A DNA stretch of 64,000 bases from Candidatus Spongiisociaceae bacterium (GTDB lineage: Bacteria; Actinomycetota; Acidimicrobiia; Spongiisociales; Spongiisociaceae): positions 1,996,189 to 2,060,188 of the forward strand of contig OZ241841.1 in assembly GCA_965202665.1 (NCBI GenBank). The letters are read 5' to 3'. Positions 1 through 64,000 of this stretch are shown here, one piece after another. Positions within the stretch are counted from its first letter, which is position 1. Each line of letters begins with the position of its first letter. A program made the position numbers and the translations under genes. The notes beneath the pieces were generated by a model. It worked only from the letters and a program-made list of their open reading frames with translations. It was not told where the DNA came from and ran no database searches.

Positions 1-894
1 GCTGATTTGGAGTTGGGTCCCAGCTTGGCGTATCTGGCCATGGCTGAGGGTGACGCCGACTTCTGGGTGAACAGCTGGTATCCGATTCACAACAGTTGGT
101 TGGCCAACGAGTTGCCGGACGGCTCCTTAGTGGGCGATCATCTTACGGTGGTGGGCGAGGAGATGCCCGCGGGCGGTTTGCAGGGTTTCCTGATCACGAA
201 GAGCTTCGCCGAGGAATACGGGATAACGACGCTTGATGATCTGAACGGCAATCCGGATGCGATCGCCGCGTACGACGCCCAGGATGCCACGCCGGGCAAC
301 GGGGTGGCGGAGATTTACGGTTGTCCGGAGTCGTGGACCTGCGATGACATCATTGAAAGCCAGATCGCGTTTTCGGGCTGGGATAACATCGGCCAGGTGT
401 TGGCCGGGTACGACGCCATGTTCGCGGAGGCGTCGGCGAAGGCCAGCGAGGGGGCTCCGATGGTGGCCTACACTTGGACGCCGAGTTCCTACATCACCCA
501 GTTGCGGCCGGGGGACAACGTAGTGTGGGTGGGGGTGGAGGATGTGCTCGATGATTCCAACCCGTTGGATCGGGAAGGGGGCGAGGAATGGGATCAGCGG
601 CCGGGTACGGCGACTCTGAGTTCGGAGTCCTGCCCGGATGCGGTAGAGCGCGGCACCTGCCAGTTGGGGTGGCTGGCGGCGGACATTTTGGTGACCGCCC
701 GCAACGACCTGTTGGAAAACCATCCGGCGGCGGCCAAGCTGCTGGAGCTGGTCGAGCTGAACGTGGTGGACGTGTCGTTGCAGGTGGTGGCTCAGGACGG
801 CGGAGAAACTCCGAAGGATCTGGCTACGCAGTGGATCGCCAACAACCAGAGCAAGGTTGACTCCTGGTTGGCGGTGGCCCGCGCCTCCGCCTGA
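1..894 (+). CDS. glycine betaine-type ABC transporter substrate-binding protein (ProX/OpuAC family), 5' end cut by window edge
   Basis: ORF 7..894 stays open to nt 1 in the same frame. The translation (DADFWVNSWYPIHNSW, GFLITKSFAEEYGITTLDDL, YTWTPSSY) is typical of betaine-binding periplasmic proteins. A hairpin follows the stop. Confidence 0.8.
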   Translation, partial: ADLELGPSLAYLAMAEGDADFWVNSWYPIHNSWLANELPDGSLVGDHLTVVGEEMPAGGLQGFLITKSFAEEYGITTLDDLNGNPDAIAAYDAQDATPGNGVAEIYGCPESWTCDDIIESQIAFSGWDNIGQVLAGYDAMFAEASAKASEGAPMVAYTWTPSSYITQLRPGDNVVWVGVEDVLDDSNPLDREGGEEWDQRPGTATLSSESCPDAVERGTCQLGWLAADILVTARNDLLENHPAAAKLLELVELNVVDVSLQVVAQDGGETPKDLATQWIANNQSKVDSWLAVARASA

Positions 895-915
895 CGCTGG
901 TTCCTCCGTTTTAAC

Positions 916-950
916 GGAAAGGGCGCCCCGCAAGCGGGGCGCCCTTCCTT
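916..950 (+). terminator. GC-rich hairpin downstream of the betaine-binding protein gene
   Basis: GGAAAGGGCGCCCCG-CAAG-CGGGGCGCCCTTCC forms a long perfect stem about 20 nt after the stop and is followed by TT. The U-tract is weak, as is often seen for terminators in high-GC actinobacteria. Confidence 0.5.
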
Positions 951-1178
951 ATGGATTCGCCGACCATCGTGACCATAATCCAGGTGGCCGGCGAGCCCGC
1001 GCGGCGGTTCGCGGAACTCGAAGGGAACCCAGTTCCCGGCGGAACTGGGGGAGTCCGCAGAACCTGCGCTGGCACCCCCAAACATACCATGCCGGTGGGA
1101 ATATTGTCAAATGCCCGTAAGGCGGATGCGGGTTTATCCGACAAGGCGGCGAACGAAGCGCCGTCCTGTGGAAGTCCT

Positions 1179-1251
1179 TAAAAAGACCCGGCCCCAACAG
1201 GGCCGGGTGGTCAAGTGTTTCAAGGGCCTAACGGCCTTGAAACGTAGCGCT
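1179..1251 (-). ncRNA. candidate ~70-nt small RNA, copy 1 (hairpin plus intrinsic terminator)
   Basis: The minus strand carries the promoter at 1258..1287. Next comes the hairpin GUUUCAAGGCC-GUUA-GGCCCUUGAAAC (1217..1243). Then the terminator ACCCGGCCC-UGUU-GGGGCCGGGU (1186..1208) is followed by CUUUUUAAGG. There is no ATG in the transcript. Confidence 0.5.
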
Positions 1252-1257
1252 AGCGTC

Positions 1258-1287
1258 ATTATACACATTTGTCTTTCGGGTTGTCAA
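1258..1287 (-). promoter_or_regulatory. sigma70/SigA-like promoter of small RNA copy 1
   Basis: On the minus strand: TTGACA (1282..1287), an 18-nt spacer, then TATAAT (1258..1263). Both hexamers match consensus. Confidence 0.55.
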
Positions 1288-1295
1288 GCCGTCCG

Positions 1296-1395
1296 CCGAA
1301 TTTCTTCATCATCTCCTGGGCCGGTGGATCGACACTGTTGCCTCGGGGTAGCTGGCGGGGCCATGCTCGTTCCGTATGACCACCGGCCACTGGGG
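1296..1395 (-). pseudogene. remnant of a second NYN-domain gene (3' end only)
   Basis: This stretch aligns to the 3' end and an internal piece of the intact NYN gene at 1975..2712. It has no start codon, carries an internal deletion and abuts the IS481 fragment. Confidence 0.4.
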
Positions 1396-1397
1396 CG

Positions 1398-1724
1398 CTA
1401 GGCGTACTTGGCCAGGACGTTGGTGACGGTTTGGTTGTTGCATAAGTGAGGACGATCAGCCGCATCCTCCGCCGCCACGGGATGTTGCGTCTGTGGGAAT
1501 GCGACCCGCTGACCGGCGAACCGCTCAAAATCTCTCCCGGGCCGGTGGTGCGGTATGAACGTGAACGGCTTGGTGAGTTGCTGCATATGGATGTTAAGAA
1601 GCTTTCTTCCATACCGCCCGGCGGTGGATGGAAGACCCACGGCCGGGGCAACGCCCCCGCCGGAGGGGCGGGGTGGACTTTTGTGCACTCTGTCGGAGGA
1701 ACACTACCAACCAGCAGACTGTAA
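1398..1724 (+). mobile_element. IS481-family transposase gene fragment (degenerate, no intact ORF or ends seen)
   Basis: ORF 1446..1724 translates to ISRILRRHGMLRL..DPLTGE..RYERERLGELLHMDVKKL..IPPGGGWKTHGR..FVHS. This matches the HTH-to-integrase-core junction of IS481 transposases. It breaks off before the catalytic core and lacks the N-terminus. Confidence 0.7.
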
Positions 1725-1846
1725 CCAACCTACCGGCCATGTACATCTAGGAACAAAGACCTCCCACTGGTCTCTGGCGGCAATCAACCTGTTTCGCGGA
1801 GGCGGGTTTGCGCGGCGGGGCGACGCGCGGTCTTTTGAGAGCGGTT

Positions 1847-1918
1847 AAGAAGACCCGGCCCTAACAGGGCCGGGTGAGTAACTGTTTCAAGGACCTAACG
1901 GCCTTGAAACGTAGCGCT
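1847..1918 (-). ncRNA. candidate ~70-nt small RNA, copy 2
   Basis: Same architecture as copy 1. The only hairpin-1 difference (C to U) falls at the bulge position. The terminator stem CCCGGCCC/GGGCCGGG is kept, and the U-tract is weaker (UCUUCUUAA). Confidence 0.5.
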
Positions 1919-1924
1919 GGCGTC

Positions 1925-1954
1925 ATTATACATATTTGTCTTTCGGGTTGTCAA
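1925..1954 (-). promoter_or_regulatory. sigma70/SigA-like promoter of small RNA copy 2
   Basis: On the minus strand: TTGACA (1949..1954), an 18-nt spacer, then TATAAT (1925..1930). It starts 21 nt after the NYN gene stop codon (1975..1977). Confidence 0.55.
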
Positions 1955-1974
1955 GTCGTCTGCCGATTTTTTCT

Positions 1975-2712
1975 TCACCATCCCCGGGGTCGGTGGACGG
2001 ACCCCACTGCCTCGGGTAGTTGGCAAGATGTGAAATCCGCTTTTGACAGTTGGTACCACCAATGTCCGCCCCTGCCATCCGTCGGCTTGCCCCGCAGATC
2101 CCCGGCTCTTGGAGAGGGGCTGGGGTTAACGGTGCCGATTGGGGCCCGTAGGCGACATGCTTGGATGGGCAACCGCAGATCGCTGTCGTTGGAGATGACG
2201 ATTGCGGCGTCGACGCGTCCTTTTAGTACATCCAGTAGCAGATGCGAGGCTACGTTCACGTCTGAGCCTTTTTCTTCGATTCGCAGATAGGAGACCATGA
2301 ACCGGGCGTTGGGAACGGCTGCGCCCTGCTCGTTCTGTATAACCACCGGCCACCGGGACGTGACGATCGAAGGACGACCCTCTTGGTCTTTGGTCGCAAG
2401 TAGCCCGTTTCTCACCCTGGTGCTGAAACGGCCTTGTTCCAAGTGGTCGATGGAGCGGTGATCCTGTAACGCTCTAACGTAGGCATCTTGGTCCAGGCGC
2501 CCTTGGCGGTTGTGTTGACCGTCGATGAAGGCGGTGCAGTAGACGATCCGCTCGATTACCGCTCCCTGCTCCGTCCAGTCGCGCCGCCGGTCGATCAATC
2601 GTTGGCTCAGCTGGCGGAGGTCGAGCCATCGCCATTCGGGGATTCCCCGGCCGAACAGGGCCCTGCCCCCGTAGTAGAGGTTGAAGCCGTCAATGTACAC
2701 GCCCACTTTCAT
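1975..2712 (-). CDS. NYN-domain (LabA/PIN-like) putative ribonuclease
   Basis: Only the last 245 codons of track ORF 1975..3549 are coding. The ATG is at 2712..2710, preceded by [22 protein letters not shown]...[14 protein letters not shown]...[12 protein letters not shown] is the NYN/LabA signature. The upstream part of the track ORF is antisense to ppc. Confidence 0.8.
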
Positions 2713-2778
2713 GTTTCTCTCCCGGTAGCGGATGCTCGGATGACCCGCCCAATATAACCGGCGGGTAGATTTACGGAT

Positions 2779-5511
2779 ATGGGAACCGAACCAGCGGAAA
2801 TAGGCGGCGGCGCCGAGGCGGGGGCGGACCCGTTGGAGGTGGTGGACGCCGAACTGCGGGCCGACATCCGGCGGTTGGGCCGGCAATTGGGCGACACGCT
2901 GGTCCGCCAGCACGGGGAGGACCTGTTGGAGTCGGTGGAGGCGGTCCGCACCCTTTCCCGGCGGTTGCGCCTCGCCGAATCGGAGGTTTCCCGGGAGCTG
3001 ACCGAACTGCTGGCCGCCGCCGATCCGGAACGGGCCAGCCTGTTGGTGGGGGCCTTTACCGTCTACTTCCATTTGGCCAATGTGACCGAGCAGGTCCATC
3101 GGGTGGAGGATATGAACGCCGAGGGGGACACCTCCGAACGGCGTTTTGCGGAAACCTTGCGCGCCCTGGTGGAGGGCGGGGTTGCGGCGGACGAAGTAGC
3201 GGCCTTGGTTAACCGCACCGCCCTCAAGCCGGTGTTCACCGCCCACCCCACTGAAGCCACACGCCGTTCGGTGTTGGAAAAGTTGGCCGAAATCGCCCAA
3301 GCCACCGCCGCCCGCAATCGCGAGCGGGCCACTCCCTCCGACCGGGCCCGCATCGATCGGCGGATCAACGAACTGTTGGAGGCCGTGTGGCAGACCGACG
3401 AGATTCGCGCCCGCCGCCCCGATCCGATCGACGAGGCCCGGTTTGTCCGTTACTACTTGGATCAGACCATCCGCGAGGCGATGCCCGCCTTGCTGGATTC
3501 CATCGCGGCCGGGATGGGGGCCATCGGAGGGGAGCTGGCCCCCGCCCACTCCCCAATTAGGTTCGGGTCATGGGTGGGCGGCGACCGGGACGGAAATCCC
3601 AATGTGACCCCGGAGATGACCGAAGCGGTGTTGCTCCAGCAACGCCGGGAATCACTGGAAATCCTCCAAGACCAGGTGCGGGAGTTGGCAAGTCAGATGA
3701 GCGTCGGTTCGCAAGTGGCGGGGGCGCCCGCCGAGATGCGCCAGTTCATCGCCCGCCACCAATCCGACTTCGCCGAAGAGTTGGCTGCCGGGGATCCGGA
3801 TCAGCCCTACCGCCTGGCCTGCTCCGTCATCTTCCAGCGGTTGCGGGAGGCCCGGGACGGGGGTCGGCGCGGCTACCGCAGTCCGGGGGAGATGCAGGCC
3901 GATTTGGCTGCGCTGGATGCGTCGTTGCGGGCCAACAAAGGTGAGTTGCTGGCCGAGGGACGGTTGGCCCGGTTGCGGCGGACGGTGGATATGATCGGGT
4001 TCCACTTGGCCGCCTTGGACATCCGCCAGCACACCGACAGCCACCACGATGCGGTGGCCGCCCTCGCCGCCCCCCTCGGCGTTGATTACGCCGCCGCCGA
4101 CCGCGCCGCCCGTATCGCTTACCTGTCCAAGGAGTTGGACAGCCCCCGCCCGCTGGCCCCGCCCGGCCGGGAAGACGTTCCGGAGGCCCTGGCCCTGTTT
4201 GAAACGTTGCGCCGATGCCTGGATGAGTTGGGCGATGAGGTGGTGGACTCCTACATTATTTCCATGACCGCCGGCCCGGACGATGTGCTGGCCGCGGTGG
4301 TTCTGGCCCGGGAGGTGGGGTTGGTGGACTTGGACCAGGGCGTTGCCCGGCTGGACTTCGTTCCCCTGTTTGAAACCATCGACGACCTGCGTTCCCTGGG
4401 CGAAACCCTTACCGCCCTGTTTGCCATTCCCGCCTACCGGAGGCTGGTGGAGGCGCGGGGCGGGGTGCAGGAGGTGATGGTCGGCTACTCCGACTCCAAC
4501 AAAGACGGCGGAATAACCACTTCGCAATGGGAGATTTACAAGGCGTTGCAGGCGATTCGGGATGTTTCCGAAGCGACCGGGGTGCGGGTGGAGGTGTTTC
4601 ACGGCCGGGGCGGTTCCATCGGCAGGGGGGGCGGTCCCACCCACGCCGCCATTCTCAGCCAGCCGGACGGGGTGTTGGACGGGGTGGTCAAATTCACCGA
4701 ACAAGGCGAGGTGATCGCCGACAAATACGGGTTGCCGGAGCTGGCCGTTCAGAACCTGGATTTGGCCCTGTCGGCTTTGGTGGAGGCCTCGGCGGGCGGC
4801 TCCGCTCCTCCGGCCGACCCGGCGGACGCCGGCCGCTGGAGCCAAATAATGGACCTGATGTCGGAGGCCGCCTATCGGGCCTACCGCGACTTCGCGCAGA
4901 CCCCCGGAATGGTGGAATATTTCGTTTCTTCCACTCCGGTGGAGGAGTTGGCCAGTCTGAACATCGGCTCCCGTCCCGCCCGCCGGGTGGAAGGCGGGGG
5001 GGATGTGGCCGACCTGCGGGCCATCCCCTGGGTGTTCGGTTGGACCCAGTCCCGCCAGATCATCCCCGGTTGGTTCGGGGTGGGGGCCGGGTTGGAGGCG
5101 GTGCGGGAAGCCGGATACGGGGAGGAGGCCTCCCGGATGTACCGGGAGTGGCCTTTTTTCCGGATGTTCGTTTCCAATGTGGAGATGACCTTGGTCAAAA
5201 CCGATCTGGGGATCGCCCGCCATTACGTAAACAACCTGACCCCCCCCGAACACCGGGGCTTGCTGGAGGTGATCTCCGCCGAGCATCGTCGCACCGTTTC
5301 CGGTTTGACGGCGGTGACCGGAGCGGAATTGTTGGCCGACCGCCCCCTCCTGCGGCGCACTTTGACCGTGCGGGACGCCTACCTGGATCCCCTGAACGTG
5401 CTTCAGGTGGAGTTGCTGTCGCGCACCCGGGCGGGCGAAGCCGACAAACACCAGCGGGCCCTGTCGCTGACCATCAACGGCATCGCCGCCGGAATGCGCA
5501 ACACCGGCTGA
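2779..5511 (+). CDS. ppc: phosphoenolpyruvate carboxylase
   Basis: The 910-aa translation has hallmark Ppc motifs ([33 protein letters not shown]-terminal [11 protein letters not shown]). Confidence 0.95.
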
Positions 5512-5531
5512 CCCGCGCCGGTCAGGTTTTA
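5508..5531 (+). terminator. hairpin terminator at the ppc stop, between convergent genes
   Basis: CTGACC-CGCGCC-GGTCAG is followed by GTTTTAAAG. It overlaps the ppc stop and the stop of the convergent gene. Confidence 0.45.
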
Positions 5532-7056
5532 AAGTAAACCGCCGTCCGCCGGGACCCTTCCATCCGCAGTCGGCCTTGGTCCCGTAACCGCCGTAGCAGG
5601 TGGGTGGCTCTGGTGGGGTCAATCAGGCACAATTCGGCTACTTCGCTCCGAGTTATGGAGCCGTTGGCCTCCACATAGTTCATCACCAGCCGTTCCCGTC
5701 TGGCCCACCTGCTGGCCCGCTGGTTTAAGCCAGTCCCAGATTCAACTGGATGGATTTGGGGCAACGGCGCTGTTGGGCCTTGGAACTGGTATTCATTTCT
5801 GGCCTCGTAAAATTCCATCAGATCCGACAGGGGAAACCGTTGGCCGTTGCGGCTCCCCTCCCTAAGTTGCCGGACCATTTGCTTGTCGGCCAATCCGGGG
5901 GCGACGCGGGCTACAACCTGGCGTGGGTCGCTACCGCCGTAATCGGGCGGCGGGCGCCCCAGCAACAGCTGTCCCTCAAAAATACGAGCGATGCCCCGTC
6001 CGGTGCGTTCCACCAGGCCGGCCCCTTTGAAAGCATCGACCAGCCGGGGATTGCGCGCCCGGGGAGGAGCGATTATTAGATTGGCGAGGGTTATCCCCTC
6101 CGGAAAGCCGCCGGGGTTGGAGACCGTTAGCGCGCCGTCGCTGATCTGCACCAGCGTCATTCCCTGATCCGCGTAGTCGCGATGGATGAGGGCGTTGGCG
6201 ATCAGTTCGCGGATGGTTACTTCGGCGAAATGAGGCAAACCGATGCGCTGGGAATCGAGATCCATTTCTTCTTCGGAGTTGCGGGCCCGCACCCGGTCGG
6301 ATATTTCCGCCATTGCCTTGAGCAACGGGATGCGCCGTATCTCATTGACCCGTACCTGCAGATGATCCAGCTCTTGAAAGCCGACTTCGTAGGCGGGCAG
6401 ATGTTTGGCGATGGCCTTTTCTTTGCCGAATAACAACAAAGCCCCTACCGTGATGTTTTCCTCCGAGTCGGTGAGGTTCAGGGCTTGCAGAAGGTCATGG
6501 TCGGAGAGACTGGTTAGGGTTTTGTCGCCGTCTGATTCCGCCATCTCCCGGAAACGGGAAAATTCGGCATCGGAAAGATCGCTCTTGGTCGCCGCAGATA
6601 AAGTTACGCTGGAAAAATCCAGCACGCCGATGCTGCCCGCTCGCCCCACCACTTATGGGGCCGCATAGGAAGACACTCCGGTTGCCCGTGTATGTCCAGC
6701 GTTCGGCGTAGGAACTTGCCGGACTTGGTGGAAACAACATCCTGTCCAACCGGGACCTTAACGGCGATCACTTCCTTGCCGTTGATGGGTACCACCTGTA
6801 CGGCGGCATCTACCGCTGGTTCGGTGCGGCTGGCGATCAACGCTTGCAGTCGCTCTGGATCTGTGTGCCTGCCGTGACGAGGTTCAGCTCCGGTGATATT
6901 TCCTTGGTCGTCAACCCCGACCAGAAGCCAGCCTCCGCGTCCGTTGGCTAAACAGACCACCGATTCCACTAGATCCTTGTCGTTTGCGCGACTTTTGAAC
7001 TCGACGTTGAGCGTCTCGCCTTCGGAAACCAGGCCCTGGAGAGTTGTAGTGTCCAT
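5522..7056 (-). pseudogene. AlbA_2 (Schlafen-like) + HATPase_c_4 + C-terminal wHTH putative regulator (RecG-like family), interrupted by a frameshift near 6640..6655
   Basis: Track ORFs 6604..7056 (AlbA_2 N-domain: ETLNVEFKS...VVCLANGRGGWLLVGVDD) and 5522..6652 (ATPase-like plus wHTH) overlap by about 50 nt in different frames. The total span is not a multiple of 3. A join of ...PMRPH|VVGRAGSIGVLDF restores a typical family member. Confidence 0.7.
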
Positions 7057-7062
7057 ATGGCT

Positions 7063-7071
7063 ATTATACCA
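7063..7071 (-). promoter_or_regulatory. extended -10 promoter giving a probably leaderless mRNA for the AlbA_2 gene
   Basis: The minus strand reads gTGgTATAATagccatATG. A perfect TATAAT with a TGn extension lies 6 nt from the ATG at 7056. No SD is present. Confidence 0.4.
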
Positions 7072-7076
7072 CTTTA

Positions 7077-7298
7077 GGCCAGGTTTTGCGTTTCGGGTTT
7101 GTAAGGGGTGTTGTTAAAGTTTGTATAGCTCTGGTTTTTTTGCGCATTTTTTGGGTTTGCGCTTATAATTTTTGTAAAATGAGGGAACTTTTTTGTTAAA
7201 GTTTGTAAAGGCCCCTGATTTTACGTCATTTTAGAGGCCAGTTTTGCGTAAAATTTTCTGGGGTGCCAAAAACAGGGGATTTTTTACGCGGATGGGTT
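7077..7298 (+). repeat. AT-rich intergenic region with about three degenerate ~80-bp direct repeats
   Basis: GGCCAG(G)TTTTGCG occurs at 7077 and 7236, with a variant GGGTTTGCGC at about 7153. TTGTTAAAGTTTGTA occurs at 7111 and 7193. The region is strikingly AT-rich compared with flanking DNA. Confidence 0.55.
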
Positions 7299-8423
7299 TT
7301 AAAATTTTACGGGGGTGATGAAAGGGAGGGGGTGGGCGACGGCGGTGCGGGGGAGGCCGTCCGCCTCGGTTTGCAGTCGGGTTTCGGGTTGGGCGCAGGG
7401 GCTTTCCACGAACACGTAGCCCAGGTTGGTCTCGAAGCGGGGGGAGTAGCAGGCCGACGTCAACACCCCCACCGTCCGTCCTCCGGCGGTTACCGGGCGG
7501 TGTTCGGGGAAGGCCGTTATAGGCGGGCCGTCGATGTAGGCGCCGGTCAGCAGGCGATGGGGCGGGCGCTCCGCCAACTCCTCCAAGGCGGCCCGTCCCA
7601 CGAAGTCCGTCCCGGGCGGGAACTCAACCAGCCTCCCGAACCCCAACTCGTAAGGGTTCACCGAATCGTTCATGTCGGTTCCGTAGGAAAGAATGCCCCC
7701 CTCCATGCGGCGAATCTGGTTGGGGGAGCCGGGTTGCGCTCCATAGGGTTCCCCCGCCGCGAACACCCGGTCCCACAGCCGCCCTCCCTCCGCTGCATCG
7801 GTCAGGAAAACCTCGTAGCCGAACTCGCCCGACCAGCCGGTGCGCGACACCAAAAGTTCCATTCCGTCCAGACGGGTCCAGGCCGCCCGGTAGTAGCCCA
7901 GGTTGGCGATGTCCTCCCCGAACAGATCGGTCGCCAAAGCTTTTGATTTGGGTCCCTGGATCTGCAGGGGCGAAACGTCGGGCTCGCGCACTTCCACTGC
8001 AAATCCCCGTTCGGCGGCTATGGCCTGCGCCCACAGCAACACATCCCGGTCGGCCAGCGACAGCCAAAACCGGTCTTCGGCCACTCGCAACAACACCGGA
8101 TCGTTCACCACGCCCCCCCGGTGATTGCACAGAAACGTGTAGCGGGCCCGGGCCACCTCCATCCGGGAAACATCCCGGGTGCACAGGTACTGGGTGAGCG
8201 CCAAGGCGTCCCGCCCGCGGATTTCCACCTGCCGCTGGCATCCCACATCCCAGACGGCCACGTCCTCCACCAAGGCCCGGTATTCCTCCAGCGTCCCGGC
8301 GAATCGGCTGGGCAGAATCATATGGTTGTAGACCGTGGCCCCTTTGGCCCCGGCGGCCAAGGCCCGCTCCAAAAAAGGGGAGGGGCGGAGACGGGGGGTG
8401 CGTTCCAGGGCCAGGTCATCCAT
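7299..8423 (-). CDS. aminomethyltransferase (GcvT) family protein, probable THF-dependent demethylase
   Basis: The 374-aa translation has GcvT-fold features (WDVGCQRQVEIRG, LQIQGPKS, SRTGWSGEFGYEVF, RRMEGGILSYGTDM). Confidence 0.8.
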   Translation of the reverse strand: MDDLALERTPRLRPSPFLERALAAGAKGATVYNHMILPSRFAGTLEEYRALVEDVAVWDVGCQRQVEIRGRDALALTQYLCTRDVSRMEVARARYTFLCNHRGGVVNDPVLLRVAEDRFWLSLADRDVLLWAQAIAAERGFAVEVREPDVSPLQIQGPKSKALATDLFGEDIANLGYYRAAWTRLDGMELLVSRTGWSGEFGYEVFLTDAAEGGRLWDRVFAAGEPYGAQPGSPNQIRRMEGGILSYGTDMNDSVNPYELGFGRLVEFPPGTDFVGRAALEELAERPPHRLLTGAYIDGPPITAFPEHRPVTAGGRTVGVLTSACYSPRFETNLGYVFVESPCAQPETRLQTEADGLPRTAVAHPLPFITPVKF

Positions 8424-9576
8424 CAGGTTTCAAATCTCCCGATTCGGAGTCGGCGGGGGCGGAGGATTTCCGGTGGCGGTAGGCCAGCCAGAAGGTAAAG
8501 GCCAAAGCCCCGGTCGCCAGCAGCGAAACCGCTGGCCGCAGGGTGTTGATGCGGTCGAACCACGCTCCTACCAGGGCCACCGTAACCCCGCCGATGGCCG
8601 CCGCGGCGGTCAGTCCCAAGGTTACGGCGCGCAACGCCAACGGCGGGGGCATTTCCCGGTCGGCGGCCAGGCCCATCAATCCCCACACCGGATAGTGGAA
8701 GGCCGCGTAGCAGAGGGCCGTCGCCGCCAAGGCCGCGTATGACCAGAAGTTGGCCGCGGCCAGCAACGCCGCCGTATAGATGGAGGCGGTTACCACTATG
8801 GCGCGCACCGGCCCGGCGCGGTCGGCCAAAGACCCGATGGGGGCGGCCGTCGCCAGAACCGTCAACCCGATCAGCCACCACAGGGCGGCGGCCGCCAACG
8901 GTCCCGCCCCCAACTCGTCGACGGCCGCCACCGTCAAATAGACCCCCATCGTGAAACCGGTTACCGCGGTGGACACCGAGGTGATGATCACCGTCCGTCC
9001 GGCGGTCATCCCCCACACCGCCCGCAACGAACCCGACCGCTCCGGCGGGGGCCCCACCGGGGGGAGGGGCCGCCTGATCATGATGGGGACCGCCGCCGTC
9101 GCTACCGCCGCGCACCCGGCGGCGAACAGGAAGGCCAGTCGCCAATTCTCCGTTCCGGTCAGGGACCAGATGAAGAAACCGTTCAGGGCGGTCCCGATGC
9201 CCGTGCCTGAAGAGGCCATGCTCATCACCAGCCCCCGCCGTTGCGCGTCCGTCACCCGCCCGGCGGACTGCAGGGTGGAGGCCCAGTTGAGGGGGGCCGA
9301 CATACCGAGGGTGACCACGCACAGGGCCAGCACCGGGGCGGAACGGACCGACGACACCAAGAGAAGCCCGGCCCCGGTCAGGGCGTAGGTTCCCATCAAC
9401 AGCCTCCGCAAACCGAAGCGGGCCGCCACCCGGGGGGTCAGGGCCGCCCCCAGGCTGTAGGCGAACATGGCGGCCGACACCGCCAAGCCCAGCGCCCCGT
9501 AGCCGGAGTCCATGGAACGCGAGATGCGGGGCAACATGGCGGGAATCAAACCCATCCCGAACCCGTGGGTGACCAT
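8416..9576 (-). CDS. MFS transporter (YbfB/YjiJ-like)
   Basis: The 386-aa protein is polytopic and hydrophobic. The in-frame upstream sequence (..LKAPAAGVLFGWGI) is also TM-like but has no ATG/GTG/TTG. The true start may therefore be non-canonical, for example CTG at 9633 overlapping the upstream TGA. Confidence 0.7.
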   Translation of the reverse strand: MVTHGFGMGLIPAMLPRISRSMDSGYGALGLAVSAAMFAYSLGAALTPRVAARFGLRRLLMGTYALTGAGLLLVSSVRSAPVLALCVVTLGMSAPLNWASTLQSAGRVTDAQRRGLVMSMASSGTGIGTALNGFFIWSLTGTENWRLAFLFAAGCAAVATAAVPIMIRRPLPPVGPPPERSGSLRAVWGMTAGRTVIITSVSTAVTGFTMGVYLTVAAVDELGAGPLAAAALWWLIGLTVLATAAPIGSLADRAGPVRAIVVTASIYTAALLAAANFWSYAALAATALCYAAFHYPVWGLMGLAADREMPPPLALRAVTLGLTAAAAIGGVTVALVGAWFDRINTLRPAVSLLATGALAFTFWLAYRHRKSSAPADSESGDLKPDG

Positions 9577-9629
9577 GATCCCCCAACCGAAGAGAACCCC
9601 GGCCGCCGGAGCTTTGAGACGGGGCCCGG

Positions 9630-10580
9630 TCAGGAGCGGGCCCTCCGCAGAACTTCGTCGATGGGGGTGGATGCCAAGTCGCCCACCTCCTGCACGTATT
9701 CATACCCGAACCGCCCTTTGATGCACAGGTGGCCGGAGGTTATCGCATGGTCCATGGGGGAAGTCACCTTGACGATCCGGTTGTCCTGCACATGCAGTTC
9801 CAGGTTGCAGCCCACCCCGCAGTAGGAGCAGACGGTCCGCGTCACGGTCTGACGTTCCTCCGCCCACATCTCCGCCTCCCGCAGTTCGTGTTCGCTGCGG
9901 AACATAAGAGCCCCGGTGGGGCAAACCCCGATGCAGTTACCGCAGAACACGCAGGCCGAGTCGGTCAGCCCGGTGTCGAATTCGGTGGAAATGCGGGCCT
10001 CGAATCCCCGCCCTGCCACCGCGATGGCGAATGTATTCTGGGCGTCTTCGCCGCAGGCCTCTACGCACTTGTAGCAGAGTATGCACCGGGAATAGTCCCT
10101 GATGTACAAGGCGTTGTCCACTTTTACCGGTTGCCGCACGGTTTCCGCCTCCTGTCCGTTGACGGGGGGATGATGGCCCGCCGTCCGCCGATCGCGGTCC
10201 TCGGCGGGGGGAGCGGGCGGCCCATAACGGCGCGGGTCGCATCCGTACTCTTCCATCCAGCGGCGGGTTTCCCCGTCTACCAGATCCAGGTCCGTGGAGG
10301 AGGCCAGAAATTCCAGCACCATACGCCGGGAAAGACGCACCCGTTCGCTGTCGGTGAAGACCGCCATCCCCTCCTCCGCCGGGCGGCTGCAGGAGGGGAT
10401 CAGGGTGCGGGAGCCCTCCACTTCCACCACGCACACCCGGCAGACGTTCACCGGGGTCAAGTTTTCCAGATAGCAGAGGGTGGGTTGACCGAGGCCCGCC
10501 GTCCGGCAGGCGTCCAGAATGGTGTCCCCGGCGGCGACGGTCACCTCCGTTCCGTCGATGGTGATGGTCGTTTCACCCAT
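9630..10580 (-). CDS. formate dehydrogenase Fe-S subunit: NuoG-like 2Fe-2S plus 4Fe-4S domains ending with the Mo-enzyme N-terminal 4Fe-4S motif (N-terminal part of a canonical FdhA/FdsA)
   Basis: ITIDGTEVTV..TLCYLE..NVCRVCVVEV is the 2Fe-2S region. CILCYKCVEAC and CVFCGNCIGVCP are ferredoxin motifs. CSYCGVGCNLELHV...GHLCIKGRFGYEYV is the MopB 4Fe-4S domain, after which the protein ends. Confidence 0.85.
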   Translation of the reverse strand: MGETTITIDGTEVTVAAGDTILDACRTAGLGQPTLCYLENLTPVNVCRVCVVEVEGSRTLIPSCSRPAEEGMAVFTDSERVRLSRRMVLEFLASSTDLDLVDGETRRWMEEYGCDPRRYGPPAPPAEDRDRRTAGHHPPVNGQEAETVRQPVKVDNALYIRDYSRCILCYKCVEACGEDAQNTFAIAVAGRGFEARISTEFDTGLTDSACVFCGNCIGVCPTGALMFRSEHELREAEMWAEERQTVTRTVCSYCGVGCNLELHVQDNRIVKVTSPMDHAITSGHLCIKGRFGYEYVQEVGDLASTPIDEVLRRARS

Positions 10581-12375
10581 CGCCCGACTCCAACAGTCCC
10601 AGTTCCGCCGCCGACCGGATGGCGGAGGAGGCGGTGTGCCCCAGTCCGCAGATGGAAGCGTCCGCCATCACCTGCGCCACATCCGAGAACAGATCCCACT
10701 CCCACTCCCCTCCGGCCAGGCGCCGTTCCAGCAGTTCTTCCTGCCGCACCGTTCCCACCCGGCAGGGGACGCACTGCCCGCACGATTCGTCCCGGAAGAA
10801 ACGGGCGATGCGGCGCGCGGCGTCTCCAAAGTCGGTTCCGGGCCCGAACGCGCACACCACCCCCGACCCCAGGGTCGCCCCCCGGGCCCGGGCGTCCTCG
10901 AAGGTGAGGGGCATGTCAAACTGGTCGGGGTCGACGAACACCCCCGCCGCCCCGCCCAGCAGAACCGCCGCCGCCCCGCCCCCGACGGTTCCGCCCGCCT
11001 TTTCCAGCAACCCGCCCAAGGTTTCCCCGAACTCCACCTCGTACAGCCCCGGCCGCCCCACATCCCCCGCTAGGCAGAACAATTTGGTTCCGGTGGAATC
11101 GGGGGTTCCCACCGCCGCGAAGGCCGCCCCTCCCCGCAATACGATTTCCGGCACGTTGAGCAAGGTTTCCACGTTGTTAATGACCGTGGGCCGCCCGAAC
11201 AGCCCCGCTACGGTGGGGAAAGGGGGCTTGTTGCGGGGCTCGCCCCGCTTGCCCTCGATGGAATTCATCAGGGCCGTTTCCTCCCCGCAGATGTAGGCCC
11301 CGCCGCCCCGCCGGATCTCAATGTCAAACGCCCGTCCCGACCCGGCGACGTCGTTTCCCAGCAGGCCGGCCCGCCGCGCCCCGGCTACGGCCTTCTCCAT
11401 TCTTTCCGTCGCCAAAGGATACTCGGCCCTTATGTACAGGTATCCGATCTCCGCCCCCACGGCCAGCCCGGCGATGGTCATGGACTCCGTCAGGGCGAAC
11501 GGGTCGCCTTCCATCAAAACCCGGTCTTTGAAGGTGCCCGGCTCGGACTCGTCGGCGTTGCAGATCAGATAACGGGGGCGGTCGGGGGAGCGGGCCACCG
11601 CCTCCCATTTGATCCCGGCCGGGAAAGCCGCCCCGCCCCGCCCCCGCAACCGGGAGGCCTTGACTTCTTCGATAACCCGCTCCGGGCCGATTTCGATCGC
11701 CCGGCGCAGGGCCGCGTAGCCCCCCGTCCGCCGATAATCATCCAGCGAAAGGGGATCCGCCGTCCCTATTCGGCGCAGCAACCGCAACCCGGCCTCACCC
11801 TGTTGGGGAAGGGGCGGCGGGGCCGGGGGAGGGGGGGCTTCCGAGTCGAGGCAGGCCGCCACATAAGCGGCGTCGGCCCCGGTCGCGGCCAAGTCGCGCC
11901 TACCCGCCCGTTGGATGAAAGCGGCCGGGGCCCGGTCGCACTGGCCCAGGCAGGGGCTGGGATGGACATCGCCCCGCCCCCGCAGCGAAGCCAGAATCTC
12001 CGTACCGCCCCTCCGCCGGCACACTACGTCGTCGCAGATGTGGGCCACCCGGCGGGGACGTTCCGTCAACGACAGCAGAGCGTAGAAACTGGCCACTCCG
12101 TAGGCTTCCGCCGGGGGGACGATCAGCCGCTCGCATATGTAATTGAGGGCCCCCCGGCTGATCCAGCCCACTTGATCGGAAACGGCGTGCAAAGCGGGGA
12201 GCAACAGATGTCGTCGTTCGATCATGCGCCGGTATCCACCCGGGGCGGTGCGCATCATCGGCGAGGGGCCGGCCTCCCCGTTTTCGGCCGGGTTCGCCCC
12301 CTCCTCCGTTGCGGGCGCGCCCAAGAGCCGGTCGACCGCCTCCCGCTCCTCGGCGGTGGGGGCGGCGGACATCAA
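10573..12375 (-). CDS. NAD(H)-binding formate dehydrogenase subunit, NuoE-like/NuoF-like fusion
   Basis: The N-terminal half resembles NuoE (ASFYALLSL...HICDDVVC...CLGQCDRAPA). The C-terminal half resembles NuoF (GRGGAAFPAGIKW, CNADESEPGTFKDR, ESCGQCVPCR). Confidence 0.9.
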   Translation of the reverse strand: MMSAAPTAEEREAVDRLLGAPATEEGANPAENGEAGPSPMMRTAPGGYRRMIERRHLLLPALHAVSDQVGWISRGALNYICERLIVPPAEAYGVASFYALLSLTERPRRVAHICDDVVCRRRGGTEILASLRGRGDVHPSPCLGQCDRAPAAFIQRAGRRDLAATGADAAYVAACLDSEAPPPPAPPPLPQQGEAGLRLLRRIGTADPLSLDDYRRTGGYAALRRAIEIGPERVIEEVKASRLRGRGGAAFPAGIKWEAVARSPDRPRYLICNADESEPGTFKDRVLMEGDPFALTESMTIAGLAVGAEIGYLYIRAEYPLATERMEKAVAGARRAGLLGNDVAGSGRAFDIEIRRGGGAYICGEETALMNSIEGKRGEPRNKPPFPTVAGLFGRPTVINNVETLLNVPEIVLRGGAAFAAVGTPDSTGTKLFCLAGDVGRPGLYEVEFGETLGGLLEKAGGTVGGGAAAVLLGGAAGVFVDPDQFDMPLTFEDARARGATLGSGVVCAFGPGTDFGDAARRIARFFRDESCGQCVPCRVGTVRQEELLERRLAGGEWEWDLFSDVAQVMADASICGLGHTASSAIRSAAELGLLESGDG

Positions 12376-12383
12376 CCGCAGGT

Positions 12384-14284
12384 CTATGGGGAAACTCCGT
12401 GCGGGACCGCCCGCTCAATGCGCACCGCGGTGGCTTTGAACTCGGAGGTGCCCGATTTTGGGTCCCAGGCGTCGGTGGTGAGCAGGTTGACATCCGCTTC
12501 GTCCGGGTCGTGGCAGCTCATAAAAGCCAACCCGCCCGCAACGACCGATGGAAGAACACCGGAACGGCGATGGAACCCCGGCGGGAGATGACATTCACCA
12601 GCTCGCCTTCCCGCAGTCCCATATGCTCCCCGTCCTCGGGGGCGATTTCCACCGCCGCCGCACCCCGCAAGGGAGAGTCGTATCCCGCCGACTGCACCCC
12701 GGTGTTGTAGGAGTCCAAGCGGCGGCCGGTGGTGAGGCGGATCGGGTATTCCCCGGACAGGCCGTCGCGCGGGGGGGCCCAAGGGGCGGGTGTGAAAGAG
12801 GCGGGCGGGCGGGTCAGGGGGCGCTCCCACAGGTCGCCGTGCAGGAACTGCGTGCCGGGATGCTTCTCGTCCGGGCAGGGCCACTGAATGCCCCCGGACG
12901 ACTCCAACCGGGTATAGGACATTCCGCGGTGCATGGGGGACAGGCTGCGCACTTCTTCCCACACTTCCTCGGCGGAGGGGAAACCCCACCCGCGGCCCAT
13001 CCGTTCCGCCAACCCGGAGATGATGTCCAGGTCGTCCCGGGCCTGGCCGGGGGGGTGAAGGGCCCGGCGCACCCGTTGCACCCGTCGCTCCGAGTTGGTG
13101 ACGGTGCCTTCCGATTCGGCCCATCCGGCGGCGGCCGGCAACACCACATCGGCCATTTGGGCGGTGCGGGTCAGGAAAATGTCCTGCACCACCAGAAAAT
13201 CCAGGCCTTCCATAACTTCCCGGACATGGGCGGCCCGGGCTTCGGACTGGGCCGGGTTTTCCCCGATGATGTACAGGCCGGTCAGTTCCTTGCGTTCCAT
13301 CGCCTCCAGCATGAGGGTGAGGTGCCAGCCGATGCGGGGCGGGACGGGCGCTCCCCAGCGGGTTTGGAACGGGGCGCGGAGGTCCGGGTCCTCCACATCT
13401 TGGAAACCGGGCAGTTTGTTGGGTATGGCTCCCATATCGCCCCCGCCCTGCACGTTGTTCTGCCCCCGCAACGGAACCAGGCCCGAACCGTAACGGCCCA
13501 CATGCCCGGTGAGCAGGGCCAAGTTGATCAGGGACAGCACGTTGTCGGTGGCGTTGTGATGTTCGGTGATGCCCAATGTCCAGCAGATCTGGGCTGATTT
13601 GGCTGTTGCGTAATCGCGGGCCATCTGTTGGATGACGGCCGCCGGGACGCCGGTCACCTGCTCGCCGCGCCGCAAAGTCCACTCGTCCACCGCCGCCGCG
13701 TAGCCGTCGAATCCGGTGGTGGAGCGGGAAATGAAGTCCGAGTTATGCAGGCCGGCCGCGATTATCTCCCGTCCCACCGCGTTGGCTAAGGCGATGTCCG
13801 ACCCCACGTCGATTCCCAGCCAGGTATCCGCCCACTTGGTGGAGCTGGTGCGACGGGGATCCACCGCGTACATTTTCGCCCCCGCCCGCAAGCCCCGCAT
13901 CAGGTGGTGAAAAAAGATGGGGTGCGCCTCGCGGGCGTTGGAACCCCACAACAGAACCAGGTCGGTGGTTTCGATTTCTTGGTAGGAGGAAGTTCCGCCT
14001 CCCACTCCCAGCGCGGTCGCCAGACCGGCGACCGAAGGAGCGTGTCAGGTGCGGTTGCAGGAGTCGATGTTGTTGGACCCCATCACCGCCCGGGCGAACT
14101 TCTGCGCCAGGTAGTTGACCTCGTTGGTGGCCTTGGAGCAGGAAAACATCCCAAAGTCATTACCCCGGTGCCCGGACAGCCCGCGGGCCGCCTCATCCAG
14201 GGCTTGTTCCCATGAGGCCTCCGTCAACTCCCCGCCGCGTCGCACCAAAGGCGCGGTCAGCCGGACATTGTACGGTTTTGCCAT
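12384..14284 (-). CDS. formate dehydrogenase catalytic molybdopterin subunit with in-frame UGA (selenocysteine) and an apparent 1-nt frameshift near 12529..12537
   Basis: Track ORFs 14045..14284 and 12518..14005 share one frame and are separated only by TGA 14045..14047. This gives ..NIDSCNRT-U-HAPSVAGLATALG, the Sec/Cys active-site motif of FdhA/FdhH. The conserved C-terminus (GLAFMSCHDPDEADVNLLTTDAWDPKSGTSEFKATAVRIE) is read in another frame, at the tail of track ORF 12384..13682. Confidence 0.8.
14015..14047 (-). promoter_or_regulatory. UGA codon plus SECIS-like hairpin
   Basis: The mRNA reads UGA-CACGCUCCUUC-GGUCGCC-GGUCU-GGCGACC. A perfect 7-bp stem with a GGUCU loop starts 11 nt after UGA. 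It uses a GGU Gly codon that looks uncommon in this window. Confidence 0.65.
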
Positions 14285-14345
14285 TTTTCACCTCCTTCCC
14301 CGGGAAATTTCCCGCGCCGGATTGGGGATGGGCTCCCCCCGGCTC

Positions 14346-16112
14346 TCAGAACAGGCCGACGATGCGCCCCTCCTCGTCCAGATCCACATCCATGTAGGCG
14401 GGTTTGGTTCCCAGCCCCGGCATAGTGCGGATCTCGCCCAGCAAGGGCACCAGGAAACCGGCCCCCACCGCCGCCCGCACTTCCCGCACCGGTACGGTGA
14501 ACCCGGAGGGGCGCCCTTTCAGGGTGGGGTCGTGGGACAGGGAAAGGTGGGTTTTGGCCATGCAAACGGGCAGGTAGCCGAACCCGGTGCGTTCCAAGTC
14601 GGCGATCTGCCCGTTGGCGGCCGGGGAGTACTCCACCCCGGCCGCTCCGTATACGTCGCGGGCCACGGCCTCTATTTTTTCCTTGATGGACAACTCCAGA
14701 GGATACAGGAAACGGAAATCCCGTTCGCCCTGCGCCGCATCCGCCACCGCCTCCGCCAAGCGCAAAGCCCCCTTCCCCCCCTCGGCCCAGTGGTGGGCGG
14801 TGACGGCGGCCGTCGCCCCCGATTCGAGGGCCGCCCGTTCCACCGCCTCCAACTCGTGCTGCGTGTCGGTGGGGAAGGCGTTCACGGCCGCCACCACCGG
14901 CACTCCGAAGCGCCGGGCGGTCTCAATGTGCGCCGTCAGGTTGCCCAAGCCGGCCTGCAGCAACGGCAGGTTCTCCTGGGTGTAAGCCGAATCCAATCTC
15001 CGCCCCGCCACCACCCGCGGTCCCCCCCCGTGGGTTTTCAAGGCGCGGACGGTGGCCACCAAAACCACCGCATCCGGCGCCAGCCCCGAAGCCCGGCATT
15101 TGATGTTGAAGAACTTCTCCATTCCCATATCGGCCCCGAACCCGGATTCGGTTACCACGTATTCTCCCAGATGCAGGGCCAGCCGATCGGCCAGGATGGA
15201 GGAGTTGCCGTGGGCGATGTTGGCGAACGGCCCGGCGTGCACGAAGGCCGCTTGGCCCTCCAGGGTTTGCATGAGCGTGGGATGCAGGGTGTCTTTCATC
15301 AAAACCGCCACCGCCCCCGCCACTCCCACATCGTCCAAGGTGATCGGTTCGCCGGCCTTGTTGCGGCCGATTACCACCCGCCCGCAACGTTCCCGCAGGT
15401 TGCGCAGGGCGGAGGGGTAATCGTTGCCGTCTGCCAAGGCCAAGATGGCCATCAGTTCGGACGCCACCGTGATGTCGTATCCGGTTTCCCGGGGGCGCCC
15501 GTCCAGTCGCCCGCCCAACCCGACCACGACGTTGCGCAGCGAACGGTCGTTTATGTCAACCACCCGCCGCCATTCGGTGCGGAACACGTCGATGTCCAGC
15601 CTTTCCAAACCGACCGCCTCCAGTTGATCATCGGACATGCGCCGTTCGTGGTACCAGCGGGCGTCGATGGCGGCCGCGGCCAGGTTGTGGGCGGCGCTTA
15701 TGGCGTGGATGTCCCCGGTCAGGTGCAGGTTGAACTCGTCCATGGGGACCACTTGGCTGTAGCCGCCCCCGGCCGCCCCCCCTTTGATGCCGAAGGTGGG
15801 GCCCATGGAGGGCTGGCGGATGGCGGCGACGGCCCGTTTGCCCAACGCCCCCAGGCCCTGGGTGAGGCCGATGGTGGTGGTGGTTTTGCCTTCTCCCAGC
15901 GGGGTGGGGGTGATGGCGGTTACGTCGATGTATTTGCCCGTCGGACGGGAGCCAACTCGTTTCAGGATGTCCAAGTGCACTTTTGCTTTGGCGTGCCCGT
16001 AGGGGATCAGCTCGTCCGGTTCTATGCCCACCGAGTCGGCGACTTCGGTTATCGGACGCACCCGGGCCGCTTGGGCGATGGCCAGGTCGGAGGGTACTTT
16101 GGCGTAGGGCAT
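14346..16112 (-). CDS. fhs: formate--tetrahydrofolate ligase
   Basis: The true start is ATG 16112..16110, preceded by AAGGAAG. MPYAKVPSDLAIAQ...TPTPLGEGKTTTTIGL... is canonical Fhs. The first 111 codons of track ORF 14346..16445 are not coding. Confidence 0.95.
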   Translation of the reverse strand: MPYAKVPSDLAIAQAARVRPITEVADSVGIEPDELIPYGHAKAKVHLDILKRVGSRPTGKYIDVTAITPTPLGEGKTTTTIGLTQGLGALGKRAVAAIRQPSMGPTFGIKGGAAGGGYSQVVPMDEFNLHLTGDIHAISAAHNLAAAAIDARWYHERRMSDDQLEAVGLERLDIDVFRTEWRRVVDINDRSLRNVVVGLGGRLDGRPRETGYDITVASELMAILALADGNDYPSALRNLRERCGRVVIGRNKAGEPITLDDVGVAGAVAVLMKDTLHPTLMQTLEGQAAFVHAGPFANIAHGNSSILADRLALHLGEYVVTESGFGADMGMEKFFNIKCRASGLAPDAVVLVATVRALKTHGGGPRVVAGRRLDSAYTQENLPLLQAGLGNLTAHIETARRFGVPVVAAVNAFPTDTQHELEAVERAALESGATAAVTAHHWAEGGKGALRLAEAVADAAQGERDFRFLYPLELSIKEKIEAVARDVYGAAGVEYSPAANGQIADLERTGFGYLPVCMAKTHLSLSHDPTLKGRPSGFTVPVREVRAAVGAGFLVPLLGEIRTMPGLGTKPAYMDVDLDEEGRIVGLF

Positions 16113-16265
16113 GGGCTTCCTTGCTGAGGATGCGTTGCGGATGCGAAATTTCATATTACCACGATACGGAACAGTTCCGCATTGCGGTACGGGCGGGTTT
16201 CCCGCCCGCAAACGCCTGCAAAAATAAAACCGGGATACTAGGGTGTAGCCAACTGGGCGGTTAGG

Positions 16266-17534
16266 ATGGGCAAGGGGGGCGAACATGCCGCGGGAGAGAG
16301 GAGCGGAGTGTCTGAATCTAACGGGGACGCTATCGTCCGCTTGGAGAACGTATATAAGATTTTCGGGCCGCAACCGCACGGTCGGGCTTTTGACCTGACG
16401 CGGTCCGGAGTCGGCAAAGACGAGGTGTTGCGGCAGTCGGGGCATGTGGTGGGCCTCAACGATGTAAACTTTTCAGTTCACCAAGGGGAGATTTTCGTGG
16501 TGATGGGTTTGTCTGGATCGGGCAAATCCACCGCCATCCGCACCGTCAACAAGTTGTTCCACACCACCTACGGACATGTGTGGGTGGACGGAACCGATGT
16601 GCAGACTTTGGACGGCAAAACCTTGCAATCGTTTCGCCGGGAGAAGATGGGGATGGTGTTTCAGCATTTCGCCCTCTTCCCGCATCGGACGGTCATCTAC
16701 AACGTGGGCTACGGGCTGAAAGTGCAGAAGGTGGACAAAAGGGACCGGGATGCGGCTTCTATGAAAGCGCTGTCCCTGGTGGGGTTGGAGCCCTACGCCG
16801 ACAACCTGCCCCGGGAACTGTCGGGGGGCATGCAGCAACGGGTGGGCTTGGCCCGGGCGCTGGCCTCCGACCCTGACATTTTGCTGATGGACGAAGCCTT
16901 CTCCGCGTTGGATCCGCTTATCCGCCGCCAGATGCAGGACGAGATGATGGAAATCCAGAACGAGTTGCACAAGACCATTCTGTTTATCACCCACGATCTG
17001 AACGAGGCCCTGCGCATCGGGGATCGGGTGTGCATCATGAAAGACGGAGCGGTGGTGCAAATCGGCACCCCCGAGGAAATACTGACCGAACCCGCCACCG
17101 GTTACGTGGCCGAGTTCGTCCAAGATGTGGACCAGGGGCGGGTAATCGAAGTGCGGGAGGTAATGACCCGGCCCGATCCGTTGCAGGCCGGAATGACCCT
17201 GACGGAGGCGGTGTCCCACATCGGGGACCGCACCGGGGCCTTCGTGGTGGATGGGGACGGCCGTCCCGCCAGCCTGCTCACCCTGTCCGACGCGTTGCGG
17301 GCCGCCGGGACGGGATCCTCCGACATGAGCGCCGCCCTGCGCCAGGACTTCGACCAGACCGACGTCCACACCTGCCTGAACTCGGTGTACGCCGCCGCCG
17401 GACGGGGGTTGCCGATAGCGGTGGTGGACGAGTCGGGGGTGTTGGTGGGCAACCTGGATCCCCGGTTGATCATGGAGGAGATGGGACGGGTGGAGCAACT
17501 AATCGACGGCTTTGAACGGGAGACGTTCCTATGA
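16266..17534 (+). CDS. proV: glycine betaine/proline ABC transporter ATP-binding protein with C-terminal CBS domains
   Basis: Walker A GLSGSGKST, signature LSGGMQQRVGLARAL, Walker B ILLMDEAFSALD and a CBS-like tail. An alternative in-frame start is GTG 16308, behind GAGAGGAG. Confidence 0.9.
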   Translation: MGKGGEHAAGERSGVSESNGDAIVRLENVYKIFGPQPHGRAFDLTRSGVGKDEVLRQSGHVVGLNDVNFSVHQGEIFVVMGLSGSGKSTAIRTVNKLFHTTYGHVWVDGTDVQTLDGKTLQSFRREKMGMVFQHFALFPHRTVIYNVGYGLKVQKVDKRDRDAASMKALSLVGLEPYADNLPRELSGGMQQRVGLARALASDPDILLMDEAFSALDPLIRRQMQDEMMEIQNELHKTILFITHDLNEALRIGDRVCIMKDGAVVQIGTPEEILTEPATGYVAEFVQDVDQGRVIEVREVMTRPDPLQAGMTLTEAVSHIGDRTGAFVVDGDGRPASLLTLSDALRAAGTGSSDMSAALRQDFDQTDVHTCLNSVYAAAGRGLPIAVVDESGVLVGNLDPRLIMEEMGRVEQLIDGFERETFL

Positions 17535-19708
17535 GTTGGATAACCAGGTTCGCCAATTTGCTGGCCCAGGCCGGCGGCGCCGAAGGAGTTGAAGGGGGGG
17601 TGGGAATTCGGGACAACAAATTGTTGGACGAGTGGCGCATACCTTTTGGCGACTGGGCCGAACAAGCGGTTTTCTGGATGGACAACAACCTGCAGACCCT
17701 GCTGGATATCGCCAACTGGCCTTTTGAAAGGATGATCAGCTTCCTGGTGCGGGACATTCTCAGCAACGTGTCCTGGGTGTGGGTGGTGCTGGTGATGATG
17801 ATCGTCGCCACCCTGGTGCGCAACATCAAAGTGGGGGTGTTCGTGGGGGTGTCCCTTTTCATATGCGGAATCTTGGGAGACATTTATTGGCTGGAGACGG
17901 CCCGCACTATCGGGTTCGTAGGGGTGGCGGTGGTGTTGTGCGTGATCGTGGGGATACCGATCGGCATCGCCTGCGGCCGGTTTGACGGCATCTGGAAGGT
18001 GGTGCGGCCGGTTTTGGACGCCATGCAGGTTATCCACTCCTTCGTCTATATGTTGCCGTTTATTTTCTTCTGGGGAATCGGCGAGGTGTCGGCCACGATG
18101 GTAACCATGGTGTTCGCCCTCCCTCCGCTAATCCGCCTCACCAATCTGGGAATCCGCCAAGTGCCCGCCGATGTGGTGGAAGCCTCCCGGGCCTACGGGG
18201 CTTCGGAACGGAGGGTGTTGTTCGATGTTCAGATTCCGCTGGCCCGGCCCGCCATTATGACCGGCATCAACCAAACCTTGTTGCTGTCCATTTCCATGTT
18301 GGGAATCGCCGCCATTATGGGGGCGGGGGGTTTGGGGCGCCTGCTGTTCCAAGCCATCAACAACCAGGACGTATCCCAAGCGGCCGCCGCCGGGTTGGCT
18401 TTCTTTTTGGTGGCGGTGGTGCTGGACCGGATGTCCCAGCGGGAGGAAACCGATTCCGCCAACCTGTTCCGCCGCATCCGCCTGGCTTGGGCGCACCGTC
18501 GCGACCCGGAGGTCCTGCTGGAGAATCAAGAGGCCTCCGCAGTGGTCAAGTTCAAGGAAACCCACCGCTACGCTCCGGTGACGGCCGCCGAGCGCCTGCC
18601 GATGGTGCTGGCCGTGGCGGGCGGCGCCTTGGCTTTGTTGTCGGTGTTTCTGCCTTGGACCGCCGATGCGGGCAAGATGAGCGCTTACGGACGATGGGCG
18701 GATCTTTCCACGGAAGGCGAGATGGCGGGGATGGTGTTCAGCGGTTTGCATTCCTCCGGAGGCAGCTGGTTCGGCATTTCCATTCTGTTTTTCAGCATTT
18801 TCGCCATTTTGGCGGTGATCGTAGGCTGGGCCCGTCCGGGGCGCGGTCCCCGCTGGCTGGCGGCGGATGGAGCGGTGATCGCCTCCTTGGGGATTTTGAT
18901 TCTGGCCGTCGCTCATTTGCTGGCCCGGCCCGCCTCCGCGTCCATTCCCAACGCTCTGCATCCCGGTACCGGACTGGGGGTGGTTTTGGCGTTGGCGGGG
19001 GGCTTGGCGGCGGTCGCCGGGTCCATTTGGTGGATGTGGTTAGCCGATCACACCCCGTTGCACCCGCTCCGCTCCGAGGTGGCTTGGGGCAGGTTGATCG
19101 GGGCGGGGGTGGCTATTTTGGTTTTGGTAATAGGAATGTTTTCCGGTTGGAGTTTCGACGAACGGGAACGGGAAATCATCACTCCGGAATTGCAGGCGCA
19201 GATCGATCAACTGATGTGGGAGGCGGAGCAACCGGGGGCCGACTTGGGGGCGATCGCCACTGAGTTGCTGGTGTTGCGGGCGAAGGCCATCCGTTCGGAG
19301 CGATTGGTAACGGACGGGTTGAGCAGCCAAGGACCGGGTTTGGGCCTGTGGGGGCTGATCGTCGGGGCGCTGGGGTTTTTGGCCAGTCTGTTCGCCATCG
19401 GCCTATTCGGTTCCGATGAACGAAGACTCTGGCATTGGAGCACGATTACGGCCGGGTTGGGGATGGGAGCCGCTTTGATCGGATTCGCCTGGGTTTTCAC
19501 CCATGTCCGGTCGGCCGACCCCAACTATCTGACCGGAATCGGGGCCTTTTTAACCATGGCCGGCGGAATGTTCCTGGTGGCTTCCAACATGTCGGTGCTG
19601 AAAGAGTTCCGACGAGCCAAGGTGTACGACGATCCTCAAGTTGAATCAGGGCCGGACGGCCAAGCGGCGGAGCAGACCGCAGAGGAGCGGGCGGAGGCCC
19701 TGGTTTGA
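17531..19708 (+). CDS. proW: glycine betaine ABC permease (ProW/OpuAB-like, about residues 1-300) fused to a ~400-aa C-terminal domain with ~8 predicted TM helices
   Basis: The N-terminal part has the BPD permease EAA region (EASRAYGASERRVLFDVQIPLARPAIMTGINQ). The remainder is hydrophobic helices plus one ~60-aa charged helical loop and an acidic tail. There is an ATGA overlap with proV. Confidence 0.85.
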   Translation: MSWITRFANLLAQAGGAEGVEGGVGIRDNKLLDEWRIPFGDWAEQAVFWMDNNLQTLLDIANWPFERMISFLVRDILSNVSWVWVVLVMMIVATLVRNIKVGVFVGVSLFICGILGDIYWLETARTIGFVGVAVVLCVIVGIPIGIACGRFDGIWKVVRPVLDAMQVIHSFVYMLPFIFFWGIGEVSATMVTMVFALPPLIRLTNLGIRQVPADVVEASRAYGASERRVLFDVQIPLARPAIMTGINQTLLLSISMLGIAAIMGAGGLGRLLFQAINNQDVSQAAAAGLAFFLVAVVLDRMSQREETDSANLFRRIRLAWAHRRDPEVLLENQEASAVVKFKETHRYAPVTAAERLPMVLAVAGGALALLSVFLPWTADAGKMSAYGRWADLSTEGEMAGMVFSGLHSSGGSWFGISILFFSIFAILAVIVGWARPGRGPRWLAADGAVIASLGILILAVAHLLARPASASIPNALHPGTGLGVVLALAGGLAAVAGSIWWMWLADHTPLHPLRSEVAWGRLIGAGVAILVLVIGMFSGWSFDEREREIITPELQAQIDQLMWEAEQPGADLGAIATELLVLRAKAIRSERLVTDGLSSQGPGLGLWGLIVGALGFLASLFAIGLFGSDERRLWHWSTITAGLGMGAALIGFAWVFTHVRSADPNYLTGIGAFLTMAGGMFLVASNMSVLKEFRRAKVYDDPQVESGPDGQAAEQTAEERAEALV

Positions 19709-21258
19709 TCCCCCCGCCCCGCCGGGCTGAGCTACCGGGCGGCGAGCGGGACCGGGTTGCAGTTCGGCTGGAGGGCATTTCCAAACGGTTTCCGGGCGTG
19801 GTGGCTAACGACGACATCAACTTGGAGGTGGAAAAGGGGGAAATTCACGCCATCTGCGGGGAGAACGGGGCGGGTAAGTCCACGCTGATGAAAATCCTCT
19901 ACGGAATGCAACAACCGGACGAAGGCCGTATTGAGATTATGGGGGAGGAGCGGCGATTTTCCTCCCCCAAGGACGCCATCGGTTTGGGGATTGGGATGGT
20001 GCATCAGCATTTTATGCTGGCCGACAACCTGACCGTGTTGGAAAACGTAATTCTGGGAGCGGAGCCGGTGATCGCCGAGGTGATTAATTTCGCCGACGCC
20101 CGGGCCCGGTTGAGCGAGTTGGGGGAGGCGTACGGGCTGAAAGTGGGATTGGACGACCGGGTGGACACGTTGGAGGTGGGGGAGCGGCAACGAATAGAAA
20201 TCATCAAAATCTTGTACCGGGGGGCCCAGATTCTGATTCTGGATGAGCCGACCGCGGTGCTGGTCCCCCAAGAAGTGGAGGAGTTGTTCCGCAATATGCG
20301 GGAGTTGAAAGCCCAGGGACACACCTTGATTTTCATCGACCACAAACTGGACGAGGTGTTGGAAATCGCCGACACCATCAGCGTGTTGCGGGGCGGCCGG
20401 TCGGTGGCGACCGTCAAACCGGAGGAGGTGACCGCCGGGGACTTGGCGGAGCTGATGGTCGGTTCGGAACTGCCCAAGCCCGCCACCACTTCCACCACCG
20501 TAACCGACCGGGCGGTAGTGGAAGCCTCCGATGTTTCGGCGGTGGACGAGGAGGGCGTGGAACGTTTGAAAGGGGTCAGTTTCACGGTGCACGCCGGGGA
20601 GATTGTGGGGGTGGCCGGCGTGGAGGGCAACGGCCAGGCGGAACTGATAGAGGTCCTCCTGGGGATAACTCCGGCCGCCGCCGGCCGGATTTTCCTGCAC
20701 GGCGAGGACGTAACCGAGCTGTCGGTGCGCAAGCGCCGGGAGGCGGGACTGGGGTACATAGCCGAGGACCGCCAACGGAGGGGGCTTCTGCTCACTTCCC
20801 CGGTGTGGGAGAACGCCATTTTGGGTCATCAGACCCGTCCCGAGTTCGTGCGCTCCCGGGTGTGGATCAACGAACGGTCCGCCCGTCGCCATTCCGCCGG
20901 AATGGTGGACCGGTTCGATGTGCGCACCCCGGGGGTGGACACCCCCATTCACGCCCTGTCCGGCGGCAACCAGCAGAAACTGGTGGTGGGGCGGGAAATG
21001 TCGGTGGACTGCAATCCGTTGATAGCCGCCCATCCCACCCGGGGGATAGACGTGGGTTCGCAGGCCGCCATCTGGGAGGATTTGCGGGCCGCCCGGCGGG
21101 GCGGGCAAGCGGTTTTGCTGGTCTCCGCCGACCTGGAGGAGTTGATCGGATTGAGCGACTCCCTGCTGGTGATGCTTAGGGGGGAGATAGCGGCCCGCCT
21201 GGATCCTTCCCGGATCACCCCCCGCCAGTTGGGGGCCTATATGACGGGGGCGGCGTGA
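19705..21258 (+). CDS. ABC transporter ATP-binding protein, duplicated ATPase (BMP/nucleoside or sugar type)
   Basis: Two ABC cassettes (GENGAGKST ... LSGGNQQK). The TTG start overlaps the upstream stop (TTGA). The exact start is uncertain. Confidence 0.85.
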   Translation: MIPPPRRAELPGGERDRVAVRLEGISKRFPGVVANDDINLEVEKGEIHAICGENGAGKSTLMKILYGMQQPDEGRIEIMGEERRFSSPKDAIGLGIGMVHQHFMLADNLTVLENVILGAEPVIAEVINFADARARLSELGEAYGLKVGLDDRVDTLEVGERQRIEIIKILYRGAQILILDEPTAVLVPQEVEELFRNMRELKAQGHTLIFIDHKLDEVLEIADTISVLRGGRSVATVKPEEVTAGDLAELMVGSELPKPATTSTTVTDRAVVEASDVSAVDEEGVERLKGVSFTVHAGEIVGVAGVEGNGQAELIEVLLGITPAAAGRIFLHGEDVTELSVRKRREAGLGYIAEDRQRRGLLLTSPVWENAILGHQTRPEFVRSRVWINERSARRHSAGMVDRFDVRTPGVDTPIHALSGGNQQKLVVGREMSVDCNPLIAAHPTRGIDVGSQAAIWEDLRAARRGGQAVLLVSADLEELIGLSDSLLVMLRGEIAARLDPSRITPRQLGAYMTGAA

Positions 21259-22397
21259 GAGCGGCGGTCCGCATCGTGGGTCCGCCGGTGGCGGCCCTGC
21301 TGTTGGCGGCGGCGGTGGCCGGGTTGATACTCTTGATCTCCGGGGCCAATCCGCTGGTGGCCTTCGGCAACGTGTGGGAGTACGGTTCCCGGTTGGAAAC
21401 CCTGCTGGAATCTTTGAACCGGGCCACTCCGCTCTACATTTCCGGGATCGCCTTCGCCATCGCCATGCGGATGAACCTGTTTCAAATCGGGGTGGAAGGG
21501 CAGTACATTCTGGCCGCCTTCATGGCCGCTTACGTGGGGGCGGCGGTGGGGCCCCTGTTCCCCCCCCTGCACATCGCCATTATCCTGCTCACCGCCATGG
21601 CGGTGGGGGCGGCCTGGGCGGGTTTGGCCGGGTTGATGAAAATCACCCGCAACGTGCACGAGGTCATCTCCACCATAATGCTCAACGCCATCGCCGTGGC
21701 GGGGGTGGTCTCCTTTCTGCTGGGCCGGTGGGCCATCCCGTTGGAGTCGCTGGACACCCGCTTGGCCGACATTCCCGAAACCGGATGGTTTCCCAGCCTC
21801 AACCCGGTGGTGGAATGGTTCACCCGCGACATCAGACGGGTGGATCTGACCTCTTTCATCTTGGTGGCGGCGGCGGTGGGGGTGGTTTACCACTTGCTGG
21901 TCAACCGCACCCGGCTGGGTTACGACCTGCGGGCCACCGGGGTCAATCCGTGGGCGGCGGAGGCCAGCGGGGTGCCTCCCAAGCGGACCATCATGCTGGC
22001 CATGTTGCTGAGCGGGGCGGTGGCGGGCTTGGTGGGGATGGCCGACCTGTTGGGCGACCAGTATTTCTACAGCCTGCGCTTCCCGCAAGGTTTGGGTTTC
22101 ACCGGCATCGCGGTGGCGTTGGTGGGGCGCAACCACGCGGTGGGGGCGGCCTTTGCCGCCGTCGCCTTCGGCTGGCTGGAGCGGGCCTCCGGGGTGTTGG
22201 AAGTTCGGGGCGACGCTCCGCGGGAGGTGGTCACCATTATGGTGGGGGTGGTGATCCTGTTCGCGGTGATCGCCTACGCCTTGGCCCAGCGCCGGCGCCG
22301 AATTGAAGCGGCGGCCGCGGCCGCCGACCAGATGAAGGAACGGGCCGTCGTCCGGGTCGGGGGATCGGGGGACGACGGGCGGGAGGCTGACATATGA
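21255..22397 (+). CDS. ABC transporter permease (BMP-family system, YufP-like)
   Basis: A 380-aa polytopic protein with a GTGA overlap to the ATPase gene. Confidence 0.8.
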   Translation: MRAAVRIVGPPVAALLLAAAVAGLILLISGANPLVAFGNVWEYGSRLETLLESLNRATPLYISGIAFAIAMRMNLFQIGVEGQYILAAFMAAYVGAAVGPLFPPLHIAIILLTAMAVGAAWAGLAGLMKITRNVHEVISTIMLNAIAVAGVVSFLLGRWAIPLESLDTRLADIPETGWFPSLNPVVEWFTRDIRRVDLTSFILVAAAVGVVYHLLVNRTRLGYDLRATGVNPWAAEASGVPPKRTIMLAMLLSGAVAGLVGMADLLGDQYFYSLRFPQGLGFTGIAVALVGRNHAVGAAFAAVAFGWLERASGVLEVRGDAPREVVTIMVGVVILFAVIAYALAQRRRRIEAAAAAADQMKERAVVRVGGSGDDGREADI

Positions 22398-23671
22398 GCA
22401 TGACCGAAGAGCGGCCGCTCAGCCTTTCCCAGCCGGGGATGCTGCCCCGTTACCGGTGGATACTGTACGGGTTGAGCGGGATTATGTTGCTGGCGGTGAC
22501 CCAGCAGTTCGCCGCCCTGCCCACTGAAGATCTGACCTCCAGCGGCACCTGGTCCATCGCTTTGGCTTGGTCGGTGCCCATTTTGCTGGCCGGCCTGGGC
22601 GGCATGTTCTCCGAACGGGCCGGGATCGTCAACATCGGACTGGAGGGGATGTTGATTCTCGGCACCTGGTTCGGGGCTTACGGAACGGTGGTGGCCGGGC
22701 CGTGGGCGGGGATGCTGATGGCGGGTATCGCCGGGGCGGTGGGCGGACTGATCATGGCCGCGGCCGCGGTCGGATTCAACGTGGATCATATTATCGCCGG
22801 GGTGGCCATCAACCTGATGGCCCCCGGTTTGACCCGCTTCCTGTCCGATGTGCATTTCTCCGACCGGGGCGGCTCCATTACCCAGTCGCCGGTCATCTCC
22901 GGGGTGAGCGATTTCACCTTGCCCATCCTGGCGGGCGGAACCATCCTCGGATGGCGGAGCCCGGACCTGTTGGGGGCGATCGAGCGGTCGGGCTGGTTTT
23001 TCATCTCCGACTTTGCTGGCGTCCTGCGCGGGTTTGTTTTTCAGATGTCCTGGTTCACCCTGCTGGTCTACCTGTTCGTGCCCTTCTCCATTTTCCTGTT
23101 ATGGCGCACCAAGTTCGGCCTGCGGTTGCGCAGTTGCGGCGAGCATCCGCAGGCGGCCGATTCCCTGGGGGTCAACGTTTACAAGTACAAGTACTACGGG
23201 GTGGTGATCAGCGGGGCCCTGGCCGGGGCGGGGGGCGGCTTTCTGGCCATTCAGCTGTCCGGCGTCTACAAGGAGGGGCAGACGCAGGGCAAAGGGTTCA
23301 TCGGTTTGGCCACCATGATTTTCGGCAACTGGAACCCGTTGGGCACTGCCCGGGGGGCCATCCTGTTCGGGTTCACGGAGACCCTGCGCTTGCGGGATCC
23401 CAACGCGGCCCACGGGCTGTTGTTGCTGGTGGTGATCTCGGTGGGTCTTTTAATCCTGTGGCGCATCCTCCGCAAACGGGGCGTGGGAACCTGGCAGTTG
23501 GCGATTGTGGCCATCGCCGTCGGATACTGGTATTTCAACTCCACCGGGGTGCCCAACCAGTTGCCGGCCATCACCCCCCACATCGTGGTGCTGGTGGTTC
23601 TCCTGTTCGCCACCTCCCGATTGCGTCCGCCCGCCTCCGCCGGCCTGCCCTACCGCAAGGGCGAAGATTAG
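22394..23671 (+). CDS. ABC transporter permease (BMP-family system, YufQ-like)
   Basis: A 425-aa polytopic protein with an ATGA overlap to the upstream permease gene. Confidence 0.8.
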   Translation: MSMTEERPLSLSQPGMLPRYRWILYGLSGIMLLAVTQQFAALPTEDLTSSGTWSIALAWSVPILLAGLGGMFSERAGIVNIGLEGMLILGTWFGAYGTVVAGPWAGMLMAGIAGAVGGLIMAAAAVGFNVDHIIAGVAINLMAPGLTRFLSDVHFSDRGGSITQSPVISGVSDFTLPILAGGTILGWRSPDLLGAIERSGWFFISDFAGVLRGFVFQMSWFTLLVYLFVPFSIFLLWRTKFGLRLRSCGEHPQAADSLGVNVYKYKYYGVVISGALAGAGGGFLAIQLSGVYKEGQTQGKGFIGLATMIFGNWNPLGTARGAILFGFTETLRLRDPNAAHGLLLLVVISVGLLILWRILRKRGVGTWQLAIVAIAVGYWYFNSTGVPNQLPAITPHIVVLVVLLFATSRLRPPASAGLPYRKGED

Positions 23672-23691
23672 CTGTTCCGCGAGGTCCCGGC

Positions 23692-24531
23692 ATGGTTGAG
23701 ATCATCCCCCACATCGACGATATCGGGGTCACGTTGGGGTCGGTGCGGGCCATGGAGGAGCTGGCCGGCCGGGGGTTTGTCACTTCCGGTTCGGTTATGG
23801 CCCCCTGTCCCTGGTTGGCGGAGGCGGCCGCCCTGTCCGCCCGCCGCCCGGAGCTGGATCTGGGTCTGCATCTCACGCTCACCTCCGAGTCGGCGCGTAT
23901 GCGCTGGCGGCCCCTTTCCACCCGCTCCCCCGCCTCCGGGTTGATCGACGGGGACGGGTTCATGTGGCCCACGGTTCCGCAGTTGCGGGCCAACGCCCAT
24001 CCGGGGGCGGTGGAGGAGGAACTGGAAGCCCAGATTGAGGCGGCCCGCCGGGCGGGGATGGAGCCCACCCATCTGGATCATCATATGGGAGCGGCTTTCG
24101 CTCCCGAGTTCGCCGCTCTGACCGTGCGCATCGCCCGTCGCCGCCGGTTGCCGGTTTTGATACCGGCCGACCCGGCCGCCTACGCGGGGGTTCTGGAGTG
24201 GGGGGAGGCCGATATGCGGGTTCTGGAGGAGGTGCGGGACCGGGAGCAAGCCGCCGGCGCGGTGTTGGCGGACCGGTTTTTGATGGGTCTGGCCTTCCAA
24301 GACGAGGAGCCCGACGCGGTTTATCGGCGTTTTTTGGCTGAAGCGGAGGGTTTGACTTTTCTGTCGTTGCACTGCGACTCCCCCGGCGAGGTTACGGCCG
24401 TCCACCCCAACGACGCCGGCTGGCGCATCGCCGAATACGAGTGGGTCAAAGCGGGGGCCGCCCCTCTGCCCGACGGAGTCCGCCTGACGGACTTCCGGTC
24501 GCTGTCCGCCCGCTGGCGTTGGCCTGCCTAA
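23692..24531 (+). CDS. ChbG/HpnK (YdjC) family carbohydrate deacetylase
   Basis: The ATG is at 23692. MVEIIPHIDDIGVT...LGLHLTLTSE...THLDHHMG matches the YdjC family. Only the last 279 codons of track ORF 22567..24531 are coding. Confidence 0.8.
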   Translation: MVEIIPHIDDIGVTLGSVRAMEELAGRGFVTSGSVMAPCPWLAEAAALSARRPELDLGLHLTLTSESARMRWRPLSTRSPASGLIDGDGFMWPTVPQLRANAHPGAVEEELEAQIEAARRAGMEPTHLDHHMGAAFAPEFAALTVRIARRRRLPVLIPADPAAYAGVLEWGEADMRVLEEVRDREQAAGAVLADRFLMGLAFQDEEPDAVYRRFLAEAEGLTFLSLHCDSPGEVTAVHPNDAGWRIAEYEWVKAGAAPLPDGVRLTDFRSLSARWRWPA

Positions 24532-24570
24532 AGGTTCCGAGAACAATGCAAACCCGCCCGAAATTTCGGA

Positions 24571-24785
24571 GTTTGACAGAGTTTATGCGTTTCGCATAAG
24601 GTTGATAAGGTGGGGTTAGGTTTGTATAACTCTCCATCAGCGAGGAAGTTTGACAGAGTTTATGCGTTTCGCATAAGGTTGATAAGGTGGGGTTAGGTTT
24701 GTATAACTCTCCATCAGCGAGGAAGTTTGACAGAGTTTATGCGTTTCGCATAAGGTTGATAAAGTATAGTAAGGTCTGAATAACT
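24571..24785 (+). repeat. 77-bp tandem direct repeat, 2 identical copies plus a third diverging after ~38 nt
   Basis: Copies start at 24571, 24648 and 24725. Each contains the palindrome TTATGCG-TTT-CGCATAA (24583, 24660, 24737). Each also has the promoter-like pairs TTGACA-N18-TAAGGT and TTGATA-N17-TATAAC. Confidence 0.9.
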
Positions 24786-25970
24786 ATGGACGTAAACGAA
24801 AATCCGTATCGCCCCGGAGCCGGTACCAGGCCTCCGGTGCTGAGAGGACGCGATGATCTATTCGCCCGCTTCGAGGGCATAGTAGAACATGCACTCCGCG
24901 GGCGGCCCGGTAAAAGCTTGGTGTTGCTGGGCTTGCGCGGCGTCGGCAAGACCGTGTTGTTGAACCAGTTCGTCAGTCTCGCCGAGCAGAAGGGTTACAG
25001 CACGGGACATATGGAGGCCGATGAATCCCAGGACCTGCGTTTGTTGATGGCCATGCGCCTGCGTCGGATTCTGCTGGCCTTGCAAAGACGACGCCCGTCG
25101 CAAAAAATTATGCGGGCGTTGCGGATACTGAAAGCCTTCAGCTACCAGTTGCCGGATGGTTCCCTTGTCACTTTGGATGTGGAGGCGTTGCGGGGTTACG
25201 CCGATTCCGGCGTTATCGGCGATGACCTAACGGATTTGCTGGTCGCCGTAGGGGAGGCGGCCGCAGGCCAGGAGCGAGGCGTGCTGTTGGCGGTAGATGA
25301 AATTCAGTATTTGGCGAAAGAGGAGTTGGGAGGGTTGATTGCCGCTATTCACCGTACCACCCAACTGGATCTTCCGGTGGTGCTGGTGGGAGCCGGCCTG
25401 CCCCAGTTGCCCAAATTGGCGGGTGAGGCTAAATCTTACTCGGAACGGTTGTTTGAATTTCCCTTTGTCAACTCTTTGTCGGAGGAAGACGCCGCGGCCG
25501 CCATCGCCCTGCCGGCGGCGCCGTTGGGAGTGGAGTTTGCGGACGCCGCCTTGGAAGCCATCTTCGCCAACTCAAAAGGCTATCCGTATTTTCTGCAGGG
25601 TTGGGGTTATTACGTATGGAATGAGGCCGGCGTCTCTCCGGTTGGTCCGGAGGCGGTGCGGGCCGCGGCCGAGTTGGTCGTCAAGCATCTGGATCGCGAT
25701 TTCTATGCGATGCGCTTTGATCGCTTGACTCTCAAAGAAAAAACATATTTACGGACTATGGCCGAATTCAAATCCAGCAAGATACGCTCCGGGGATATCG
25801 CCGCCCGCCTCGGGGTTCCGGTGGAGAACGCCGCTCCCCGGCGCAGCGCCTTGATCCGGAAGGGCATGATTTACAGTCCCGGGTACGGCGAGACGGCTTT
25901 CACCGTCCCCATGTTTGACGATTTTTTGCGGCGGCAGATGCCGGATTTTCAGGCGGCGACGGGCGATTGA
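24786..25970 (+). CDS. orphan AAA-type ATPase with C-terminal winged-helix domain (AAA_16/Arch_ATPase-like, Orc1/Cdc6-like architecture)
   Basis: NPYRPGAGTRPPVLRGRD...LLGLRGVGKTVLL is the Walker A region and LLAVDEIQYL is Walker B. The C-terminal LTLKEKTYLRTMAEF..SGDIAARLGV...RSALIRKGMIYSP is wHTH-like. A/T-ending codons are more frequent than in neighbouring genes. Confidence 0.75.
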   Translation: MDVNENPYRPGAGTRPPVLRGRDDLFARFEGIVEHALRGRPGKSLVLLGLRGVGKTVLLNQFVSLAEQKGYSTGHMEADESQDLRLLMAMRLRRILLALQRRRPSQKIMRALRILKAFSYQLPDGSLVTLDVEALRGYADSGVIGDDLTDLLVAVGEAAAGQERGVLLAVDEIQYLAKEELGGLIAAIHRTTQLDLPVVLVGAGLPQLPKLAGEAKSYSERLFEFPFVNSLSEEDAAAAIALPAAPLGVEFADAALEAIFANSKGYPYFLQGWGYYVWNEAGVSPVGPEAVRAAAELVVKHLDRDFYAMRFDRLTLKEKTYLRTMAEFKSSKIRSGDIAARLGVPVENAAPRRSALIRKGMIYSPGYGETAFTVPMFDDFLRRQMPDFQAATGD

Positions 25971-25983
25971 CGGCTGGTTGGAT

Positions 25984-26012
25984 TTGGCGGCCGGCCGGGT
26001 ATGGCGTATAAT
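25984..26012 (+). promoter_or_regulatory. putative rplJL promoter
   Basis: TTGGCG, a 17-nt spacer, then TATAAT (26007..26012). A ~145-nt GC-rich structured leader follows, possibly an L10-leader-type autoregulatory RNA (not verified). Confidence 0.45.
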
Positions 26013-26160
26013 GCTTCCCTTGCGTCCGCTTGCGGGCGGGCGCGCGACCGTAGACAGCCGGCGCCGTAAAGCGTAAGCGGCCCGTTCGGGTCCGCCTGCC
26101 GAGGTCCTTCCCGGTCTCCGGGCGGCTGTCGCGGGTGGAGCAGAGCCAAGGAGAGACCAA

Positions 26161-26859
26161 ATGCCCCGACCGGACAAGGTCCAGGCAGTCGAAGATATCA
26201 AGCAACGGTTCCAGAATGCCTCAGCCGCTTTCCTGACTGAATATCGCGGGTTGCCGGTGGCCCGCCAGCAGGAACTGCGCGGGGCCCTGCACGACGCCGG
26301 GGCCGGATACAAGGTGCTGAAAATGTCCCTTACCCGCCGGGCGTTGGACGAGCTGGGGATGGAGGGGCTAGATGAATGGCTGACCGGCCCCACCGCCATC
26401 GCGTTCACCGGCGATGATCCCGTTCCGGCCGCCCGCGCCCTAGCCGACTTCGCCAAGGCGAACGACGCCTTTTTAATTAAGGGGGGATGGTTCAACGGGG
26501 AGGCCATCCCGTCGGAAGTGGTTTCCCGGCTGGCCAACATCGACTCCCGCGAGGCGCTGTTGGCCAAAACGGCGGGCGCTTTTAAAGGGCCCCTCAACAA
26601 GATGGCGGCGGTTATGGGTTCTTTCACCCGAGAGGCCGCCTCCCTGTTCTCCGCCCTGTTGGAACGCAAAGAGGAGATACCGTCGGAGGCCGCCCCCGTC
26701 GCCGGCGGCTCCGAAGAGCCGGCTCCGCCGGCCCAGGATGCCGCCCCGGCCCCCGATGTTGATTCCGAGTCCGTTCCTACCGCCGCGGCCGGAGAAGACG
26801 ACGAAGCGGACGGGGCGGAGGGCGCCGACCCCGATCAGATCACCCAAGACAATCAATAA
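26161..26859 (+). CDS. rplJ: 50S ribosomal protein L10 with ~55-aa acidic Pro/Ala-rich C-terminal tail
   Basis: [17 protein letters not shown]...FLTEYRGL is canonical L10. AAGGAGAG lies upstream. Confidence 0.95.
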
Positions 26860-26875
26860 CGCGAAAGGACAAGCA

Positions 26876-27262
26876 ATGGCCAAAATGACCACCGACGAAC
26901 TGCTGGGCGTGTTCGAGGAGATGACCGTCCTGGAGTTGAAAGAGTTCCTAGACGCCTTCGAGGAGCGCTTCGATGTCACCGCGGCCGCCCCGGTGGCGAT
27001 GGCCGCCATGCCCGCCGGCGACGGCGCGGGCGCGGCCGAAGAAGAGGAAAAAGACGAGTTCGACGTGGTGCTCCTCGGCCCCGGCGACCAAAAGATCCAG
27101 GTGATCAAAGAAGTTCGGGCCCTCACCGGCTTGGGATTGAAGGAGGCCAAAGCGGTGGTGGACGACGCTCCGGGCGCCGTCTTGGAAGGGGCCTCCAAGG
27201 AGGAAGCGGAGGCGGCCCGGGACAAGATCGCCGCCGTGGGCGGGCAGGTGGAAATCCGATAA
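26876..27262 (+). CDS. rplL: 50S ribosomal protein L7/L12
   Basis: [24 protein letters not shown]...[12 protein letters not shown]... Confidence 0.95.
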
Positions 27263-27284
27263 CCGCCGCCGTCCGGCCCCCGAT

Positions 27285-27314
27285 TTGACAAGCCGCGCCG
27301 GCATCTGTTACGAT
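27285..27314 (+). promoter_or_regulatory. putative rpoBC promoter
   Basis: TTGACA (27285..27290), an 18-nt spacer, then TGt-TACGAT (extended -10, 27306..27314). A leader of about 250 nt follows. Confidence 0.55.
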
Positions 27315-27440
27315 GGCGACACACAAGTAGATCCGGTTTCCCCGTCGCCCGCCCGCAGGCGCGCGGGTCCGGGTTGCAATAACAGCCCGCCCCAAGCCGG
27401 GCTCCCCGATCCGGTATCGGCGGCTTGCGGCGATGGAAAC

Positions 27441-27470
27441 GGCAGGTACGGGTTGCGCCCGCCTGTCTTT
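27441..27470 (+). terminator. terminator-like hairpin inside the rpoB leader (possible attenuator)
   Basis: GGCAGGtaCGGGttgcgCCCGCCTGTC is followed by TTTGCTG. Confidence 0.3.
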
Positions 27471-27570
27471 GCTGTGCCAGATTAAGTCGGCCGACGTTCG
27501 ATACCGGGCCCCGTCGGATGCCGGGCGGCTTGCCGGTTGCTATAGGGGGATAACCCCAAGGAGGATGCTC

Positions 27571-30500
27571 TTGGCCGCTATCCGCGTCGCCGACCGCCTG
27601 TCGTTTTCCCAAATCCGGGAGGTGGTTCCCCTGCCGGATCTGCTTTCCGTGCAACACGACTCCTTCCGCCACTTCCTGGAAGAGGGGCTGGGGCGGATTT
27701 TCGAGCAGATCTCCCCGATAGAGGACTTTTCGGGGATGCTGGCCTTGGAAATCGGCGATCATCAGTTCGGCCCCGCCCCCCTCACCCCCGATGAGGCCAA
27801 GATGCAGGACGCCAACTACGCCCGCCCGTTGCGGTTCAAAGCCCGGTTCATCAACCGCAACACCGGGGAGATCAAGGAACAGGAGGTGTTCCTAGGCGAT
27901 TTCCCGATGATGACCGAAAAGGGCACGTTCATCATCAACGGCACCGAGCGGGTGGTGGTCAGCCAGTTGGTGCGCTCGCCCGGCATCTACTACGACCGGT
28001 CGGTGGACAAATCCACGCTCAAAGATTTGTACAGCAACAAGGTGATTCCCGGCCGAGGGGCCTGGCTGGAAATGGACATCGACAAGAAGAACACGGTGGG
28101 GGTGCGGGTGGACCGCAAACGCCGTCAGTACGTCACCGCCTTCCTGCGCGCCCTCGGTTTGGCGGAGAGCGATGAGCAGATACTGGCAATGTTCGATGGG
28201 GCGGGGTCCATCCGCAACACGTTGGAGCAGGACCCGATCACCGACCCGGAGGAGGCCCTGCTGGATCTCTACAAAAAACTCCGTCCCGGCGAGCCTTCCA
28301 CGGTGGAGTCGGCCCGGGGGCTGGTCTCCCAGCTGTTCAAAAACGAAAAACGCTACGACCTGACTCCGGTGGGCCGTTACAAGGTGAATCAGAAGTTCCG
28401 CAATCCCGATGACTTCGCCGCCGGGGACAACCTCCTCCAAGACGAGGACATTATCGACTCCATCAAATACCTGGTGTGCCTGCATGCCGGAGAAGCCTCC
28501 ATGACTTCGCAGTTGGGGATGCAGGTGGGCGTGGGGGTGGACGACATCGACCATTTCGGCAATCGCCGGGTGCGCACCGTGGGGGAGCTGATCCAGAACC
28601 AGTTGCGCATGGGTCTGGCCCGCTTGGAGCGGCAGGCCCGGGAGCGGATGAGCACCCAGGAGAGCGATGCTATCACCCCCCAGTCCCTGGTCAACATCCG
28701 TCCGGTGGTGGGGGCCATCAAAGAGTTCTTCGGCTCCAGCCAGTTGAGCCAGCTGATGGATCAGCCCAACCCGCTGGCCGGACTCACCCATCGCCGCCGC
28801 CTGTCGGCCCTGGGACCGGGAGGTTTGACCCGGGAGCGGGCCGGGTTCGAGGTGCGGGACGTGCATCCTTCCCACTATGGCCGGATGTGCCCCATCGAGA
28901 CCCCGGAGGGCCCCAACATCGGATTGATCGGTTCGTTGGCCACCTACGCCCGCATCAACCCGCACGGCTTCATCGAGACTCCCTACCACAAGGTGACCGA
29001 CCGCAAGGTCAGCACCAAAGTGGAGTACCTGACCGCCTCCGAGGAGGAGCAGTACGTAATCGCCCAGGCCAACGCCCCTTTGGACACCGACCGGGTTTTT
29101 GTAAGAGATCGGGTGCTGGTGCGCCGCCGGGACGATGATGTTGCTTTTGTCAGCCCGGACGAGGTGGACTATATGGATGTGTCCCCCAAGCAGATCGTGT
29201 CGGTGGCCACCTCCCTCATCCCTTTCTTGGAGCACGATGACGCCAACCGGGCCCTGATGGGTTCCAACATGCAACGGCAGGCGGTTCCCTTGGTGCGCAC
29301 CGAATCCCCCCTGGTCGGCACCGGGGTGGAGTATTGGGCGGCCCGGGACTCGGGGGAGATGTTGCTCTCCCCGGCGGCGGGGGAAGTGACGTTGGTGTCG
29401 GGGGATGAAGTTCACATCAAGGAGGAAGGCGCCAACCGCAAGCATCGGCTCCGGTTGCGCAAGTTCGAACGTTCCAACCAGGGGACTTCGGTTAATCAGA
29501 AGCCGGTCGTGACGGTAGGTCAGAAGGTCAAAAAAGACGACATTCTGGCGGACGGACCCTCCACCGCCGCCGGAGAGCTGGCTTTGGGCAAGAACCTGTT
29601 GACCGCCTTTATGCCCTGGAAGGGGCACAACTTCGAAGATGCCATAGTGGTCAGCGAACGGCTGGTGAAAGACGATGTTTTAACTTCGGTGCACATCGAC
29701 GAGCATGAGATCGAGGCCCGCGACACCCGGGCTGGCGACGAGGAGATTACCCGCGATATTCCCAACGTGGCCGAGGAGTCGTTGCGCAACCTGGACGAAG
29801 ACGGGATCATCCGGGTGGGGTCGGTGGTGGAGGCGGGCGACTACCTGGTGGGCAAGGTGGCCCCCAAGGGCGACTCGGAGATGACGCCCGAGGAGCGCCT
29901 GTTGCGTGCCATCTTCGGGGAGAAAGCCCGCGAGGTACGGGATGTGTCGTTGCGGGTTCCGCACGGCGAGTCGGGCAAGGTGATCGGGGTGCAGGTGTTC
30001 AGCCGGGACCAAGGGGCTGAGAACCTGAACGCTGGGGTCAGCCAGAAGGTGCGGGTCTACGTAGCCAGCCAGCGCAAAATCTCCGAAGGGGACAAGCTGG
30101 CCGGGCGGCACGGCAACAAGGGGGTCATCGCCAAGGTTCTGCCCGAAGAGGACATGCCCTTTTTGGCCGACGGCACCCCGGTGGATATTGTCCTGTCCCC
30201 GCTGGGAGTTCCCTCCCGGATGAACTTGGGCCAGGTGCTGGAAACCCATCTGGGGTGGGCGGCCGCCCAGGGTTGGCGCCCGTTCGATCCCCAAACCGGG
30301 CGTCCGGTGGAAAGCAACGGCGGGCCTGGCAAAAAACCGGAGAAGCCCAGCGACGGTTCGCCCCGCTGGTCCCGGTTGGCCACCCCGGTGTTCGACGGGG
30401 CCAAAGAAGAGCAGATCACCAACGTGATCGCCAACTCCCTGCCCAACCGGGACGGGGAGCGGCTGGTGAACGAAGACGGGAAAGCGATACTGTACGACGG

Positions 30501-30993
30501 CCAGACCGGCAGGCCGTTCGACACCCCGGTCACGGTCGGCTACCTGTACCTGCTGAAACTGGCCCACCTGGTGGATCACAAGATTCACGCCCGCTCCACC
30601 GGCCCCTACTCCATGATCACCCAGCAACCGATTGGGGGGAAGGCCCAGTTCGGCGGACAACGGTTCGGGGAAATGGAGGTGTGGGCCCTGGAAGCCTACG
30701 GGGCCGCCTACGCCTTGCAGGAGTTGCTCACCATCAAATCGGACGATGTGTTGGGACGGGTCAAGGTGTACGAGGCGATCGTGAAAGGCGACAACATCCC
30801 CGAACCGAGCATTCCCGAATCTTTCAAAGTGCTCATCAAGGAAATGCAGAGCCTGTGCCTGAACGTGGAACTGTTGTCGGTGGGCGAAGAGGTGGACCTG
30901 CAGGAGCTGAGCGAAAAAAGCGACGAAGCGTACCGCACGGCTGAGGATCTGGGCATCGATATGTCCCGTCCTGAGAAGCGGGAGGAAAACTGA
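27571..30993 (+). CDS. rpoB: DNA-directed RNA polymerase subunit beta
   Basis: TTG 27571 lies 6 nt after AAGGAGG. ATG 27565 directly abuts the SD and is a less likely alternative. The translation is canonical RpoB ([17 protein letters not shown]; [13 protein letters not shown]). Confidence 0.95.
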
Positions 30994-31068
30994 CCCCTTC
31001 CCATCGACTGGAATGGGTCGGAACGGAAAGTCGAAATTTAGACGAAACACGGCGGCGAAAGGAGCAGT

Positions 31069-34000
31069 GTGCGCGAGCTGTTCGATGAACTGAAAATTGG
31101 TTTGGCGTCCTCCGATCAGGTGCGGTCCTGGTCGTTCGGGGAGGTGAAGAAGCCGGAGACCATCAACTACCGCAGCTTGAAGCCGGAGAAGGACGGGCTG
31201 TTCGACGAGCGCATTTTCGGTCCGCAGAAGGACTGGGAATGCTACTGCGGCAAATACAAGCGTTTTCGCTACCGGGGCATCGTGTGCGAAAAATGCGGCG
31301 TGGAGGTGACCCGCAAGGATGTGCGCCGGGATCGGATGGGCCACATCGACCTGGCCGCCCCGGTCACCCATATCTGGTTTTTCAAAGGAGTCCCCTCCCG
31401 GTTGGGGTATCTGCTGGACATGTCCCCCAAAAACCTGGAGATGATCATCTACTTTGCGGCCTACGTGATCACGGAAGTGGACGAAGGCAAACGGATGGTG
31501 GATCTGCCCGACCTGGAGGAGCAGATGCGGGCCGAGTTGGAAATTGTGGGGGAGGAGTTGGAGGAGTGGCGGTTGGAGCGGCTGTCCCGGTTGGAGAAGC
31601 AGGTGGAGCAGATGGAGGAGGCGGGGGCCAAGCTGGCGGAGGTGGCCACCGTGCGCCGCGAGGCGGAGCGGGAAATCAAGGATCGGGAGGAGAAAGCGGA
31701 GAAGGAACGCGAGTTGATCAAGGAGAGTTTTGCGGAATTTCGCGAGTTGCGTCCCAAAGATCTGGTGGAGCGGGAGGATTTGTGGAGGGAGATGCACGAA
31801 CGCTACTCGGCCTACTTCGATGGGGGAATGGGGGCGGAGGCGGTGAAGAAATTGCTGTCCAAGGTGGATTTGGACGCCGAGATGGAGGAGTTGCGGGAAG
31901 GTTTGCAATCATCGTCGGCGCAACGGAAACTGCGCTCCGGGCAACGTGTGAAGGTGGTGAAGCCCTTCTGGGAGGGCAAGCATTCGCCGGAGAGCATGAT
32001 TATAGAGGCGGTTCCGGTCATCCCGCCTGAGTTGCGACCCATGGTGCAGTTGGACGGGGGGCGCTTCGCCACCTCCGACCTGAATGACCTGTACCGGCGG
32101 GTGATTAACCGCAACAATCGCCTGAAGCGGCTGTTGGGGTTGAACGCCCCCGAGATCATCATCAACAACGAGAAGCGCATGTTGCAGGAGGCGGTGGACG
32201 CCCTGTTCGACAACGGGCGGCGGGGGCGGGCGGTGCCCGGTACCGGCAATCGTCCCTTGAAGTCTTTGACCGACATGTTGAAGGGCAAAGCGGGGCGGTT
32301 CCGGCAGAACCTGCTGGGGAAGCGAGTGGATTATTCCGGCCGGTCGGTGATCGTGGTGGGCCCGCAGTTGAAGTTGCATCAGTGCGGTTTGCCCAAGGTG
32401 ATGGCGTTGGAGTTGTTCAAGCCGTTCGTGATGAAGCGGCTGGTGGACCGGGATTTGGCGGCCGGCATCAAGGCGGCCAAGCGGATGGTGGAGCGGCAAC
32501 GTCCGCAGGTGTGGGACGTGTTGCGGGAGGTGATACAGGATCATCCGGTGTTGCTCAACCGGGCCCCCACTTTGCACCGGCTGGGGATTCAAGCTTTCGA
32601 ACCGTTGCTGGTGGAAGGCAAAGCCATACAGATTCATCCCCTGGTGTGCGAGGCTTTCAACGCCGACTTCGACGGGGATCAGATGGCGGTGCATCTCCCC
32701 TTGTCTCCGGAGGCGCAGGCCGAGGCGCGGGTGCTGATGCTGTCCACCAACAACGTACGTTCCCCGGCCAGCGGCCATCCCATCGTGTCCCCCTCCCAGG
32801 ACATGGTCATCGGCCTCTACTACCTGTCGGCGAATATCAAAAAAGAAGGCGCCTTGGGGACAGGCCGGTACTTTGCCGATCTGCCGGAGGCGTTGATGGC
32901 CTATGACTTGGGTGAGTTGGAAGTGCACGCCCCGATCAAAATTCGGATGGGCGATATGGCGGGCGACCCGCAGGTGCACGCCGAGCTGAAGGATCTGATC
33001 GGGTATCTGATCACCGACCAACCGGTGGATGGCCAGGTTCCGATGGACACCACTTTGGGCAAGGCCTTACTCAACCAAGCCCTGCCCGCCGATTTCCCGT
33101 TGATCGACGCTCCTTTGTTGAAGAGCGGCATCAAAGACCTGCTCGCTGAGATCATCGACCGCTACGACAAGGCGGTGGTGCAACGCACTCTGGACGGGCT
33201 CAAGGATTTGGGTTTCGCCTTTTCCACCCAGGCGGGGCTCACCGTGGGTTTGAACGATGTGACCACCCCGCTCGACAAGCCGAAGATACTTAACGAGGCG
33301 GAGGACAGGGCGCAGAAGAAGGAACGAGAGTACCAGCAGGGGAGCATTACCGCCCAGGAACGGGATCAGGAGTTAGTGGAGATTTGGAGCGAAGCCACCG
33401 AAGAGTTAACCCAGAAGGTGCGCACTTCCCTGTCCGATCAGGACTTCAACCCCATTGATATGATGATGAGCTCCGGCGCCCGGGGCAACATCATGCAGGT
33501 GCGCCAGATAGCCGGTATTCGCGGCTTGGTGGCTAACAACCGCGGACGCATCATCCCCCGGCCCATCAGGTCTAATTTCCGAGAGGGGATGACTGTGCTG
33601 GAGTATTTCATGTCCACGCACGGGGCCCGCAAAGGTCTGACCGACACCGCTCTGAAAACCGCCGACGCTGGTTATCTGACCCGCCGCCTGGTGGATGTGT
33701 CCCAAGAGATTATCGTCTCCGAAGAGGAATCGGAGGATCGGGGCATCGACATCCGCGTACGGGATGCAAAAGGCGATACCCTCCCCGACTTGCGCAACCG
33801 CATCTACGGGCGGGTGTTGGCCGAAGATGTGAAAGTGGATTACAAGTTGCGTATCACCCGCCCCGGTGATTCCAACTTCGAAGCTGGCCAAACCGTGGAG
33901 TTCACGAAGTTTGCGTCCGTCAAACGGGAGTTGTTGGAGGCTGGCAAAAAACCGGCCGAAGGTCGGCCGACGGGAGGTAAAACGGCCCTTACCAAGGATG

Positions 34001-35925
34001 GCGTGGCTCTGGAGGCGGGGGCGGTGATTGACCGCAAGGTGATGGTGGAACTGCAGGCTATGCCGGAAGTCGACTCGGTGCGGGTGCGTTCCCCGCTCAC
34101 CGACGAGATCCGGCACGGCATCAGCCGCGCTTCCTACGGGCTGAGCATGTCCACCAACCAACTGGCGGAACCGGGCGAGGCGGTGGGGGTGATGGCCGCC
34201 CAGTCCATCGGCGAGCCGGGCACGCAGCTGACCATGCGCACCTTTCATACCGGGGGGGTGGCCGATGAAACGGATATCACCCACGGCCTGCCCCGGGTGG
34301 TGGAGTTGTTCGAAGCCCGCTCCCCCAAGGGAAAGGCCATCTTGGCCGAGGCCAGCGGAAAAGTGCGCATTGACGATGGTGAAGAGGGGGTGCGCGCTTT
34401 GGTAATCGAATCCCCCCGGAGCGGGGAAGTCAAATACCGCTTGTCCCCCAACGCCCGGTTGCGGCCCGGGGTGCGAGAGGGGGGTGAAGTCGCCGCCGGA
34501 GATCAACTTACCGAAGGGCCGTTGGATCCCAAAGAGGTGTGCCTCATCAGAGGAGTGCGGGCCTGTCAGCAGTATCTGGTGGATCAGGTGCAGGATGTGT
34601 ACCGCAACCAGGGGGTGGAGATTCACGACAAGCACATCGAGCTGATCGTGCGGCAGATGTTGCGCAAAGTGCGCATCATCGAGCCCAACGACACCGATTT
34701 TCTGCCCATGCAGATGGTGGATCAGGGAGAGTTCCGGGACACCAACCGGGAGTTGGCGGCCGCGGGCAAGCAACCGGCCGAGGGCCGTCCGGAGCTGATG
34801 GGGATCACCAAGGCCTCGCTGGCTACCGAGTCCTGGTTGTCGGCCGCATCCTTCCAGGAAACCAGCCGCGTGCTCACCGAGGCGGCCATCAACGGACGCT
34901 CCGACTACCTGCGGGGACTGAAGGAGAACGTGATCATCGGCAAGCTGATTCCGGCCGGCACCGGTTCCGATGAATACCAGAAACTCCAACCCGAGCTGTC
35001 CCAGGCGCAGATAACACCCCCCTTGACCGGAGCCGACTGGTTGGCCGTGCGGGAGATGGAAGTATTCACCGAAGAGGTCGCCGGTGAGGCCGAGGATAAG
35101 GCCGCCCAAGCCGAGGAGGCCCGGGCCAGGGCGGAGGAGAAAAAGGCGGAGGTGAACGCCGCCACTGACGATGCCGAGAAATATACTTTGAGGAGGGAAA
35201 GAGACGAAGAATATGAACGGGCCGCCCGCTATGACCGGGAGGCGGCCGAGGAGGAGGAGCGGGCCGCGGCCCGCAAGTTGGCCCATGCCCAAGCGAAGGC
35301 GGAGGAGGCCGAGGAAGCCGAAGCGGCCGCCCAGGAGAAAGAGTTGGAACAGGCTCGCAAAGAGGCGGAAAAGGCCCGGCAAGCGGTGGAGAAGGCCCGG
35401 GAGAAGGAAGACAAGGCCGCCAAAACGCGCCGGGAGAGGGCCGCCAAAGAGGCGCAAAAATGGAAGGATCGGGCACAGCGGGCATTGCGAGAGGCCGAAG
35501 GGAAGCAGAAGCAGGTGGCTGATAAAACGGAGCAGGCTAAAGCCGCGCTGGATATAAGCGCAAAGGTGGATTTGGCGCGGCAGGTCGTGTCTGAATCCGA
35601 GAAGGTGATCCAAGGCGTACGGGAAGCGAGGAAAGCGGCAACGGTAGCCCAGGAGGCTGAAGTTAAGGCTGAGCTGGAAGATACAGAAGCGCCGCAGGTA
35701 ATAGAGGACGCCGAACAGGTGATCCTAGATGTGGAGCAAAAGGTTCAGGAGTTGCGGGCCTCGCTGGATGCTCCCCAACAGGATGCGGGAGCTATTGACA
35801 GATCCCTCGACGAGAACCGCGAGTCCTTGACGAGGATGGCCGTTACCTTGCAGAAGTTCACCGACTGGTTGAAAAAAATCGGCGAGCTCGTCGCCGATGC
35901 CCTAAAGAAACTGCTGGGAGGGTAA
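31069..35925 (+). CDS. rpoC: DNA-directed RNA polymerase subunit beta-prime with ~290-aa C-terminal coiled-coil extension
   Basis: The GTG start follows AAAGGAG. Canonical RpoC motifs ([12 protein letters not shown]; GKLIPAGTG at about residue 1291) are followed by about 290 further residues rich in E/K/A/R, up to residue 1618. Confidence 0.95.
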
Positions 35926-35927
35926 GA

Positions 35928-36284
35928 TTGTCGTACGGGGAATCTCTTAACCCGCTTCAGCTTTTTGGGGCGGCGCCCTTCGCTGGCCACGAGGGCAATC
36001 CGGCGGACTTCTCCCGTACGCTTAACGCTGTTCGGATTGGCGTTTCATGGAAGGGTCCTTTCAGTGATGCCATACAACTCATCGAGGCCGCTACTAAGTT
36101 GCCCGTGACGGCCGGCGGGGAGTTGGAGGGGCATATGGCGATCGCGGCGGGGAAAGCCATCGAGGCGGTAATGGGGCAAGTCTTTGAACTGCAGGCGGAG
36201 GCGCGCCGGTGCTTTTCTGCGGAGGCCATCGCCCATGCCGAGCGATGGCTGGCGGAAAACAGCCCCGCTGGAAACGGACGATGA
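35928..36284 (+). CDS. hypothetical 118-aa protein with a central W-x-G motif
   Basis: The TTG start is 2 nt after the rpoC stop, and the ORF ends 33 nt before the rpsL promoter. SWKGPFSDAIQ (W41-K-G43) resembles the WXG100 turn. Codon usage is atypical and no homolog is recognised. Confidence 0.4.
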   Translation: MSYGESLNPLQLFGAAPFAGHEGNPADFSRTLNAVRIGVSWKGPFSDAIQLIEAATKLPVTAGGELEGHMAIAAGKAIEAVMGQVFELQAEARRCFSAEAIAHAERWLAENSPAGNGR

Positions 36285-36316
36285 GGCGCGTGGCGGTTGC
36301 GAAAGGGGTCCCTGTT

Positions 36317-36346
36317 TTGACATAGCGGCGGGCCGGTCTGTATAAT
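36317..36346 (+). promoter_or_regulatory. rpsL-operon promoter
   Basis: TTGACA (36317..36322), an 18-nt spacer, then TATAAT (36341..36346). A ~185-nt leader follows. Confidence 0.65.
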
Positions 36347-36535
36347 GCGGGCCGTGCTTGCGCACATATTTACTCTCGTGCCCTGAGGGCCGGTGGTCCC
36401 GCCGCTGGCAACCGCAAGGTGGCGGGAACCCACACAAGAGAGTTGGCGCGTCGCATCGCCGGCGGGCCGATTACAGAAAACGAACGGGCAGGGTTGCCCG
36501 CGTCTTGCGCGCCTGCCCGCCCGCGAGGAGCAATT

Positions 36536-36907
36536 TTGCCAACCATACAACAGTTGGTGCGCCGGGGCCGCAAGCCCAAGGCGCGCAAGGAGAAGACGCC
36601 GGGTCTGGCCGGTTCCCCCCAGCGGCGGGGGGTGTGCACCCGCGTCTACATCATCACCCCCAAAAAGCCCAACTCCGCCCAGCGCAAAGCGTGCCGGGTG
36701 CGGCTCACCTCGGGAGTGGAGGTGACCGCCTACATCCCCGGCGAGGGGCACAACCTGCAGGAGCATTCCATCGTGCTCATCCGGGGCGGCCGGGTGCGCG
36801 ACTTGCCCGGGGTGCGTTACAAGGTCATCCGGGGGGCTTTGGATGCGGCCGGCGTGGACGGCCGCCGTCAGGCCCGTTCCCGCTACGGAACGAAACGGGA
36901 GCGATAA
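36536..36907 (+). CDS. rpsL: 30S ribosomal protein S12
   Basis: The TTG start is 5 nt after AGGAG. (M)[11 protein letters not shown]...[10 protein letters not shown]... Confidence 0.95.
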
Positions 36908-36908
36908 G

Positions 36909-37376
36909 ATGCGCCGCGCCCCCGCTCAACGCCGCCAGATCGAACCGGATCCGTTGTTCCGCAACATGCTGGTATCCCAGATAATCAACCAGGTTTTGCT
37001 GCGGGGCAAAAAGAACAAAGCCCGGCGCATCGTCTACGGGGCCTTGGAGTTGGTGGAAAGCCGCAGCGGCCAGGATTCCATACAGGTGTTGAAGCGGGCC
37101 ATCGACAACCTCCGTCCGCAGGTGGAGGTGCGCACCCGCCGGGTGGGGGGCACCTCCTACCAGGTGCCGATGGACGTCCGCCCCCGCCGCGCCTCCACTT
37201 TGGCCATCCGCTGGCTGATCGGGTTCGCCCGCCGCCGCCGGGAGAAGTCCATGGCCCATCGGCTGGCCGCCGAAATTATGGATGCCGCCAACAACACCGG
37301 GGCGGCCGTCAAACGCAAAGAAGACGTCCACAAGATGGCCGAATCCAACAAGGCCTTCGCCCACTACCGCTGGTAA
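36909..37376 (+). CDS. rpsG: 30S ribosomal protein S7
   Basis: [17 protein letters not shown]...NKAFAHYRW. Confidence 0.95.
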
Positions 37377-37380
37377 GACA

Positions 37381-39483
37381 ATGAGCTCCCCCCTTGCCCG
37401 ACTCCGTCAGTTTCCGCTGAGCCGCACTCGCAACATCGGGATCATGGCCCATATCGACGCCGGCAAGACCACCCTCACCGAGCGGGTCCTCTACTACACC
37501 GGACGCACCTACAAGTTGGGCGAGGTGCACGAGGGGGCGGCGGTGATGGACTGGATGGAGCAGGAGCAGGAGCGGGGCATCACCATCACCTCCGCCGCCA
37601 CCACCTGCGAGTGGCATGAGCATTGGATCAACATCATCGACACCCCCGGCCATGTGGATTTCACCGTGGAGGTGGAACGTTCCTTGCGGGTGCTGGATGG
37701 GGCGGTGGCCGTCTTCGACGCGGTGGCCGGCGTGGAGCCGCAGTCGGAGACTGTTTGGCGGCAGGCCGACCGCTACGAGGTGCCCCGCATCTGTTTCATC
37801 AACAAGATGGACCGGGTGGGGGCCGACTTCTACGCGGCCGTGGATTCCATCCGTGACCGGTTGGACGCCGTTCCGCTGGTGATGCAGATCCCGATCGGCT
37901 CCGAAGCCGGGTTCACCGGGGTGGTGGACCTGGTGGAGATGAGGGCGCACACCTGGCAGGGCGACGACGGCCGCACTTGGAACACCGGCCCCATCCCCGA
38001 TGAATATCTGGCGACCGCCTCCGAATACCGGGGCCGGATGCTGGAGCAGGTGGCGGAAGTCGACGAGAAACTGCTGGAGAAGTACCTGGAGGACTTGGAC
38101 ATTTCCCCGGGCGAGATCACCATGGCGGTGCGGGCGGGCGTCCTGCAACATTTATTCAATCCGGTGCTGTGCGGGGCCGCTTTCAAAAACAAGGGAGTGC
38201 AACTGTTGCTGGACGCGGTGGTGGATTACCTGCCCAGCCCGGTGGACCTGCCCGCCGTGTCCGGGTTCGTCCCCGGTCGCGAGGATCAGACTTTGCATCG
38301 CCCCCCCGCCGACGACCAGCCCTTCTCCGCCTTGGCCTTCAAAGTGATCAGCGACCCGCATGTGGGCAAACTCACCTATTTCCGAGTTTATTCCGGCCAA
38401 GCCTCCAAGGGCGGAACCCTGCTCAACACCGCCAGCGGGCGCAAGGAACGGCTGGGACGCCTGTTGCGCATGCACGCCAACCATCGGGAGGACCGGGAGG
38501 ATGTGTTCACCGGCGATATCGTGGCCGCGGTGGGACTGAAGCACACCACCACCGGCGACACCCTCAGCTCCGTGCGGGACCCGATCGCCTTGGAGTCGAT
38601 GTCCTTTCCGGCTCCGGTGATTTCGGTGGCTATCGAACCCCGTTCCAAGGCCGACCAGGAAAAATTGTCCGAGTCACTCAGCCGGTTGGCCGAAGAGGAC
38701 CCCACCTTTTTGGTGCGCTCCGACGAAGAAACCGGGCAGACCATCATCTCCGGGATGGGCGAGTTGCATTTGGACATCTTGGTGGACCGGCTGGTGCGGG
38801 AGTTTCGGGTGGACGCCAATGTGGGCCGCCCGCAGGTGGCCTACCGGGAAACCATCCGCGGCCCGGTGGAGAAGATGGAGGTGCGCCATATCAAGCAGAG
38901 CGGCGGCCGGGGCCAGTATGCGGTGGTGGTCGTTTCTTTGGAGCCCACCGGTCCCGGGGGCGGCTTCGAGTTCGTGGACGAAATCAAAGGAGGCTCGGTT
39001 CCCCGCGAGTTCATCCCCTCCGTCTCGGCCGGCATCCAAAACGCCCTGGACCAGGGGGTGCTGGCCGGCTATCCGCTGGTGGACGTACGGGCCCGCTTGG
39101 TGGACGGCTCCGCCCACGATGTTGATTCCTCGGAGATGGCTTTCCGCATCGCCGGGTCCCTGGCCCTGCGGGAAGCGGCCCGCCGGGCGGGCGTCAAAAT
39201 GCTGGAGCCGGTGATGGCGGTGGAGGTGGTCACCCCCGAGGAATATATGGGGGAGGTCATCGGCGACCTATCCGCCCGGCGGGGTAGAATAGGGGAAACC
39301 AACCAGCGGGGTTCGGTGCGGGTGGTAACCGCCCGGGTTCCGTTGGCCGAAATGTTCGGATACGTGACCGACCTGCGGTCCAAGACCCAGGGCCGGGCCA
39401 CTTCCACCATGCAATTTCATTCATACGACGACGTGCCCGAGCAGGTCGCCGGCGAGATAGTAGCCGCCGCCCGCGGCGAATAG
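37381..39483 (+). CDS. fusA: elongation factor G
   Basis: The ATG is at 37381. [21 protein letters not shown]... The 33 N-terminal codons of the track ORF are the rpsG overlap frame. Confidence 0.95.
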
Positions 39484-39500
39484 AACAGGAGGTAAGGGAA

Positions 39501-40691
39501 ATGGGGAAGCCGAGGTTTGAGCGTTCGAAGCCGCATGTGAATGTGGGGACGATGGGTCATATTGATCATGGGAAGACGACGTTGACGGCGGCGGTGACGC
39601 GGGTGTTGGCGGAGCGGGTGGGGGGTGTGAATGTTTTTTCGGCGTTTGATGAGATTGATAAGGCTCCGGAGGAGCGGGAGCGGGGGATTACGATTTCGAT
39701 TGCGCATGTGGAGTATGAGACGGAGAGTAGGCATTATGCGCATGTGGATATGCCGGGGCATGCGGATTATATTAAGAATATGATTACGGGGGCGGCGCAG
39801 GTGGATGGGGCGGTGTTGGTGGTGTCGGCGGCGGATGGTCCGATGCCGCAGACGAGGGAGCATGTGTTGTTGGCGAGGCAGGTGGGGGTGCCGTGTGTGG
39901 TGGTGGCGTTGAATAAGGTGGATTTGGTGGATGATGGGGAGTTGTTGGATTTGGTGGAGTTGGAGGTGCGGGAGTTGTTGGGGGAGTATGGGTTTGATGG
40001 GGATGGGGCTCCGGTGGTGCGGGTGTCGGCGTTGGGGGCGTTGGAGGGTGATGTGGGGGCGGGGGATGGGGTGATGGAGTTGTTGGGGGCGGTGGATGAG
40101 TTTGTGCCGGTGCCGGAGCGGCCGGTGGATTTGCCGTTTTTGATGCCGATTGAGGATGTGTTTTCGATTACGGGGCGGGGGACGGTGGTGACGGGGAAGG
40201 TGGAGGCGGGGGTGTTGCGGGTGGGGGGGGATGTGGAGGTGGTGGGGATTAGGGAGACGAGGAGGTCGGTGGCGACGGGGGTGGAGATGTTTCGTAAGTT
40301 GTTGGATGAGGGGAGGGCGGGGGATAATGTGGGGGTGTTGTTGCGGGGGGTGGGGAAGGATGAGGTGGAGCGGGGGCAGGTGTTGGCGGCTCCGGGGTCG
40401 ATTACGCCGCATACGGTGTTTGAGGCGCAGGTGTATGTGTTGACGAAGGAGGAGGGGGGGAGGCATAATCCGTTTTTCTCGGGTTATCAGCCGCAGTTTT
40501 ATTTTAGGACGACGGATGTGACGGGGAAGGTGGAGTTGCCTGGGGGGGTGGAGATGGTGATGCCGGGTGATAACACGACGATGACGGTCACGTTGGGGTC
40601 TCCTATTGCGATGGACGAGGGTTTGCGGTTCGCCATCCGGGAGGGGGGCCGCACGGTGGGGGCGGGCACCGTCACCCAAATCCACAAGTAA
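39501..40691 (+). CDS. tuf: elongation factor Tu (codon usage highly anomalous, see findings)
   Basis: AGGAGG lies 8 nt upstream. [31 protein letters not shown]...[23 protein letters not shown]... Confidence 0.95.
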
Positions 40692-40719
40692 CCGACAAGA
40701 ACCGAACGGGAACGGGAAG

Positions 40720-41028
40720 ATGAAAAACTACAAGATCCGCATCAAACTGAAGGCGTACGATCACCAGGTGATCGACGAGTCGGCGCGCAAGATCGCCGAA
40801 ACCGTTATCCGCACCCAAGCCACCGTGCGCGGCCCCATCCCCCTTCCCACCAAGATCCAGCGCTACTGCGTCATACGTTCCCCGCACGTTTATAAAGACT
40901 CCCGCGAGCATTTTGAGATACGAACCCACAAGCGGCTGTTGGACATCCTCGATCCCACCCCCAACACGGTGGAGTCCCTGATGCGCTTGGACCTGCCCGC
41001 CGGGGTGGAAGCGGAGATCGAGACATGA
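40720..41028 (+). CDS. rpsJ: 30S ribosomal protein S10
   Basis: [21 protein letters not shown]... Confidence 0.95.
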
Positions 41029-41660
41029 GTTTGACCACCATTGTCGGCGAAAAGGTGGGGATGACGCAGATCTTCGATGAGGAGGCGCGGGCCCTCCCGG
41101 TAACGGTTATCAAAGCCGGCCCCTGCCGTATCGTCCAGATACGCACCCCCGAAACCGACGGCTATTCCGCCGTCCAGCTCGGTTACGGCCAAGCCCGCGG
41201 CGCCAATCGCCCCGTTTCCGGTCATTACGCCAAAGCCGGGGTGGAGCCCGCCCGGCGGTTGGTGGAAGTGCGGGTGGACGATGTTTCCGAGTTTGCGGTG
41301 GGGCAGGAGATCAAGGTGGAGGACATTTTCCAGCCGGGCGGCAAGGCGGATGTAACCGGCGTTTCCAAAGGCAAAGGTTTCCAGGGGGTGATGAAACGAC
41401 ACAACTTCCGGGGTCAGAAGGCCAGCCACGGCGCCCACAAAATCCATCGCGCTCCGGGGGCCATCGGGGCTTGCGCCACCCCCGCCCGGGTGTTCAAAGG
41501 AACCAAGTTGCCGGGCCGCATGGGGGCGGAGCGGGTCACCGTCCTCAACTTGGCGGTGGTGGGCGTGGACGCCGAACAGGGCCTGCTTTTACTGCAGGGG
41601 GCGGTGCCCGGCCCCAAAGGGGCGATGGTGTTCGTGCGGGAGGCGGTCAAGAATGCCTGA
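41025..41660 (+). CDS. rplC: 50S ribosomal protein L3
   Basis: ATGA overlap; ...[23 protein letters not shown]... Confidence 0.95.
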
Positions 41661-42486
41661 TCTGTCCGCCCCCCTCTACGATTCCGCCGGAACCGAAAAG
41701 GGAGAGGTGGAGTTGGACGCCGACCTGTTCGGGGTGGAACCCAACCGGGCGGTGATGCACCAGGCGACGGTGGCCTATTTGGCGGGACGGCGGTCGGGAA
41801 CCGCCAAAGTCAAATCCCGCTCCGAAGTGCGGGGGGGAGGCCGCAAGCCTTGGCGGCAGAAAGGTTTGGGACGGTCCCGGCACGGGTCCATCCGCTCGCC
41901 CCTGTGGGTGGGGGGCGGCTCCGCTCACGGACCCCGGCCCCGCACCTACGCCCAGCGCACCCCCAAGAAGATGCGCGGCTTGGCCCTGCGCAGCGCCCTG
42001 TCCTGCCGGGCGGCGGAAGGGGCGGTGAAAGTGGTGGAAGATTTTGAATGGGACGTCCCCCGCACCCGGCGGGCGGCCGAGTTGCTAGCCGCCATCGGGG
42101 CGGACGGCAAGGCCTTGGTGGTGTTGGCCGGCGGGCAGGGGACGGCCGAAGCCTCTTTCCGCAACCTGCCGCAGGTGATTTTGGGCCGGGCGGGCCACCT
42201 TAACGCCTATGACGTGCTCTGGTCGGACACGGTGGTGTTTTCCGGTTCGGCCCTGTCCTATCCGGATCCGTTCGTCGCTCCCGGACAGGAAGCAGTCCCC
42301 GCCGCCGATTCCGAAGAAGATGTTCCCCTCCCCGAATCTCCCCCAACCGGGGAAACCGATGAAGGCGAGGCCCCGGTTGCCGAAACTCCGCCCGCGGACT
42401 CCGATTCCGAATCAGATTCCGAATCTGCGCCGGAGGGCGGGGAAGAGGACTCCGGGGAAGAAGAAGAGGAGGGGGCGAATGTCTGA
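41653..42486 (+). CDS. rplD: 50S ribosomal protein L4 with ~60-aa acidic C-terminal tail
   Basis: ...[26 protein letters not shown]... The tail is ...[28 protein letters not shown]. Confidence 0.95.
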
Positions 42487-42766
42487 TCCCCGCGACCTCA
42501 TCCTGGAGCCGGTGGTGTCGGAGAAGTCCTACGATCTCATCGAGCAACACAACACCTACACCTTTTTGGTGGATCGGCGGGCCACCAAAGATCAGATCCG
42601 CCACGCTATGGAGCGGATCTTCGATGTGCGGGTGGTCAAGGTCAACACCCTCATTCGCCGCGGCAAACGCAAGCGCACCCGATGGGTGATGGGGCGCCGT
42701 TCCGACATCAAGCGGGCCATGGTCACCTTGGCCCCCGGCGATTCCGTCGACGTGTTCGGGGTGTGA
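42479..42766 (+). CDS. rplW: 50S ribosomal protein L23
   Basis: [20 protein letters not shown]... Confidence 0.95.
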
Positions 42767-42767
42767 G

Positions 42768-43601
42768 ATGCCGGTCCGAGGCCGCAAGCCCACTTCGCCC
42801 GGACGCCGCTTCCAGACGGTCTCCGATTTTGCCTCCGTCACCAAAGACAAGCCGGAGAAGTCGCTGCTGGCCAAGCAGAAGCGTTCTTCGGGCCGCAACA
42901 CCCACGGCCGCATCACCTCCCGGCATCGGGGCGGCGGCCACAAGCGCCGCTACCGGATCGTGGATTTCCGCCGGGAGAAGGACGCGGTTCCGGCCAAGGT
43001 GGCGGCGGTGGAATACGACCCCAACCGCAACGCCCGCCTCGCCCTGCTCCACTACTTGGACGGCGAAAAACGCTACATCCTGCATCCGGCGGGGGTGCAG
43101 GTGGGGGACATCTTGCAGTCCGGTTCCGGGGCCGAAATCCGGCCCGGCAACGCCCTGCCTTTGCGCAACATTCCGGCCGGGGCCATCGTGCACGCGGTGG
43201 AGTTGCGGCCGGGCGGGGGGGCCAAGATGGTCCGGTCGGCCGGGGCCGGGGCGCAGCTGATGTCCAAAGAGGCTGGGCGGGCCCTGTTGCGCCTGCCGTC
43301 CGGCGAGGTGCGCAATGTTCCTTTGGACTGCCGGGCCACCATAGGACAGGTGGGCAACGCCGAGGCCGAATTAATCAAAATCGGCAAAGCGGGCCGCAAC
43401 CGCTGGAAGGGGGTCCGCCCCCAGACGCGGGGAGTGGCCATGAACCCGGTGGATCACCCGCTGGGCGGCGGCGAGGGCAAGTCCTCGGGCGGACGGCATC
43501 CGGTGTCCCCCTGGGGCAAGCCGGAGGGCCGCACCCGGGACCGCAACAAGGCCAGCAACCGGGACATCGTACGCAGGCGGACCCGAAAGCGCCGGAGGTA
43601 G
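42768..43601 (+). CDS. rplB: 50S ribosomal protein L2
   Basis: ...[23 protein letters not shown]... Confidence 0.95.
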
Positions 43602-43604
43602 GAA

Positions 43605-43886
43605 ATGGCCCGCAGTCTCAAAAAAGGCCCCTTCGTGGACGGTCATTTGCTCCGCAAGGTGGAGGCCCTCAACCGCAGCGGCCAAAAGAACGTCATCCGC
43701 ACTTGGAGCCGGCGCAGCACCATCATCCCCGATATGGTGGGTCACATCATCGCCGTGCACGACGGCCGCAAGCACGTGCCGGTTTACATTTCCGAGTCCA
43801 TGGTGGGGCACAAATTGGGCGAGTTCGCCCCCACCCGCACATTTCGCGGCCACGCCGGGAGCAAAGAGAAGGCGGCCGGAAGATGA
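43605..43886 (+). CDS. rpsS: 30S ribosomal protein S19
   Basis: [16 protein letters not shown]... Confidence 0.95.
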
Positions 43887-44248
43887 GGGCCGTCGCCCAC
43901 GCCCGCTATATTCGCCAGTCGCCCTACAAGGTGCGTTTGGTGCTGGATCAGGTGCGGGGGCGCCCGGCGTCCGAGGCGCGGACGGCCCTGCGCTTCTCCA
44001 ACCGCCGCGCCGCCGGCCCTATCTTGAAATGCCTGGATTCGGCCATCGCCAACCTCAACTCCAAGTTTGATCTGGGGCAGGACGTGGATTCTCTGGCCGG
44101 CGAAGTGAGGGTGGAGGAGGCTTACGCCGGCGAGGGGCCGACCCTGAAAAGGTTCCGTCCCCGGGCCCGGGGGCGGGCCGCCCGCATCCGCAAGCGCACC
44201 AGCCATATCACGATTGTGGTTTCCGATGAACGGGAGGAGAGGGAATAG
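43883..44248 (+). CDS. rplV: 50S ribosomal protein L22
   Basis: [26 protein letters not shown]... Confidence 0.95.
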
Positions 44249-45279
44249 TGGGGCAGAAAACCCACCCGTACGGGTTCCGTTTGGGCATCGTCACTGACTG
44301 GAAGTCGCGTTGGTTCTCCAACAAGGAATACCAGGACCTGGCCAATCAGGATTATCAGATCCGCGACTACCTGTGGCGGGAGTTGGCGCGGGGGGCGGTG
44401 TCCCGCATCGATGTGGAACGCACCCGCGACAAGCTGGTGGTGGAGGTGCACACCGCCCGTCCCGGGGTGGTGATCGGACGCAAAGGGGCGGAGGCGGACC
44501 GCATCCGCAACGGTTTGGAGAAGATGGCGGGCCAACCGGTGAAGTTGAACGTGGTGGAGGTGAAAGAGCCCGACTCCGACGCCCTGTTGCTGGCCCGGGG
44601 AGTGGCCGACCAGTTGGAGAACCGGGTGGCTTTCCGCCGGGCTATGAAACGGGCGGTGCAGACGGCGCTGACCGCCGGGGCGGAAGGGGTGCGCGTGGAA
44701 TGCTCGGGCCGCCTGGGCGGGGCCGATATGGGACGCCGGGAATGGTACCGGGAGGGACGGGTGCCTTTGCATACCCTGCGGGCCGACATTGACTACGGCC
44801 GGGCCACGGCCCGCACCACGGTGGGGGCCATCGGCGTCAAAGTGTGGGTCTACAAGGGGGATCTGGTTTCTTCTTTGAAGACCACCCGCGAGAAAATCGC
44901 CGCTGAGGCGGCCCTGGCCGCGGGCGGTCCCGCCGGACGGGTGATTTCGGCCAAGAGCCGGGCCGAGCAACGCACCGGCGAACGCAAGACCCCCCGCGTC
45001 ATCGAAGCGGGGGGCGGCAAGCGCCTGATCGAAGCGGGCGGCGGCCGCAAGGTGACCGCGGCCGAGGCCCGTTCCGAATACCGGGAGGCGGTGGAGGATC
45101 AAGAGGAGAAACTGGACATCCTGTCCGACTCCGGGGCCGATGAGGCGGGCGACTCTGATGCCGGGGAGCATACCCCGGAGGAGAGGGTCGGGGCGCCGGG
45201 TGATGGGACGGCGCCCGCCGACGGGACGGCCGAGGATTCGGATCCCCCCTCCTCCGAGGCGGGCGGGGAGGAAGAATAA
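44248..45279 (+). CDS. rpsC: 30S ribosomal protein S3 with ~115-aa C-terminal extension
   Basis: The start is [25 protein letters not shown]... The tail contains the tandem [18 protein letters not shown] and an acidic end. Confidence 0.95.
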
Positions 45280-45692
45280 TGTTGATGCCCAAACGCACCA
45301 AGTACCGCAAGGTGCACCGGGGCCGCATGCGGGGCTACGCCAAGGGCGGGTCCGCCGTTTCCTTCGGCGACTACGGGATCCAGGCCTTGGAGCCGGGGCA
45401 CATCACCGCCCGCCAGATCGAGTCGGCCCGGGTGGCCATCACCCGCACCGTGCGACGGGGCGGCAAGGTGTGGATAAATATTTTCCCGGACAAGCCGATG
45501 ACGGCCAAACCGGCTGAGACCCGCATGGGATCCGGCAAAGGCAACCCCGAGTTCTGGGTGGCGGTGGTCAAACCGGGGCGGGTGATGATGGAGTTGTCCG
45601 GGGTGGGCGAGGATTTGGCCCGGGAGGCGATCCGCAAGGCGGGCCACAAGTTGCCCATCAAAACCAAGTTCGTGGTGAGGGAGACCGGATGA
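45279..45692 (+). CDS. rplP: 50S ribosomal protein L16
   Basis: [19 protein letters not shown]... Confidence 0.95.
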
Positions 45693-46126
45693 AGACTTAC
45701 GAAGCGCGCGAGATGACCTATGCGGAGCTGGTCGAAAAGTTGGAGGAGGCCAAGGATGACCTGTTCAACCTGCGCTTCCAGCTGGCGGTCAGCCAATCCG
45801 ACAACACCGCCCGCTTGGGCGAGTTGCGCCGGGACATCGCCCGCATGAGAACCGTGCTCAACGAATGGGAGCGGGACGGCCGCCCCCTCGGCTACGAAGA
45901 GGGGGAATATGAATGGGAGTCCCCGCCAGTCGACGAAACCGACGCCGAATTCCCAGAGGAGGAAGAAGCGGCGGCGGAGGAGGAGGATGCAGGGCCGATT
46001 CTGGAGGAGGAGACGGCGGCCGCTCCGTCCGATGAGCAAGAAGAGCAGGATGATGATTCCGTCGAGGAGCAAGCGGAGGAGGATGCCAAGCCCCGCCGCC
46101 GCTGGGGCAGGCGGAGTAAGAAATGA
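45689..46126 (+). CDS. rpmC: 50S ribosomal protein L29 with ~80-aa acidic C-terminal extension
   Basis: ...[21 protein letters not shown]... is followed by a tail rich in E/D ([13 protein letters not shown]...). Confidence 0.9.
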
Positions 46127-46386
46127 ACCAGGCTTCGCGTCCCCGCCGCAAGACCCGCACCGGGATAGTCATTTCCAACGCCCGGGACAAAACGGTCACC
46201 GTGCAGGTGAGGCGCGCCACCCGCCACCCCCGTTACGGCAAGATCGTGCCCGCTTTTAAAAACTTCCACGCCCATGACGAGGACAACGAATCCCGGGTGG
46301 GGGACCGGGTGCGCATCGTGGAAACCCGTCCCCTGTCCAAGACCAAGCGCTGGCGGGTGGCGGAGATTGTGGAGCGAGCCCGATGA
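46123..46386 (+). CDS. rpsQ: 30S ribosomal protein S17
   Basis: ...[21 protein letters not shown]... Confidence 0.95.
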
Positions 46387-46751
46387 TCGGACAGGAGTCC
46401 CGTCTCAAAGTGGCCGACAACAGCGGCGCCCGGGAGGTGCTATGCATCCGCGTGCTGGGCGGTTCCCGCCGTCGCTACGCCCGGGTGGGGGATATGATCG
46501 TGGCCACCGTCAAAGAGGCCTCCCCCGGTTCCAACGTGCGCAAAGGGGAGGTGGTGAGGGCGGTGGTGGTGCGCACCGCCAAAGAACAACGGCGCCGGGA
46601 CGGAACCTACATCCGGTTCGACGACAACGCCTGCGTGTTGCTCAACGACCAGCGCCTGCCGCGCGGCACCCGCATTTTCGGCCCGGTGGCCCGCGAGTTG
46701 CGCGACCGGCGGTTCATGCGCATCGTTTCGCTGGCCCCGGAGGTGCTGTGA
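46383..46751 (+). CDS. rplN: 50S ribosomal protein L14
   Basis: [25 protein letters not shown]... Confidence 0.95.
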
Positions 46752-47056
46752 TGGCCGTTCGGGAAGGAGACCGGGTGATGGTGATCACCGGCAAGGACAA
46801 GGGACGGGAGTCCCGCGTGTCTAGGGTCATCCCCGATCGGGGGCAGGTAATCGTGGAAGGGGTGAACGTGGTGAAGCGCCACCAACGTTCCACCGGCCGC
46901 ACCCTGCAGGCGGGGATCATCGAAAAGAACATGCCCATTGACATTTCCAACGTGATGCTGATGTGCCCGGAGTGCGGCCCGGTGCGCACCGGGGCCGGTT
47001 TCGACGAAGCGGGAAACAAGTTCCGCCGGTGCGTGAAATGCGATCAGGAGATCTGA
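46751..47056 (+). CDS. rplX: 50S ribosomal protein L24 (with CxxC...CxxC motif)
   Basis: [18 protein letters not shown]... The C-terminal part reads CPECG...CVKCD. Confidence 0.9.
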   Translation: MAVREGDRVMVITGKDKGRESRVSRVIPDRGQVIVEGVNVVKRHQRSTGRTLQAGIIEKNMPIDISNVMLMCPECGPVRTGAGFDEAGNKFRRCVKCDQEI

Positions 47057-47643
47057 TGGCGGACTCCGCAAACGGCCAAACTCCCCCGCCCCGTTTCAAA
47101 GTCCGTTACCGGGAGTTCGTGCACGCCCACCTGCAGGGGAAGCTGGGTTTGGACAACCCGATGCTGGTGCCCGACTTGGACAAGATAGTGGTCAACATGG
47201 GGGTGGGGGAGGCGGTGGCCGACGGCAAGCAGATCACCTCGGCCATGGAGGAGCTGGCGGTGATCACCGGTCAGAAGCCCCGCCTCAACCGGGCCAAACG
47301 TTCCATCGCCAACTTCAAAGTGCGGGCCGGCAATCCGGTGGGGGCGTCGGTCACCATGCGCGGCGACCGGGCTTGGGAGTTTCTGGATCGCCTGATTACC
47401 ATTTCCATACCCCGCATCCGCGATTTCCGGGGACTCAACCCGCGGGCTTTCGACGGACGGGGCAACTATTCTTTCGGGGTGAGCGAACAGCTCATTTTCC
47501 CGGAGGTTGATTACGACAAGGTGACGGCCGTGCGCGGCATGGACATCACCATATGCACCACCTCCGCCGACGACGAGGGGGCGGCCGCCTTTTTGGAAGC
47601 TTTCGGCTTTCCGTTCCGCGGTACCACCCCCACCGCGGTGTAG
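47056..47643 (+). CDS. rplE: 50S ribosomal protein L5
   Basis: ...[11 protein letters not shown]...RGMDITI.TT... Confidence 0.95.
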
Positions 47644-47668
47644 GCGGACCGGGCAAGGAGAGCGCAAG

Positions 47669-47974
47669 ATGGCAAAAAAATCAATGATCGCCAAAAACAA
47701 GCGGCGCCAAGAGTTGGTTGCCCGCTACCGGGAGCGACGGTCCGAAGCGCTGGCCGTGATCAAGAACCCGGAAGCCTCTTTGGAGGACAAGCGGGAAGCC
47801 TATGACCTGATCGCCAAGATGCCCCGCGACGCCAGTCCCACCCGCAGCCGCAATCGGTGCCGGGTGAGCGGCCGGCCGCGCGGTTACCTGCGCCGCTTCG
47901 GCATGTCCCGGATTGCGGTGCGGGAGTTGGCCCATCGCGGCGAATTGCCGGGCGTGGTCAAGTCCTCCTGGTAA
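47669..47974 (+). CDS. rpsN: 30S ribosomal protein S14 (long, non-zinc form)
   Basis: [17 protein letters not shown]...[11 protein letters not shown]. It is 101 aa and has no CxxC pairs. Confidence 0.95.
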
Positions 47975-47999
47975 GGCGACGGGCAAGGAGAGAAGCGAC

Positions 48000-48401
48000 A
48001 TGATGACCGACCCCATCGCCGACATGCTCACCCGCATCCGCAACGGCAACCAGGCTTTGCACAAGGTGGTGACCATGCCCTCCTCTAAAATGAAGGAGGA
48101 GATCGCCAAATTGCTGGCCTTCGAGGGCTATGTGGACGGATACGACGTTTCCCCCGCCCCCCAGGGCAAGGAGCTCAGCATCCGCCTCAAATACACCGGC
48201 CGCTCCGACCGGGACCCCATCTTGCGCGGCTTGCGCCGGATTTCCAGCCCCGGCCGTCGCATCTACCAGGGGGCGGGCGAACTGCCCCGTTCCCAGGGCG
48301 GCCTGGGCACCATCGTGGTGTCCACCTCCGAGGGACTGATGTCCGACCGGGAGGCCCGCCGCCGCCGGCTGGGCGGCGAGATAGTTTGCGAAGTTTGGTG
48401 A
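48000..48401 (+). CDS. rpsH: 30S ribosomal protein S8
   Basis: MMTDPIADMLTRIRNG... Confidence 0.95.
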   Translation: MMTDPIADMLTRIRNGNQALHKVVTMPSSKMKEEIAKLLAFEGYVDGYDVSPAPQGKELSIRLKYTGRSDRDPILRGLRRISSPGRRIYQGAGELPRSQGGLGTIVVSTSEGLMSDREARRRRLGGEIVCEVW

Positions 48402-48426
48402 GCGGGGCGAGGGCGAGGAGCAACGG

Positions 48427-48978
48427 ATGAGCAGGATCGGACGGCTTCCCATTCCCATTCCCGACGGGGTGGAAGTGGAGGTCCGGGAGGGCGCCCGCCC
48501 CCGAGTGACCGTCACCGGTCCGAGGGGGGCGTTGGAACGCACCTTCGGCGAGCGGGTGGCGGTGACCGTGCGGGACGGACAGTGCCTGGTGACCCGCATG
48601 AACGACGAAGCCCCCTCCCGCGCCCATCACGGCCTGACCAGGGCCCTGCTCAACAACATGATCATCGGGGTTTCCCAAGGCTACAGCAAGACTTTGAAGA
48701 TCGTGGGGGTGGGCTACCGGGCGTCCGCCAAAGACGGAGGATTGGATATTCAGATCGGTTTCAGCCACAATGTGGAGGTTTCCGGCGTGGAGGGAGTGGA
48801 ATTCGACGTTCCCGATCCCACCACCATCATCGTGAAAGGCCGCGACAAGGAGTTGGTGGGCCAAGTGGCGGCCGACATTCGCAAAATCCGCCCCCCCGAG
48901 CCCTACAAGGGCAAGGGCATCCGCTACGAGAACGAATACGTGCGACGCAAGGGCGGCAAGACGGGAGTGACCACCTAA
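48427..48978 (+). CDS. rplF: 50S ribosomal protein L6
   Basis: [17 protein letters not shown]... Confidence 0.95.
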
Positions 48979-49346
48979 TGAGCGACATCCAAATTTCCCG
49001 CCGGCGCCGCCTGGGACGACTGCGCCGCCACCGGCGGGTGCGCAAGGGCCTGTCGGGCGCCGCCGACCGCCCCAGGTTGGCCGTGTTCCGCAGCAACCGT
49101 TACATTTACGCCCAAGTGATCGATGACTCCTCCGGGCGTACTTTGGCCGCCGCTTCCTCCCAGGAATCGGATTTGCGGGAACGCACCCTCACCGTGCAGA
49201 CCGCTTCCGCGGTCGGGACGTTGCTGGCCGAGCGGGCGGCCGCGGCCGGCGTGGAGCGGGTGGTGTTCGATCGGGGCGGTTACGCCTATCACGGCCGGGT
49301 GAAAGCCTTGGCCCAAGCAGCCCGGGAGGCCGGCCTTGACTTCTAG
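48978..49346 (+). CDS. rplR: 50S ribosomal protein L18
   Basis: ...[20 protein letters not shown]... Confidence 0.95.
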
Positions 49347-49890
49347 AAGAGATTCCCAGCCCGGCGCCCCCTACGACGAGCGGGTGGTGCAGATCAACCG
49401 GGTGGCCAAGGTGGTGAAAGGCGGGCGCCGGTTTTCATTCACCGCCCTGGTGGTGGTGGGGGACGGTGAAGGACGGGTGGGGGTCGGCTACGGCAAAGCC
49501 AAGGAGGTGCCGTCCGCCATTCAGAAGGGGATCGAGGCGGCCCGCCGGGCCATGTTCACCGTTCCCATGGCGGGCACCACCATCATCCACGAGGTGATGG
49601 GACGGCAGGGGGCGTCGCGGGTGTTGCTCAAGCCCGCCTCCCCCGGCACCGGGGTGATCGCCGGTGCGGCGGTGCGCCAGATTCTGGAAGCGGCCGGGGT
49701 GCGGGACGTCTTGGGCAAGTCGCTGGGTTCGCCCACCCACTTGAACGTGGCCAAAGCCACGGTCAACGCCTTGCGCTCCCAGTTGCGCCCGGAGGAGGTG
49801 GCGGCCGCCCGGGGCAAAACGCCGGAGGAGGTGACCCCTCCCGCCCTGCTGGCCGCCTACCGCTCAGCTGAGATGGCCCGGGCCGACTGA
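49336..49890 (+). CDS. rpsE: 30S ribosomal protein S5
   Basis: The TTG start overlaps the rplR end. ...[28 protein letters not shown]... Confidence 0.9.
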
Positions 49891-49913
49891 CGGCGGGAGA
49901 AAGAGGTTTCCCG

Positions 49914-50123
49914 ATGGCCGAAAAGTCACCCGCCCCATCCGGCAGGTTGCGCATAACTTTGCGGCGCAGCCTGATCGGGGAAAAGCCCAAAACCCGGGCC
50001 ACGGTGCGCGGTTTGGGCCTGCGCCGCATTGATTCCGTCGTGGAGCACGCCGACACCCCCGACGTCCGGGGCATGGTGCGGCGGGTCATCCACCTAGTGG
50101 AAGTGGAAGAGGTTTCCCGGTGA
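49914..50123 (+). CDS. rpmD: 50S ribosomal protein L30
   Basis: ...[27 protein letters not shown]... Confidence 0.9.
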
Positions 50124-50650
50124 ACGCCGAAGAGAACGCCGTGCCGGATTCCGCCGCCCCGCCGGAGGGGGAAGTAGCCGAAGAGGGGATCGCCGGGGGG
50201 AGGGGCGGCCAGTTGAAACTCCATCATCTGCGCCCGGCCCCCGGCTCCAAGCGCCGCAAGATACGGGTGGGCCGGGGGGAGTCGGGACGGCGCGGCAAAA
50301 CCGCCGGGCGGGGCATGAAGGGCCGCCTGGCCCGGGGCAAGATGCGCCCCGGCTTTGAAGGGGGCCAGACCCCGCTCCAGTCCCGCATTCCCCACTTGCG
50401 CGGTTTCAAGCCGGTCAACCGGCGGGAGTTTACGGTGGTCAATGTGGACGACCTCCGCGTTTTTCAAAAGGATTCGGCGGTGTCGGTGGACGACCTGCGC
50501 GACCAGGGCTTGGCCCGCAAACGGGGCCGGGTGAAGGTGCTGGGCCGGGGGGAGTTGGACAAACCGCTGGTGGTGCAGGCGCACGCCTTCAGCGCCTCGG
50601 CCCGGGCCAAGATCGAAGCGGCCGGCGGCCAATGCGAAGTCGTGGAATGA
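50120..50650 (+). CDS. rplO: 50S ribosomal protein L15
   Basis: ...[22 protein letters not shown]... GTG 50120 (GTGA overlap) gives a ~30-aa acidic N-extension. An alternative start is TTG 50213, behind a G-rich SD. Confidence 0.9.
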
Positions 50651-50684
50651 CCGGTCGGCCGATGTTTCATCCGGAGGCGGCGGG

Positions 50685-52007
50685 ATGCTGAGCGTTTACC
50701 GTTACATGTTCCAGATCCCCGATTTGCGGGGAAAGATTTTCTTCACGCTGGCCATCTTCGCCATTTACCGGTTCGGGGCGGCGGTTCCGGTGCCGGGGGT
50801 GGAGCTGGATCGCCTGGAACTGCTGGCCGGTCAAACGCAGGGGGGCGCGTTGGGCCTGCTCAACCTGTTTTCCGGCAACGCGTTGGAGAACCTGTCGGTG
50901 TTCAGCCTGGGGGTTATTCCCTACATAACCGCCTCCATCATCATGCAGTTGCTGACGGTGGTCATCCCCAAACTGCAGAAATTGCAGGAGGAGGGGCAGT
51001 CGGGGCGGGAGGTGATCACCAAATGGACCCGGATCGTGACCGTGGTGCTGGCCCTGCTCCAGTCCACCGGCCTCACTTTCCTGTTCAGCCGGGAGACCAG
51101 TTTCACCGGCGGGGTGGTGGTCATCCCCGACTACACCCCCACCCGGGTGATGATCATGGTTATCACGATGACCGCCGGCACCGCCTTTGTGATGTGGCTG
51201 GGCGAGCTGATTACGCAACGGGGGGTGGGCAACGGGATGTCGCTTTTGATTTTCATCAGCATCGTGGCCGCCCTCCCCAGCCAGTTTTCCCTTATCTGGC
51301 AGTACACGGTTCCCAACGGCCAGACGATTATTTTCGCGCTCATCCTGGTCCTGTTTTTGGCCATGACGGTGGGCATAATTTTCGTGGAGCAAGGGCAACG
51401 GCGAATACCCATCCAGTTCGCCAAACGCATCCGGGGGCGGCGGGTGATGGGCGGCCAAAGCACCTACATTCCGCTCAAAATCAACATGGCGGGGGTGATC
51501 CCGGTGATCTTCGCCACCTCCATTCTGTTTTTCCCGGTCATCCTGTCCACCTCCCTGCCCGCCGCGGGCGGTTTCTTCGCCGGCATGCGCGATTTCGTAA
51601 ACCGGCACCTGTCCCCGTCCGGCTTTGAAACCGGCGCCACCAGCTGGGCGTACATCGGGGTGCTCTTTTTCCTGATCGTGTTCTTCACCTACTTCTACAC
51701 TTCCATCCAGTTTGATCCGGTGCGGCAGTCGGAGATGATCCAGCGCCAAGGCGGGTTCATTCCCGGCCAGCGCCCCGGCCAGCAGACCTCCCGCTACCTG
51801 TCCCGCATCCTGTACCGCATCACCCTGCCCGGCTCCATTTTCCTGGGGCTGATTTCGGTGTTGCCCGCCATCGCCTCCGCCATCTGGGAGATCCCGGTCG
51901 GGTTCTCCGGTGTGTCCATCCTGATCGTGGTGGGGGTGGCTTTGGAGACGATGAAGCAGATCGAAAGCCAGATCACGATGCGCAACTACGAGGGGTTCCT
52001 GACTTGA
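50685..52007 (+). CDS. secY: preprotein translocase subunit SecY
   Basis: A 440-aa polytopic protein; ...GVIPYITASIIMQLL... Confidence 0.95.
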   Translation: MLSVYRYMFQIPDLRGKIFFTLAIFAIYRFGAAVPVPGVELDRLELLAGQTQGGALGLLNLFSGNALENLSVFSLGVIPYITASIIMQLLTVVIPKLQKLQEEGQSGREVITKWTRIVTVVLALLQSTGLTFLFSRETSFTGGVVVIPDYTPTRVMIMVITMTAGTAFVMWLGELITQRGVGNGMSLLIFISIVAALPSQFSLIWQYTVPNGQTIIFALILVLFLAMTVGIIFVEQGQRRIPIQFAKRIRGRRVMGGQSTYIPLKINMAGVIPVIFATSILFFPVILSTSLPAAGGFFAGMRDFVNRHLSPSGFETGATSWAYIGVLFFLIVFFTYFYTSIQFDPVRQSEMIQRQGGFIPGQRPGQQTSRYLSRILYRITLPGSIFLGLISVLPAIASAIWEIPVGFSGVSILIVVGVALETMKQIESQITMRNYEGFLT

Positions 52008-52018
52008 ACGTTCCCGGC

Positions 52019-52564
52019 ATGAGGTTGATCTTCCTGGGGGCCCCTGGGGCCGGCAAGGGCACCCAGGCGGAGCGCACCGCGGCCTCTTTGGGCGTCCCGC
52101 ACATTTCCACCGGCGATATTTTCCGCCGGAACATGGCCGACGGCACACCGCTGGGCCGGCGGGTGCGGGAAATCGTGGAAGGGGGGGGCCTGGTCCCCGA
52201 TGAGATCACCACGCAACTGGTCGTCGACCGGCTCGCCCAGCCGGACGCCCTCTCCGGTTTCATCCTGGACGGATTCCCCCGCACCCTGGGCCAGGCCCGC
52301 GCTTTGGAGGAGGCGCTGGGCGATGAGGAGTTGCGGGCGGTGGTGGCTTTGGAGGTACCCTCCGATGAGTTGGTGCGGCGCATGCTGGCCCGGGGCCGGG
52401 CCGACGACTCCGAGGAGTCCATCCGCCGCCGCTTGCGGGTGTACGCCGAGGAGACGGAGCCGTTGATCGGCTTTTACCGGGACCGCGGTCTTTTGGTCGG
52501 AGTGTCGGGGATGGGCGGGCTTGAGGAGATCGCCGACCGCATTTTGGCGGGCCTCGGCGTCTGA
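52019..52564 (+). CDS. adk: adenylate kinase
   Basis: MRLIFLGAPGAGKGTQA... The track start, TTG 52004, is a less likely alternative. Confidence 0.9.
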   Translation: MRLIFLGAPGAGKGTQAERTAASLGVPHISTGDIFRRNMADGTPLGRRVREIVEGGGLVPDEITTQLVVDRLAQPDALSGFILDGFPRTLGQARALEEALGDEELRAVVALEVPSDELVRRMLARGRADDSEESIRRRLRVYAEETEPLIGFYRDRGLLVGVSGMGGLEEIADRILAGLGV

Positions 52565-52594
52565 ATACGGGGCCGTCCGCAGGTCGTAAGTCCG

Positions 52595-53368
52595 ATGATC
52601 ACCATCAAAAACCGCTCCGAGTTCGCCAAGATGGCGGAGGCCGGGGCGTGCGTGGCGGCGGTGCATGAGGCGGTGGCGGAGGCGGCCGGGGCGGGAGTGT
52701 CCCTGGAATTCCTGGATCAGGTGGCGGCCAAAGTGATCCGCTCCCGCGGTTGCCGGCCTTCTTTTTTGGGCTACCGGGGTTTCCCCGCCAATATTTGCGC
52801 TTCTCCCAACCAGGTGGTGGTGCACGGCATCCCCAACGGTTATCGTTTGGCGGAGGGCGACGTGCTGTCCATCGACGCCGGGGCCGTCTACGAGGGCTAT
52901 CACGGGGACGCGGCCATCACCATCGGCATCGGGGAGATCTCCCCGGAGGCGGAGCGACTGTTGGAATACACCCGGCGGGCCCTGTGGGCGGGGATCGATC
53001 AGACGGTGGCCGGGGCCCGCACCGGCGACATCGGGCATGCGGTGGAGATGGTGGGCGACGCCCAAGGTTACGGGGTGGTGCGCAACTACGTGGGGCACGG
53101 CATCGGGCGGGCCATGCACGAAAGCCCCCAGGTTCCCAACTACGGCCCCCCCGGCAAAGGAGTGCGCCTGAGAACCGGGATGGCCATCTGCATCGAACCG
53201 ATGTTCAATCTGGGAACCGCGGAGACGGTTCTGCAGGAGGACGGCTGGACGGTGGTCACCGCCGACTCCCATATTTCCGCCCATTTTGAGCATACGGTGG
53301 CCTTGACCGAGGACGGCCCGCAGGTGTTCACCGTCAGCGATTTGCTTTCCGCCCGCCCGAATGGCTAG
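52595..53368 (+). CDS. map: type I methionine aminopeptidase
   Basis: ...VVHGIPN...DAGA.Y.GYHGD...GHG.G...HE... Confidence 0.95.
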   Translation: MITIKNRSEFAKMAEAGACVAAVHEAVAEAAGAGVSLEFLDQVAAKVIRSRGCRPSFLGYRGFPANICASPNQVVVHGIPNGYRLAEGDVLSIDAGAVYEGYHGDAAITIGIGEISPEAERLLEYTRRALWAGIDQTVAGARTGDIGHAVEMVGDAQGYGVVRNYVGHGIGRAMHESPQVPNYGPPGKGVRLRTGMAICIEPMFNLGTAETVLQEDGWTVVTADSHISAHFEHTVALTEDGPQVFTVSDLLSARPNG

Positions 53369-53515
53369 AATAATGATTCGGTCGCGGCGCCGGTCCCGGC
53401 GGGCCCGTTCGCGTCCGTTATGTTCGCGCAACCACAAGTTCCGCCTGGGCGGGAGCTTGTCCCGCCGCGGACAAAGTTAGCCGAAGACCAGCCGAACAAC
53501 CCGGGAGACGGGGAA

Positions 53516-53629
53516 ATGAAAGTAAAGCCGTCCACCAAAAAAATGTGCGACAACTGCCGGATAATCCGCCGCCGGGGGCGGGTGTGGGTGGTGTGCTCCA
53601 ATCCCCGTCACAAGCAACGACAAGGCTGA
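53516..53629 (+). CDS. rpmJ: 50S ribosomal protein L36
   Basis: [37 protein letters not shown]. It is internal to track ORF 53420..53629. Confidence 0.95.
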
Positions 53630-53679
53630 GCGCCGGGTTGCGCTAAGCGAATCTAGAAACAAAGGGCCCGAGAAACAAC

Positions 53680-54060
53680 ATGGCACGCATCGCAGGAGTC
53701 GACCTTCCCCGCGCCAAGCGGCTGGAGATCGGCCTGACCTACATTTACGGGATCGGAATTTCCACTTCCCGCCGCGTCTGTTCCGAGTTGCGCATCAACC
53801 CCGACACCAAAGTGCAGGAGCTGTCGGATGAGGAGGTGGCGGCCATCCGCTCCTACATCCAGGGCAACCTGCGGGTGGAAGGGGATCTGCGCCGCAACGT
53901 CAACCAGAACATCAAGCGCAAAATGGAGATCGGCTGTTATCAGGGACTGCGCCACCGACGGGGTTTGCCGGTGCGCGGCCAGCGCACCCACACCAACGCC
54001 CGCACCCGCAAAGGACGGAGCATCGCCATCGCCGGCAAGAAGAAGGTGGTTAAGAAGTAA
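53680..54060 (+). CDS. rpsM: 30S ribosomal protein S13
   Basis: [26 protein letters not shown]... Confidence 0.95.
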
Positions 54061-54449
54061 TGGCCGCCGCCCGCAAACGGACCCGTCGTCGGGAGCGCCG
54101 CAACCTCACGCGCGGTGCCGCCCACATCAAAGCCAGTTTCAACAACACCATCATCACCATCACCGACGTGAGCGGCAACACGGTGGCGTGGACTTCGGGC
54201 GGTTCGGTGGGTTTCAAAGGTTCCCGCAAGTCCACGCCCTACGCGGCCCAGGTGGCGGCCGAGGAAGCCACCCGCCGGGCCAACGAACACGGCATCCGCA
54301 AACTGGAGGTGATCGTGAGCGGCACCGGGACCGGCAAGGACACCGCGGTGCGAACCATGCAGAACCTGGGGATGGAAGTGACGCAGGTGCGGGACGTGAC
54401 GCCCGTTCCCCACAACGGTTGCCGCCCCAAAAAGCGGCGCCGGGGCTAG
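54060..54449 (+). CDS. rpsK: 30S ribosomal protein S11
   Basis: ...[20 protein letters not shown]... Confidence 0.95.
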
Positions 54450-54459
54450 GAGGCGGCAG

Positions 54460-55068
54460 ATGGCCCGTTACACCGGACCCCGCACCCGCCGCAGCCGGCG
54501 CGTCGGCCAGTTGCTCGATGACAACAAGGCCAAGTACTACGACCGCCGCCCCTACCCGCCGGGGGAGCACGGCCGGCGCCGCATTCGGGAAACCGACTAT
54601 CTGATCCAGATGCGGGAGAAGCAAAAGATGCGCCAGATCTACGGGGTGCTGGAGAAGCAGTTTCGCCGCTACTACCGGGAGGCGGCCCGCAGCAAGGGCA
54701 TCACCGGCGACACCCTGCTTCAGTTTTTGGAATGCCGGCTGGACAACGTGGTCTACCGGGCCGGGTTCGCCCGCACCCGCCCCCAGGCCCGGCAGATGGT
54801 CAACCACGGCCATTTCCGGGTGAACGACCGCAAAGTGGACATCCCCTCCTACCGGGTGCGGGCGGGGGATGTGGTGACGGTCAAAGACCGTTCCCGCGAC
54901 TCCATCGTCATCCGACAGGCTTTGGACACGTTGGGCGAACGTATCACTCCGGGTTGGCTGGAGGTCCAACCCGATGACCGCCAAATCACGGTGTCGCAGA
55001 TACCCAACCGTTCTCAGATCGACACCGAAGTCCAGGAGCAACTGGTGGTGGAGTTGTACTCCAAGTAG
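54460..55068 (+). CDS. rpsD: 30S ribosomal protein S4
   Basis: MARYTGPRTRRSRR.G... Confidence 0.95.
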   Translation: MARYTGPRTRRSRRVGQLLDDNKAKYYDRRPYPPGEHGRRRIRETDYLIQMREKQKMRQIYGVLEKQFRRYYREAARSKGITGDTLLQFLECRLDNVVYRAGFARTRPQARQMVNHGHFRVNDRKVDIPSYRVRAGDVVTVKDRSRDSIVIRQALDTLGERITPGWLEVQPDDRQITVSQIPNRSQIDTEVQEQLVVELYSK

Positions 55069-55148
55069 CGCCGGCGCACGGGCGGGTCCCAAGCCGCCGG
55101 GCGGGGGAAGTTTGACAAATAAGCCAAGCAGGAGAGGCTGTAACACAA

Positions 55149-56111
55149 GTGCAAGCTTTGATAGTTCAACGTCCTGAAATTCAGTTCCGGTCGGTAACCC
55201 CGACGCGGGCGCAGTTCGTAGTGGAGCCGTTGGAGCCCGGGTTCGGGCACACTTTGGGCAACACGATGCGGCGCACTTTGCTGTCCCGTATTCCGGGGGC
55301 GGCGGTTTCCAGCGTCCGCATCGAGAAGGCCCCTCACGAGTTCACCACCGTTCCCGGGGTGGAGGAGGACGTGGTGGACATCGTGCTCAACATCAAAGGA
55401 TTGATAGTGCGCATGCTGGACCCGGAGCCGCAGGTGCTTACCTTGTCGGTGAAGGGCCCGGGCCGGGCCACCGCCGCCGACTTGAAAATTCCCAGCGGGG
55501 TGGAGGTGGTCAACCCCGACCTGCACATAGCCGCTTTGTCGGAGGGGGGCGTGTTGCAGATGGAACTGACCGTGGAGCAGGGGGTGGGATACCGGAGCGC
55601 CGAGAAAAACAAGCATTCCGATGTGATAGGGGTCATACCGGTGGATTCCATTTTTTCCCCGGTGCGGCATGTGGCTTTCCGGGTGGAACCCACCCAGGTG
55701 GGGCAGATGACCAACTTCGACCAGTTGGTGGTGGATGTGGAAACTGATGGTTCCATCGCCCCCCAGGAGGCGGTTTCCTCGGCGGGGAAGACCTTGCGGG
55801 AGTTGCTGGGCCTGTTCGCCGACGCCGGGGAGGGGATCGGTTTGGAGTTGGGCGACGTCCCGATAGCCGATGCGGTCGCCTCCGACTTGGATTTGGAAAT
55901 CGACGTGCTGGACCTGTCGGAGCGCCCCCGCAACTGCCTGCGCCGGGCCCACATCAACACGGTGGGCGATTTGGTGCGCTCCACCGAGAAGGATCTGCTG
56001 GCCATCACCAACTTCGGTCATAAGAGCCTGGAGGAGGTGATAGCCAAGTTGGACAGCCTCGGTTTGAGCATCGCCGCCCCCGAAGATGAGGAGGAGGAGG
56101 TTTCGGACTGA
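55149..56111 (+). CDS. rpoA: DNA-directed RNA polymerase subunit alpha
   Basis: The start is GTG. ...[29 protein letters not shown]... Confidence 0.95.
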
Positions 56112-56461
56112 TGCCCCGTCCCCGCAAAGGCCGCCGCCTGGGGGGAGGCCCCGCCCATCAGAAGGCCATCCTGTCCAATTTGGCCCAGTCGCTGATTTGG
56201 GACGGGCGGATCACCACCACCCTCACCAAGGCCAAAGTGTTGCGCCCCTACGTGGAGAAGGTGATCACCAAAGCCCGCAAAGGCGGTTTGCATAACAGGC
56301 GCTTGGTGCTGGCCGACCTGCCCGACTTGGAGGTGGTCACCAAACTGTTCGACGAGGTGGGCCCACGCTACCGGGGGAGGCCGGGCGGTTACACCCGCAT
56401 CGTCAAAATCGGCCCCCGCCGGGGCGACAACGCCGAGATGGCCGTAATAGAACTAGTCTGA
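56111..56461 (+). CDS. rplQ: 50S ribosomal protein L17
   Basis: [25 protein letters not shown]... Confidence 0.95.
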
Positions 56462-56550
56462 CCCCCGGCGCCGTCCTTCGCATTCTATTAACGCAACAGG
56501 ATGATACGATAGGCGGCAACGGACGACGCATAATGACAGAGGCGGGGTAA

Positions 56551-57045
56551 GTGTTTAGCCAGTTGGTTCGGGCGGGCCGTCTGGACCGGAGCTTTTTCAC
56601 ATCGCTGGTGTTCGAGGAGCGGGCGGTGGGCAACGCAGTGGCCATTATGGCCGGGCTGGGAATAATTATGTTCGCCCGCCTTTCGGTGTTTTCCATCGTT
56701 TACGCCGCCTTGTACGGGATGTTGCGGGGCCTCATTTCGGCTGGTTTTTTATGGGTGGCGGCCGCTCTGGTTTTCAGACGGTCGGGCCGGTTTCTGACCA
56801 CCTTCCGTCTGGCCGGGTTCGCCCACGTCGGGTTCGCCCCGGCGGTGGTGGTTTCGTTCGTACCGGGGTCCGTTCCGGGGGCGGTGTGGCTGTCCCTGGC
56901 GGCCCTGCTGGTTTCTTTGGCCTGGTACGGGGCGGCGATGAGCGTGGCCGCCGAGGCCCAGTTCGACCTGATCGGCGGTCGGGCCTGGCTGTGCGGGGCG
57001 GCGGCCGCAGTCGGATGGCTGATAGCCCGGCAGCTCGGCATATAA
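56551..57045 (+). CDS. hypothetical integral membrane protein (Yip1-like, ~5 TM)
   Basis: The GTG start follows GAGGCGGGG. The translation is hydrophobic with C/G-rich third positions. No specific family was recognised with certainty. Confidence 0.55.
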   Translation: MFSQLVRAGRLDRSFFTSLVFEERAVGNAVAIMAGLGIIMFARLSVFSIVYAALYGMLRGLISAGFLWVAAALVFRRSGRFLTTFRLAGFAHVGFAPAVVVSFVPGSVPGAVWLSLAALLVSLAWYGAAMSVAAEAQFDLIGGRAWLCGAAAAVGWLIARQLGI

Positions 57046-57052
57046 GTTTCTC

Positions 57053-57814
57053 ATGGCCGATCCGCCCATTGTTTTCCGACTGGATTTGTCGTACGACGGG
57101 GAGGGTTTTCACGGTTACGCCCGCCAGCCGGACCTGCGCACCGTGCAGGGCGAGTTGGAGCAGGCCTTAGCCCGCGTTCTGGGCGGAATAGGTTTCGAGA
57201 CCGAGGCGGCGGGGCGCACCGATGCCGGGGTGCACGCCCGTCAGCAGGTGGTGGGAGTGGTGTTGGAGGCGGGTGCTGGGGATCCGCCCGCCGCGGGCCG
57301 CCTGGCCGGGTCGCTGAGCAAGATACTGGCTCCGGAGATTGCCGTGTTCCGGGCGGTGCGGGCCCCCGCCGGATTTTCGGCCCGCTTCGACGCGGTGCGC
57401 CGCACCTACCGCTACCGCATCCTGAACCGGGAGTTCCCCGACCCGCTCCGCCGCCGTATCGCGTGGCATGTCAAACACCCGTTGGATGTGGAGGGAATGA
57501 ACCGGGCGGTGGGGCATCTGCGGGGCGAGCACGACTTCGCCTCCTTCTGCCGCCGGGCGGAGGGCCGTTCCACCGTGCGCACGGTGGAGAGGGCGGTGTG
57601 GAGTTCCCGCCCCGACGACATGCTCCGTTTCGAGATTTCCGCCTCCGCTTTCTGCCATCAGATGGTGCGTTCCATCACCGCCTGGTCGGTGGAGGTAGGC
57701 CGCGGCCGCCGCTCCCCGGAGGAAACCCCGTCCGTCCTAGCGGCCCAAGACCGGGCCGCCGCCGCCGGAGCCGCCCCGCCCCACGGCCTAACCCTCTGGC
57801 AAGTGGACTACTGA
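57053..57814 (+). CDS. truA: tRNA pseudouridine(38-40) synthase
   Basis: ...YDGEGFHGYARQP...RTDAGVHARQQVV... The position after rplQ is the conserved one. Confidence 0.9.
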   Translation: MADPPIVFRLDLSYDGEGFHGYARQPDLRTVQGELEQALARVLGGIGFETEAAGRTDAGVHARQQVVGVVLEAGAGDPPAAGRLAGSLSKILAPEIAVFRAVRAPAGFSARFDAVRRTYRYRILNREFPDPLRRRIAWHVKHPLDVEGMNRAVGHLRGEHDFASFCRRAEGRSTVRTVERAVWSSRPDDMLRFEISASAFCHQMVRSITAWSVEVGRGRRSPEETPSVLAAQDRAAAAGAAPPHGLTLWQVDY

Positions 57815-57853
57815 GTTCATATACGCACTGTATTCGGCTAAGCGTTGGCTTAA

Positions 57854-59836
57854 TCAAGGGTTGAGGACTGCTAGGAGTTGGTTGGCTTCTACTTGGTCGC
57901 CGGGGGTTATGTTGACCGAGGCCACCACCCCGGAGCGGGGGGCGGAGATGGTGTGTTCCATTTTCATCGCCTCCAGCACCACCAGCGGTTCTCCGGCTTC
58001 CACCTGTTGGCCGGCCGTCGCTTCCACCCGCAGGATTTTGCCGGGCATCGGAGAATGCAACGACCCGGTTTCGGCCTCCGCTTCCGCCACCGGCAGGCGG
58101 GGAAGCAGGGTCAAAGTCGCATCCGCTACGGCGGTATCCACGAACCGGCGGTCGCCCGCCCGGGCTACCTGAAAAATGCGGTCCACTCCCCGCCAACGCA
58201 GGCGCACCCGGTCGGGGGCGGCCTCCAACAGCTCCGCTTGCGGACGGGCCTCCCCGTCTATTTCCACCGTCGCCCCGTCCTCCCTCATCCGGTAGCCCAC
58301 TTTTATTTCCCGCTCCCCGAACCGGTACCGGTCGTAGATCAACTGGGAGGGGTTGTTGCGGTAGCCGGAGGGGACGGCGGCCAGTACCTTGGCCTGCGCC
58401 CTCCGCTCCGCTTGGCCCGCTAAAGAAGCCGCCGCGGCCATCGCCTCCAAATCCTCCCCTTCGGCCAGCGGCGCCCCCAGCCGGGCCGCGTCCTGGCGGT
58501 CCAGCCAGCCGGTGTCCGCCCGTCCCGCCGCAAAATCCTCGTGTTCCAAGATGCGCGCCAACAGTTCCCGGTTGGTGATCAGGCCGTGGATGCGGGCCGC
58601 CCGCAAGCCCGATGCCAACTTGCGGGCCGCCCCCGCCCGATCCTCCGCCCAAGAAATCGCTTTGGCCACCAGCGGATCGTAGAAAACGGAGATCTGCGAA
58701 CCCGACTCCGGTCCGGCGTCCACCCGCAGGCCCTCCGGAAACTCCAGACGATGCAGGGTTCCGGTCTGGGGCAGGAAACCCCGGGCCGGGTCCTCGGCGT
58801 ACAACCGGGCTTCGATGGCGTGCCCCCGCATCCCCCGCCGCCGCGCCGACTCCAACACCGGGGACAGGTCGGCCCCCTCCGCCGACCGGATCTGCAGCTC
58901 AACCAAGTCCAGGCCGGTCACCGCCTCGGTCACCGGATGCTCCACCTGCAGGCGGGCGTTCATTTCCAAAAACCAGAACGACCCGTCCTCTTCAACCAGG
59001 AACTCCGCCGTTCCCGCCCCCTCGTAGGACGCCGCCCGGGCCAGCGCAACCGCCGCCGCCCCCAGCCGTTCCCGCAGGTCGTCGTTCACCGCCGGGGAAG
59101 GGGCTTCTTCTATCACCTTCTGATAACGCCGTTGCACCGAACATTCCCGTTCAAACAGGAAACCGACGTTCCCGCGCCGGTCGGCCATCACCTGCACCTC
59201 GATGTGGCGGGGCCGCTCCAGGAACCGCTCCAGCAGAAGCGCCCCGTCCCCGAAAGCCGAAACCGCTTCCCGGCCCGCCGCCCGCGTCGCCTCCTCCAGT
59301 TCCCCCGCCTCCCGCACGATGCGCATGCCTTTCCCGCCGCCCCCCGCCGAAGCTTTCACCAGCAACGGAAACCCGACCTCCTCCGCCGCCTCCCGCAGGC
59401 CGGTCCCGTCCGCCGCCGCCCTCGCCGCCAGAACCGGAACCCCCGCCCCGGCCGCGATGGCCTTCGCCTCCGCCTTGGAACCCATCGCCCGCATCGCTTC
59501 CGTCGGGGGTCCGATGAAAATCAGCCCCGCTTCCCGGCAGGCGGCGGCGAAGTCGGCGTTTTCCGCCAGGAACCCGTATCCGGGATGGACGGCGTCCGCC
59601 CCCGCCGCCCGCGCCGCCGCCACCGTCTTGCTGATGTCCAAGTAGGAGGCGGAAGGTTCCGAACCCCCCAGATGAACCGCCGCCGACGCCTCCCGCGCGA
59701 ACGGCTCATCCGCGTCCGCATCCGAATAGACGGCCGCCGCGTCTATTCCCAGGCGGCGGCAGGTGCGGAACACCCGGCGGGCGATCTCCCCCCGGTTGGC
59801 GACCAGTATTCGGCGTATCGTTGCCTTCCCGTTCAT
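57854..59836 (-). CDS. acyl-CoA (acetyl/propionyl/methylcrotonyl) carboxylase alpha subunit: biotin carboxylase plus biotinyl domain
   Basis: The true start is ATG 59836..59834, after GGGGAG. ILVANRGEIARRV..., and the C-terminal EAMKMEH is the biotin attachment motif. Confidence 0.9.
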   Translation of the reverse strand: MNGKATIRRILVANRGEIARRVFRTCRRLGIDAAAVYSDADADEPFAREASAAVHLGGSEPSASYLDISKTVAAARAAGADAVHPGYGFLAENADFAAACREAGLIFIGPPTEAMRAMGSKAEAKAIAAGAGVPVLAARAAADGTGLREAAEEVGFPLLVKASAGGGGKGMRIVREAGELEEATRAAGREAVSAFGDGALLLERFLERPRHIEVQVMADRRGNVGFLFERECSVQRRYQKVIEEAPSPAVNDDLRERLGAAAVALARAASYEGAGTAEFLVEEDGSFWFLEMNARLQVEHPVTEAVTGLDLVELQIRSAEGADLSPVLESARRRGMRGHAIEARLYAEDPARGFLPQTGTLHRLEFPEGLRVDAGPESGSQISVFYDPLVAKAISWAEDRAGAARKLASGLRAARIHGLITNRELLARILEHEDFAAGRADTGWLDRQDAARLGAPLAEGEDLEAMAAAASLAGQAERRAQAKVLAAVPSGYRNNPSQLIYDRYRFGEREIKVGYRMREDGATVEIDGEARPQAELLEAAPDRVRLRWRGVDRIFQVARAGDRRFVDTAVADATLTLLPRLPVAEAEAETGSLHSPMPGKILRVEATAGQQVEAGEPLVVLEAMKMEHTISAPRSGVVASVNITPGDQVEANQLLAVLNP

Positions 59837-59846
59837 GCCGCTCCCC

Positions 59847-61466
59847 TCACATCCGGAACACGCCGAAATGGCCGGTTCCCGCCACCTCGCCGGAGTGGAC
59901 GGCCGACAGGGCGATGCCCAGCACGGTGCGGGTGTGGCGGGGGTCGATGAGGCCGTCGTCCCGCACCCGGGCCGTGGAGTAATAGGGACTTGACTCTTCT
60001 TCAATCTGCTGTTCGATGGCTTCCCGCCGGGTCGCCGCCTGCTCCTCGTCGTATTCCGCGCCTTTGGCCTCCGCCGCGTTGCGGGCCACGATGTCCAGCA
60101 CCCCCGCCAACTGCTCCGGCCCCATCACCGCTATTTTGTGGCTGGGCCAGGAGAACACGAACCGGGGGTCGTAGGCGCGCCCGGCCATCCCGTAGTTGCC
60201 CGCCCCGTAGGAGGCCCCCGCCATGAGGGTTATGTGGGGCACGGCGGAGTTGGTGACCGCGTTGATCATCTTCGCCCCGTCTTTGATGATCCCCCGCCGT
60301 TCGTATTCCCTCCCCACCATGTAGCCGGTGGTGTTTTGGATGAACAGGATGGGGATGTCGTGCATGTTGCACAGGGAGATGAACTCGGTGGCTTTCTGCG
60401 CCTCCTCGGAGAACAGGACCCCTTGCTGGTTGGCGATTATTCCCAGAGGGAAGCCGTGCAGCGACCCCCAGCCGGTGACCAGCGACCGCCCGTACAGCTG
60501 CTTGTATTCGCCGAAGCGGGAGCCGTCCGCCAGCCGGGCGATCACCGCCCGCATGTCGAACGGGATGCGCAGGTCGGCGGAGGCTATCCCCAGCAGGTCC
60601 TCCGCCGGATGCAACGGGTCGTCCGCCTCCCAGACGGGCCCGTAGCCCAGCTTTTTCCACTTCAAATGGGCCATGATCATCCGCCCGATGCGCAGGCAGT
60701 CGTATTCGTCGGCCGCCAGGTAGTCGGACAGGCCGGACACCGCGGAATGCATTTCCGCCCCGCCCAGTTCCTCGTCGGTGCTGTCCTCCCCGGTGGCCAT
60801 TTTCACCAGCGGCGGGCCTCCCAGAAACACTTTGGCCCGTTCTTTGATCATCACCGAATAGTCGGCCATCCCCGGCACGTAGGCCCCGCCCGCGGTGGAG
60901 GAGCCGAACACCAGGGCGATGTTGGGAATGCCCGCCCGGGACATCCGGGTCTGGTTGCGGAACCATTTTCCGCCTTCCACGAACACTTCCGCCTGGGTGG
61001 GCAGGTCCGCCCCGCCCGACTCCACCAGGCTGATGAGGGGCAGGCGGTTCTGAAAGGCGATTTCCTGGGCGCGCAAGGTTTTGCGGGTGGTGAAAGGGTT
61101 CATGGACCCTCCCCGGGAGGTGGGGTCGTGGCCCAGCAAAACGCATTCCACTCCCGACACCGCCCCAATTCCGGTAACCGCGTTGCCCCCGGTGGGAAAG
61201 CCGGTTCCCGCCGCCGCCAGCGGGGACAGTTCCAGAAAAGGGGAGTCTTGGTCGAGGAGCAGTTCGATCCGTTCCCGCACCAGCAGTTTGCCCCGTCGCC
61301 GGTGCCGCTCGATGTAGCGGGGGCCGCCTCCGGCCCGGGAGTCCGCCAGGCGGGATTCCAGCTCCGCCAAACGTTCCAGCATCGCCTCCCGGTTGCGTTG
61401 GAAAAGCGGCTGGCCGGGGTCCGCCCCGGAGGGGAGAACCGGCAATTCGGCGGAGGAGGGGATCAC
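59847..61466 (-). CDS. acyl-CoA carboxylase carboxyltransferase (beta) subunit, MccB/AccD1-like
   Basis: ...RHRRRGKLLVRERIELLLD.DSPFLELS... The start is uncertain. GTG 61466 was chosen so as not to overlap the divergent gene. The track ATG 61565 is an alternative. Confidence 0.8.
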   Translation of the reverse strand: MIPSSAELPVLPSGADPGQPLFQRNREAMLERLAELESRLADSRAGGGPRYIERHRRRGKLLVRERIELLLDQDSPFLELSPLAAAGTGFPTGGNAVTGIGAVSGVECVLLGHDPTSRGGSMNPFTTRKTLRAQEIAFQNRLPLISLVESGGADLPTQAEVFVEGGKWFRNQTRMSRAGIPNIALVFGSSTAGGAYVPGMADYSVMIKERAKVFLGGPPLVKMATGEDSTDEELGGAEMHSAVSGLSDYLAADEYDCLRIGRMIMAHLKWKKLGYGPVWEADDPLHPAEDLLGIASADLRIPFDMRAVIARLADGSRFGEYKQLYGRSLVTGWGSLHGFPLGIIANQQGVLFSEEAQKATEFISLCNMHDIPILFIQNTTGYMVGREYERRGIIKDGAKMINAVTNSAVPHITLMAGASYGAGNYGMAGRAYDPRFVFSWPSHKIAVMGPEQLAGVLDIVARNAAEAKGAEYDEEQAATRREAIEQQIEEESSPYYSTARVRDDGLIDPRHTRTVLGIALSAVHSGEVAGTGHFGVFRM

Positions 61467-61553
61467 AAACCCGGATAATAGTTGCCCGCCGCGGCGGGCG
61501 GGCGGGGGCGCGGTTCCGCTATTGTGTGGCCAGTCGGACAGGCAGGAGAAGGT

Positions 61554-62789
61554 TTGGACTTCCAATATTCATCCCGGGTGGAGCGGTTGCGGGAAGAGTT
61601 GCTGAATTTTATGGAGGAGCGGGTGTATCCCGCCGAGCCGGCGTACGAGGAACAGATGGCGGCGGCGGGGGACCCCGGTTTTCATCCTCCGATCATGGAG
61701 GATTTGAAAGCGGAGGCCCGGCGGCGGGGGTTGTGGAACCTGTTCCTTCCCGACCCGGAGCTGGGGGCCGGGTTGTCGGTGCTGGAATACGCCCCTTTGG
61801 CGGAGATCACCGGGCGCAGCATTGAAATCGCCCCGGAGTCGGTCAACTGCTCCGCTCCCGACACCGGCAATATGGAAATCCTGCACATGTTCGGAACCCC
61901 GGAACAGAAGCGCCGTTGGCTGCATCCGTTGCTGGACGGGGAGATTCGTTCCTGTTTTTCCATGACCGAACCGGATGTGGCCTCCTCGGACGCCATGAAC
62001 ATCCGCACCCGCGTGGAAAAAGAGGGGGACGAGTACGTGATCCGGGGGCGGAAATGGTTTTCCACCGGGGCCATCAGCCCCCGTTGCCGGGTGTCCATCG
62101 TCATGGGGGTTACCGATCCGCAAGCCGAACCGTACCGCCGGCAGAGCATGGCGCTGGTTCCGATGGATGCGCCGGGGGTGGAGGTGGAGGCCGATTCCAG
62201 CGTGTTCGGCTACCACGACCGGGGAGGGCACGGGACCATCCATTTCGACGGGGTGCGGGTTCCGGCCGGAAACCTGCTGGGGGAGGAGGGGGGCGGGTTC
62301 GCCATCGCCCAGGCCCGCTTGGGGCCGGGCCGGATTCATCATTGCATGCGGGCCATCGGGATGGCGGAGCGGGCCTTTGACATGATGTGTTCGCGGGCGC
62401 TGGCCCGGGAAACCTTCGGGTCGGCGGTGGCCGGGCACGGGGTGGTGCAGGAATGGATAGCCGACACCCGGCTGGCCATAGAACAGGCCCGCCTGTTGGT
62501 GCTGAAAACCGCCTGGTTGATCGACGTGGCCGGAACCCGTTCCGCCCGGGTGGAAATTTCGGCCATCAAAGTGGCGGTGCCCCGCATGGTCAAACTGGCG
62601 CTGGACCGGGCCATCCAAGTGTTCGGGGCGGCGGGGGTGACGGAAAACTTTCCGCTGGCCCGGATGTACGCCCATGCCCGCACCCTGCAGATAGTGGACG
62701 GCCCCGACGAGGTGCACCAAAGATCCCTGGCCCGCCGGGAACTGCGCCGTTACCAACCCGGCCACGTCCCCGACCCCTACCCCGCCTGA
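61554..62789 (+). CDS. acyl-CoA dehydrogenase family protein
   Basis: The TTG start follows AGGAGAAGG. ...CFSMTEPDVASSDA...RGRKWFSTGA...DGPDEVH... Confidence 0.85.
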   Translation: MDFQYSSRVERLREELLNFMEERVYPAEPAYEEQMAAAGDPGFHPPIMEDLKAEARRRGLWNLFLPDPELGAGLSVLEYAPLAEITGRSIEIAPESVNCSAPDTGNMEILHMFGTPEQKRRWLHPLLDGEIRSCFSMTEPDVASSDAMNIRTRVEKEGDEYVIRGRKWFSTGAISPRCRVSIVMGVTDPQAEPYRRQSMALVPMDAPGVEVEADSSVFGYHDRGGHGTIHFDGVRVPAGNLLGEEGGGFAIAQARLGPGRIHHCMRAIGMAERAFDMMCSRALARETFGSAVAGHGVVQEWIADTRLAIEQARLLVLKTAWLIDVAGTRSARVEISAIKVAVPRMVKLALDRAIQVFGAAGVTENFPLARMYAHARTLQIVDGPDEVHQRSLARRELRRYQPGHVPDPYPA

Positions 62790-62924
62790 CCGCCCGCCCC
62801 GGGTTCCGCAGGCAACAATAGGGCCCACTTGCGCTTGCGACGAGCCGGCACGCGGCAGCGAATTGCCAATCGGTAGGCCCTCTCGGCGGTGATAGGGCCG
62901 CCGGGAGGGTAGCGTCTTGTCATT

Positions 62925-63335
62925 TTACGATAAAAGTCGTTGGCAAAGAAAAATGACGCCCGCGGCGACTATGAAAAATGCGCCGGCAAGGGTGACCGCT
63001 ACCGCTACCGGCGGCGTCCCGTTGGCGATGAACCAACTGAGCCCCCCGAACATGACCCACGCCGACCCAAGGAGGGCGGTGTTCTTGGCCGATATTCTCC
63101 TCCTGGGCAACAGGCGGCCGGTTGGGGAAGAGCCGGGCTCGTTACGCGAGGAGCGTCCGCGAGGCGGGGCGTCGTCCTGCGAGGGGCGGGTTGCGTTTCG
63201 GTCAGCATCGGCTGTTTGCCGGACATGCGCGGAGAAAGCGGCCTGGGATTCGGTGCGGTCTTCAGGCTTGGAATGCGGCACGATAGAGAATGTAGCGTAT
63301 TTGAGGAAGTAGCGGTACCGCCGGGTATGCGCCAC
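62925..63335 (-). CDS. hypothetical membrane protein (two C-terminal TM helices)
   Basis: The minus frame has C/G-rich third positions and a C-terminus of LLGSAWVMFGGLSWFIANG..VAVAVTLAGAFFIVAAGVIFLC. The GTG start lacks a clear SD, so the start is uncertain. Confidence 0.35.
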   Translation of the reverse strand: MAHTRRYRYFLKYATFSIVPHSKPEDRTESQAAFSAHVRQTADADRNATRPSQDDAPPRGRSSRNEPGSSPTGRLLPRRRISAKNTALLGSAWVMFGGLSWFIANGTPPVAVAVTLAGAFFIVAAGVIFLCQRLLS

Positions 63336-63468
63336 GTAGCGGAAGCCGGCCGGGTTTTTGTCACACCCTCCTGTTTATCTTGCATGAGGCGGGCGGGCAC
63401 ATGGGACCGCCTCGGAAAATATCGGGAATGTTGGGAATAAAAATCGGACAAGGAGGGTTATACGGGTT

Positions 63469-63765
63469 ATGGATACGCGATTGACGCTCGTACCGGACGA
63501 CGCCCCCGCTTGGTCGGAGGACGACACTTGGCGGGACTTGGCGGCTTGCCTGGGGTTTGACAGCGATGTCTTCTTCCCCGACGACATGGACGCCGAGGCG
63601 GTGGCGCGCGCCAAGGAGGTGTGCGAATCCTGCCCGGTCGCCGGCAACTGTCTGGAATGGGCTTTGGAAACCAACCAGACGGAAGGAATTTGGGGCGGTT
63701 TTACCCGTTTCGAGCGGCGGGCCGTCAAGCGGCGCCGGCAACGGCGGATGCGGGAAGCCGGATAA
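63469..63765 (+). CDS. whiB: WhiB-family (Wbl) transcriptional regulator
   Basis: AAGGAGGG lies upstream. The translation has the four Cys (AAC...CESCPVAGNC) and the GIWGG turn, followed by a basic tail. Confidence 0.9.
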   Translation: MDTRLTLVPDDAPAWSEDDTWRDLAACLGFDSDVFFPDDMDAEAVARAKEVCESCPVAGNCLEWALETNQTEGIWGGFTRFERRAVKRRRQRRMREAG

Positions 63766-63861
63766 ACGGTCCGCGGTCCGGCCCCCGTCGGCCTTTTCCA
63801 CCGCAGGCCTTTGCGGCATTGACCGCGTAAAACCGCCGGCGGCGGGTAGCCTGCGACCCGG

Positions 63862-64000
63862 ATGCGCTCTTTCCTCGATTTCCTACTTGATCAGTTGGGC
63901 AATCTGGGGCTCAGCCTGCTCCTCTTGGTGGTGGTGTTGACGGCGCGGGCCCTGGTTCTGCGCGCCCTCATTCCCCGTCTGGACGGCTCCGAATCGGTGT
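63862..64000 (+). CDS. hypothetical membrane protein, 3' end cut by window edge
   Basis: ATG 63862 opens a frame reading MRSFLDFLLDQLGNLGLSLLLLVVVLTARALVLRAL... to the window end. This is TM-helix-like with GC-rich third positions. Confidence 0.3.
   Translation, partial: MRSFLDFLLDQLGNLGLSLLLLVVVLTARALVLRALIPRLDGSESV

Follow-up and report, generated by a model that had tools for sequence, protein, structure and literature searches.

On its minus strand the window (the whole 64-kb stretch of DNA analysed here) carries an intact gene for a NYN-domain nuclease and two units of promoter, hairpin and terminator, at 1954..1846 (RNA gene A) and 1287..1179 (RNA gene B), as the original prediction had it. 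The features of the locus are as follows:

1975..2712, minus strand: NYN-domain nuclease gene, intact, 245 aa, LabA/MARF1-like fold (Pfam NYN and predicted structure)
1925..1954, minus strand: promoter of RNA gene A, TTGACA-N18-TATAAT, 12/12 consensus match
1846..1918, minus strand: RNA gene A, long form, predicted at ~73 nt with the start placed from the -10 position
1884..1910, minus strand: hairpin 1 of copy A, with CCGUUAGG at its apex; a 5' extension specific to the lineage
1853..1883, minus strand: conserved core of copy A, tail AGUUACUC plus stem ACCCGGCCCU/AGGGCCGGGU, present beside NYN in 17/17 lineages retrieved by protein
1446..1724, plus strand: IS481-family transposase fragment between the two RNA units (NCBIfam NF033577, E = 4.7e-10)
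1300..1397, minus strand: decayed NYN remnant 5' of copy B, a 3' end and an internal piece with ~290 nt missing between them (blastn, tblastn, alignment)
1258..1287, minus strand: promoter of RNA gene B, TTGACA-N18-TATAAT, 12/12 consensus match
1179..1251, minus strand: RNA gene B, second copy, tail CUUGACC, hairpin 1 at 1243..1217 and core hairpin at 1208..1186

The NYN gene is flanked by ppc on one side and an OpuAC transporter gene on the other. Its product scores 28.9 bits with the Pfam NYN profile (PF01936; cut-off 24.2, E = 1.9e-6), and matches the PADLOC HEC-09 profile (PDLC04163) at 85 bits (E = 1.3e-24), with the best stretch at residues 2-101. A sequence search of the PDB gave no match, and relatives there were detected by fold search alone: for the AF2 model (pLDDT 88.8), Foldseek ranks 2QIP and the MARF1 NYN domain (6FDL/5YAA) highest, with probabilities of 0.99-1.00 and target-normalised TM scores of 0.61-0.63. 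All 40 homologues compared keep the acidic residues D8, E147, D151, D176, and D178. Model and alignment together indicate a NYN fold with a conserved acidic active site, and an active enzyme is predicted. NYN-related database sequences form 6,395 clusters at 90% identity (E ≤ 1e-3) and 112 at 50% identity (E ≤ 1e-30).

The -35 hexamer of promoter A begins 20 nt past the NYN stop codon (TGA, 1977..1975); the consensus promoter that had been predicted at this point stands, while its distance had been given as 21 nt. Shuffled versions of the region contain a mean of 0.5 promoter-like sites. From 5' to 3', RNA A is composed of an AGCGCU leader, hairpin 1, the core tail, the core hairpin, and a U-tract. 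Hairpin 1 (GTTTCAAGGCCGTTAGGYCCTTGAAAC, at 1910..1884 in A and 1243..1217 in B) is built from 9 bp, a bulged U/C, and a further 2 bp, and occurs exactly twice in the 64 kb against an expectation of zero. The second hairpin (ACCCGGCCCTGTTRGGGCCGGGT, at 1875..1853 in A and 1208..1186 in B) is a GC-rich stem with a U-tract following on the transcribed strand, the arrangement of an intrinsic terminator. The bulged 11-bp hairpin and U-tracted stem that were originally described were thereby recovered in both copies. The units have folding energies of ~-37 kcal/mol (z = -4.7 for A and -4.0 for B relative to shuffles), and RNAs A and B score 105.5 and 100.6 bits with covariance model R1, and 46 and 47.7 bits with model R2.

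Copy B belongs to a duplicate of the module, in which 1178..1356 aligns with 1845..2024 at 85.6% identity over 181 nt, and 1354..1397 aligns with an internal piece of the NYN gene (2317..2360) at 84%. Because the match to the NYN 3' end is joined by a separate match to an internal piece, copy B carries a NYN pseudogene with an internal deletion of ~290 nt. Counted on the alignment, copies A and B agree at 29/30 promoter and ~72/80 RNA positions, with lower identity in the NYN remnant. The sole difference in hairpin 1 falls in the bulge, and the second stems are paired in both copies, a closing U-A having become U-G. The IS481 ORF, which copy B abuts, covers only positions 96-152 of the 284 in the NF033577 profile. 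Alignments and profile match agree here with the first reading of the sequence: a module repeated with a decayed NYN 3' end beside an IS481 remnant, an RNA part well kept in the duplicate, a hairpin 1 difference confined to the bulge, and two intact terminator stems.

Linkage of the RNA and NYN genes in both directions

When relatives were retrieved with the NYN protein, the conserved core of the RNA was found within ~160 nt of the NYN 3' end in 17 of 17 lineages, which share 51-87% protein identity and whose flanking genes differ in every case. The lineages comprise the window clade (L001/L002/L004/L066), L068 and L069, plasmid-borne members (mycobacterial L090-94, L095 on Rhodococcus pC, L096 on M. 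chimaera plasmid 4, and L097 from Mycolicibacterium), and L099, L100, L101, L102, L104, and L112. In the reverse direction, a metagenome scan with the RNA pattern alone returned 19 loci, one of them a chance match, and a NYN homologue (49-66% identity, three truncated) ends just upstream on the same strand in 15 of the 18 genuine matches. These counts lend strong comparative support to the proposal of a dedicated small RNA paired with NYN, and the suggestion that NYN homologues elsewhere might carry the same downstream RNA held in every protein-retrieved lineage.

Exceptions to the pairing fall on one side. Within the clade of ~245-aa actinobacterial proteins, no intact NYN gene was found without the RNA. 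The RNA persists beside decayed or truncated NYN genes (window copy B, L001b, L004b, L072/L076, and L079) and as orphan copies (L074 and L084), an asymmetry, RNA without intact NYN and never the reverse, that is typical of antitoxins. Ten loci hold more than one RNA gene per NYN, the extra copies being separate transcription units 200-700 nt apart. On pSMC-4_2 and a Prauserella plasmid, where NYN is truncated, the RNA is not retained. Distant NYN homologues (≤31% identity, on proteobacterial plasmids and viral contigs) have no recognisable counterpart of the core RNA; downstream of the proteobacterial plasmid genes (Serratia, E. coli, Xanthomonas, Thiothrix, Leptospira) lies an ordinary terminator or nothing, with no R2 match. 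The pairing is therefore a property of the ~245-aa actinobacterial clade and not of NYN proteins generally.

The neighbourhoods of these genes point to plasmids and conflict islands. Among 174 PLSDB plasmids with NYN homologues of any relatedness, only ~25 are actinobacterial, and of four mycobacterial plasmid loci inspected, three have ParA near the NYN gene. Islands around members contain PIN/Phd toxin-antitoxin genes with tRNA-Glu, Wadjet JetCD, a FokI-like gene with AAA_15, or transposases with Fic. Virus collections hold few relatives: in IMG/VR the RNA accompanies one close NYN homologue (L112) but none of 13 distant ones (~30% identity), phage records contain a single distant NYN match (30% identity), and the core DNA pattern had zero matches in viral contigs.

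The IS481 fragment against copy B, and an IS110 fragment that sits between the copies in locus L001, could suggest that the unit is the end of an IS or MITE, or else a clade-specific housekeeping sRNA that is merely syntenic with NYN. We consider this extremely improbable. The unit occurs only twice in the 64-kb window and lacks inverted terminal partners, and in 17 lineages with unrelated neighbours, mostly with no IS nearby, it accompanies NYN and not an IS. The possibility raised at the outset that the module might prove to be the terminal part of a known IS or MITE was rejected.

A conserved core hairpin with its own promoter

Comparison across relatives reverses the roles first assigned to the two hairpins. 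The original prediction took hairpin 1 as the body of the RNA and the second stem as its terminator; both structures exist, but hairpin 1 is a lineage-specific extension, and the universally conserved part is the supposed terminator with its tail. In this core, a 5' tail whose last bases are YC leads into a stem of 9-10 bp, the base of which is invariant (RCCCG...CGGGU), and a U-tract follows; the hairpin is predicted to be both the terminator of the transcript and its conserved functional body. The predicted RNA is only ~35-40 nt long in most lineages, and in this short form only the loop and upper stem vary, with a free tail of ~4-8 nt and the remainder in a hairpin of about -20 kcal/mol. 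The window clade (Acidimicrobiia, Ca. Spongiisociaceae-like) has the longer form, with the AGCGCU leader, the extra 5' hairpin, and a duplicated RNA gene.

As MAFFT did not place the hairpins in structural register, covarying pairs were scored manually or on alignments fitted with covariance models. Nine pairs of the core stem are paired at all positions in 14 protein-retrieved sequences, and a tenth, apical pair in only eight. The five basal pairs (R-U, C-G, C-G, C-G, G-C) are invariant, position 6 varies among G-C, U-A, C-G, and U-G, and ten G-U wobbles keep the RNA helix but break the DNA palindrome. Since the stem is nearly invariant, it shows little covariation, confined to 1-3 positions. 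Hairpin 1 was compared in 20 long-form RNAs: in nine of 11 pairs both partners have changed, and 91.5% of cells are paired. Conservation and covariation of the hairpins in relatives, proposed earlier as a check, are thus both present, and the RNA is conserved beyond the level of the NYN protein.

A sigma-70-like promoter of its own accompanies the core in all 17 protein-retrieved lineages. Of 41 copies, 28 match at least 8 of 12 promoter consensus positions, compared with 5% at random positions, and the spacing between -10 hexamer and core falls into two modes, 10-15 or 49-52 nt. RNA and NYN are co-directional in 14 of the 17 lineages; in the other three (L096, L101, and L102) the RNA gene is inverted and convergent with NYN. 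Because these inverted loci keep the promoter, the RNA is probably an independent gene. In both orientations the U-tract stays 3' of the stem on the promoter strand.

These observations bear on whether there is a functional RNA here at all. A hairpin with a U-tract at the 3' end of NYN is a textbook terminator, and the stem reads identically on both strands, as would a palindromic site for a DNA-binding protein, with the promoter hexamers then being fortuitous. Termination alone would not require the sequence to be conserved, yet stem base and 5' tail are invariant across loci whose NYN proteins are only ~50-60% identical; promoter hexamers stand at fixed distances far above the random rate, promoter and U-tract flip jointly in the inverted loci, and extra copies have been duplicated without NYN. 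Against a DNA site stand the G-U wobbles, which preserve RNA pairing at the expense of DNA symmetry. Both readings without a functional RNA are in our judgement very improbable, and we regard a real small-RNA gene, functionally coupled to NYN, as highly probable.

A base-pairing sRNA, acting either as a type I-like antisense on the NYN mRNA or in trans, with NYN as a mere neighbour or processing enzyme, would equally have its own promoter and terminator, as classical sRNAs do, and in the three inverted loci the 3' end of any NYN transcript reading through would be complementary to the RNA over its full length. We rate this reading as improbable, for the following reasons. First, across 13 lineages the duplex energy of the tail and 5' arm with NYN positions -70..+45 was no better than with shuffled targets (z -1.9 to +1.2), and a type I toxin-antitoxin assignment was rejected on the same lack of excess complementarity and on the co-directional majority. 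Second, little more than the short free tail is available for pairing in the short form, the rest being locked in the hairpin. Finally, there is no consistent antisense geometry, because RNA and NYN mostly point the same way.

The RNA does not belong to a known family as far as the searches reached, as had been suspected from the sequence. At permissive E-values Rfam 15 gave nothing meaningful over the RNA in the window region (top score 17 bits, gathering score 40) and nothing relevant in five other loci. A literature search on NYN in connection with small RNAs, RNA antitoxins, type III toxin-antitoxin systems, and mycobacterial plasmids found nothing pertinent. A genome search with a pattern containing the hairpin-1 loop (CCGTYAGG...) produced 60 matches, of which the CM score supported a single one, L036 (Ca. 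Spongiisociaceae); this pattern is too loose in GC-rich genomes and biologically too narrow.

Possible function of the pair and comparison with known systems

NYN and the RNA look like an undescribed protein-RNA module, perhaps a toxin-antitoxin or defence pair. The comparative data show the genetic linkage; transcription of the RNA, its binding by the protein, inhibition of the nuclease, toxicity of NYN, and the kind of pair (antitoxin, cofactor, or substrate) are our inference. The module pairs the gene of a NYN-fold endonuclease with a gene for a tiny RNA that adjoins the NYN 3' end and is predicted to be transcribed strongly and on its own. We hypothesize that this RNA is a dedicated ligand, recognised sequence-specifically by the protein. 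With a logic like that of type III toxin-antitoxin systems, abundant RNA would hold the nuclease inactive, and NYN would be released once RNA synthesis or stability drops, as upon plasmid loss or phage infection; the enzyme may also trim the long-form RNA to its core. That the RNA is an antitoxin-like inhibitor of the nuclease is put forward tentatively, at somewhat below an even chance. With similar reserve, the ~35-nt primary transcript (a tail and a hairpin with an invariant base) might be the antidote or licensing factor of NYN; the module would then belong to an unrecognised class and be the first type III-like toxin-antitoxin or defence system built on a NYN nuclease.

A requirement for a cofactor RNA predicts the same pattern of NYN never occurring without the RNA, a point that counts against the antitoxin model. 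The RNA could then be an obligatory subunit, activator, or specificity factor in a NYN-RNA ribonucleoprotein, as in Rsr-Y RNA or IscB/TnpB-omega RNA. The same linkage data, an RNA sequence better conserved than the protein, and strong, constitutive predicted promoters would all suit such a structural partner. Against it, the short form has essentially no variable guide-like segment, RNA genes outnumber NYN genes, and the persistence of intact orphan RNA genes and of RNAs beside dead NYN genes is easier to explain by an antidote. On balance a cofactor role seems unlikely, though it retains some weight.

If the pairing is functional, it would represent a new RNA family and a new control of a NYN/PIN-like nuclease by a minimal hairpin RNA, and the large family of hypothetical proteins annotated as 'NYN domain-containing' would gain a partner. 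Its members are found in defence islands and on plasmids of mycobacteria, Rhodococcus, and other actinobacteria, and the system would be widespread in Actinobacteria, including plasmids of the clinical Mycobacterium avium complex.

Among known proteins, LabA/DUF88 NYN (PDB 2QIP) and the MARF1 NYN domain (6FDL, 5YAA) are the closest folds to the AF2 model; what sets the window protein apart is a beta-rich insertion of ~50 residues, together with a conserved extension at the C-terminus (GxHWW...QLP...W). Rsr-Y RNA and IscB/TnpB-omega RNA resemble the present pair in that a gene for a non-coding RNA adjoins a protein gene and the adjacency is kept across taxa. They differ in sequence and structure, to which the RNA described here has no similarity, in the guide-like segment that the short form lacks, and in the NYN partner.

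The PADLOC candidate HEC-09, a NYN/MARF1-like gene found within Hma systems, was published as a lone protein-coding gene with no RNA partner reported, and a representative tested in E. coli gave no phage protection (Payne et al., bioRxiv 10.1101/2024.01.29.577857). The window protein shares with it the profile match, a MARF1-like NYN fold with conserved aspartates, and occurrence in conflict islands, whereas no Hma system surrounds the window gene, and other members lie near Wadjet or toxin-antitoxin islands. The null result in E. coli counts against the antitoxin-like model. A required RNA, if real, could account for the absent phenotype of HEC-09-type genes tested alone, and tests of HEC-09-like defence candidates should take in the flanking non-coding DNA.

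A close functional parallel to our tentative antitoxin reading is with type III toxin-antitoxin systems (ToxIN, CptIN, TenpIN), from which the module also departs in its architecture. In those systems an array of tandem RNA repeats precedes the toxin gene, and a terminator lies between the two. Here it is a single hairpin RNA with its own promoter, downstream of NYN and sometimes inverted, and the protein has a NYN/PIN-like fold and not the ToxN/AbiQ fold, such that the defining features of type III systems, an upstream tandem-repeat RNA and a ToxN-like fold, are absent. What the two share is an endoribonuclease gene beside a small, structured, and presumably abundant RNA that is its putative direct partner, residence on plasmids and in defence or mobile islands, and orphan or excess RNA copies, and the NYN-RNA pair thus bears on whether RNA antitoxins or cofactors exist outside ToxN-type systems.

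RNA units in the window and in close relatives

The 245-aa NYN-domain gene of the window is followed on its own strand by a promoter and a small hairpin RNA (copy A), and a second RNA unit (copy B) lies beyond a transposase fragment.

Features in the window
2712..1975, minus: NYN-domain open reading frame, 245 aa (Pfam PF01936, 28.9 bits against a gathering score of 24.2)
1954..1925, minus: promoter A, TTGACA-N18-TATAAT, perfect sigma-70-type, 20 nt past the NYN stop codon
after promoter A, minus: leader of RNA A, GACGCCAGCGCUAC
1910..1884, minus: bulged hairpin of RNA A (hairpin 1)
between the two hairpins, minus: short single-stranded stretch of RNA A, AGUUACUC
1875..1853, minus: GC-rich 10-bp hairpin of RNA A, U-tract next
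1446..1724: IS481 transposase fragment between units A and B (NF033577, E = 4.7e-10)
1287..1179, minus: RNA unit B, promoter matching 12/12, the same as copy A

The duplicated segment spans 1178 to about 1397 and matches 1845..2024 at 85.6% over 181 nt, and an extra 44-nt piece aligns to the NYN interior; copy B therefore carries along a NYN pseudogene with a deletion of ~290 nt. Both window RNAs have a predicted fold of about -37 kcal/mol (z = -4.7 and -4.0). The 64 kb contain exactly two instances of the hairpin motif (expected, 0), and a search of the window with R2, a covariance model built on the RNA, returned the two copies and no others. The original observation of a duplicated promoter, hairpin and terminator module downstream of the NYN gene was thus confirmed in all particulars, and its account of a second copy with a decayed NYN 3' end and an IS481 remnant was likewise borne out.

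The contigs of the nearest NYN homologues (L001, L002, L004 and L066; 72-87% identity) share the order AlbA_2 gene, ppc, NYN, RNA units, OpuAC, with two or three RNA units per contig. A search of the genome collection with a suboptimal pattern yielded a single genuine match, a 3.17-Mb Ca. Spongiisociaceae (Acidimicrobiia) chromosome (L036), which has the same arrangement and so places the window's lineage. The additional units arose independently in two groups. Those of the window, L001 and L004 include the NYN 3' end; those of L002, L036 and L066 include that of OpuAC, a convergent gene. In the latter group, a sister clade, the RNA gene is tri- or duplicated with OpuAC 3'-end pieces at L002 3796-4415, L066 4826-5415 and L036 1482-1844.

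Linkage of the RNA and NYN genes

Distant loci were picked by the protein alone and the DNA past the NYN stop codon was then inspected. A core element, consisting of a short 5' tail, the GC-rich stem and a U-tract, is present in all NYN lineages retrieved in this way (17/17, including the window clade).

Loci retrieved by protein with the core present
L068: NYN 67% identity, between TsaD and ClpB genes
L069: NYN 64% identity
L099, L100, L101, L102, L104: NYN 59-64% identity
L090-94: mycobacterial 24.5-kb plasmid family, NYN 59% identity
L097: Mycolicibacterium pTY66_02
L095: Rhodococcus pyridinivorans pC
L096: M. chimaera plasmid 4
L112: IMG/VR contig, NYN 55% identity

The feature common to distant lineages is the stem originally read as a terminator, without a shared hairpin 1; of the two-hairpin RNA first proposed, the terminator stands as the universal core. 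The common pattern is ...YC-RCCCG-(4-5 nt)-loop-(4-5 nt)-CGGGU-U-tract, as in AUACCACCCGUUCCCggcaGGGGACGGGUUUUUU (Mycobacterium) and AUACCGCCCGCCCCCucuGGGGGCGGGUUU (Rhodococcus). At L096, L101 and L102 the element runs opposite to NYN and keeps on its own strand both a promoter (TTGCGC-N17-CATACT, TAACGT or TACAGT) and a U-tract, which makes it a gene in its own right and not a 3'-UTR feature. NYN homologues of ≤31% identity (proteobacterial small plasmids, Xanthomonas, Leptospira and a 208-aa viral-contig subfamily) have no core RNA, and the pairing is, as judged from these loci, a trait of the ~245-aa actinobacterial clade. On two very small ColE1-type/mobilisable enterobacterial plasmids (E. 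coli, 4.6 kb, L106; Serratia, 3.5 kb, L098), an NYN-domain gene of ~30% identity is one of only 3-6 genes and is followed by a plain terminator alone.

Metagenome contigs were also scanned by the core RNA pattern alone, TTACYCACCCGGCCC-N3-6-GGGCCGGG, giving 19 loci, of which L087 was discarded as a chance match without a U-tract. An NYN homologue, 49-66% identical to the window's, lies upstream on the same strand in 15 of the remaining 18 and ends about 50-160 nt away; it is cut to its N-terminal 91 aa at L072 and L076, and a C-terminal fragment alone is left at L079. L074 and L084/L089 carry orphan core RNAs. The association is non-circular because the core pattern includes no NYN sequence; loci chosen by a fixed stem sequence are informative on linkage but not on how the stem varies. 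Lineages with NYN only about 50% identical to the window's have the same or almost the same RNA core, and the RNA is therefore more strongly constrained than the protein. L074 has two orphan RNAs (2248-2290 and 3083-3125) on either side of an unknown 209-aa ORF, with a Fic gene adjoining, and the L084 orphan (1573-1654), of the long form, has an HNH/DUF222 gene on one side and a citrate synthase gene on the other.

Structure and forms of the RNA

Promoter-like hexamers of ≥8/12 precede 28/41 RNA copies, against 5% of random positions, and of ≥9/12 precede 19/41, against 0.85%. The spacing between the -10 hexamer and the first base of the stem has a bimodal distribution. With start sites placed from promoter geometry, a spacing of 10-15 nt predicts a short form of about 35-40 nt with a 5' tail of 4-8 nt; at 49-52 nt, the RNA is a long form that begins with a palindromic leader of AGCGCU type, followed by a 5' hairpin of entirely different sequence from clade to clade. 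The window clade, L069/L082/L088, L078, L084 and L099 have the long form. Within the window clade, hairpin 1 drifts in sequence and keeps its pairing, for example GUUUCAAGG/CCUUGAAAC to GGUUCCGGG/CUCGGGACC. Across 20 long-form RNAs, 9/11 of its pairs are changed on both sides and 91.5% of cells are paired, against ≤62% with the partner shifted one to three columns, counts that rest on a covariance-model alignment fitted to the structure itself.

Among 14 protein-first sequences, the nine-pair core of the common stem is paired at every position, and a tenth, apical pair is present in 8. The five basal pairs are constant except for R-U (A-U or G-U), position 6 is G-C, U-A, C-G or U-G, and ten pairs are wobbles; with so little variation in the stem, covariation is sparse. 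The hairpins are conserved in relatives, and Rfam 15 has no family matching the RNA, in agreement with the first reading. Wobbles keep an RNA helix and not a DNA palindrome, which, together with the strand-specificity of the U-tract, argues that the element functions as RNA. The invariant sequence, the promoter at a fixed place, the wobbles, the strand-specific U-tract and the varied contexts contradict three other readings: a plain terminator, an operator in the DNA, and an IS or MITE end, the last of which had been raised as a way in which the proposal might fail.

A third promoter in the window (915..1110, minus; TTGACA-N18-TATGTT, 10/12, extended TG) precedes a candidate structured RNA of ~165 nt, whose strong terminator (945..915) faces the OpuAC gene. 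This candidate has the 5' GCCAGCGC leader of the long-form NYN RNA and a different body, is conserved only in L001 (4806-5000) and L004 (4252-4450), and has a sub-threshold top Rfam match, isrB (27 bits against 35).

Genomic settings, candidate role and known systems

NYN homologues number in the thousands (6,395 clusters at the 90% identity level, E ≤ 1e-3; 112 at the 50% level, E ≤ 1e-30). The AF2 model is confident (pLDDT 88.8, pTM 0.81), and its closest solved structures are the LabA-like protein VPA0982 (2QIP) and MARF1 NYN domains (6FDL, 5YAA). D8, E147, D151, D176 and D178 are unchanged across 40 homologues, as is a C-terminal GxHWW...QLP...W extension, consistent with a predicted active metal-dependent nuclease.

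The pair occupies mobile or conflict-type settings: small mycobacterial plasmids (ParA adjoining in 3/4 examined), a conjugative Rhodococcus plasmid, an island with PIN/Phd toxin-antitoxin genes and T5orf172 adjoining tRNA-Glu (L100), and single loci beside Wadjet JetCD, beside FokI-like and AAA_15 genes, and amid transposases and Fic. PLSDB holds 174 plasmids with NYN homologues of any relatedness. At L100 the tRNA-Glu gene (4868-4942, minus) begins about 40 nt past the RNA terminator and the upstream island also encodes AAA_14/DUF4143, which suggests insertion at the tRNA gene. Repeats were seen as well. On the M. intracellulare 24.5-kb plasmid, the stretch that separates the RNA terminator from the AlbA_2 gene (L090 3860-3935) has a cluster of direct and inverted repeats resembling iterons (ACGTAATGACGTAAC / GTGACGTATATACGTCGTTACGTCAC). 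L068 has GC-rich tandem repeats upstream of NYN (3740-3930), and at L099 (4735-4805) ~35 nt of the NYN 3' end are directly duplicated just past the stop codon.

An AlbA_2 (Schlafen-like) gene lies near NYN and the RNA in five independent contexts.

AlbA_2 genes
window 5522..6652, minus
L068 7547-8750
L078 4184-4918
L090 3919-5139
L102 275-2089

The proteins of the window, L068 and L102 have an additional HATPase_c_4 domain, and that of the window also an HTH and a weak match to PADLOC Argonaute-associated profiles; on the mycobacterial plasmid the gene is convergent, directly after the RNA. The AlbA_2 protein may be a third module component or a mere island neighbour.

At the level of sequence, these comparisons show a gene for a structured small RNA under a promoter of its own, its obligate co-occurrence, in otherwise unrelated settings, with the gene of an apparently active NYN nuclease, and conservation of the RNA beyond that of the protein. 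We infer that the RNA would be a specific ligand of the nuclease, and favour an antitoxin-like inhibitor because no intact NYN of the ~245-aa actinobacterial clade was found without the RNA, because RNA genes outnumber NYN (two or three copies at 10 loci) and outlast it, beside decayed NYN or alone (window copy B; L001b and L004b, the additional copies at L001 and L004; L072/L076, L079, L074, L084), and because addiction and defence modules occupy the same kinds of setting. The main rival, an obligatory cofactor role in a ribonucleoprotein, likewise predicts that NYN never occurs without the RNA. A base-pairing mechanism is disfavoured: in 13 lineages the RNA is no more complementary to the NYN start region than background (z between -1.9 and +1.2), and the free tail is very short. 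For the favoured inhibitor, the long form may, speculatively, be a precursor trimmed by NYN.

The window protein belongs to the NYN/LabA family and is related to PADLOC HEC-09 (profile match E = 1.3e-24), an NYN/MARF1-like candidate defence gene embedded in Hma systems, whose tested representative conferred no protection against any phage tried and for which no RNA partner is mentioned (bioRxiv 10.1101/2024.01.29.577857). No account of the RNA or of the pair was found in Rfam or the searchable literature. In its mode of action the module would come closest to type III toxin-antitoxin pairs, yet it differs from these systems in every structural feature that defines membership: it has no repeat array, its RNA does not lie upstream of the protein gene with an intervening terminator, and its protein lacks a ToxN-type fold. 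As a protein-ncRNA gene pair it also recalls Rsr-Y RNA. We rate it as a module of a nuclease and a putative dedicated small RNA; the chance is substantial that, with its mechanism worked out, it will prove to be a genuinely new class.

Follow-up and report, generated by a model that had tools for sequence, protein, structure and literature searches.

The window analysed here, by which we mean the whole 64,000-nt stretch of DNA, holds two strongly AT-rich stretches and no others. One of them, which we call region A, is the spacer between a GcvT/DmdA-like gene and a broken AlbA_2/HATPase_c_4/wHTH gene; the other, array B, lies 17.5 kb away and runs up to the start of an AAA+ ATPase gene (Table 1). 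A first-pass annotation of this DNA had correctly read the gene identities and the orientation of a sequence module common to A and B. A view of the two genes as low-GC islands of recent origin is wrong, since each keeps its synteny in several related lineages. Around region A the order MFS-GcvT-(A)-AlbA_2-ppc is kept in five lineages; the orthologous regions (denoted by L numbers below) were located through homologues, as no exact match turned up for the proteins of GcvT and ppc or for the 150-aa ORF at the AlbA_2 N terminus. No tRNAs were found in the window, and Rfam returned nothing at gathering threshold in the window as a whole and nothing at E <= 1 in 6900-7500.

Table 1. Features of region A, array B and the adjoining genes (positions within the window).
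Feature	Position	Strand	Basis or remark
AlbA_2 / HATPase_c_4 / wHTH gene (Schlafen/AlbA_2-type)	5522..7056	-	broken by 1-nt deletion, about 6654/6655
Region A spacer, 38% GC, from GcvT/DmdA-like stop to AlbA_2 start	7057..7298	.	composition, allele comparison
Predicted extended -10 box TGGTATAAT of AlbA_2	7063..7071	-	read from sequence
Shared module, diverged ~53-nt copy of upstream-type 77-bp B unit	7080..7132	+	alignment, nhmmer, controls
5' block TGCGTTTCG, equal to left arm plus spacer of B palindrome TTATGCG-TTT-CGCATAA	7087..7095	+	sequence identity
18-nt direct repeat TTGTTAAAGTTTGTA[T/A]AG, copy 1, contains TAAAGT (7115-7120)	7111..7128	+	repeat family
3' block GTTTGTATAGCTCT, 13/14 bases equal to GTTTGTATAACTCT of B	7119..7132	+	site search, A and B only
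18-nt direct repeat, copy 2, 82 nt 3' of copy 1; second TAAAGT (7197-7202)	7193..7210	+	94%
AGGCCAG(G)TTT copy 2, 159 nt from copy 1 (7076-7086)	7235..7245	+	repeat family
GcvT-fold aminomethyltransferase, best match DmdA-like below curated cut-off; stop borders region A	7299..8423	-	profile match
Array B: 77-bp upstream unit in two identical copies (24570-24646, 24647-24723) and promoter-proximal unit (24724-24785)	24570..24785	+	TRF
Palindrome TTATGCG-TTT-CGCATAA, one per B unit: inverted word facing first direct word	24583..24599	+	sequence
Third direct word TAAGGT, putative TANNNT -10 box, 10 nt before AAA+ ATG	24770..24775	+	sequence, homologue alignment
Solitary AAA_16 ATPase, C-terminal helical/winged-helix region, directly upstream of rplJ-rplL-rpoBC	24786..25970	+	domain match

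The AlbA_2 gene is intact in L012 and L013, where it encodes 511 aa, and the two class-1 genomes carry independent frameshifts in it (near 6654/6655 in the window, two others in L011), which may be long-read assembly errors. Its predicted extended -10 box TGGTATAAT is separated from the ATG (7056-7054) by six nucleotides (AGCCAT), a gap so short that a leaderless mRNA would be implied. The same layout is found in L104 (TATACT, 7 nt, ATG) and L106 (gtgTATAAT, 6 nt, ATG), and the arrangement is invariant in L011, L012 and L014. In promoters of the sigma-70 type an extended -10 TGn can stand in for the -35 element; a two-hexamer consensus promoter scan was empty at AlbA_2 because no -35 match is present.

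Region A of the window is a patchwork of short repeats. The first-pass annotation had described repeat pairs near 7077/7236 and 7111/7193, and both are real (AGGCCAG(G)TTT at 7076 and 7235, 11 nt, 91% identical; TTGTTAAAGTTTGTA[T/A]AG at 7111 and 7193, 18 nt, 94%). The about three ~80-bp units into which it had grouped them were not confirmed: with its score threshold lowered to 30, TRF still reported no tandem repeat at 7057-7298, ungapped autocorrelation at a shift of 82 was 0.38 and equalled the shuffle mean of maxima, and the best shift was 51 (p about 0.03). As the copies of the 5' block are spaced by 159 nt and those of the 3' block by 82 nt, the repeats are out of register. It is solely by comparison that the idea of an array is rescued, since the orthologous spacer in L106 is a clean tandem array of 3 x 74 bp. 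Between 7100 and 7300 the window is about 60% identical to L012 and L014, with flanks at 96-100%, and spacer GC stays at 35-38% across lineages in a ~64% GC genome despite the rapid turnover of sequence. Region A is, in short, a decayed, lineage-variable repeat array and a hot spot of divergence. The word TTTGCG is enriched about 7-fold, strand-specifically, in the A spacers of all lineages. Folding of region A as RNA gave weak z-scores (-2.1 and -1.8) and no terminator-like hairpin on either strand, and small ORFs within it were dismissed as not conserved.

Array B is resolved by TRF as 2.5 copies of a 77-bp unit at 100% identity. The number of units differs between assemblies (2.5 vs 1.5), a difference that may partly reflect repeat collapse in short-read assemblies. 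Tandem repeats also lie upstream of orthologues with 77-89% identical proteins, including about five 48-bp copies in L007, where an ISL3 transposase is found upstream of the array. Upstream tandem arrays were considered as a general trait of the AAA family and rejected, given that TRF finds few of them in distant homologues; amplification is confined to this clade.

What the wider family has in common is the layout of the promoter-like element itself, which we defined as three direct words set 9 and 10 nt apart, the final one a TANNNT 8-10 nt before ATGGAY, with inverted words upstream. All 17 of the nearest metagenome-group loci carry TAAG three times at these spacings, followed by the start codon, and in an alignment of the 16 distinct nearest-group loci every one has TAAGNT about 8 nt before the start. 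Among 73 family loci, TANNNT stands 5-10 nt upstream of the start in 48 and a Shine-Dalgarno-like 4-mer in 3, and the AAA+ gene start is probably leaderless. The words vary with the protein subgroup (TAAG; TATAAC/GATATAC; GTTAAC; CTAACT), the left word TTATGCG of B reads GTTTGCG in L007 and L009, and inverted pairs comparable to the B palindrome recur in homologues (e.g., CTTACCG...CGGTAAG in L032, L036 and L037). The same layout is also found on Legionella and Sphingobium plasmids. The upstream units of B have lost the TANNNT and read TTAGGT at that position. We interpret array B as the predicted family-wide promoter/operator of the AAA+ gene, here tandemly duplicated.

The ATPase belongs to a large family: more than 8000 homologues were scored, from many phyla and from both chromosomes and plasmids. 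Its predicted fold matches the archaeal ATPases SSO1545 and PABY2304 as well as DNA-bound Orc1/Cdc6 (structures 2v1u, 2qby), an initiator-like fold; a PDB sequence search gave no match, and NCBIfam and PADLOC gave sub-threshold hints of Orc1/Cdc6, Hda and mad8 only. The gene has no conserved partner or neighbour, and a search for literature on the family or its element found nothing relevant.

The similarity between the two arrays lies in one module of region A, 7080-7132, which pairs with positions 8-64 of the 77-bp unit at 24570-24646, on the same strand and at 44 of 60 alignment columns (Smith-Waterman; 73% identity, with indels). The score of 35 compares with 17.6 +/- 2.5 for dinucleotide shuffles, none of 1000 reaching it, and with a mean of 15.7 (sd 2.1, maximum 22) when 127 real AT-rich segments of 242 bp, taken from unrelated loci, served as an empirical null; alignment to the opposite strand gave z = 0. 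The first-pass annotation had aligned its first unit with the 24.6-kb repeat by eye and had held shared AT-rich blocks of this kind to be unlikely by chance, and the formal alignment, standing above all shuffles and all real controls, upholds it on both counts. Chance resemblance of the sole two AT-rich stretches in the window, both of them T-rich with GTTTG-type words and sharing a 9-mer that is not significant alone, is hardly credible against these controls and against blocks that are collinear and strand-specific; it is effectively refuted, and the similarity is genuine homology.

Further searches place the closest relative of the module within its own genome. The module scores 35 with the upstream-type unit of the same genome, compared with 23 for the proximal unit and 26 for the upstream unit of L006. 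An nhmmer search whose model included A recovered it at E = 6.9e-11, and GTTTGTATARCTCT, allowing <=2 mismatches, has sites at A and B only within the 64 kb (0.08 expected). Beyond A and B, no further module copies occur in the 64 kb of the window, nor in related loci totalling 170 kb. A scan for TGCGTTTCGN{18,32}GTTTGTATANCT across a collection of genome contigs that excludes the source genome returned 9 matches, where by our estimate about 16 would be expected by chance, all in unrelated taxa and without likeness to the module beyond the pattern. Counted from the predicted AlbA_2 start, the module spans about -24 to -76 and runs opposite to the gene, with its TGCGTTTCG block overlapping the -35 zone of the putative AlbA_2 promoter on the opposite strand. 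Class-2 alleles read TGCGTTTTG at the position of the 5' block and GTTTTGCAAAGCCCC or GTTTGCAAAGTCCC at that of the 3' block; as TGCGTTTTG is nearly the 9-mer TGCGTTTCG, most of the 5' block, and with it part of the similarity between A and B, pre-existed in A.

The module is restricted to one allele class: the B-like patch is present in the window and in L011, and absent from L012, L013, L014, L104 and L106. In a three-way alignment, the differences of the window allele from class 2 mostly equal B (14 sites, a count that depends on an alignment optimised against B), and the remainder of the patch is of A type. The patch thus occurs only in this strain's allele of a fast-changing spacer, which points to a local copying event and not to a shared regulatory array.

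We favour, with roughly half of our confidence, the reading that the patch is an old ectopic copy or gene conversion of a B unit, located upstream of the putatively leaderless AlbA_2 gene within a spacer of fast-turnover tandem repeats, B itself being the conserved promoter/operator of the Orc1/Cdc6-like ATPase. Region A would be the upstream control region of AlbA_2, built of tandem repeats whose expansion, decay and exchange between lineages are very fast. In the allele of the window and L011, the promoter-proximal ~53 bp (7080-7132) would be an ectopic, since diverged copy of an upstream-type B unit, a patch of the kind left by gene conversion or templated repair. Array B, with its three direct words at 9 and 10 nt, inverted words upstream and a last word that would serve as the -10 box, may be bound by its own gene product as an auto-operator. 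Transfer presumably ran from B to A, a direction made ambiguous by some states of B in the window (GTTA, GGTG) that could derive from A, and the true donor could be a third copy elsewhere in the genome; at 73% identity and with indels, a clean conversion tract cannot be drawn. Lying over the AlbA_2 -35 zone, the patch would be candidate protein-binding DNA and could put AlbA_2 under the regulator of B, although binding is doubtful since the family profile misses A and the word spacing differs. It is equally possible that the patch is a neutral scar in a strain with a decaying AlbA_2.

Several other readings would account for part of these observations. If the whole of A and B were multi-site operators of one protein, such as the AAA+/wHTH ATPase, co-regulating both wHTH genes, the position of the module over the -35 zone would be expected, the enriched TTTGCG of the A spacers would echo the left word TTATGCG of B, and the alignment of the L012 A spacer with the L007 B array (z 4.2) would find its place. 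That alignment, however, is a lone weak exception: the A spacers of L012, L014, L104 and L106 otherwise resemble neither their own B arrays nor those of other lineages (z -1.4 to +1.8; natural-control alignments, z -1.4 to +0.8), and k-mers are not shared between A and B outside 7080-7132 (z about 0.3), nor in the same-species pair L104/L009. A B-type family profile built from 16 homologous loci, none of them from the window, has the three B units as its three best matches in the window (E 0.04-0.09) and finds no match in region A, where the words are spaced by 14 and 8 nt vs 9 and 10 nt in B and no gene start follows the module. Moreover, across 70+ homologous loci no second copies of the element were found near other genes, apart from one adjacent repeat in L075. 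We therefore consider a common regulon distinctly unlikely, and find no support for the suggestion in the first-pass annotation that the two arrays are as such bound by one common regulator. We regard an architectural role for A as unlikely, in which the AT-rich and possibly curved DNA would act as an UP-like element or a target of an Lsr2-type nucleoid protein, the repeats being by-products of slippage and the patch functionless. The constant GC content in a GC-rich genome fits such a role, as does the TTT/AAA periodicity at 10.5 bp (z 3.4-6.6 vs dinucleotide shuffles in three alleles), but the same phasing is not significant under tract/spacer permutation with the maximum taken over periods (p 0.06-0.7), and the specific 53-bp homology would be left unexplained. 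An architectural role is compatible with our preferred reading and not exclusive of it.

The module might also act as a divergent promoter, firing rightward on the + strand from about 7127; the transcript would be antisense to the GcvT-like gene at its 3' end, or the activity would interfere with the AlbA_2 promoter. Its hexamer TAAAGT, of TANNNT form, sits exactly at the position homologous to the putative -10 box (TAAGGT) of the proximal B unit, and another TAAAGT follows at 7197-7202. Yet the consensus promoter scan was empty on both strands, no -35 box is recognisable, the downstream sequence holds neither a conserved small ORF nor an Rfam match nor a stable fold, and the B units that resemble the module most, the upstream ones, have themselves lost the TANNNT; we find this quite improbable. 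Very improbable in our judgement is a mobile element remnant, a MITE or an iteron replicon origin dispersed in the genome. Tandem AT-rich repeats adjoining an initiator-like AAA+/wHTH gene do recall iteron or ORB origins, and a transposase is found at the L007 array, but against this stand the lack of more copies in the window or in the 170 kb of related loci, terminal inverted repeats that were sought around the module and not found, the synteny of both loci in several lineages, a cumulative GC skew that rises monotonically across the window with no inflection, words that overlap the AAA+ gene's own putative -10 box, and the absence of relatives of either the ATPase or the AlbA_2 protein among viral contigs. 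Of the three options offered in the first-pass annotation, decayed iteron-like copies come closest to copying from B as we picture it: the A module is a diverged version of the unit repeated in B, and A itself a decayed tandem array, with no sign of mobility.

The predicted operator at B has counterparts in known systems. At the F-plasmid par promoter, type Ia ParA, an NTPase with a wHTH, binds cooperatively to several short hexamer-type words, inverted and overlapping, that cover its own promoter, and related as well as distant systems keep this organisation (PMC8465637). Array B similarly has inverted and direct words (at 9 and 10 nt) over the -35 to -10 of its own gene. It differs in that the ATPase is predicted to have an AAA+ fold of the Orc1/Cdc6 or archaeal ATPase kind and not a ParA Walker-type fold, in that the gene is solitary, without a parB or centromere partner, with binding at B presumed, and in that region A, which goes with another gene, has one diverged unit only.

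Initiator-type arrays, namely plasmid iterons with Rep, DnaA boxes in the dnaA promoter and archaeal ORB elements near orc1/cdc6, offer a second comparison. Like them, array B consists of AT-rich repeated words, direct and inverted, beside an AAA+/wHTH gene, with words that depend on lineage and a variable copy number. Unlike initiator origins, B has no GC-skew switch in the window, neither a DnaA box nor an unwinding element is defined, and no initiator-like gene reads from region A; unlike iterons, the B element is about 65 bp long and overlaps the putative core promoter, its 77-bp unit being a duplicated promoter and not a single 17-22-bp iteron. Bacteria also show polymorphism of tandem repeats (VNTR) in promoter regions, and ectopic gene conversion among repeats that are dispersed. 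The varying unit number (2.5 vs 1.5 in B, about five 48-bp units in L007, 3 x 74 bp in the A spacer of L106) resembles the former, with units of 48-77 bp, unlike the simple-sequence units of contingency repeats, and the closer likeness of copies within a genome than between species resembles the latter. As the patch is old and diverged, conversion is inferred from pattern only. A last comparison is with AT-rich curved upstream DNA and with the targets of xenogeneic silencers of the H-NS/Lsr2 type. Region A is comparable in being locally very AT-rich against a GC-rich background, ahead of a polymorphic and possibly defence-related gene, but AlbA_2 and the AAA+ gene are syntenic residents and not recent islands, and the specific homology would be left unaccounted for.

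Overall, a similarity between AT-rich spacers that was spotted by hand turns out to be a strain-specific homologous patch and not a shared regulatory code, which favours allele-specific binding or expression assays over a search for a regulon. Both loci show how fast AT-rich promoter arrays turn over, with about 40% divergence between strains at 98% ANI. A more far-reaching scenario, which we hold to be rather unlikely, is that the Orc1/Cdc6-like ATPase is a sequence-specific autoregulator whose co-evolving operator was tandemly amplified and copied onto a polymorphic, defence-like Schlafen/AlbA_2 promoter, rewiring or silencing AlbA_2, with frameshifts following. If true, this would be a case from nature of a regulon growing through operator transplantation between AT-rich repeat arrays. 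Probably more valuable is a by-product of the comparison, a highly conserved and very widespread AAA+/winged-helix ATPase with a stereotyped and apparently co-evolving predicted promoter/operator, whose words, spacing and symmetry would offer a direct handle on the DNA-binding specificity of the ATPase.

Within the 64 kb, GC content drops well under 45% at two places only, 7037-7330 and 24528-24829, which hold the AT-rich spacer between a GcvT-like and an AlbA_2 gene (region A) and the repeat array before an AAA+ ATPase gene (region B). The surrounding DNA is a chromosomal segment of ~64% GC with housekeeping content (ppc, an ABC transporter, rplJ-rplL-rpoB and others). It matches a 2.76-Mb ENA/NCBI contig (L001/L011) at 99% identity, and annotations place its relatives in the Acidimicrobiia (Iamia, Microthrixaceae, 'Ca. 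Poriferisodalis'). An OpuAC gene and an NYN-domain gene are separated by ~1 kb without genes, in which a sequence of 150 nt or more is directly repeated (86% identity, copies 667 nt apart); the orthologous gap in contig L014 contains an rve-family integrase gene.

The first-pass annotation had described region A as an array of about three ~80-bp units sharing a module with region B; the module proved real, while the regular array did not. The short repeats it named are present (AGGCCAG(G)TTT at 7076 and 7235, TTGTTAAAGTTTGTA[T/A]AG at 7111 and 7193), and local alignment of 7057-7298 with the 77-bp B unit pairs one patch (7080-7132) with unit positions 8-64, at 44 of 60 identical columns and a score of 35. 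Dinucleotide shuffles reached 17.6 +/- 2.5 (0/1000 attained 35), and the opposite-strand alignment gave z = 0. As shuffles can flatter motif-rich DNA, two natural nulls were added: 127 real segments, AT-rich and 242 bp long, from unrelated loci scored 15.7 on average and 22 at most, and orthologous A spacers of other lineages set against all B arrays gave z from -1.4 to +1.8, with one exception. Together with GTTTGTATARCTCT, which at up to two mismatches occurs in the window at A and B only (expected 0.08), these scores show the module to be real homology. As for the array, TRF found none in region A, a shift of 82 matched the shuffle expectation, the best autocorrelation shift was 51 (p ~0.03), and the copies of one repeated block are 159 nt apart, those of the other 82 nt, which puts the blocks out of register.

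A module HMM detected B arrays in all close relatives; its matches in region A were confined to the window and L011 (the class-1 allele), and it had none in region A of L012, L013, L014, L104 or L106. The spacers of L012 and L014 (class 2) aligned to the window's array B at z = 0.2 and -0.9, 6- and 7-mers common to B and to the window's region A outside the patch were no more frequent than in shuffles, and the same-species pair L104/L009 showed no A-B similarity. The resemblance is therefore confined to a single local patch of a single allele class and is not a property of the two arrays. Of the earlier readings, a common regulator of both arrays is not supported; the one that holds is a repeated element present as a decayed copy. 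Across more than 70 homologous loci, the element did not turn up a second time near any other gene; L075 gave the one strong second match, probably that locus's own adjacent tandem repeat. A motif scan of a contig collection that does not include the source genome gave chance hits.

Coordinates of the features discussed (window positions unless a contig is named)
Feature	Position	Remark
AlbA_2/HATPase_c_4 gene	5522-7056	single 1-nt deletion at ~6654/6655
Region A	GcvT-fold (DmdA-like) stop codon to AlbA_2/HATPase_c_4/HTH_24 start	both genes minus strand
Alleles in periodicity test	7057-7298; L012 5728-6000; L014 5852-6168	
Direct repeat, OpuAC-NYN gap	1154-1303; 1821-1970	
Array B repeats	24570-24762	77 bp x 2.5 copies, 100% identity
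AAA_16 ATPase gene	24786-25970	directly upstream of rplJ
AAA_16 gene with ~65-nt upstream element	24532-25970	also loci L024-L103, L107, L108
Short-read assemblies with 1.5 units	L002 9772-10015; L003 2097-2340	
ISL3-family transposase	L007 4293-5681	
Array of ~five 48-bp copies	L007 5700-5925	

Region A is long in every lineage (206-317 bp). Measurement in three alleles gave a GC content of 35-38%, and inspection by eye shows the L104 and L106 spacers to be AT-rich too. Turnover of the sequence is very fast: 7100-7300 is ~60% identical to L012 (98% ANI) and L014 (95% ANI), with flanks at 96-100%. In L106 it forms three clean tandem copies of 74 bp, and in L012 and L014 it reads as three to four degenerate units; region A is thus a tandem array that has decayed, varies between lineages and lies upstream of a conserved core promoter. 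The latter consists of TGGTATAAT, a predicted extended -10 box, then 6 nt and the AlbA_2 ATG in a putatively leaderless layout, which is invariant in L011, L012 and L014 and mirrored in L104 and L106. TTTGCG, ~7-fold enriched and strand-specific in the A spacers of all lineages, is the sole hint of a conserved word. In three ~60%-identical alleles, TTT/AAA tracts recur with a 10.5-bp period (z 3.4-6.6 relative to dinucleotide shuffles), a signal that is not significant when tracts and spacers are permuted as a stricter control; intrinsic curvature is possible. Five lineages share the gene order MFS-GcvT-[A]-AlbA_2-ppc, with AlbA_2 identity down to 57%, which rules out AlbA_2 as a recent island. 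The AlbA_2 N-terminal domain is mosaic between strains (83% identity vs 96% for the remainder), the L011 gene (9384-10915) has two frameshifts other than the window's, and the class-2 genes of L012, L013 and L014 are intact; the frameshifts could indicate relaxed selection in class-1 strains or, equally, long-read assembly errors. With weak PADLOC matches to pAgo-associated Schlafen-type domains, AlbA_2 looks like a mosaic, fast-evolving, possibly defence-related gene, and region A is an ordinary, unusually fast-evolving promoter-upstream array bearing an unusual graft.

The pattern of this graft fits ectopic copying or gene conversion involving both AT-rich arrays, an event that would date from some way back in the class-1 allele's history. 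Positions of the patch at which the window departs from class 2 mostly have the B state (TTTCG, TAAGG, GTTA, GTATAGCTCT), other positions keeping the A state, and region A scores 35 against its own genome's upstream-type unit, 23 against the proximal unit and 26 against the L006 upstream unit. The class-1 spacer as a whole is divergent and old, and recombination probably moved it between strains. B-to-A transfer is favoured because the B architecture is family-wide; the reverse could explain some states, a few of those specific to the window's B being derivable from A, and the donor could have been a third copy at another site in the genome. Counted from the predicted AlbA_2 start, the patch spans -24 to -76; its orientation to the gene is inverted as compared with B, and its TGCGTTTCG block falls on the -35 zone. 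If the B regulator recognised it, that protein would occupy the AlbA_2 promoter; such recognition is uncertain at best given word spacings of 14/8 nt in A vs 9/10 nt in B and a family profile of the B element that has no match in region A. The patch may act as a rightward antisense promoter, TAAAGT being kept where B has its -10 box.

The adjacency of the AAA_16 gene to rplJ recurs in relatives with 77-89% identical proteins, all of which have tandem repeats upstream of the gene (two units in L006, ~five 48-bp copies in L007; contigs L008-L010 break within them). Among 80 metagenomic homologues (43-61% identity), the repeated B unit is the standard upstream element of the family: three direct words immediately before a conserved ATGGAY start, with one or two inverted words further upstream forming a pseudo-palindrome (CTTACCG...CGGTAAG in L032, L036 and L037; 3 x CTTATC facing 3 x GATAAG in L098; a long palindrome in L053). 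All 17 loci of the nearest group have TAAG as the direct word, spaced by exactly 9 and 10 nt, and in each of the 16 distinct loci aligned the last word, TAAGNT (a TANNNT -10 box), precedes the ATG by ~8 nt. The word varies with protein subgroup (TAAG; TATAAC/GATATAC/GTAAAC; GTTAAC/GTTAAA; CTAACT), and Legionella and Sphingobium plasmids have the same layout. TANNNT lies 5-10 nt upstream of the start in 48 of 73 family loci and a Shine-Dalgarno-like 4-mer occurs in just three; in actinobacterial promoters such a combination fits leaderless or nearly leaderless mRNAs, and it points to the same for this family. A profile from 16 homologous loci, built with no window sequence, returns the three B units as its best three matches in 64 kb. 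In the two upstream 77-bp units, which duplicate the proximal promoter in diverged form, TANNNT is lost and reads TTAGGT.

Unit number over 24570-24785 is 2.5 in the window and long-read contig L001 and 1.5 in two short-read assemblies, reflecting either real copy-number polymorphism or assembly collapse in the latter; five contigs (L004, L005, L008-L010) end inside B repeats. The L007 array is directly preceded by an ISL3-family transposase, and small unannotated ORFs there replace the upstream ABC-transporter/YdjC synteny. Downstream of the AAA gene, rplJ-rplL follow across a 190-nt spacer (25971-26160), where Rfam at gathering threshold found neither an L10-leader nor any other family.

The solitary AAA_16/winged-helix ATPase is very widespread and highly conserved (>8000 homologous matches scored, ~60% identity across phyla), is encoded on chromosomes and plasmids, and has no conserved neighbour among the homologous loci. 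Its AlphaFold model (pLDDT 75) best matches the archaeal ATPases SSO1545 and PABY2304, followed by DNA-bound Orc1/Cdc6. We read B as the auto-operator/promoter of this DNA-binding AAA+/winged-helix protein, amplified in tandem within this clade; the protein would bind the element and regulate its own gene, by analogy with F-plasmid ParA, an ATPase-wHTH autorepressor (PMC8465637). Our literature search found nothing on the AAA_16/wHTH upstream element, and this stereotyped, putative operator of an AAA+/wHTH family is a more notable discovery than region A.

Follow-up and report, generated by a model that had tools for sequence, protein, structure and literature searches.

In the window, i.e. 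the whole stretch of 64,000 nucleotides that was analysed, the minus strand carries a catalytic gene (14284..12384), a NuoE-NuoF fusion (12375..10573) and a gene for an iron-sulfur protein (10580..9630). Re-reading of the sequence bears out these three placements and their strand as given in the preliminary description. It also bears out the rotated order reported there, in which the two halves of a formate dehydrogenase (FDH) alpha subunit are located on either side of NuoEF (catalytic, NuoEF, Fe-S). The features of the region are as follows; L001 is a near-identical contig.

7299..8423, minus strand: GcvT-like aminomethyltransferase gene, overlapping the end of the MFS gene (Pfam GCV_T and GCV_T_C in L001)
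8416..9576, minus strand: MFS transporter gene, directly downstream of the Fe-S gene and on the same strand
9630..10580, minus strand: Fe-S subunit gene (FdhC3-like), 316 aa, whose start overlaps the nuoEF stop by 8 nt
9633..9689, minus strand: C-terminal tail EVGDLASTPIDEVLRRARS, residues 298-316, a clade-specific extension of the Fe-S protein
9690..9848, minus strand: Molybdop_Fe4S4 domain, residues 245-297, for the pterin-adjacent cluster (A1/FS0), here on the Fe-S subunit
10573..12375, minus strand: NuoE-NuoF fusion (FdhB3-like), 600 aa from TTG 12375 or 599 aa from ATG 12372
12384..14284, minus strand: catalytic subunit gene (FdhA3-like), 633 codons once corrected, MopB domains II-IV only
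12531..12533, minus strand: G-run with a 1-nt deletion, GGG in the window against GGGG in near-identical contigs
14004..14041, minus strand: SECIS-like hairpin predicted by folding, with lower helix GCUCC/GGAGU, upper helix GUCGCC/GGCGAC and apical loop GGUCU
14045..14047, minus strand: in-frame TGA, selenocysteine codon of residue 80, within CNRT-U-HAPSVAGL, the canonical Sec position
14346..16112, minus strand: formate-tetrahydrofolate ligase gene (fhs), 61 nt upstream of the catalytic gene (Pfam FTHFS; 588-aa call in L001 mapped onto the window)

A divergent ABC transporter is also found among the neighbours of the operon. Together, the fhs, GcvT-like, MFS and ABC transporter genes suggest that formate oxidation is the last step of a tetrahydrofolate-linked C1 breakdown.

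Gene products and the complementary junction

The catalytic gene begins at the ATG 14284, downstream of a strong ribosome-binding site (AAGGAGG). Its product contains only the Pfam domains Molybdopterin and Molydop_binding, and the 4Fe-4S domain PF04879 is missing. The active site is composed of Sec80 and His81, in the motif CNRT-U-HAPS, and of the active-site arginine in the motif RGQNNVQG, which starts at residue 273. The TGA codon of Sec80 had been overlooked in the preliminary description. In relatives, the catalytic gene is intact and is called as 79 aa, the TGA and 540 aa. Of 65 distinct sequences, 62 display TGA at the position equivalent to Sec80 and the remaining three a Cys codon. 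The upper helix of the hairpin begins 13 nt past the UGA and the apical loop GGUCU is invariant. In the hairpin alignment (62 sequences), 96% of the cells are paired, a value that reaches 99% in the upper helix; compensatory changes are present in three of the six upper-helix pairs, and the covariation score was matched by none of 500 shuffles. The motif was looked for in the three versions with a Cys codon and was not found. An in-frame UGA at the redox-active site and a SECIS hairpin shortly downstream, two marks of a bacterial selenoprotein gene, are thus both observed. No sel genes and no tRNA-Sec were detected within the 64-kb window, which contains no tRNA genes at all and gave no Rfam match.

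The NuoE-NuoF protein displays the Pfam domains 2Fe-2S_thioredx (PF01257), Complex1_51K (PF01512) and NADH_4Fe-4S (PF10589), with the four NuoE-type cysteines C-x4-C-x22-C-x3-C, the FMN motif GRGGAAF and the NuoF 4Fe-4S motif CGQCVPC...C. No extra ferredoxin-type (Fer4) domains were found in it by Pfam. The Fe-S protein is composed of Fer2_4, a two-cluster Fer4 and Molybdop_Fe4S4 (residues 245-297). The ligands are C36, C47, C50 and C64 for the [2Fe-2S] cluster, C166/169/172/176 and C210/213/216/220 for the ferredoxin-type [4Fe-4S] clusters and C251/254/258/286 for the MopB 4Fe-4S cluster; these 16 cysteines are invariant in the alignment of relatives. Concerning the His-ligated [4Fe-4S] cluster, neither the Fe-S subunit nor its listed homologues gave a PF10588 match, and the motif H-x3-C-x2-C-x5-C is missing from the Fe-S protein in the alignment to FdsA.

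The preliminary description had placed the split after the MopB 4Fe-4S domain and before the RLTxPL segment, and the alignments to TIGR01591 (Fdh-alpha) and to FdsA reveal that this boundary is exact. Positions 1-53 of the model correspond to residues 249-301 of the Fe-S protein (56.2 bits) and positions 53-672 to residues 8-624 of the catalytic protein (617.8 bits). Both scores are below the cutoff of 666.25, and no NCBIfam model attains its cutoff for either half. On the solved FdsA structure (9wxb_B), residues 4-297 of the Fe-S protein align to 25-304 (E = 1e-52) and residues 8-624 of the catalytic protein to 308-932. The two halves are therefore complementary in full-length FdsA, with none of the overlap that the preliminary description had named as an objection to a split. 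The same junction is observed with the fused homologues P0364 and P0368, picked from a representative-library search with the Fe-S part that was dominated by fragments. An origin of the halves in different MopB subfamilies, another objection named there, is not supported: the 4Fe-4S domain fits YjgC, FdhF and FdsA similarly well, and the same fused templates accommodate both halves. The tail of the Fe-S protein had been described as short and unrelated. Residues 298-316 are in fact kept in the Acidimicrobiia-type relatives and absent elsewhere; every Fe-S gene surveyed ends 6-41 codons past CxKGRFG.

Distribution of the cassette and origin of its order

A survey of relatives for the split and the order, as the preliminary description had proposed, shows that both recur: 75 of 89 loci carry the split genes on one strand in the order catalytic, NuoEF, Fe-S. 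Thirteen of the 14 loci without the full order end at contig ends, and the only real exception (L077) has the Fe-S gene alone, with no partner genes within the surrounding 12.9 kb. The hosts come from Actinomycetota, Chloroflexota, Acidobacteriota, Planctomycetota and further phyla, and some are cultured: the cassette is present in the genomes of isolated Thermopolyspora, Saccharopolyspora, Streptomyces, Pseudonocardia and Actinomycetospora. Over 100 homologues of the Fe-S protein, about 316 aa long and with an identical domain set, were detected, and a relative of the Fe-S protein is encoded in 583 stretches of a collection that holds one genome per species. Catalytic homologues lacking the Fe4S4 domain are found in cultured Saccharopolyspora, Thermopolyspora, Streptomyces, Nonomuraea and Kutzneria. 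The plasmid search recovered no split forms; its only matches were fused FdsA proteins of proteobacteria, with identities of 36% at most. In Chloroflexota, inserts of 1-3.5 kb separate the catalytic gene from nuoEF; they contain unrelated genes, among them one sizeable opposite-strand ORF, and neither a remnant of a lost half nor an extra subunit was found in them. The arrangement marks a widespread enzyme type and is no peculiarity of the source genome.

Two explanations of the arrangement are possible, each to be held tentatively. The first, proposed in the preliminary description, is that a nuoEF-fdhA unit was duplicated in tandem and its outer halves were then lost; the data are only weakly consistent with it. 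As this model needs, cyclic rotation of either canonical order, EF-A or A-EF, gives catalytic, EF, Fe-S, and the junction is exact; however, two of the five possible non-canonical orders are rotations, and the order by itself is therefore weak evidence. The Acidimicrobiia-type tail fits best the catalytic residues 16-33, just past the junction, with a score of 12.9 against 5.0 for the runner-up in a scan of about 616 offsets. This offset is the predicted one, but 92 of 500 column shuffles (18%) equal the maximum score of the tail. A relic is therefore not significant, and the tail was rejected as proof of a lost catalytic half. Also against a duplication, the tail is limited to one subclade, no intermediate arrangement is present among the 89 loci and the nearest fused relatives found are merely 37-46% identical.

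The second explanation, which we regard as conceivable without favouring it, is a fission at the domain boundary with relocation of one piece, or else the joining of an FdhF-like gene to a HoxU/NuoG-like Fe-S gene with transfer of the 4Fe-4S domain. The catalytic half is nearer to FdhF-type enzymes (7qv7, 506 bits) than to FdsA (410 bits) and the Fe-S half is closest to FdsA; because of these opposite preferences, the two halves may be of mosaic ancestry. The Chloroflexota insertions between the catalytic gene and nuoEF show that the cassette tolerates rearrangement. On the other hand, the even fit of the 4Fe-4S domain to the three families gives no sign of a different subfamily, and the exact complementarity favours a single fused ancestor.

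A broader version of the duplication is rather unlikely: a circular permutation at the operon level, by tandem duplication and then reciprocal loss, that left the tail as a faded trace of the missing catalytic half. The relocation of the first [4Fe-4S] cluster would then possibly be a selected feature of a large, mostly selenium-dependent FDH class in largely aerobic soil and marine phyla. If this were true, a catalytic subunit loaded with Sec and pterin could mature alone before docking.

Concerning the copy in the window, a 1-nt deletion at 12533..12531 changes the frame 46 codons ahead of the true stop, so that no single open frame extends from 14284 to 12384 as the window reads. This frameshift was overlooked in the preliminary description. 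The window reads GGGCGGG where the contigs L001 and L002 read GGGCGGGG; both contigs are 99.3% identical to the window and neither has the deletion. A second 1-nt deletion specific to the window, at about 6655, breaks another conserved gene and is the sole other coding indel across 17 kb. The frameshift is most likely a sequence error. A decay of the operon in the source genome, with a real frameshift and a non-functional enzyme, is unlikely. The reading GGG instead of the GGGG of relatives does truncate and misread the final 46 codons, and with them the pterin-binding C-terminal domain, but the gene is intact in two independent contigs, the catalytic gene has no further lesions and two window-only 1-nt deletions form a pattern typical of assembly errors. 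A programmed frameshift at 12533..12531 was ruled out, since near-identical relatives keep a continuous frame. The operon of the window is ordinary and conserved, and carries one probable sequencing error. As for a misassembly or chimera across 12.3-12.4 kb or 10.5-10.6 kb, envisaged in the preliminary description, nothing in its favour was found, and it is excluded because the same junctions recur in 75 loci from different studies, isolate genomes among them.

Proposed enzyme and electron path

With the domain content, the cluster ligands, the recoding signal and the conserved, complementary cassette observed directly, we consider it very probable that the region encodes a cytoplasmic three-subunit Sec-containing Mo/W-bis-pterin FDH linked to NAD(H), of the FDH3 (FdhA3B3C3) type. 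Its three chains would be a catalytic subunit devoid of Fe-S clusters, a flavoprotein of the NuoE-NuoF type and a small Fe-S subunit; this last one corresponds to the N-terminal third of FdsA together with the 4Fe-4S domain usually found at the start of the catalytic subunit. Because the alpha subunit is divided into two genes, the preliminary description had proposed an enzyme assembled from two alpha-derived polypeptides; such an assembly, with NuoEF, is supported at the level of sequence, and all three subunits were detected in a cultured relative (PMC7176365). Formate would be oxidised at the Sec-ligated metal, and electrons would cross the subunit interface onto the first [4Fe-4S] cluster of the Fe-S subunit. 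They would then pass through the two ferredoxin-type clusters, the [2Fe-2S] cluster, the NuoF [4Fe-4S] cluster and FMN to NAD+, the predicted acceptor. The predicted direction is that of formate oxidation.

Hundreds of species in many phyla, Gemmatimonadota among them, have this enzyme type, and it is poorly annotated: the TGA usually breaks the call of the catalytic gene, and the Fe-S subunit is annotated as "2Fe-2S cluster-binding protein", "HndD" or "YjgC". Recognition of the three genes as one FDH would correct the way in which formate and C1 oxidation is reconstructed for the metabolism of these groups. The natural Cys variants of cultured thermotolerant actinomycetes are candidates for expression in CO2/formate biocatalysis. 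The system would also be a natural case in which the first electron step out of a Mo/W-pterin site spans a subunit interface.

Comparison with known formate dehydrogenases

The FdsABG(D) enzymes of Rhodobacter capsulatus and Cupriavidus necator (PDB 6tg9/6tga, 9wxb, 6vw7) have the same cofactor chain as the window enzyme, with an identity to the window proteins of only about 35-40%. Electrons in RcFDH take the direct route bisMGD-A1-A2-A3-A5-B6-FMN, with the His-ligated A4 lying off this pathway (PMC7171172). The Fe-S subunit of the window keeps exactly the on-pathway set: A1, A2, A3 and A5 are all present, as are the NuoF cluster and the FMN site. FdsA is one 958-aa chain with Cys, and its dimer interface holds an additional His-ligated cluster, A4, whereas the window has two chains with Sec and lacks this cluster. 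FdsG and FdsB are separate proteins in a gene order fdsGBACD, whereas NuoE and NuoF are fused in the window. NuoEFG-type FDHs are defined by a single alpha subunit of about 950 aa with a MopB active site; the window contains this active site (Sec then His, and the conserved Arg), but its alpha subunit is divided into two genes with nuoEF between them. The tungsten FDH1 (Fdh1AB) of Methylorubrum extorquens AM1 (PDB 7e5z, 7vw6) is likewise a soluble NAD-linked FDH with a fused NuoE-NuoF beta subunit. Its alpha subunit is a single 989-aa chain with Cys instead of Sec.

The formylmethanofuran dehydrogenase FwdB/FwdD is a precedent for a MopB enzyme divided into two polypeptides at a domain boundary. 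In that enzyme the C-terminal domain IV is detached and the 4Fe-4S domain stays on the catalytic chain, whereas in the window the N-terminal 4Fe-4S domain is the detached one. A split of this type is also mentioned for Methanothermobacter (PMC7171172).

HylABC-FdhF2 of acetogens and clostridia also combines a separate NuoG/HydA-like Fe-S subunit with NuoE- and NuoF-like subunits, but FdhF2 retains its own 4Fe-4S domain, HylB has extra ferredoxin clusters and NuoE and NuoF are unfused (PMC5736913). An electron-bifurcating FDH (HylABC-FdhF2 or Bfu-type) instead of a simple NAD-linked one is highly improbable. The separate HylA-like Fe-S subunit and the NuoF-like subunit do resemble this class, and the NuoF-type matches include HydB and StnB; however, additional domains for ferredoxin-type clusters are missing from NuoEF, as PF04879 is from the catalytic subunit, there is no HydA/HylA-type His-ligated cluster and the host lineages are mostly aerobic groups.

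The closest known system is FDH3 (FdhA3/FdhB3/FdhC3) of Actinomycetospora chiangmaiensis DSM 45062, described by Rohwerder et al. (2020, Front Microbiol 11:691; PMC7176365; WP_084681743.1, WP_018332443.1, WP_018332444.1). Its subunits comprise 640, 614 and 316 aa, with selenocysteine U80 (Table 1 and Suppl. Fig. S4 of PMC7176365). The published evidence is proteomic and physiological in kind: all three subunits were detected by proteomics, induced 2.2-3.1-fold, and formate removal needed selenium (PMC7176365). Our literature search on the split or the gene-order rotation, including the 2026 review of metal-dependent FDHs, recovered only this paper, which mentions neither that the MopB 4Fe-4S domain is located on the small subunit nor that the His-ligated cluster is missing, and is silent on the rotated order and on the taxonomic spread (PMC7176365). 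No prior description was found of a first cluster on the Fe-S subunit, of the absence of the off-pathway His-ligated cluster, of the gene order as a cyclic rotation or of the spread of the cassette across many phyla.

The window displays the features of the FDH3 type, namely a metallopterin-only Sec80 alpha subunit of about 640 aa, a NuoEF beta subunit of about 614 aa and a separate Fe-S protein, about 316 aa long, with homology to the N-terminal Fe-S region of FdsA/Fdh1A. Its proteins comprise 633, 600 and 316 aa, Sec is at residue 80 in both systems and both have the NuoE-NuoF fusion and the separate Fe-S protein. The comparison runs through congeneric species: Actinomycetospora corticicola has the same cassette and order, Sec80 and a catalytic subunit 63% identical to that of the window, and Fe-S homologues are found in at least eight other Actinomycetospora species. 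The window differs from FDH3 by its host, an Acidimicrobiia-type metagenomic lineage of another class, by its operon joined to fhs, MFS and GcvT-like genes and by the clade-specific C-terminal tail of its Fe-S protein. The split enzyme type was already noted in 2020 in one actinomycete, and the window is a new example of it, not a new kind of system.

Split alpha subunit and gene layout

On the minus strand of the window, five genes follow one another almost without gaps (fhs, catalytic, NuoE-NuoF, Fe-S and MFS), and a GcvT-like gene comes after them. The features are:

about 16112..14346, minus: formate-tetrahydrofolate ligase (fhs)
14284 (ATG) to 12384 (stop), minus: catalytic molybdopterin gene (Pfam: Molybdopterin and Molydop_binding only)
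12375..10573, minus: NuoE-NuoF fusion (NuoEF), 600 aa (Pfam: 2Fe-2S_thioredx, Complex1_51K, NADH_4Fe-4S)
10580..9630, minus: Fe-S protein, 316 aa (Pfam: Fer2_4, two-cluster ferredoxin domain, Molybdop_Fe4S4)
9633..9689, minus: C-terminal tail of the Fe-S protein, consensus ELGDLATTPIDEVLRRAR
9576..8416, minus: MFS transporter
8423..7299, minus: GcvT-like gene

The gap between fhs and the catalytic gene is of only 61 nt (14285..14345) and contains an AAGGAGG ribosome-binding site. The start of the Fe-S gene overlaps the stop of nuoEF by 8 nt (10573..10580), which suggests that the two genes may be translationally coupled. A divergent ABC transporter (ATPase with CBS domains and 725-aa permease; 16266..19708, plus strand) adjoins the operon. 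Farther downstream there is a gene for PEP carboxylase (2779..5511); both are also neighbours in the related loci L001 and L004. No tRNA genes were detected by ARAGORN across the whole 64 kb.

The preliminary description had reported an alpha subunit split in permuted gene order around NuoE/F, and this observation is confirmed. Positions 1-53 of the Fdh-alpha model TIGR01591 correspond to residues 249-301 of the Fe-S protein, and positions 53-672 to residues 8-624 of the catalytic protein. In the solved structures of FdsA, the one-chain alpha subunit of FdsABG (9wxb_B, 6tg9_A), residues 25-304 align with Fe-S residues 4-297 and residues 308-932 with catalytic residues 8-624. The two halves fit end to end likewise on the fused homologues P0364 and P0368. 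All these alignments agree, and the halves are therefore complementary and non-overlapping.

Selenocysteine codon and sequence quality

Two features of the catalytic gene were not mentioned in the preliminary description. The first is an in-frame TGA at 14047..14045 (minus; CNRT-U-HAPSVAGL), which corresponds to residue 80, the active-site selenocysteine position. A hairpin, GUCGCC-GGUCU-GGCGAC, folds thirteen bases downstream. From an alignment of 62 related TGA-containing genes, we observe that the GGUCU loop is invariant and that the upper helix is 99% paired, with compensatory changes in three of the six pairs; the covariation score was reached by none of 500 shuffles. The motif is absent from all three relatives with a Cys codon (TGT/TGC), namely Thermopolyspora flexuosa (L006), Saccharopolyspora antimicrobica (L007) and Streptomyces thermodiastaticus (L008); in two of these loci fdhD comes next after the cassette. 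On these results, the hairpin is read as a working SECIS element. At the gathering threshold, no Rfam family was found in the whole 64 kb, where the hairpin is matched by no Rfam model.

The second feature is located at 12533..12531, where the window has GGG and two metagenome contigs 99.3% identical to it (L001 and L002) have GGGG, so that the last 46 codons of the catalytic gene are out of frame in the window. Over the 17 kb shared with these contigs, the single further coding indel is a 1-nt deletion at about 6655, present in the window only (CAT-AAG, where L001 and L002 have CATGAAG). Because of it a conserved gene falls into the ORFs 5522..6652 and 6604..7056 (minus), which form one 511-aa SLFN_AlbA_2/HATPase_c_4 protein in the near-identical contigs. 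On this comparison both deletions are probable sequence errors; either of them may instead be a real lesion in the strain.

Distribution of the cassette and origin of its gene order

The Fe-S protein has more than 100 close homologues (314-392 aa) with an identical domain set. The catalytic homologues come in two lengths, 633-652 aa and, where the TGA has interrupted the gene call, about 540 aa; none of them has the Fe4S4 domain. Their cultured hosts include Saccharopolyspora, Thermopolyspora, Streptomyces, Nonomuraea, Kutzneria and Actinomadura. When one genome per species was scanned, at least 583 stretches proved to encode a relative of the Fe-S protein, and the best 80 of these belong to Actinomycetota, Chloroflexota, Acidobacteriota, Planctomycetota, Gemmatimonadota, Binatia, Dormibacterota, Eisenbacteria, Armatimonadota and Bacillota. 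The same split recurs among relatives, with the order catalytic, NuoEF, Fe-S on one strand in 75 of 89 loci, a recurrence that excludes misassembly; 13 loci are cut off by contig ends. The sole exception is L077 (Chthonomonadaceae MAG), where an Fe-S gene (6001-6936, 67% identity) has neither a catalytic nor a NuoEF gene within the 12.9-kb locus. The stop codon of every Fe-S gene lies 6-41 codons past the CxKGRFG motif.

In L032 (Acidobacteriota MAG), the catalytic gene (2105-3981), with TGA and without Fe4S4 domain, is 46% identical to that of the window, against 68% for NuoEF and Fe-S; this catalytic partner may have been replaced. Inserts of 0.7-3.6 kb separate the catalytic gene from nuoEF in L028, L043, L045, L054, L069, L070 and L072 (mostly Chloroflexota-labelled MAGs), so that the three genes do not form a compact operon everywhere. 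In the two loci examined, L054 and L072, the inserted genes are unrelated ones, among them a sizeable ORF on the other strand.

The interpretation given in the preliminary description is partly supported: it holds for the complementary halves, the split and the permuted order, and the origin that it proposes, by tandem duplication and loss, is possible. As this model requires, the genes stand in a cyclic rotation of either canonical order, but rotations represent two of the five alternative orders. Among about 616 offsets, the best alignment of the Fe-S tail falls on catalytic residues 16-33, just beyond the junction; its score is however equalled by 18% of column shuffles and is not significant. 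None of the 89 loci shows an intermediate arrangement, and identity to the closest fused relatives is only 37-46%. The tail ELGDLATTPIDEVLRRAR is conserved in the relatives labelled Acidimicrobiia or Nitriliruptoria (L001-L005, L009-L020, L022, L026 and L038) and absent from the Fe-S proteins of other lineages. The catalytic half scores higher with FdhF-type enzymes and the Fe-S half with FdsA; the 4Fe-4S domain alone does not discriminate between the two.

Predicted electron path and comparison with known enzymes

The 16 invariant cysteines of the Fe-S subunit provide sites for one [2Fe-2S], two ferredoxin-type [4Fe-4S] and one MopB [4Fe-4S] cluster. No motif for a His-ligated cluster was found in this subunit by Pfam, the FdsA alignment or the homologue alignment. 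In the Rhodobacter capsulatus enzyme, the direct chain runs from bis-MGD through A1, A2, A3, A5 [2Fe-2S] and B6 to FMN, and the His-ligated A4 cluster is off-pathway, at the dimer interface (PMC7171172). The split enzyme has exactly this on-pathway set, and differs by the missing A4. The first electron step, from the pterin to the first cluster, would cross a subunit interface. In the NuoEF protein, the motifs for FMN and for the NuoF cluster are present together with four cysteines of the NuoE type, and Pfam finds no additional ferredoxin domain. This composition speaks for a simple NAD-linked rather than a bifurcating enzyme.

The neighbouring fhs, GcvT-like, MFS transporter and ABC transporter (with CBS domains) genes suggest a role in formate oxidation, which would end tetrahydrofolate-linked C1 breakdown. 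The Saccharopolyspora cassette adjoins genes for a thiamine-pyrophosphate-dependent enzyme and a CoA-transferase (CoA_transf_3), both assigned by Pfam only. They are a putative oxalyl-CoA decarboxylase and formyl-CoA transferase pair, possibly involved in oxalate breakdown, a context that also points to formate oxidation.

FDH3 of Actinomycetospora chiangmaiensis was described by Rohwerder et al. 2020 (PMC7176365). FdhA3 has 640 aa, with selenocysteine at residue 80. FdhB3 is a NuoE and NuoF fusion of 614 aa, and the N-terminal Fe-S domain has its "separate but homologous" counterpart in FdhC3, of 316 aa. The proteome contained all three subunits, 2.2-3.1-fold up on 2-hydroxyisobutyrate, and formate removal required selenium (PMC7176365). 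The window likewise encodes a NuoE-NuoF fusion (600 versus 614 aa) and a separate 316-aa Fe-S protein. The Fe-S protein is present in at least eight other Actinomycetospora species, and A. corticicola shares with the window both the gene order and Sec80, its catalytic subunit being 63% identical to that of the window. Some members already bear the IMG-derived names "NAD-dependent formate dehydrogenase iron-sulfur protein" and "catalytic subunit". We found no description of the MopB 4Fe-4S domain on the small subunit, the missing A4 cluster, the cyclic rotation or the spread across many phyla; nor do these points appear in a 2026 review of metal-dependent formate dehydrogenases. By its subunit layout and its likeness to the A. 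corticicola cassette, the window enzyme is of the FDH3 type, whose split the literature had already recorded. To this the present analysis adds the signal for selenocysteine recoding, an inventory of the clusters, the taxonomic range and the probable sequencing error.

Follow-up and report, generated by a model that had tools for sequence, protein, structure and literature searches.

Predicted selenocysteine codon and SECIS hairpin in the formate dehydrogenase operon of an uncultured Spongiisociaceae bacterium

The 64,000-nucleotide stretch analysed here (the window) comes from an uncultured Candidatus Spongiisociaceae bacterium and carries on its minus strand the genes for the three subunits of a formate dehydrogenase (FDH), with the formate-tetrahydrofolate ligase gene fhs immediately ahead of them (Table 1). 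The fhs-fdhA synteny is kept in the orthologous loci L001, L002, L086, L088, L089 and L092-L097, and fdhB directly follows fdhA in all orthologues of at least 55% identity whose locus reaches that far. The operon neighbourhood combines fhs with betaine-transporter/GcvT genes. For the RpoB protein of the host, the nearest named MAG proteins, from Acidimicrobiia, are no more than 72-73% identical.

The fdhA gene comprises 633 codons once a frameshift near its 3' end is repaired; as read, its frame stops at 12518. The sequence-only reading had described a continuous frame from 14284 to 12518 interrupted by a TGA: the interruption stands, but 12518 is not the natural end of the gene, being the product of a 1-nt deletion near 12530. 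The GGAGG Shine-Dalgarno sequence ahead of the start codon also occurs in L001 and L002. The closest solved relatives of the fdhA product are 7QV7 FdhF, 7BKB and 1AA6 FDH-H, and full-length homologues from other actinobacteria are 62-65% identical to it over 98% of the length. Against the NCBIfam profile TIGR01591 it scores 621.4 bits across profile positions 53-672, below the equivalog cut-off of 666.25; this shortfall results from the split of the enzyme rather than from divergence, since profile positions 1-53 fall on the separate FeS subunit, at fdhC residues 249-301. Judged by its domain content, fdhC supplies in trans the FeS domain that is absent from fdhA.

Table 1. Features of the fdh locus, with positions in the window
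Feature	Position	Strand	Description and basis
fhs, formate-tetrahydrofolate ligase	14346..16112	-	Directly upstream of fdhA in the same orientation; Pfam FTHFS, E = 1e-247
Shine-Dalgarno GGAGG	14291..14295	-	6 nt upstream of ATG 14284, read from sequence
fdhA, FDH Mo-bisPGD subunit without N-terminal FeS domain	12384..14284	-	Pfam Molybdopterin + Molydop_binding
UGA, codon 80 of fdhA	14045..14047	-	Predicted Sec, active-site Mo ligand position
Extended SECIS with lower helix	14004..14041	-	GCUCC 14041..14037 pairs with GGAGU 14008..14004; RNAfold MFE
SECIS upper stem-loop GGUCGCC-GGUCU-GGCGACC	14015..14033	-	7-bp stem, 5-nt loop; sequence, RNAfold, alignment
Window-specific 1-nt deletion, GGGG to GGG	12530..12533	-	Comparison with conspecific contigs
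fdhB, NuoE-NuoF fusion (2Fe-2S, FMN/NAD site, 4Fe-4S), 599-600 aa	10573..12375	-	Pfam, NCBIfam nuoF/nuoE
fdhC, 316-aa FeS subunit (Fer2_4, 2x4Fe-4S, Molybdop_Fe4S4)	9630..10580	-	Pfam

As read from the sequence, the TGA at 14047..14045 shares its frame with the ATG at 14284 and with the ORF downstream, and translation across it gives NNIDSCNRT, the stop and then HAPSVAGLATALG. The surrounding motif, SCNRT-U-HAPSVAGL, is that of the FDH molybdopterin subunit. Full-length orthologues from Saccharopolyspora, Thermopolyspora and Streptomyces read DSCNRTCHAPSVAGL and have a Cys opposite the window TGA (SCNRT-C-HAPS versus SCNRT-TGA-HAPS), while the same codon aligns with Sec140 of E. coli FDH-H, the fdhF product; that is, an in-frame UGA occurs where homologues have Cys and characterised FDHs have Sec. 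Both the placement of the TGA in this motif and the general statement that FDHs carry Sec or Cys at this position, as made in the sequence-only reading, are thereby borne out. A reassignment of the code can be ruled out, since UGA serves as the ordinary stop of 13 of the 19 window genes. When the window was scanned for coding-like in-frame TGAs, the fdhA site was the sole one besides ordinary gene junctions; an in-frame TGA at 52562 is such a junction, where two neighbouring genes share one frame. We regard it as very probable that the fdhA UGA is a Sec codon with a SECIS element directly 3' of it in the mRNA. This arrangement is itself well known in FDH genes, and is found here in an uncultured bacterium.

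The predicted hairpin begins after an 11-nt spacer, CACGCUCCUUC, and consists of a 7-bp stem closed by a GGUCU loop, with the loop G residues at +19/+20 after the UGA; both the spacing and the stem-loop had been correctly picked out from the letters. These dimensions fall within those of bacterial SECIS elements, whose stems measure 6-8 bp and whose conserved loop G lies roughly 20 nt past the UGA (PMC4605307). RNAfold recovers the upper hairpin together with the lower helix at -29.1 kcal/mol (z = -2.0 against shuffles). Counting both strands of the window, the fdhA hairpin is the only one of at least 6 bp with a GGUCU loop (0.49 expected), and 0.155 such hairpins of at least 7 bp would be expected by chance. 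An Rfam scan of the whole window gave no match at the gathering threshold. In a local scan of 351 nt, the model RF01989 (SECIS_3) aligned over its full length (positions 1-59) to 13992..14050, and the UGA, the GUCU loop and both the upper and the lower helix fall in register; at 22.6 bits (E = 0.009) against a gathering cut-off of 63, the window element lies outside SECIS_3 by the Rfam criterion.

To place the hairpin in an evolutionary context, we fetched 46 orthologous loci of the TGA type, spanning about ten phyla, and 10 loci with a Cys codon from Streptomyces and relatives. The former are annotated as belonging to Actinomycetota, Chloroflexota, Acidobacteriota, Methylomirabilota, Dormibacterota, Verrucomicrobiota, Planctomycetota, Gemmatimonadota, Eisenbacteria and Sulfobacillus. 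The codon at the site is TGA in all 46 and TGT or TGC in the 10 others, which settles the comparison of TGA with TGC among orthologues that the earlier reading had proposed. A stem of 6-7 bp with a 5-nt loop occurs in the same register at every TGA-type locus (46/46), the loop being GGUCU in 45 of them and GGGCU in one (L005), and a SECIS-type hairpin is found at none of the 10 TGT/TGC loci. Pairing of the upper helix reaches 94% in the orthologue alignment, with compensatory changes at three of its pairs; the lower helix is 91% paired across 43 orthologues, with one pair changed on both sides. The covariation score of 0.213 compares with 0.128 in shuffles, none of 500 of which reached it, and with 0.03-0.10 in slid controls. 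We further built a covariance model, likewise among the checks proposed earlier, solely from distant orthologues, with at most 66% protein identity. This held-out model finds the window element at 66.2 bits (E ~8e-11) and scores withheld TGA loci at 58-72 bits, as against 31-48 bits for the homologous site of the Cys loci. Hence the structure covaries and is kept with the UGA, and it is relaxed where Cys is encoded.

These comparisons bear on whether the hairpin could be a mere by-product of encoding V-A-G-L-A-T in a GC-rich gene, having no part in recoding, with the UGA read through or reassigned in some other way. Folding energy would be compatible with such an origin, as the z-score of -2.0 is modest and the GC-rich Cys-type orthologues fold hairpins of similar energy here; indeed, the TGA and Cys types have equal mean hairpin energies of about -11 kcal/mol, owing to the high GC content of the region, and we dropped energy as a discriminator. 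However, the register, the loop sequence and the pairing persist only together with the TGA, and the synonymous positions of the stem covary while the hairpin is lost in the Cys-codon orthologues. For instance, pair 21/33, formed by two synonymous third positions, is CG in 40 sequences and GC in 3, and pair 24/30 is CG in 42 and GC in 1, with no mismatches in the 43 sequences. Similarly, the Gly codon at the apex is GGT in 45 of 46 TGA loci versus 1 of 10 Cys loci, even though GGT is the rarest Gly codon in the window (about 9-12% of Gly codons in confident genes). The suspicion voiced in the sequence-only reading, that an uncommon GGU at the apex reflects selection on the RNA, thus agrees with the codon counts and with the covarying synonymous sites. 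Given also that UGA is a normal stop in the window, a by-product origin of the hairpin is scarcely credible. The alignment, the hairpin conserved in register and the held-out model jointly support that reading's proposal of a Sec codon with an fdhF-like SECIS.

Another way of accounting for the TGA is that the locus makes two polypeptides, one of 79 aa ending at the TGA and one of about 540 aa re-initiated at the GTG at 14005. Automated annotation seems to favour this, in that gene callers cut every relative into a fragment of 76-79 aa and a protein of 519-554 aa. Yet such products would lack HAPSVAGL...G, an invariant segment that lies between TGA and GTG and takes in the metal-ligand position; everything from the TGA up to the start codon chosen by the callers is conserved and stays in frame. 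Moreover, the GTG at 14005 lacks proper Shine-Dalgarno spacing, and each Cys orthologue is one protein of 633-650 aa. Separate translation is therefore very unlikely, and we retain a single product read across the UGA. The annotation problem itself is of practical interest: in every examined TGA-type relative the enzyme is split at the Sec codon, with the result that the active-site segment is missing from protein databases throughout a clade spanning about ten phyla. Genes split in this way would be recovered with the SECIS alignment and covariance model from the present analysis.

Among characterised elements, the E. coli fdhF hairpin offers the most direct comparison. On NC_000913, the UGA at codon 140 is followed by CACGGCCCAUC (11 nt) and GGUUGCAGGUCUGCACC, in the same H-x-P-S-V-A-G-L register as in the window, confirming the 11-nt spacing and GGUCU apex that the sequence-only reading gave for it. 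The two genes thus share a homologous active-site UGA (CARV-U-HGPSVAGL in E. coli), the spacer length and the GGUCU loop, with the Gly-Leu codons of SVAGL supplying the loop in both, and the catalytic domains of the proteins are homologous (1AA6, E = 4.5e-129). They differ in that FDH-H is a single polypeptide with its own Fe4S4 domain, and in that the upper stem of E. coli is shorter (GGUUGCA/UGCACC) and holds an unpaired U; the 7-bp stem in the window is GC-rich and perfectly paired, with no bulged U. The bulge is specific to E. coli fdhF and is not known as a defining trait of bacterial SECIS elements at large. Searched with the covariance model of the window's own family, E. coli fdhF gave no match at E <= 10. 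The fdhA RNA of Moorella thermoacetica carries a GGUCU loop on a GC-rich perfect stem. Its apical loop is recognised by the winged-helix domains of SelB (WH3-4 complex, PDB 1WSU, 2UWM). The window element fits the general pattern for bacterial hairpins of this kind, a stem of 6-8 bp and a loop G some 20 nt past the UGA (PMC4605307). The Moorella gene belongs to another FDH subfamily and another phylum.

At the level of the enzyme, the closest likeness is to FDH3 of Actinomycetospora chiangmaiensis DSM 45062, in which FdhA3 has 640 aa with U80, FdhB3 614 aa and FdhC3 316 aa (Rohwerder et al., 2020, PMC7176365). That enzyme is cytoplasmic and combines an alpha subunit devoid of the FeS domain with a NuoE/F-fusion beta subunit and a separate FeS gamma subunit; a SECIS is predicted just after its UGA, and formate removal by the organism is selenium-dependent (PMC7176365). 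The window subunits, of 633 aa with U80, 600 aa and 316 aa, show the same three-subunit layout, including a Molybdop_Fe4S4 domain on the gamma subunit, and the operon matches the architecture published for FDH3 (proteins WP_084681743.1, WP_018332443.1 and WP_018332444.1). It is distinguished by being joined to fhs and the betaine-transporter/GcvT neighbourhood, by an uncultured host lineage and by the 3' frameshift of the window copy. The locus extends the known range of users of a Sec-dependent, cytoplasmic, NuoEF-coupled FDH by a further uncultured lineage, with no concept changed.

The mRNA directly 3' of the UGA folds, starting 11 nt downstream, into the 7-bp stem capped by GGUCU. Taking E. 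coli fdhF and Moorella fdhA as models, we propose that SelB would dock on this hairpin through its C-terminal winged-helix domains. SelB-GTP-Sec-tRNA(Sec) would thereby be positioned at the ribosomal A site as the UGA arrives, leading to insertion of Sec in place of termination by RF2. The resulting Sec80 would be the selenolate ligand of the metal, probably Mo (or W), in a cytoplasmic FDH of three subunits: the catalytic Mo subunit FdhA, the NuoE/F fusion FdhB and the FeS subunit FdhC. The electron acceptor of the enzyme is presumably NAD+, and it is likely to be co-transcribed with the formate-THF ligase. As for the machinery, two orthologous loci place its genes close by: in L016, a Chloroflexia locus, selB, selA, tRNA-Sec and selD lie directly upstream of the orthologue, and in L017 a tRNA-Sec lies about 130 nt upstream. 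These neighbours, together with the purifying selection on either side of the TGA, are strong indirect evidence for Sec decoding. In the 64-kb window, no tRNA genes were found and tblastn with E. coli SelA, SelB and SelD returned no SelA or SelD match, the sole SelB-like match being EF-Tu (39501..40691), in agreement with the earlier remark that selA, selB, selC and selD are not visible there.

The deletion at about 12530 throws fdhA out of frame and would cost its product the final ~48 residues, which are conserved, so that the gene of this strain may be non-functional; in relatives the ORF continues to the position equivalent to 12384. The conspecific loci L093, L095 and L097 read CGGGCGGGGTTGG where the window has CGGGCGGG-TTGG. 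Intact GGGG is found in conspecific contigs that include a HiFi assembly, and six conspecific assemblies have an intact protein of 540 aa called for the portion downstream of the TGA. One conspecific contig, ENA ERZ25070167:ctg394322_383.36x_l (2.76 Mb), shares 98.9% nucleotide identity with the window. This indicates either an assembly error or a strain-specific lesion, and sequence comparison makes an assembly error the most likely cause of the single-G deletion, with strain-specific inactivation as the alternative.

The frameshift also invites the view that fdhA is a pseudogene, the TGA being a nonsense mutation and the truncation of the C-terminus a second lesion. In keeping with this, another window gene, at 7056..5522, is likewise split by a window-specific 1-nt deletion (CATAAG in place of CATGAAG, at 6650..6660), and fdhA pseudogenes that still retain the SECIS are reported from some mycobacteria (bioRxiv 10.64898/2026.03.03.709296, PMC13449736). 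On the other hand, the TGA is common to the 46 orthologous loci and is present in the six conspecific assemblies as well, the hairpin covaries, and purifying selection acts on both flanks of the TGA (dN/dS of 0.12-0.30 upstream and 0.13-0.23 downstream, against five relatives of the same lineage), while the frameshift is confined to the window sequence. Since the TGA is shared, its flanks are selected and the frameshift is unique, the TGA is no lesion, and at most this strain's copy has suffered recent damage; a pseudogene origin of the TGA is accordingly unlikely, and the Sec reading is preferred. There is a small chance that the G deletion is real and that we see a selenoprotein gene at the onset of decay, with UGA and SECIS intact and the C-terminal cap domain truncated, in a lineage where this FDH may be the main or only reason for keeping the Sec machinery. 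In that event, the sel genes would be predicted to be relaxed or lost in this strain and intact in conspecific strains that are 99% identical to it. Programmed frameshifting at 12530 is ruled out, all relatives being in frame there.

We consider it very likely that the in-frame TGA in the fdhA gene of this species, which encodes the Mo subunit of a formate dehydrogenase (FDH), is a Sec codon accompanied by a SECIS element. Translation of the minus strand bore out the sequence-only reading that this TGA interrupts a continuous frame at the motif SCNRT-[U]-HAPSVAGL: the codon, which corresponds to residue 80 of FdhA, is preceded by MAKPYNV...NNIDSCNRT, and the frame remains unbroken past it, reading HAPSVAGLATALG... 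The statement that FDHs carry Sec or Cys at this position also holds, with Cys in the full-length orthologues of Saccharopolyspora, Thermopolyspora, Streptomyces and Actinacidiphila (DSCNRTCHAPSVAGL) and TGA at codon 140 of Escherichia coli K-12 fdhF. Measured against five same-lineage relatives, dN/dS lies at 0.12-0.30 in the 79 codons that precede the TGA and at 0.13-0.23 in the 500 codons that follow it; because these values are low on both sides, both stretches are translated in one frame. A scan of the window found no other coding-like in-frame TGAs except simple gene junctions. Reassignment of UGA in the window was ruled out, since it terminates 13 of the 19 genes checked.

Features of the fdhA region and of a second disrupted gene (window coordinates)
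Feature	Position	Strand	Remarks
Formate-THF ligase (fhs)	14346..16112	-	directly upstream of fdhA; Pfam
Shine-Dalgarno GGAGG	14295..14291	-	6 nt before the ATG
fdhA ORF start (ATG)	14284	-	read from sequence
In-frame TGA	14047..14045	-	
Lower helix	14041..14037 (GCUCC) with 14008..14004 (GGAGU)	-	RNAfold
SECIS hairpin GGUCGCC-GGUCU-GGCGACC	14033..14015	-	in mRNA, eleven nt after UGA
NuoE-NuoF fusion (fdhB), 600 aa	12375..10573	-	between Mo and FeS subunit genes; Pfam, NCBIfam
FeS subunit (fdhC), 316 aa	10580..9630	-	Molybdop_Fe4S4, 2Fe-2S and two 4Fe-4S; NuoG type
SLFN_AlbA_2/HATPase_c_4 gene	7056..5522	-	split by deletion at 6654 into 150-aa and 376-aa ORFs

The hairpin that had been proposed downstream of the UGA is present at its predicted spacing. 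RNAfold stacks a 7-8 bp hairpin on the lower helix (-29.1 kcal/mol; z = -2.0 against dinucleotide shuffles), and it is the only GGUCU-loop hairpin with a stem of at least 6 bp on either strand of the window, where chance predicts 0.49 (0.155 for at least 7 bp). The apex uses GGT, suspected earlier of being uncommon and indeed the rarest Gly codon (roughly 9-12%) in confident window genes. With loop G residues at +19/+20 after the UGA, the element fits the general bacterial SECIS in both stem size and loop G position (6-8 bp stem, conserved loop G about 20 nt past UGA; PMC4605307). The fdhF sequence, in which codon 140 is followed by CACGGCCCAUC (11 nt) and then GGUUGCAGGUCUGCACC, matches the earlier description of it: the two elements share their spacing, the GGUCU apex and the U-H-x-P-S-V-A-G-L codon register, whereas the window stem is perfect and GC-rich, without the unpaired U. 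The Rfam model SECIS_3 aligns over its entire length and keeps the UGA in register, but scores 22.6 bits, far under the gathering threshold of 63.

Homologous proteins fell into two classes: full-length ones of ~635-650 aa, and others of ~520-550 aa that start just past the TGA and are gene-caller truncations. We compared the DNA of window-lineage relatives and of at least 80 loci from GTDB species genomes, counting those with the motif SCNRT[*/C]HAPS. Among the matches listed, the codon is TGA in 46 and TGT or TGC in 10. Annotation assigns the TGA loci to Actinomycetota, Acidimicrobiia, Chloroflexia, Acidobacteriota, Methylomirabilota, Dormibacterota, Verrucomicrobiota, Planctomycetota, Gemmatimonadota, Eisenbacteria and Sulfobacillus, and the Cys loci, among the matches listed, to Streptomyces, Nonomuraea and Sphaerisporangium. 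Codon and hairpin have co-evolved: among these matches the stem and 5-nt loop stand in identical register in all 46 TGA loci (loop GGUCU in 45, GGGCU in one) and are absent from all 10 Cys loci, while GGT encodes the apex Gly in 45/46 versus 1/10. The single loop variant, from a Methylomirabilota orthologue (L005, 5259 onward), is a natural one that keeps its TGA, as does an orthologue from a metagenome-assembled genome (MAG; L002, 9968 onward) with a U-U mismatch at the third pair from the base of the 7-bp stem (ACC to UCC, Thr to Ser).

Covariation was scored in 43 distinct sequences, with 94% pairing in the upper helix. Pair 21/33, joining the third positions of a Val and an Ala codon, occurs as C-G 40 times and as G-C three times with no mismatches; at pair 24/30 there are 42 C-G and one G-C, and pair 23/31 varies among U-G, C-G and U-A. 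The score of 0.213 compares with 0.128 +/- 0.009 in shuffled alignments (reached in 0 of 500) and 0.03-0.10 with slid partners. Pairing reaches 91% in the lower helix, where both sides change at one pair. A held-out covariance model, built only from orthologues of at most 66% protein identity with the window lineage left out, recovered 13994..14050 (minus strand) as the sole strong match in the window (66.2 bits, E about 8e-11); further held-out TGA loci scored 58-72 bits, and the homologous site of Cys orthologues 31-48 bits, which reflects their common coding sequence.

The action of SelB on the SECIS of E. coli fdhF and Moorella fdhA is established. By analogy, the C-terminal winged-helix domains of SelB would bind the GGUCU-capped hairpin and bring Sec-tRNA(Sec) to the A-site UGA, competing with RF2; structures are cited in PMC4605307. 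Sec80 would ligate the Mo or W of the bis-PGD cofactor, and formate electrons would pass through the FeS subunit FdhC to the FMN/NAD site of FdhB. As noted earlier, no selA, selB, selC or selD is visible in the window: ARAGORN reported no tRNA gene there, and EF-Tu was the only tblastn match when SelA, SelB and SelD of E. coli served as queries. Elsewhere, a Chloroflexia MAG (L016, 4366..8182) has selB, selA, tRNA-Sec (UCA) and a divergent selD directly upstream of the orthologous FDH, and a Geodermatophilaceae MAG (L017, 9775..9868) carries tRNA-Sec about 130 nt ahead of fdhA, arrangements that fit a co-transfer of FDH and the Sec trait. Two further loci, L010 and L043, also have selD.

The frame had been placed from 14284 to 12518; its ATG start stands, while the end at 12518 is not the natural one. 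Four related loci (L001, L002, L086, L089) have one base more than the CGGGCGGG-TTGG of the window, and conspecific contigs of 97-99% nucleotide identity (L093, L095, L097) read CGGGCGGGGTTGG. Restoring the base yields a C-terminus, LAFMSCHDPDEADVNLLT...AVRIER, that aligns perfectly with the relatives, including many invariant residues, and gene calls in six independent same-species assemblies, one of them a 2.76-Mb HiFi-style contig, give an uninterrupted 540-aa protein downstream of the TGA. A second window-specific 1-nt deletion, at 6654 (CATGAAG to CATAAG), disrupts the SLFN_AlbA_2/HATPase_c_4 gene, which is intact at 511 aa in five of six conspecific assemblies. Within about 44 kb of comparable sequence, two single-G deletions, at 12530 and 6654, are confined to the window; this suggests indel errors of the source assembly, though a real strain-specific lesion may be involved instead. 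Because of the frameshift in fdhA, we are less confident that this particular copy is functional than we are of the Sec codon in the species.

FdhA shows the Pfam domains Molybdopterin and Molydop_binding and no FeS domain; it matches positions 53-672 of the NCBIfam profile TIGR01591 (formate dehydrogenase alpha, 621 bits), whose first 53 positions (Molybdop_Fe4S4) lie on FdhC. Alignments to the closest solved catalytic subunits, Thermoanaerobacter HDCR FdhF (7QV7), Methanospirillum Fdh (7BKB) and E. coli FDH-H (1AA6), begin in each case right after the Fe4S4 domain of the solved protein. Among the matches listed, the order Mo subunit, NuoE-NuoF, FeS subunit is common to all orthologues of at least 55% identity, of both Sec and Cys types, wherever the locus reaches, and spans about ten phyla. 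Distant homologues (41-46% identity) have the canonical layout, in which NuoE-NuoF comes first and is followed by an FdhA with the FeS domain fused ahead of its Mo domain; the window order is a cyclic permutation of this layout with the catalytic subunit split. This split was already noted for FDH3 of Actinomycetospora chiangmaiensis (PMC7176365); we found no discussion in the literature of its phylum breadth or of the permutation. FDH3 comprises FdhA3 (640 aa, U80), NuoE/NuoF-like FdhB3 (614 aa) and the FeS protein FdhC3 (316 aa), sharing with the window both the three-subunit architecture and Sec at residue 80. In that organism bSECISearch predicted a SECIS, formate removal is selenium-dependent and proteome analysis detected the FDH3 subunits (PMC7176365 and supplement). 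FdhA is the most widespread bacterial selenoprotein, with well-documented Sec/Cys exchanges (PMC1794560). A three-subunit Sec-FDH with a SECIS being already known, the original proposal is right but ordinary, and adds an uncultured lineage.

The surrounding genes (7299..23671) form a neighbourhood conserved in L001, L002, L086, L089 and L092-L097, with a glycine-betaine-type ABC transporter (OpuA-like, with a CBS-domain ATPase), fhs, the FDH operon, an MFS transporter and a GcvT-like aminomethyltransferase. The set resembles a module for oxidising methyl groups and C1 units via THF to formate and then CO2. The mechanical fhs ORF (14346..16445, minus strand) extends 111 codons beyond the conserved start MPYAKVP at 16112; this extension is probably untranslated, as relatives are called at 586-603 aa. 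Elsewhere in the window, the rpoC ORF (31069..35925, plus strand) encodes 1618 aa, more than is usual for the beta-prime subunit in bacteria, and is called at the same length in L091, a conspecific scaffold; it is followed by a 118-aa ORF that has no Pfam match. The organism belongs to an uncultured, probably Actinomycetota-related lineage: an RpoB identical to that of the window is encoded on PANK22-1 series metagenome scaffolds in ENA, and the nearest named RpoB proteins, from Acidimicrobiia MAGs, are 72-73% identical.
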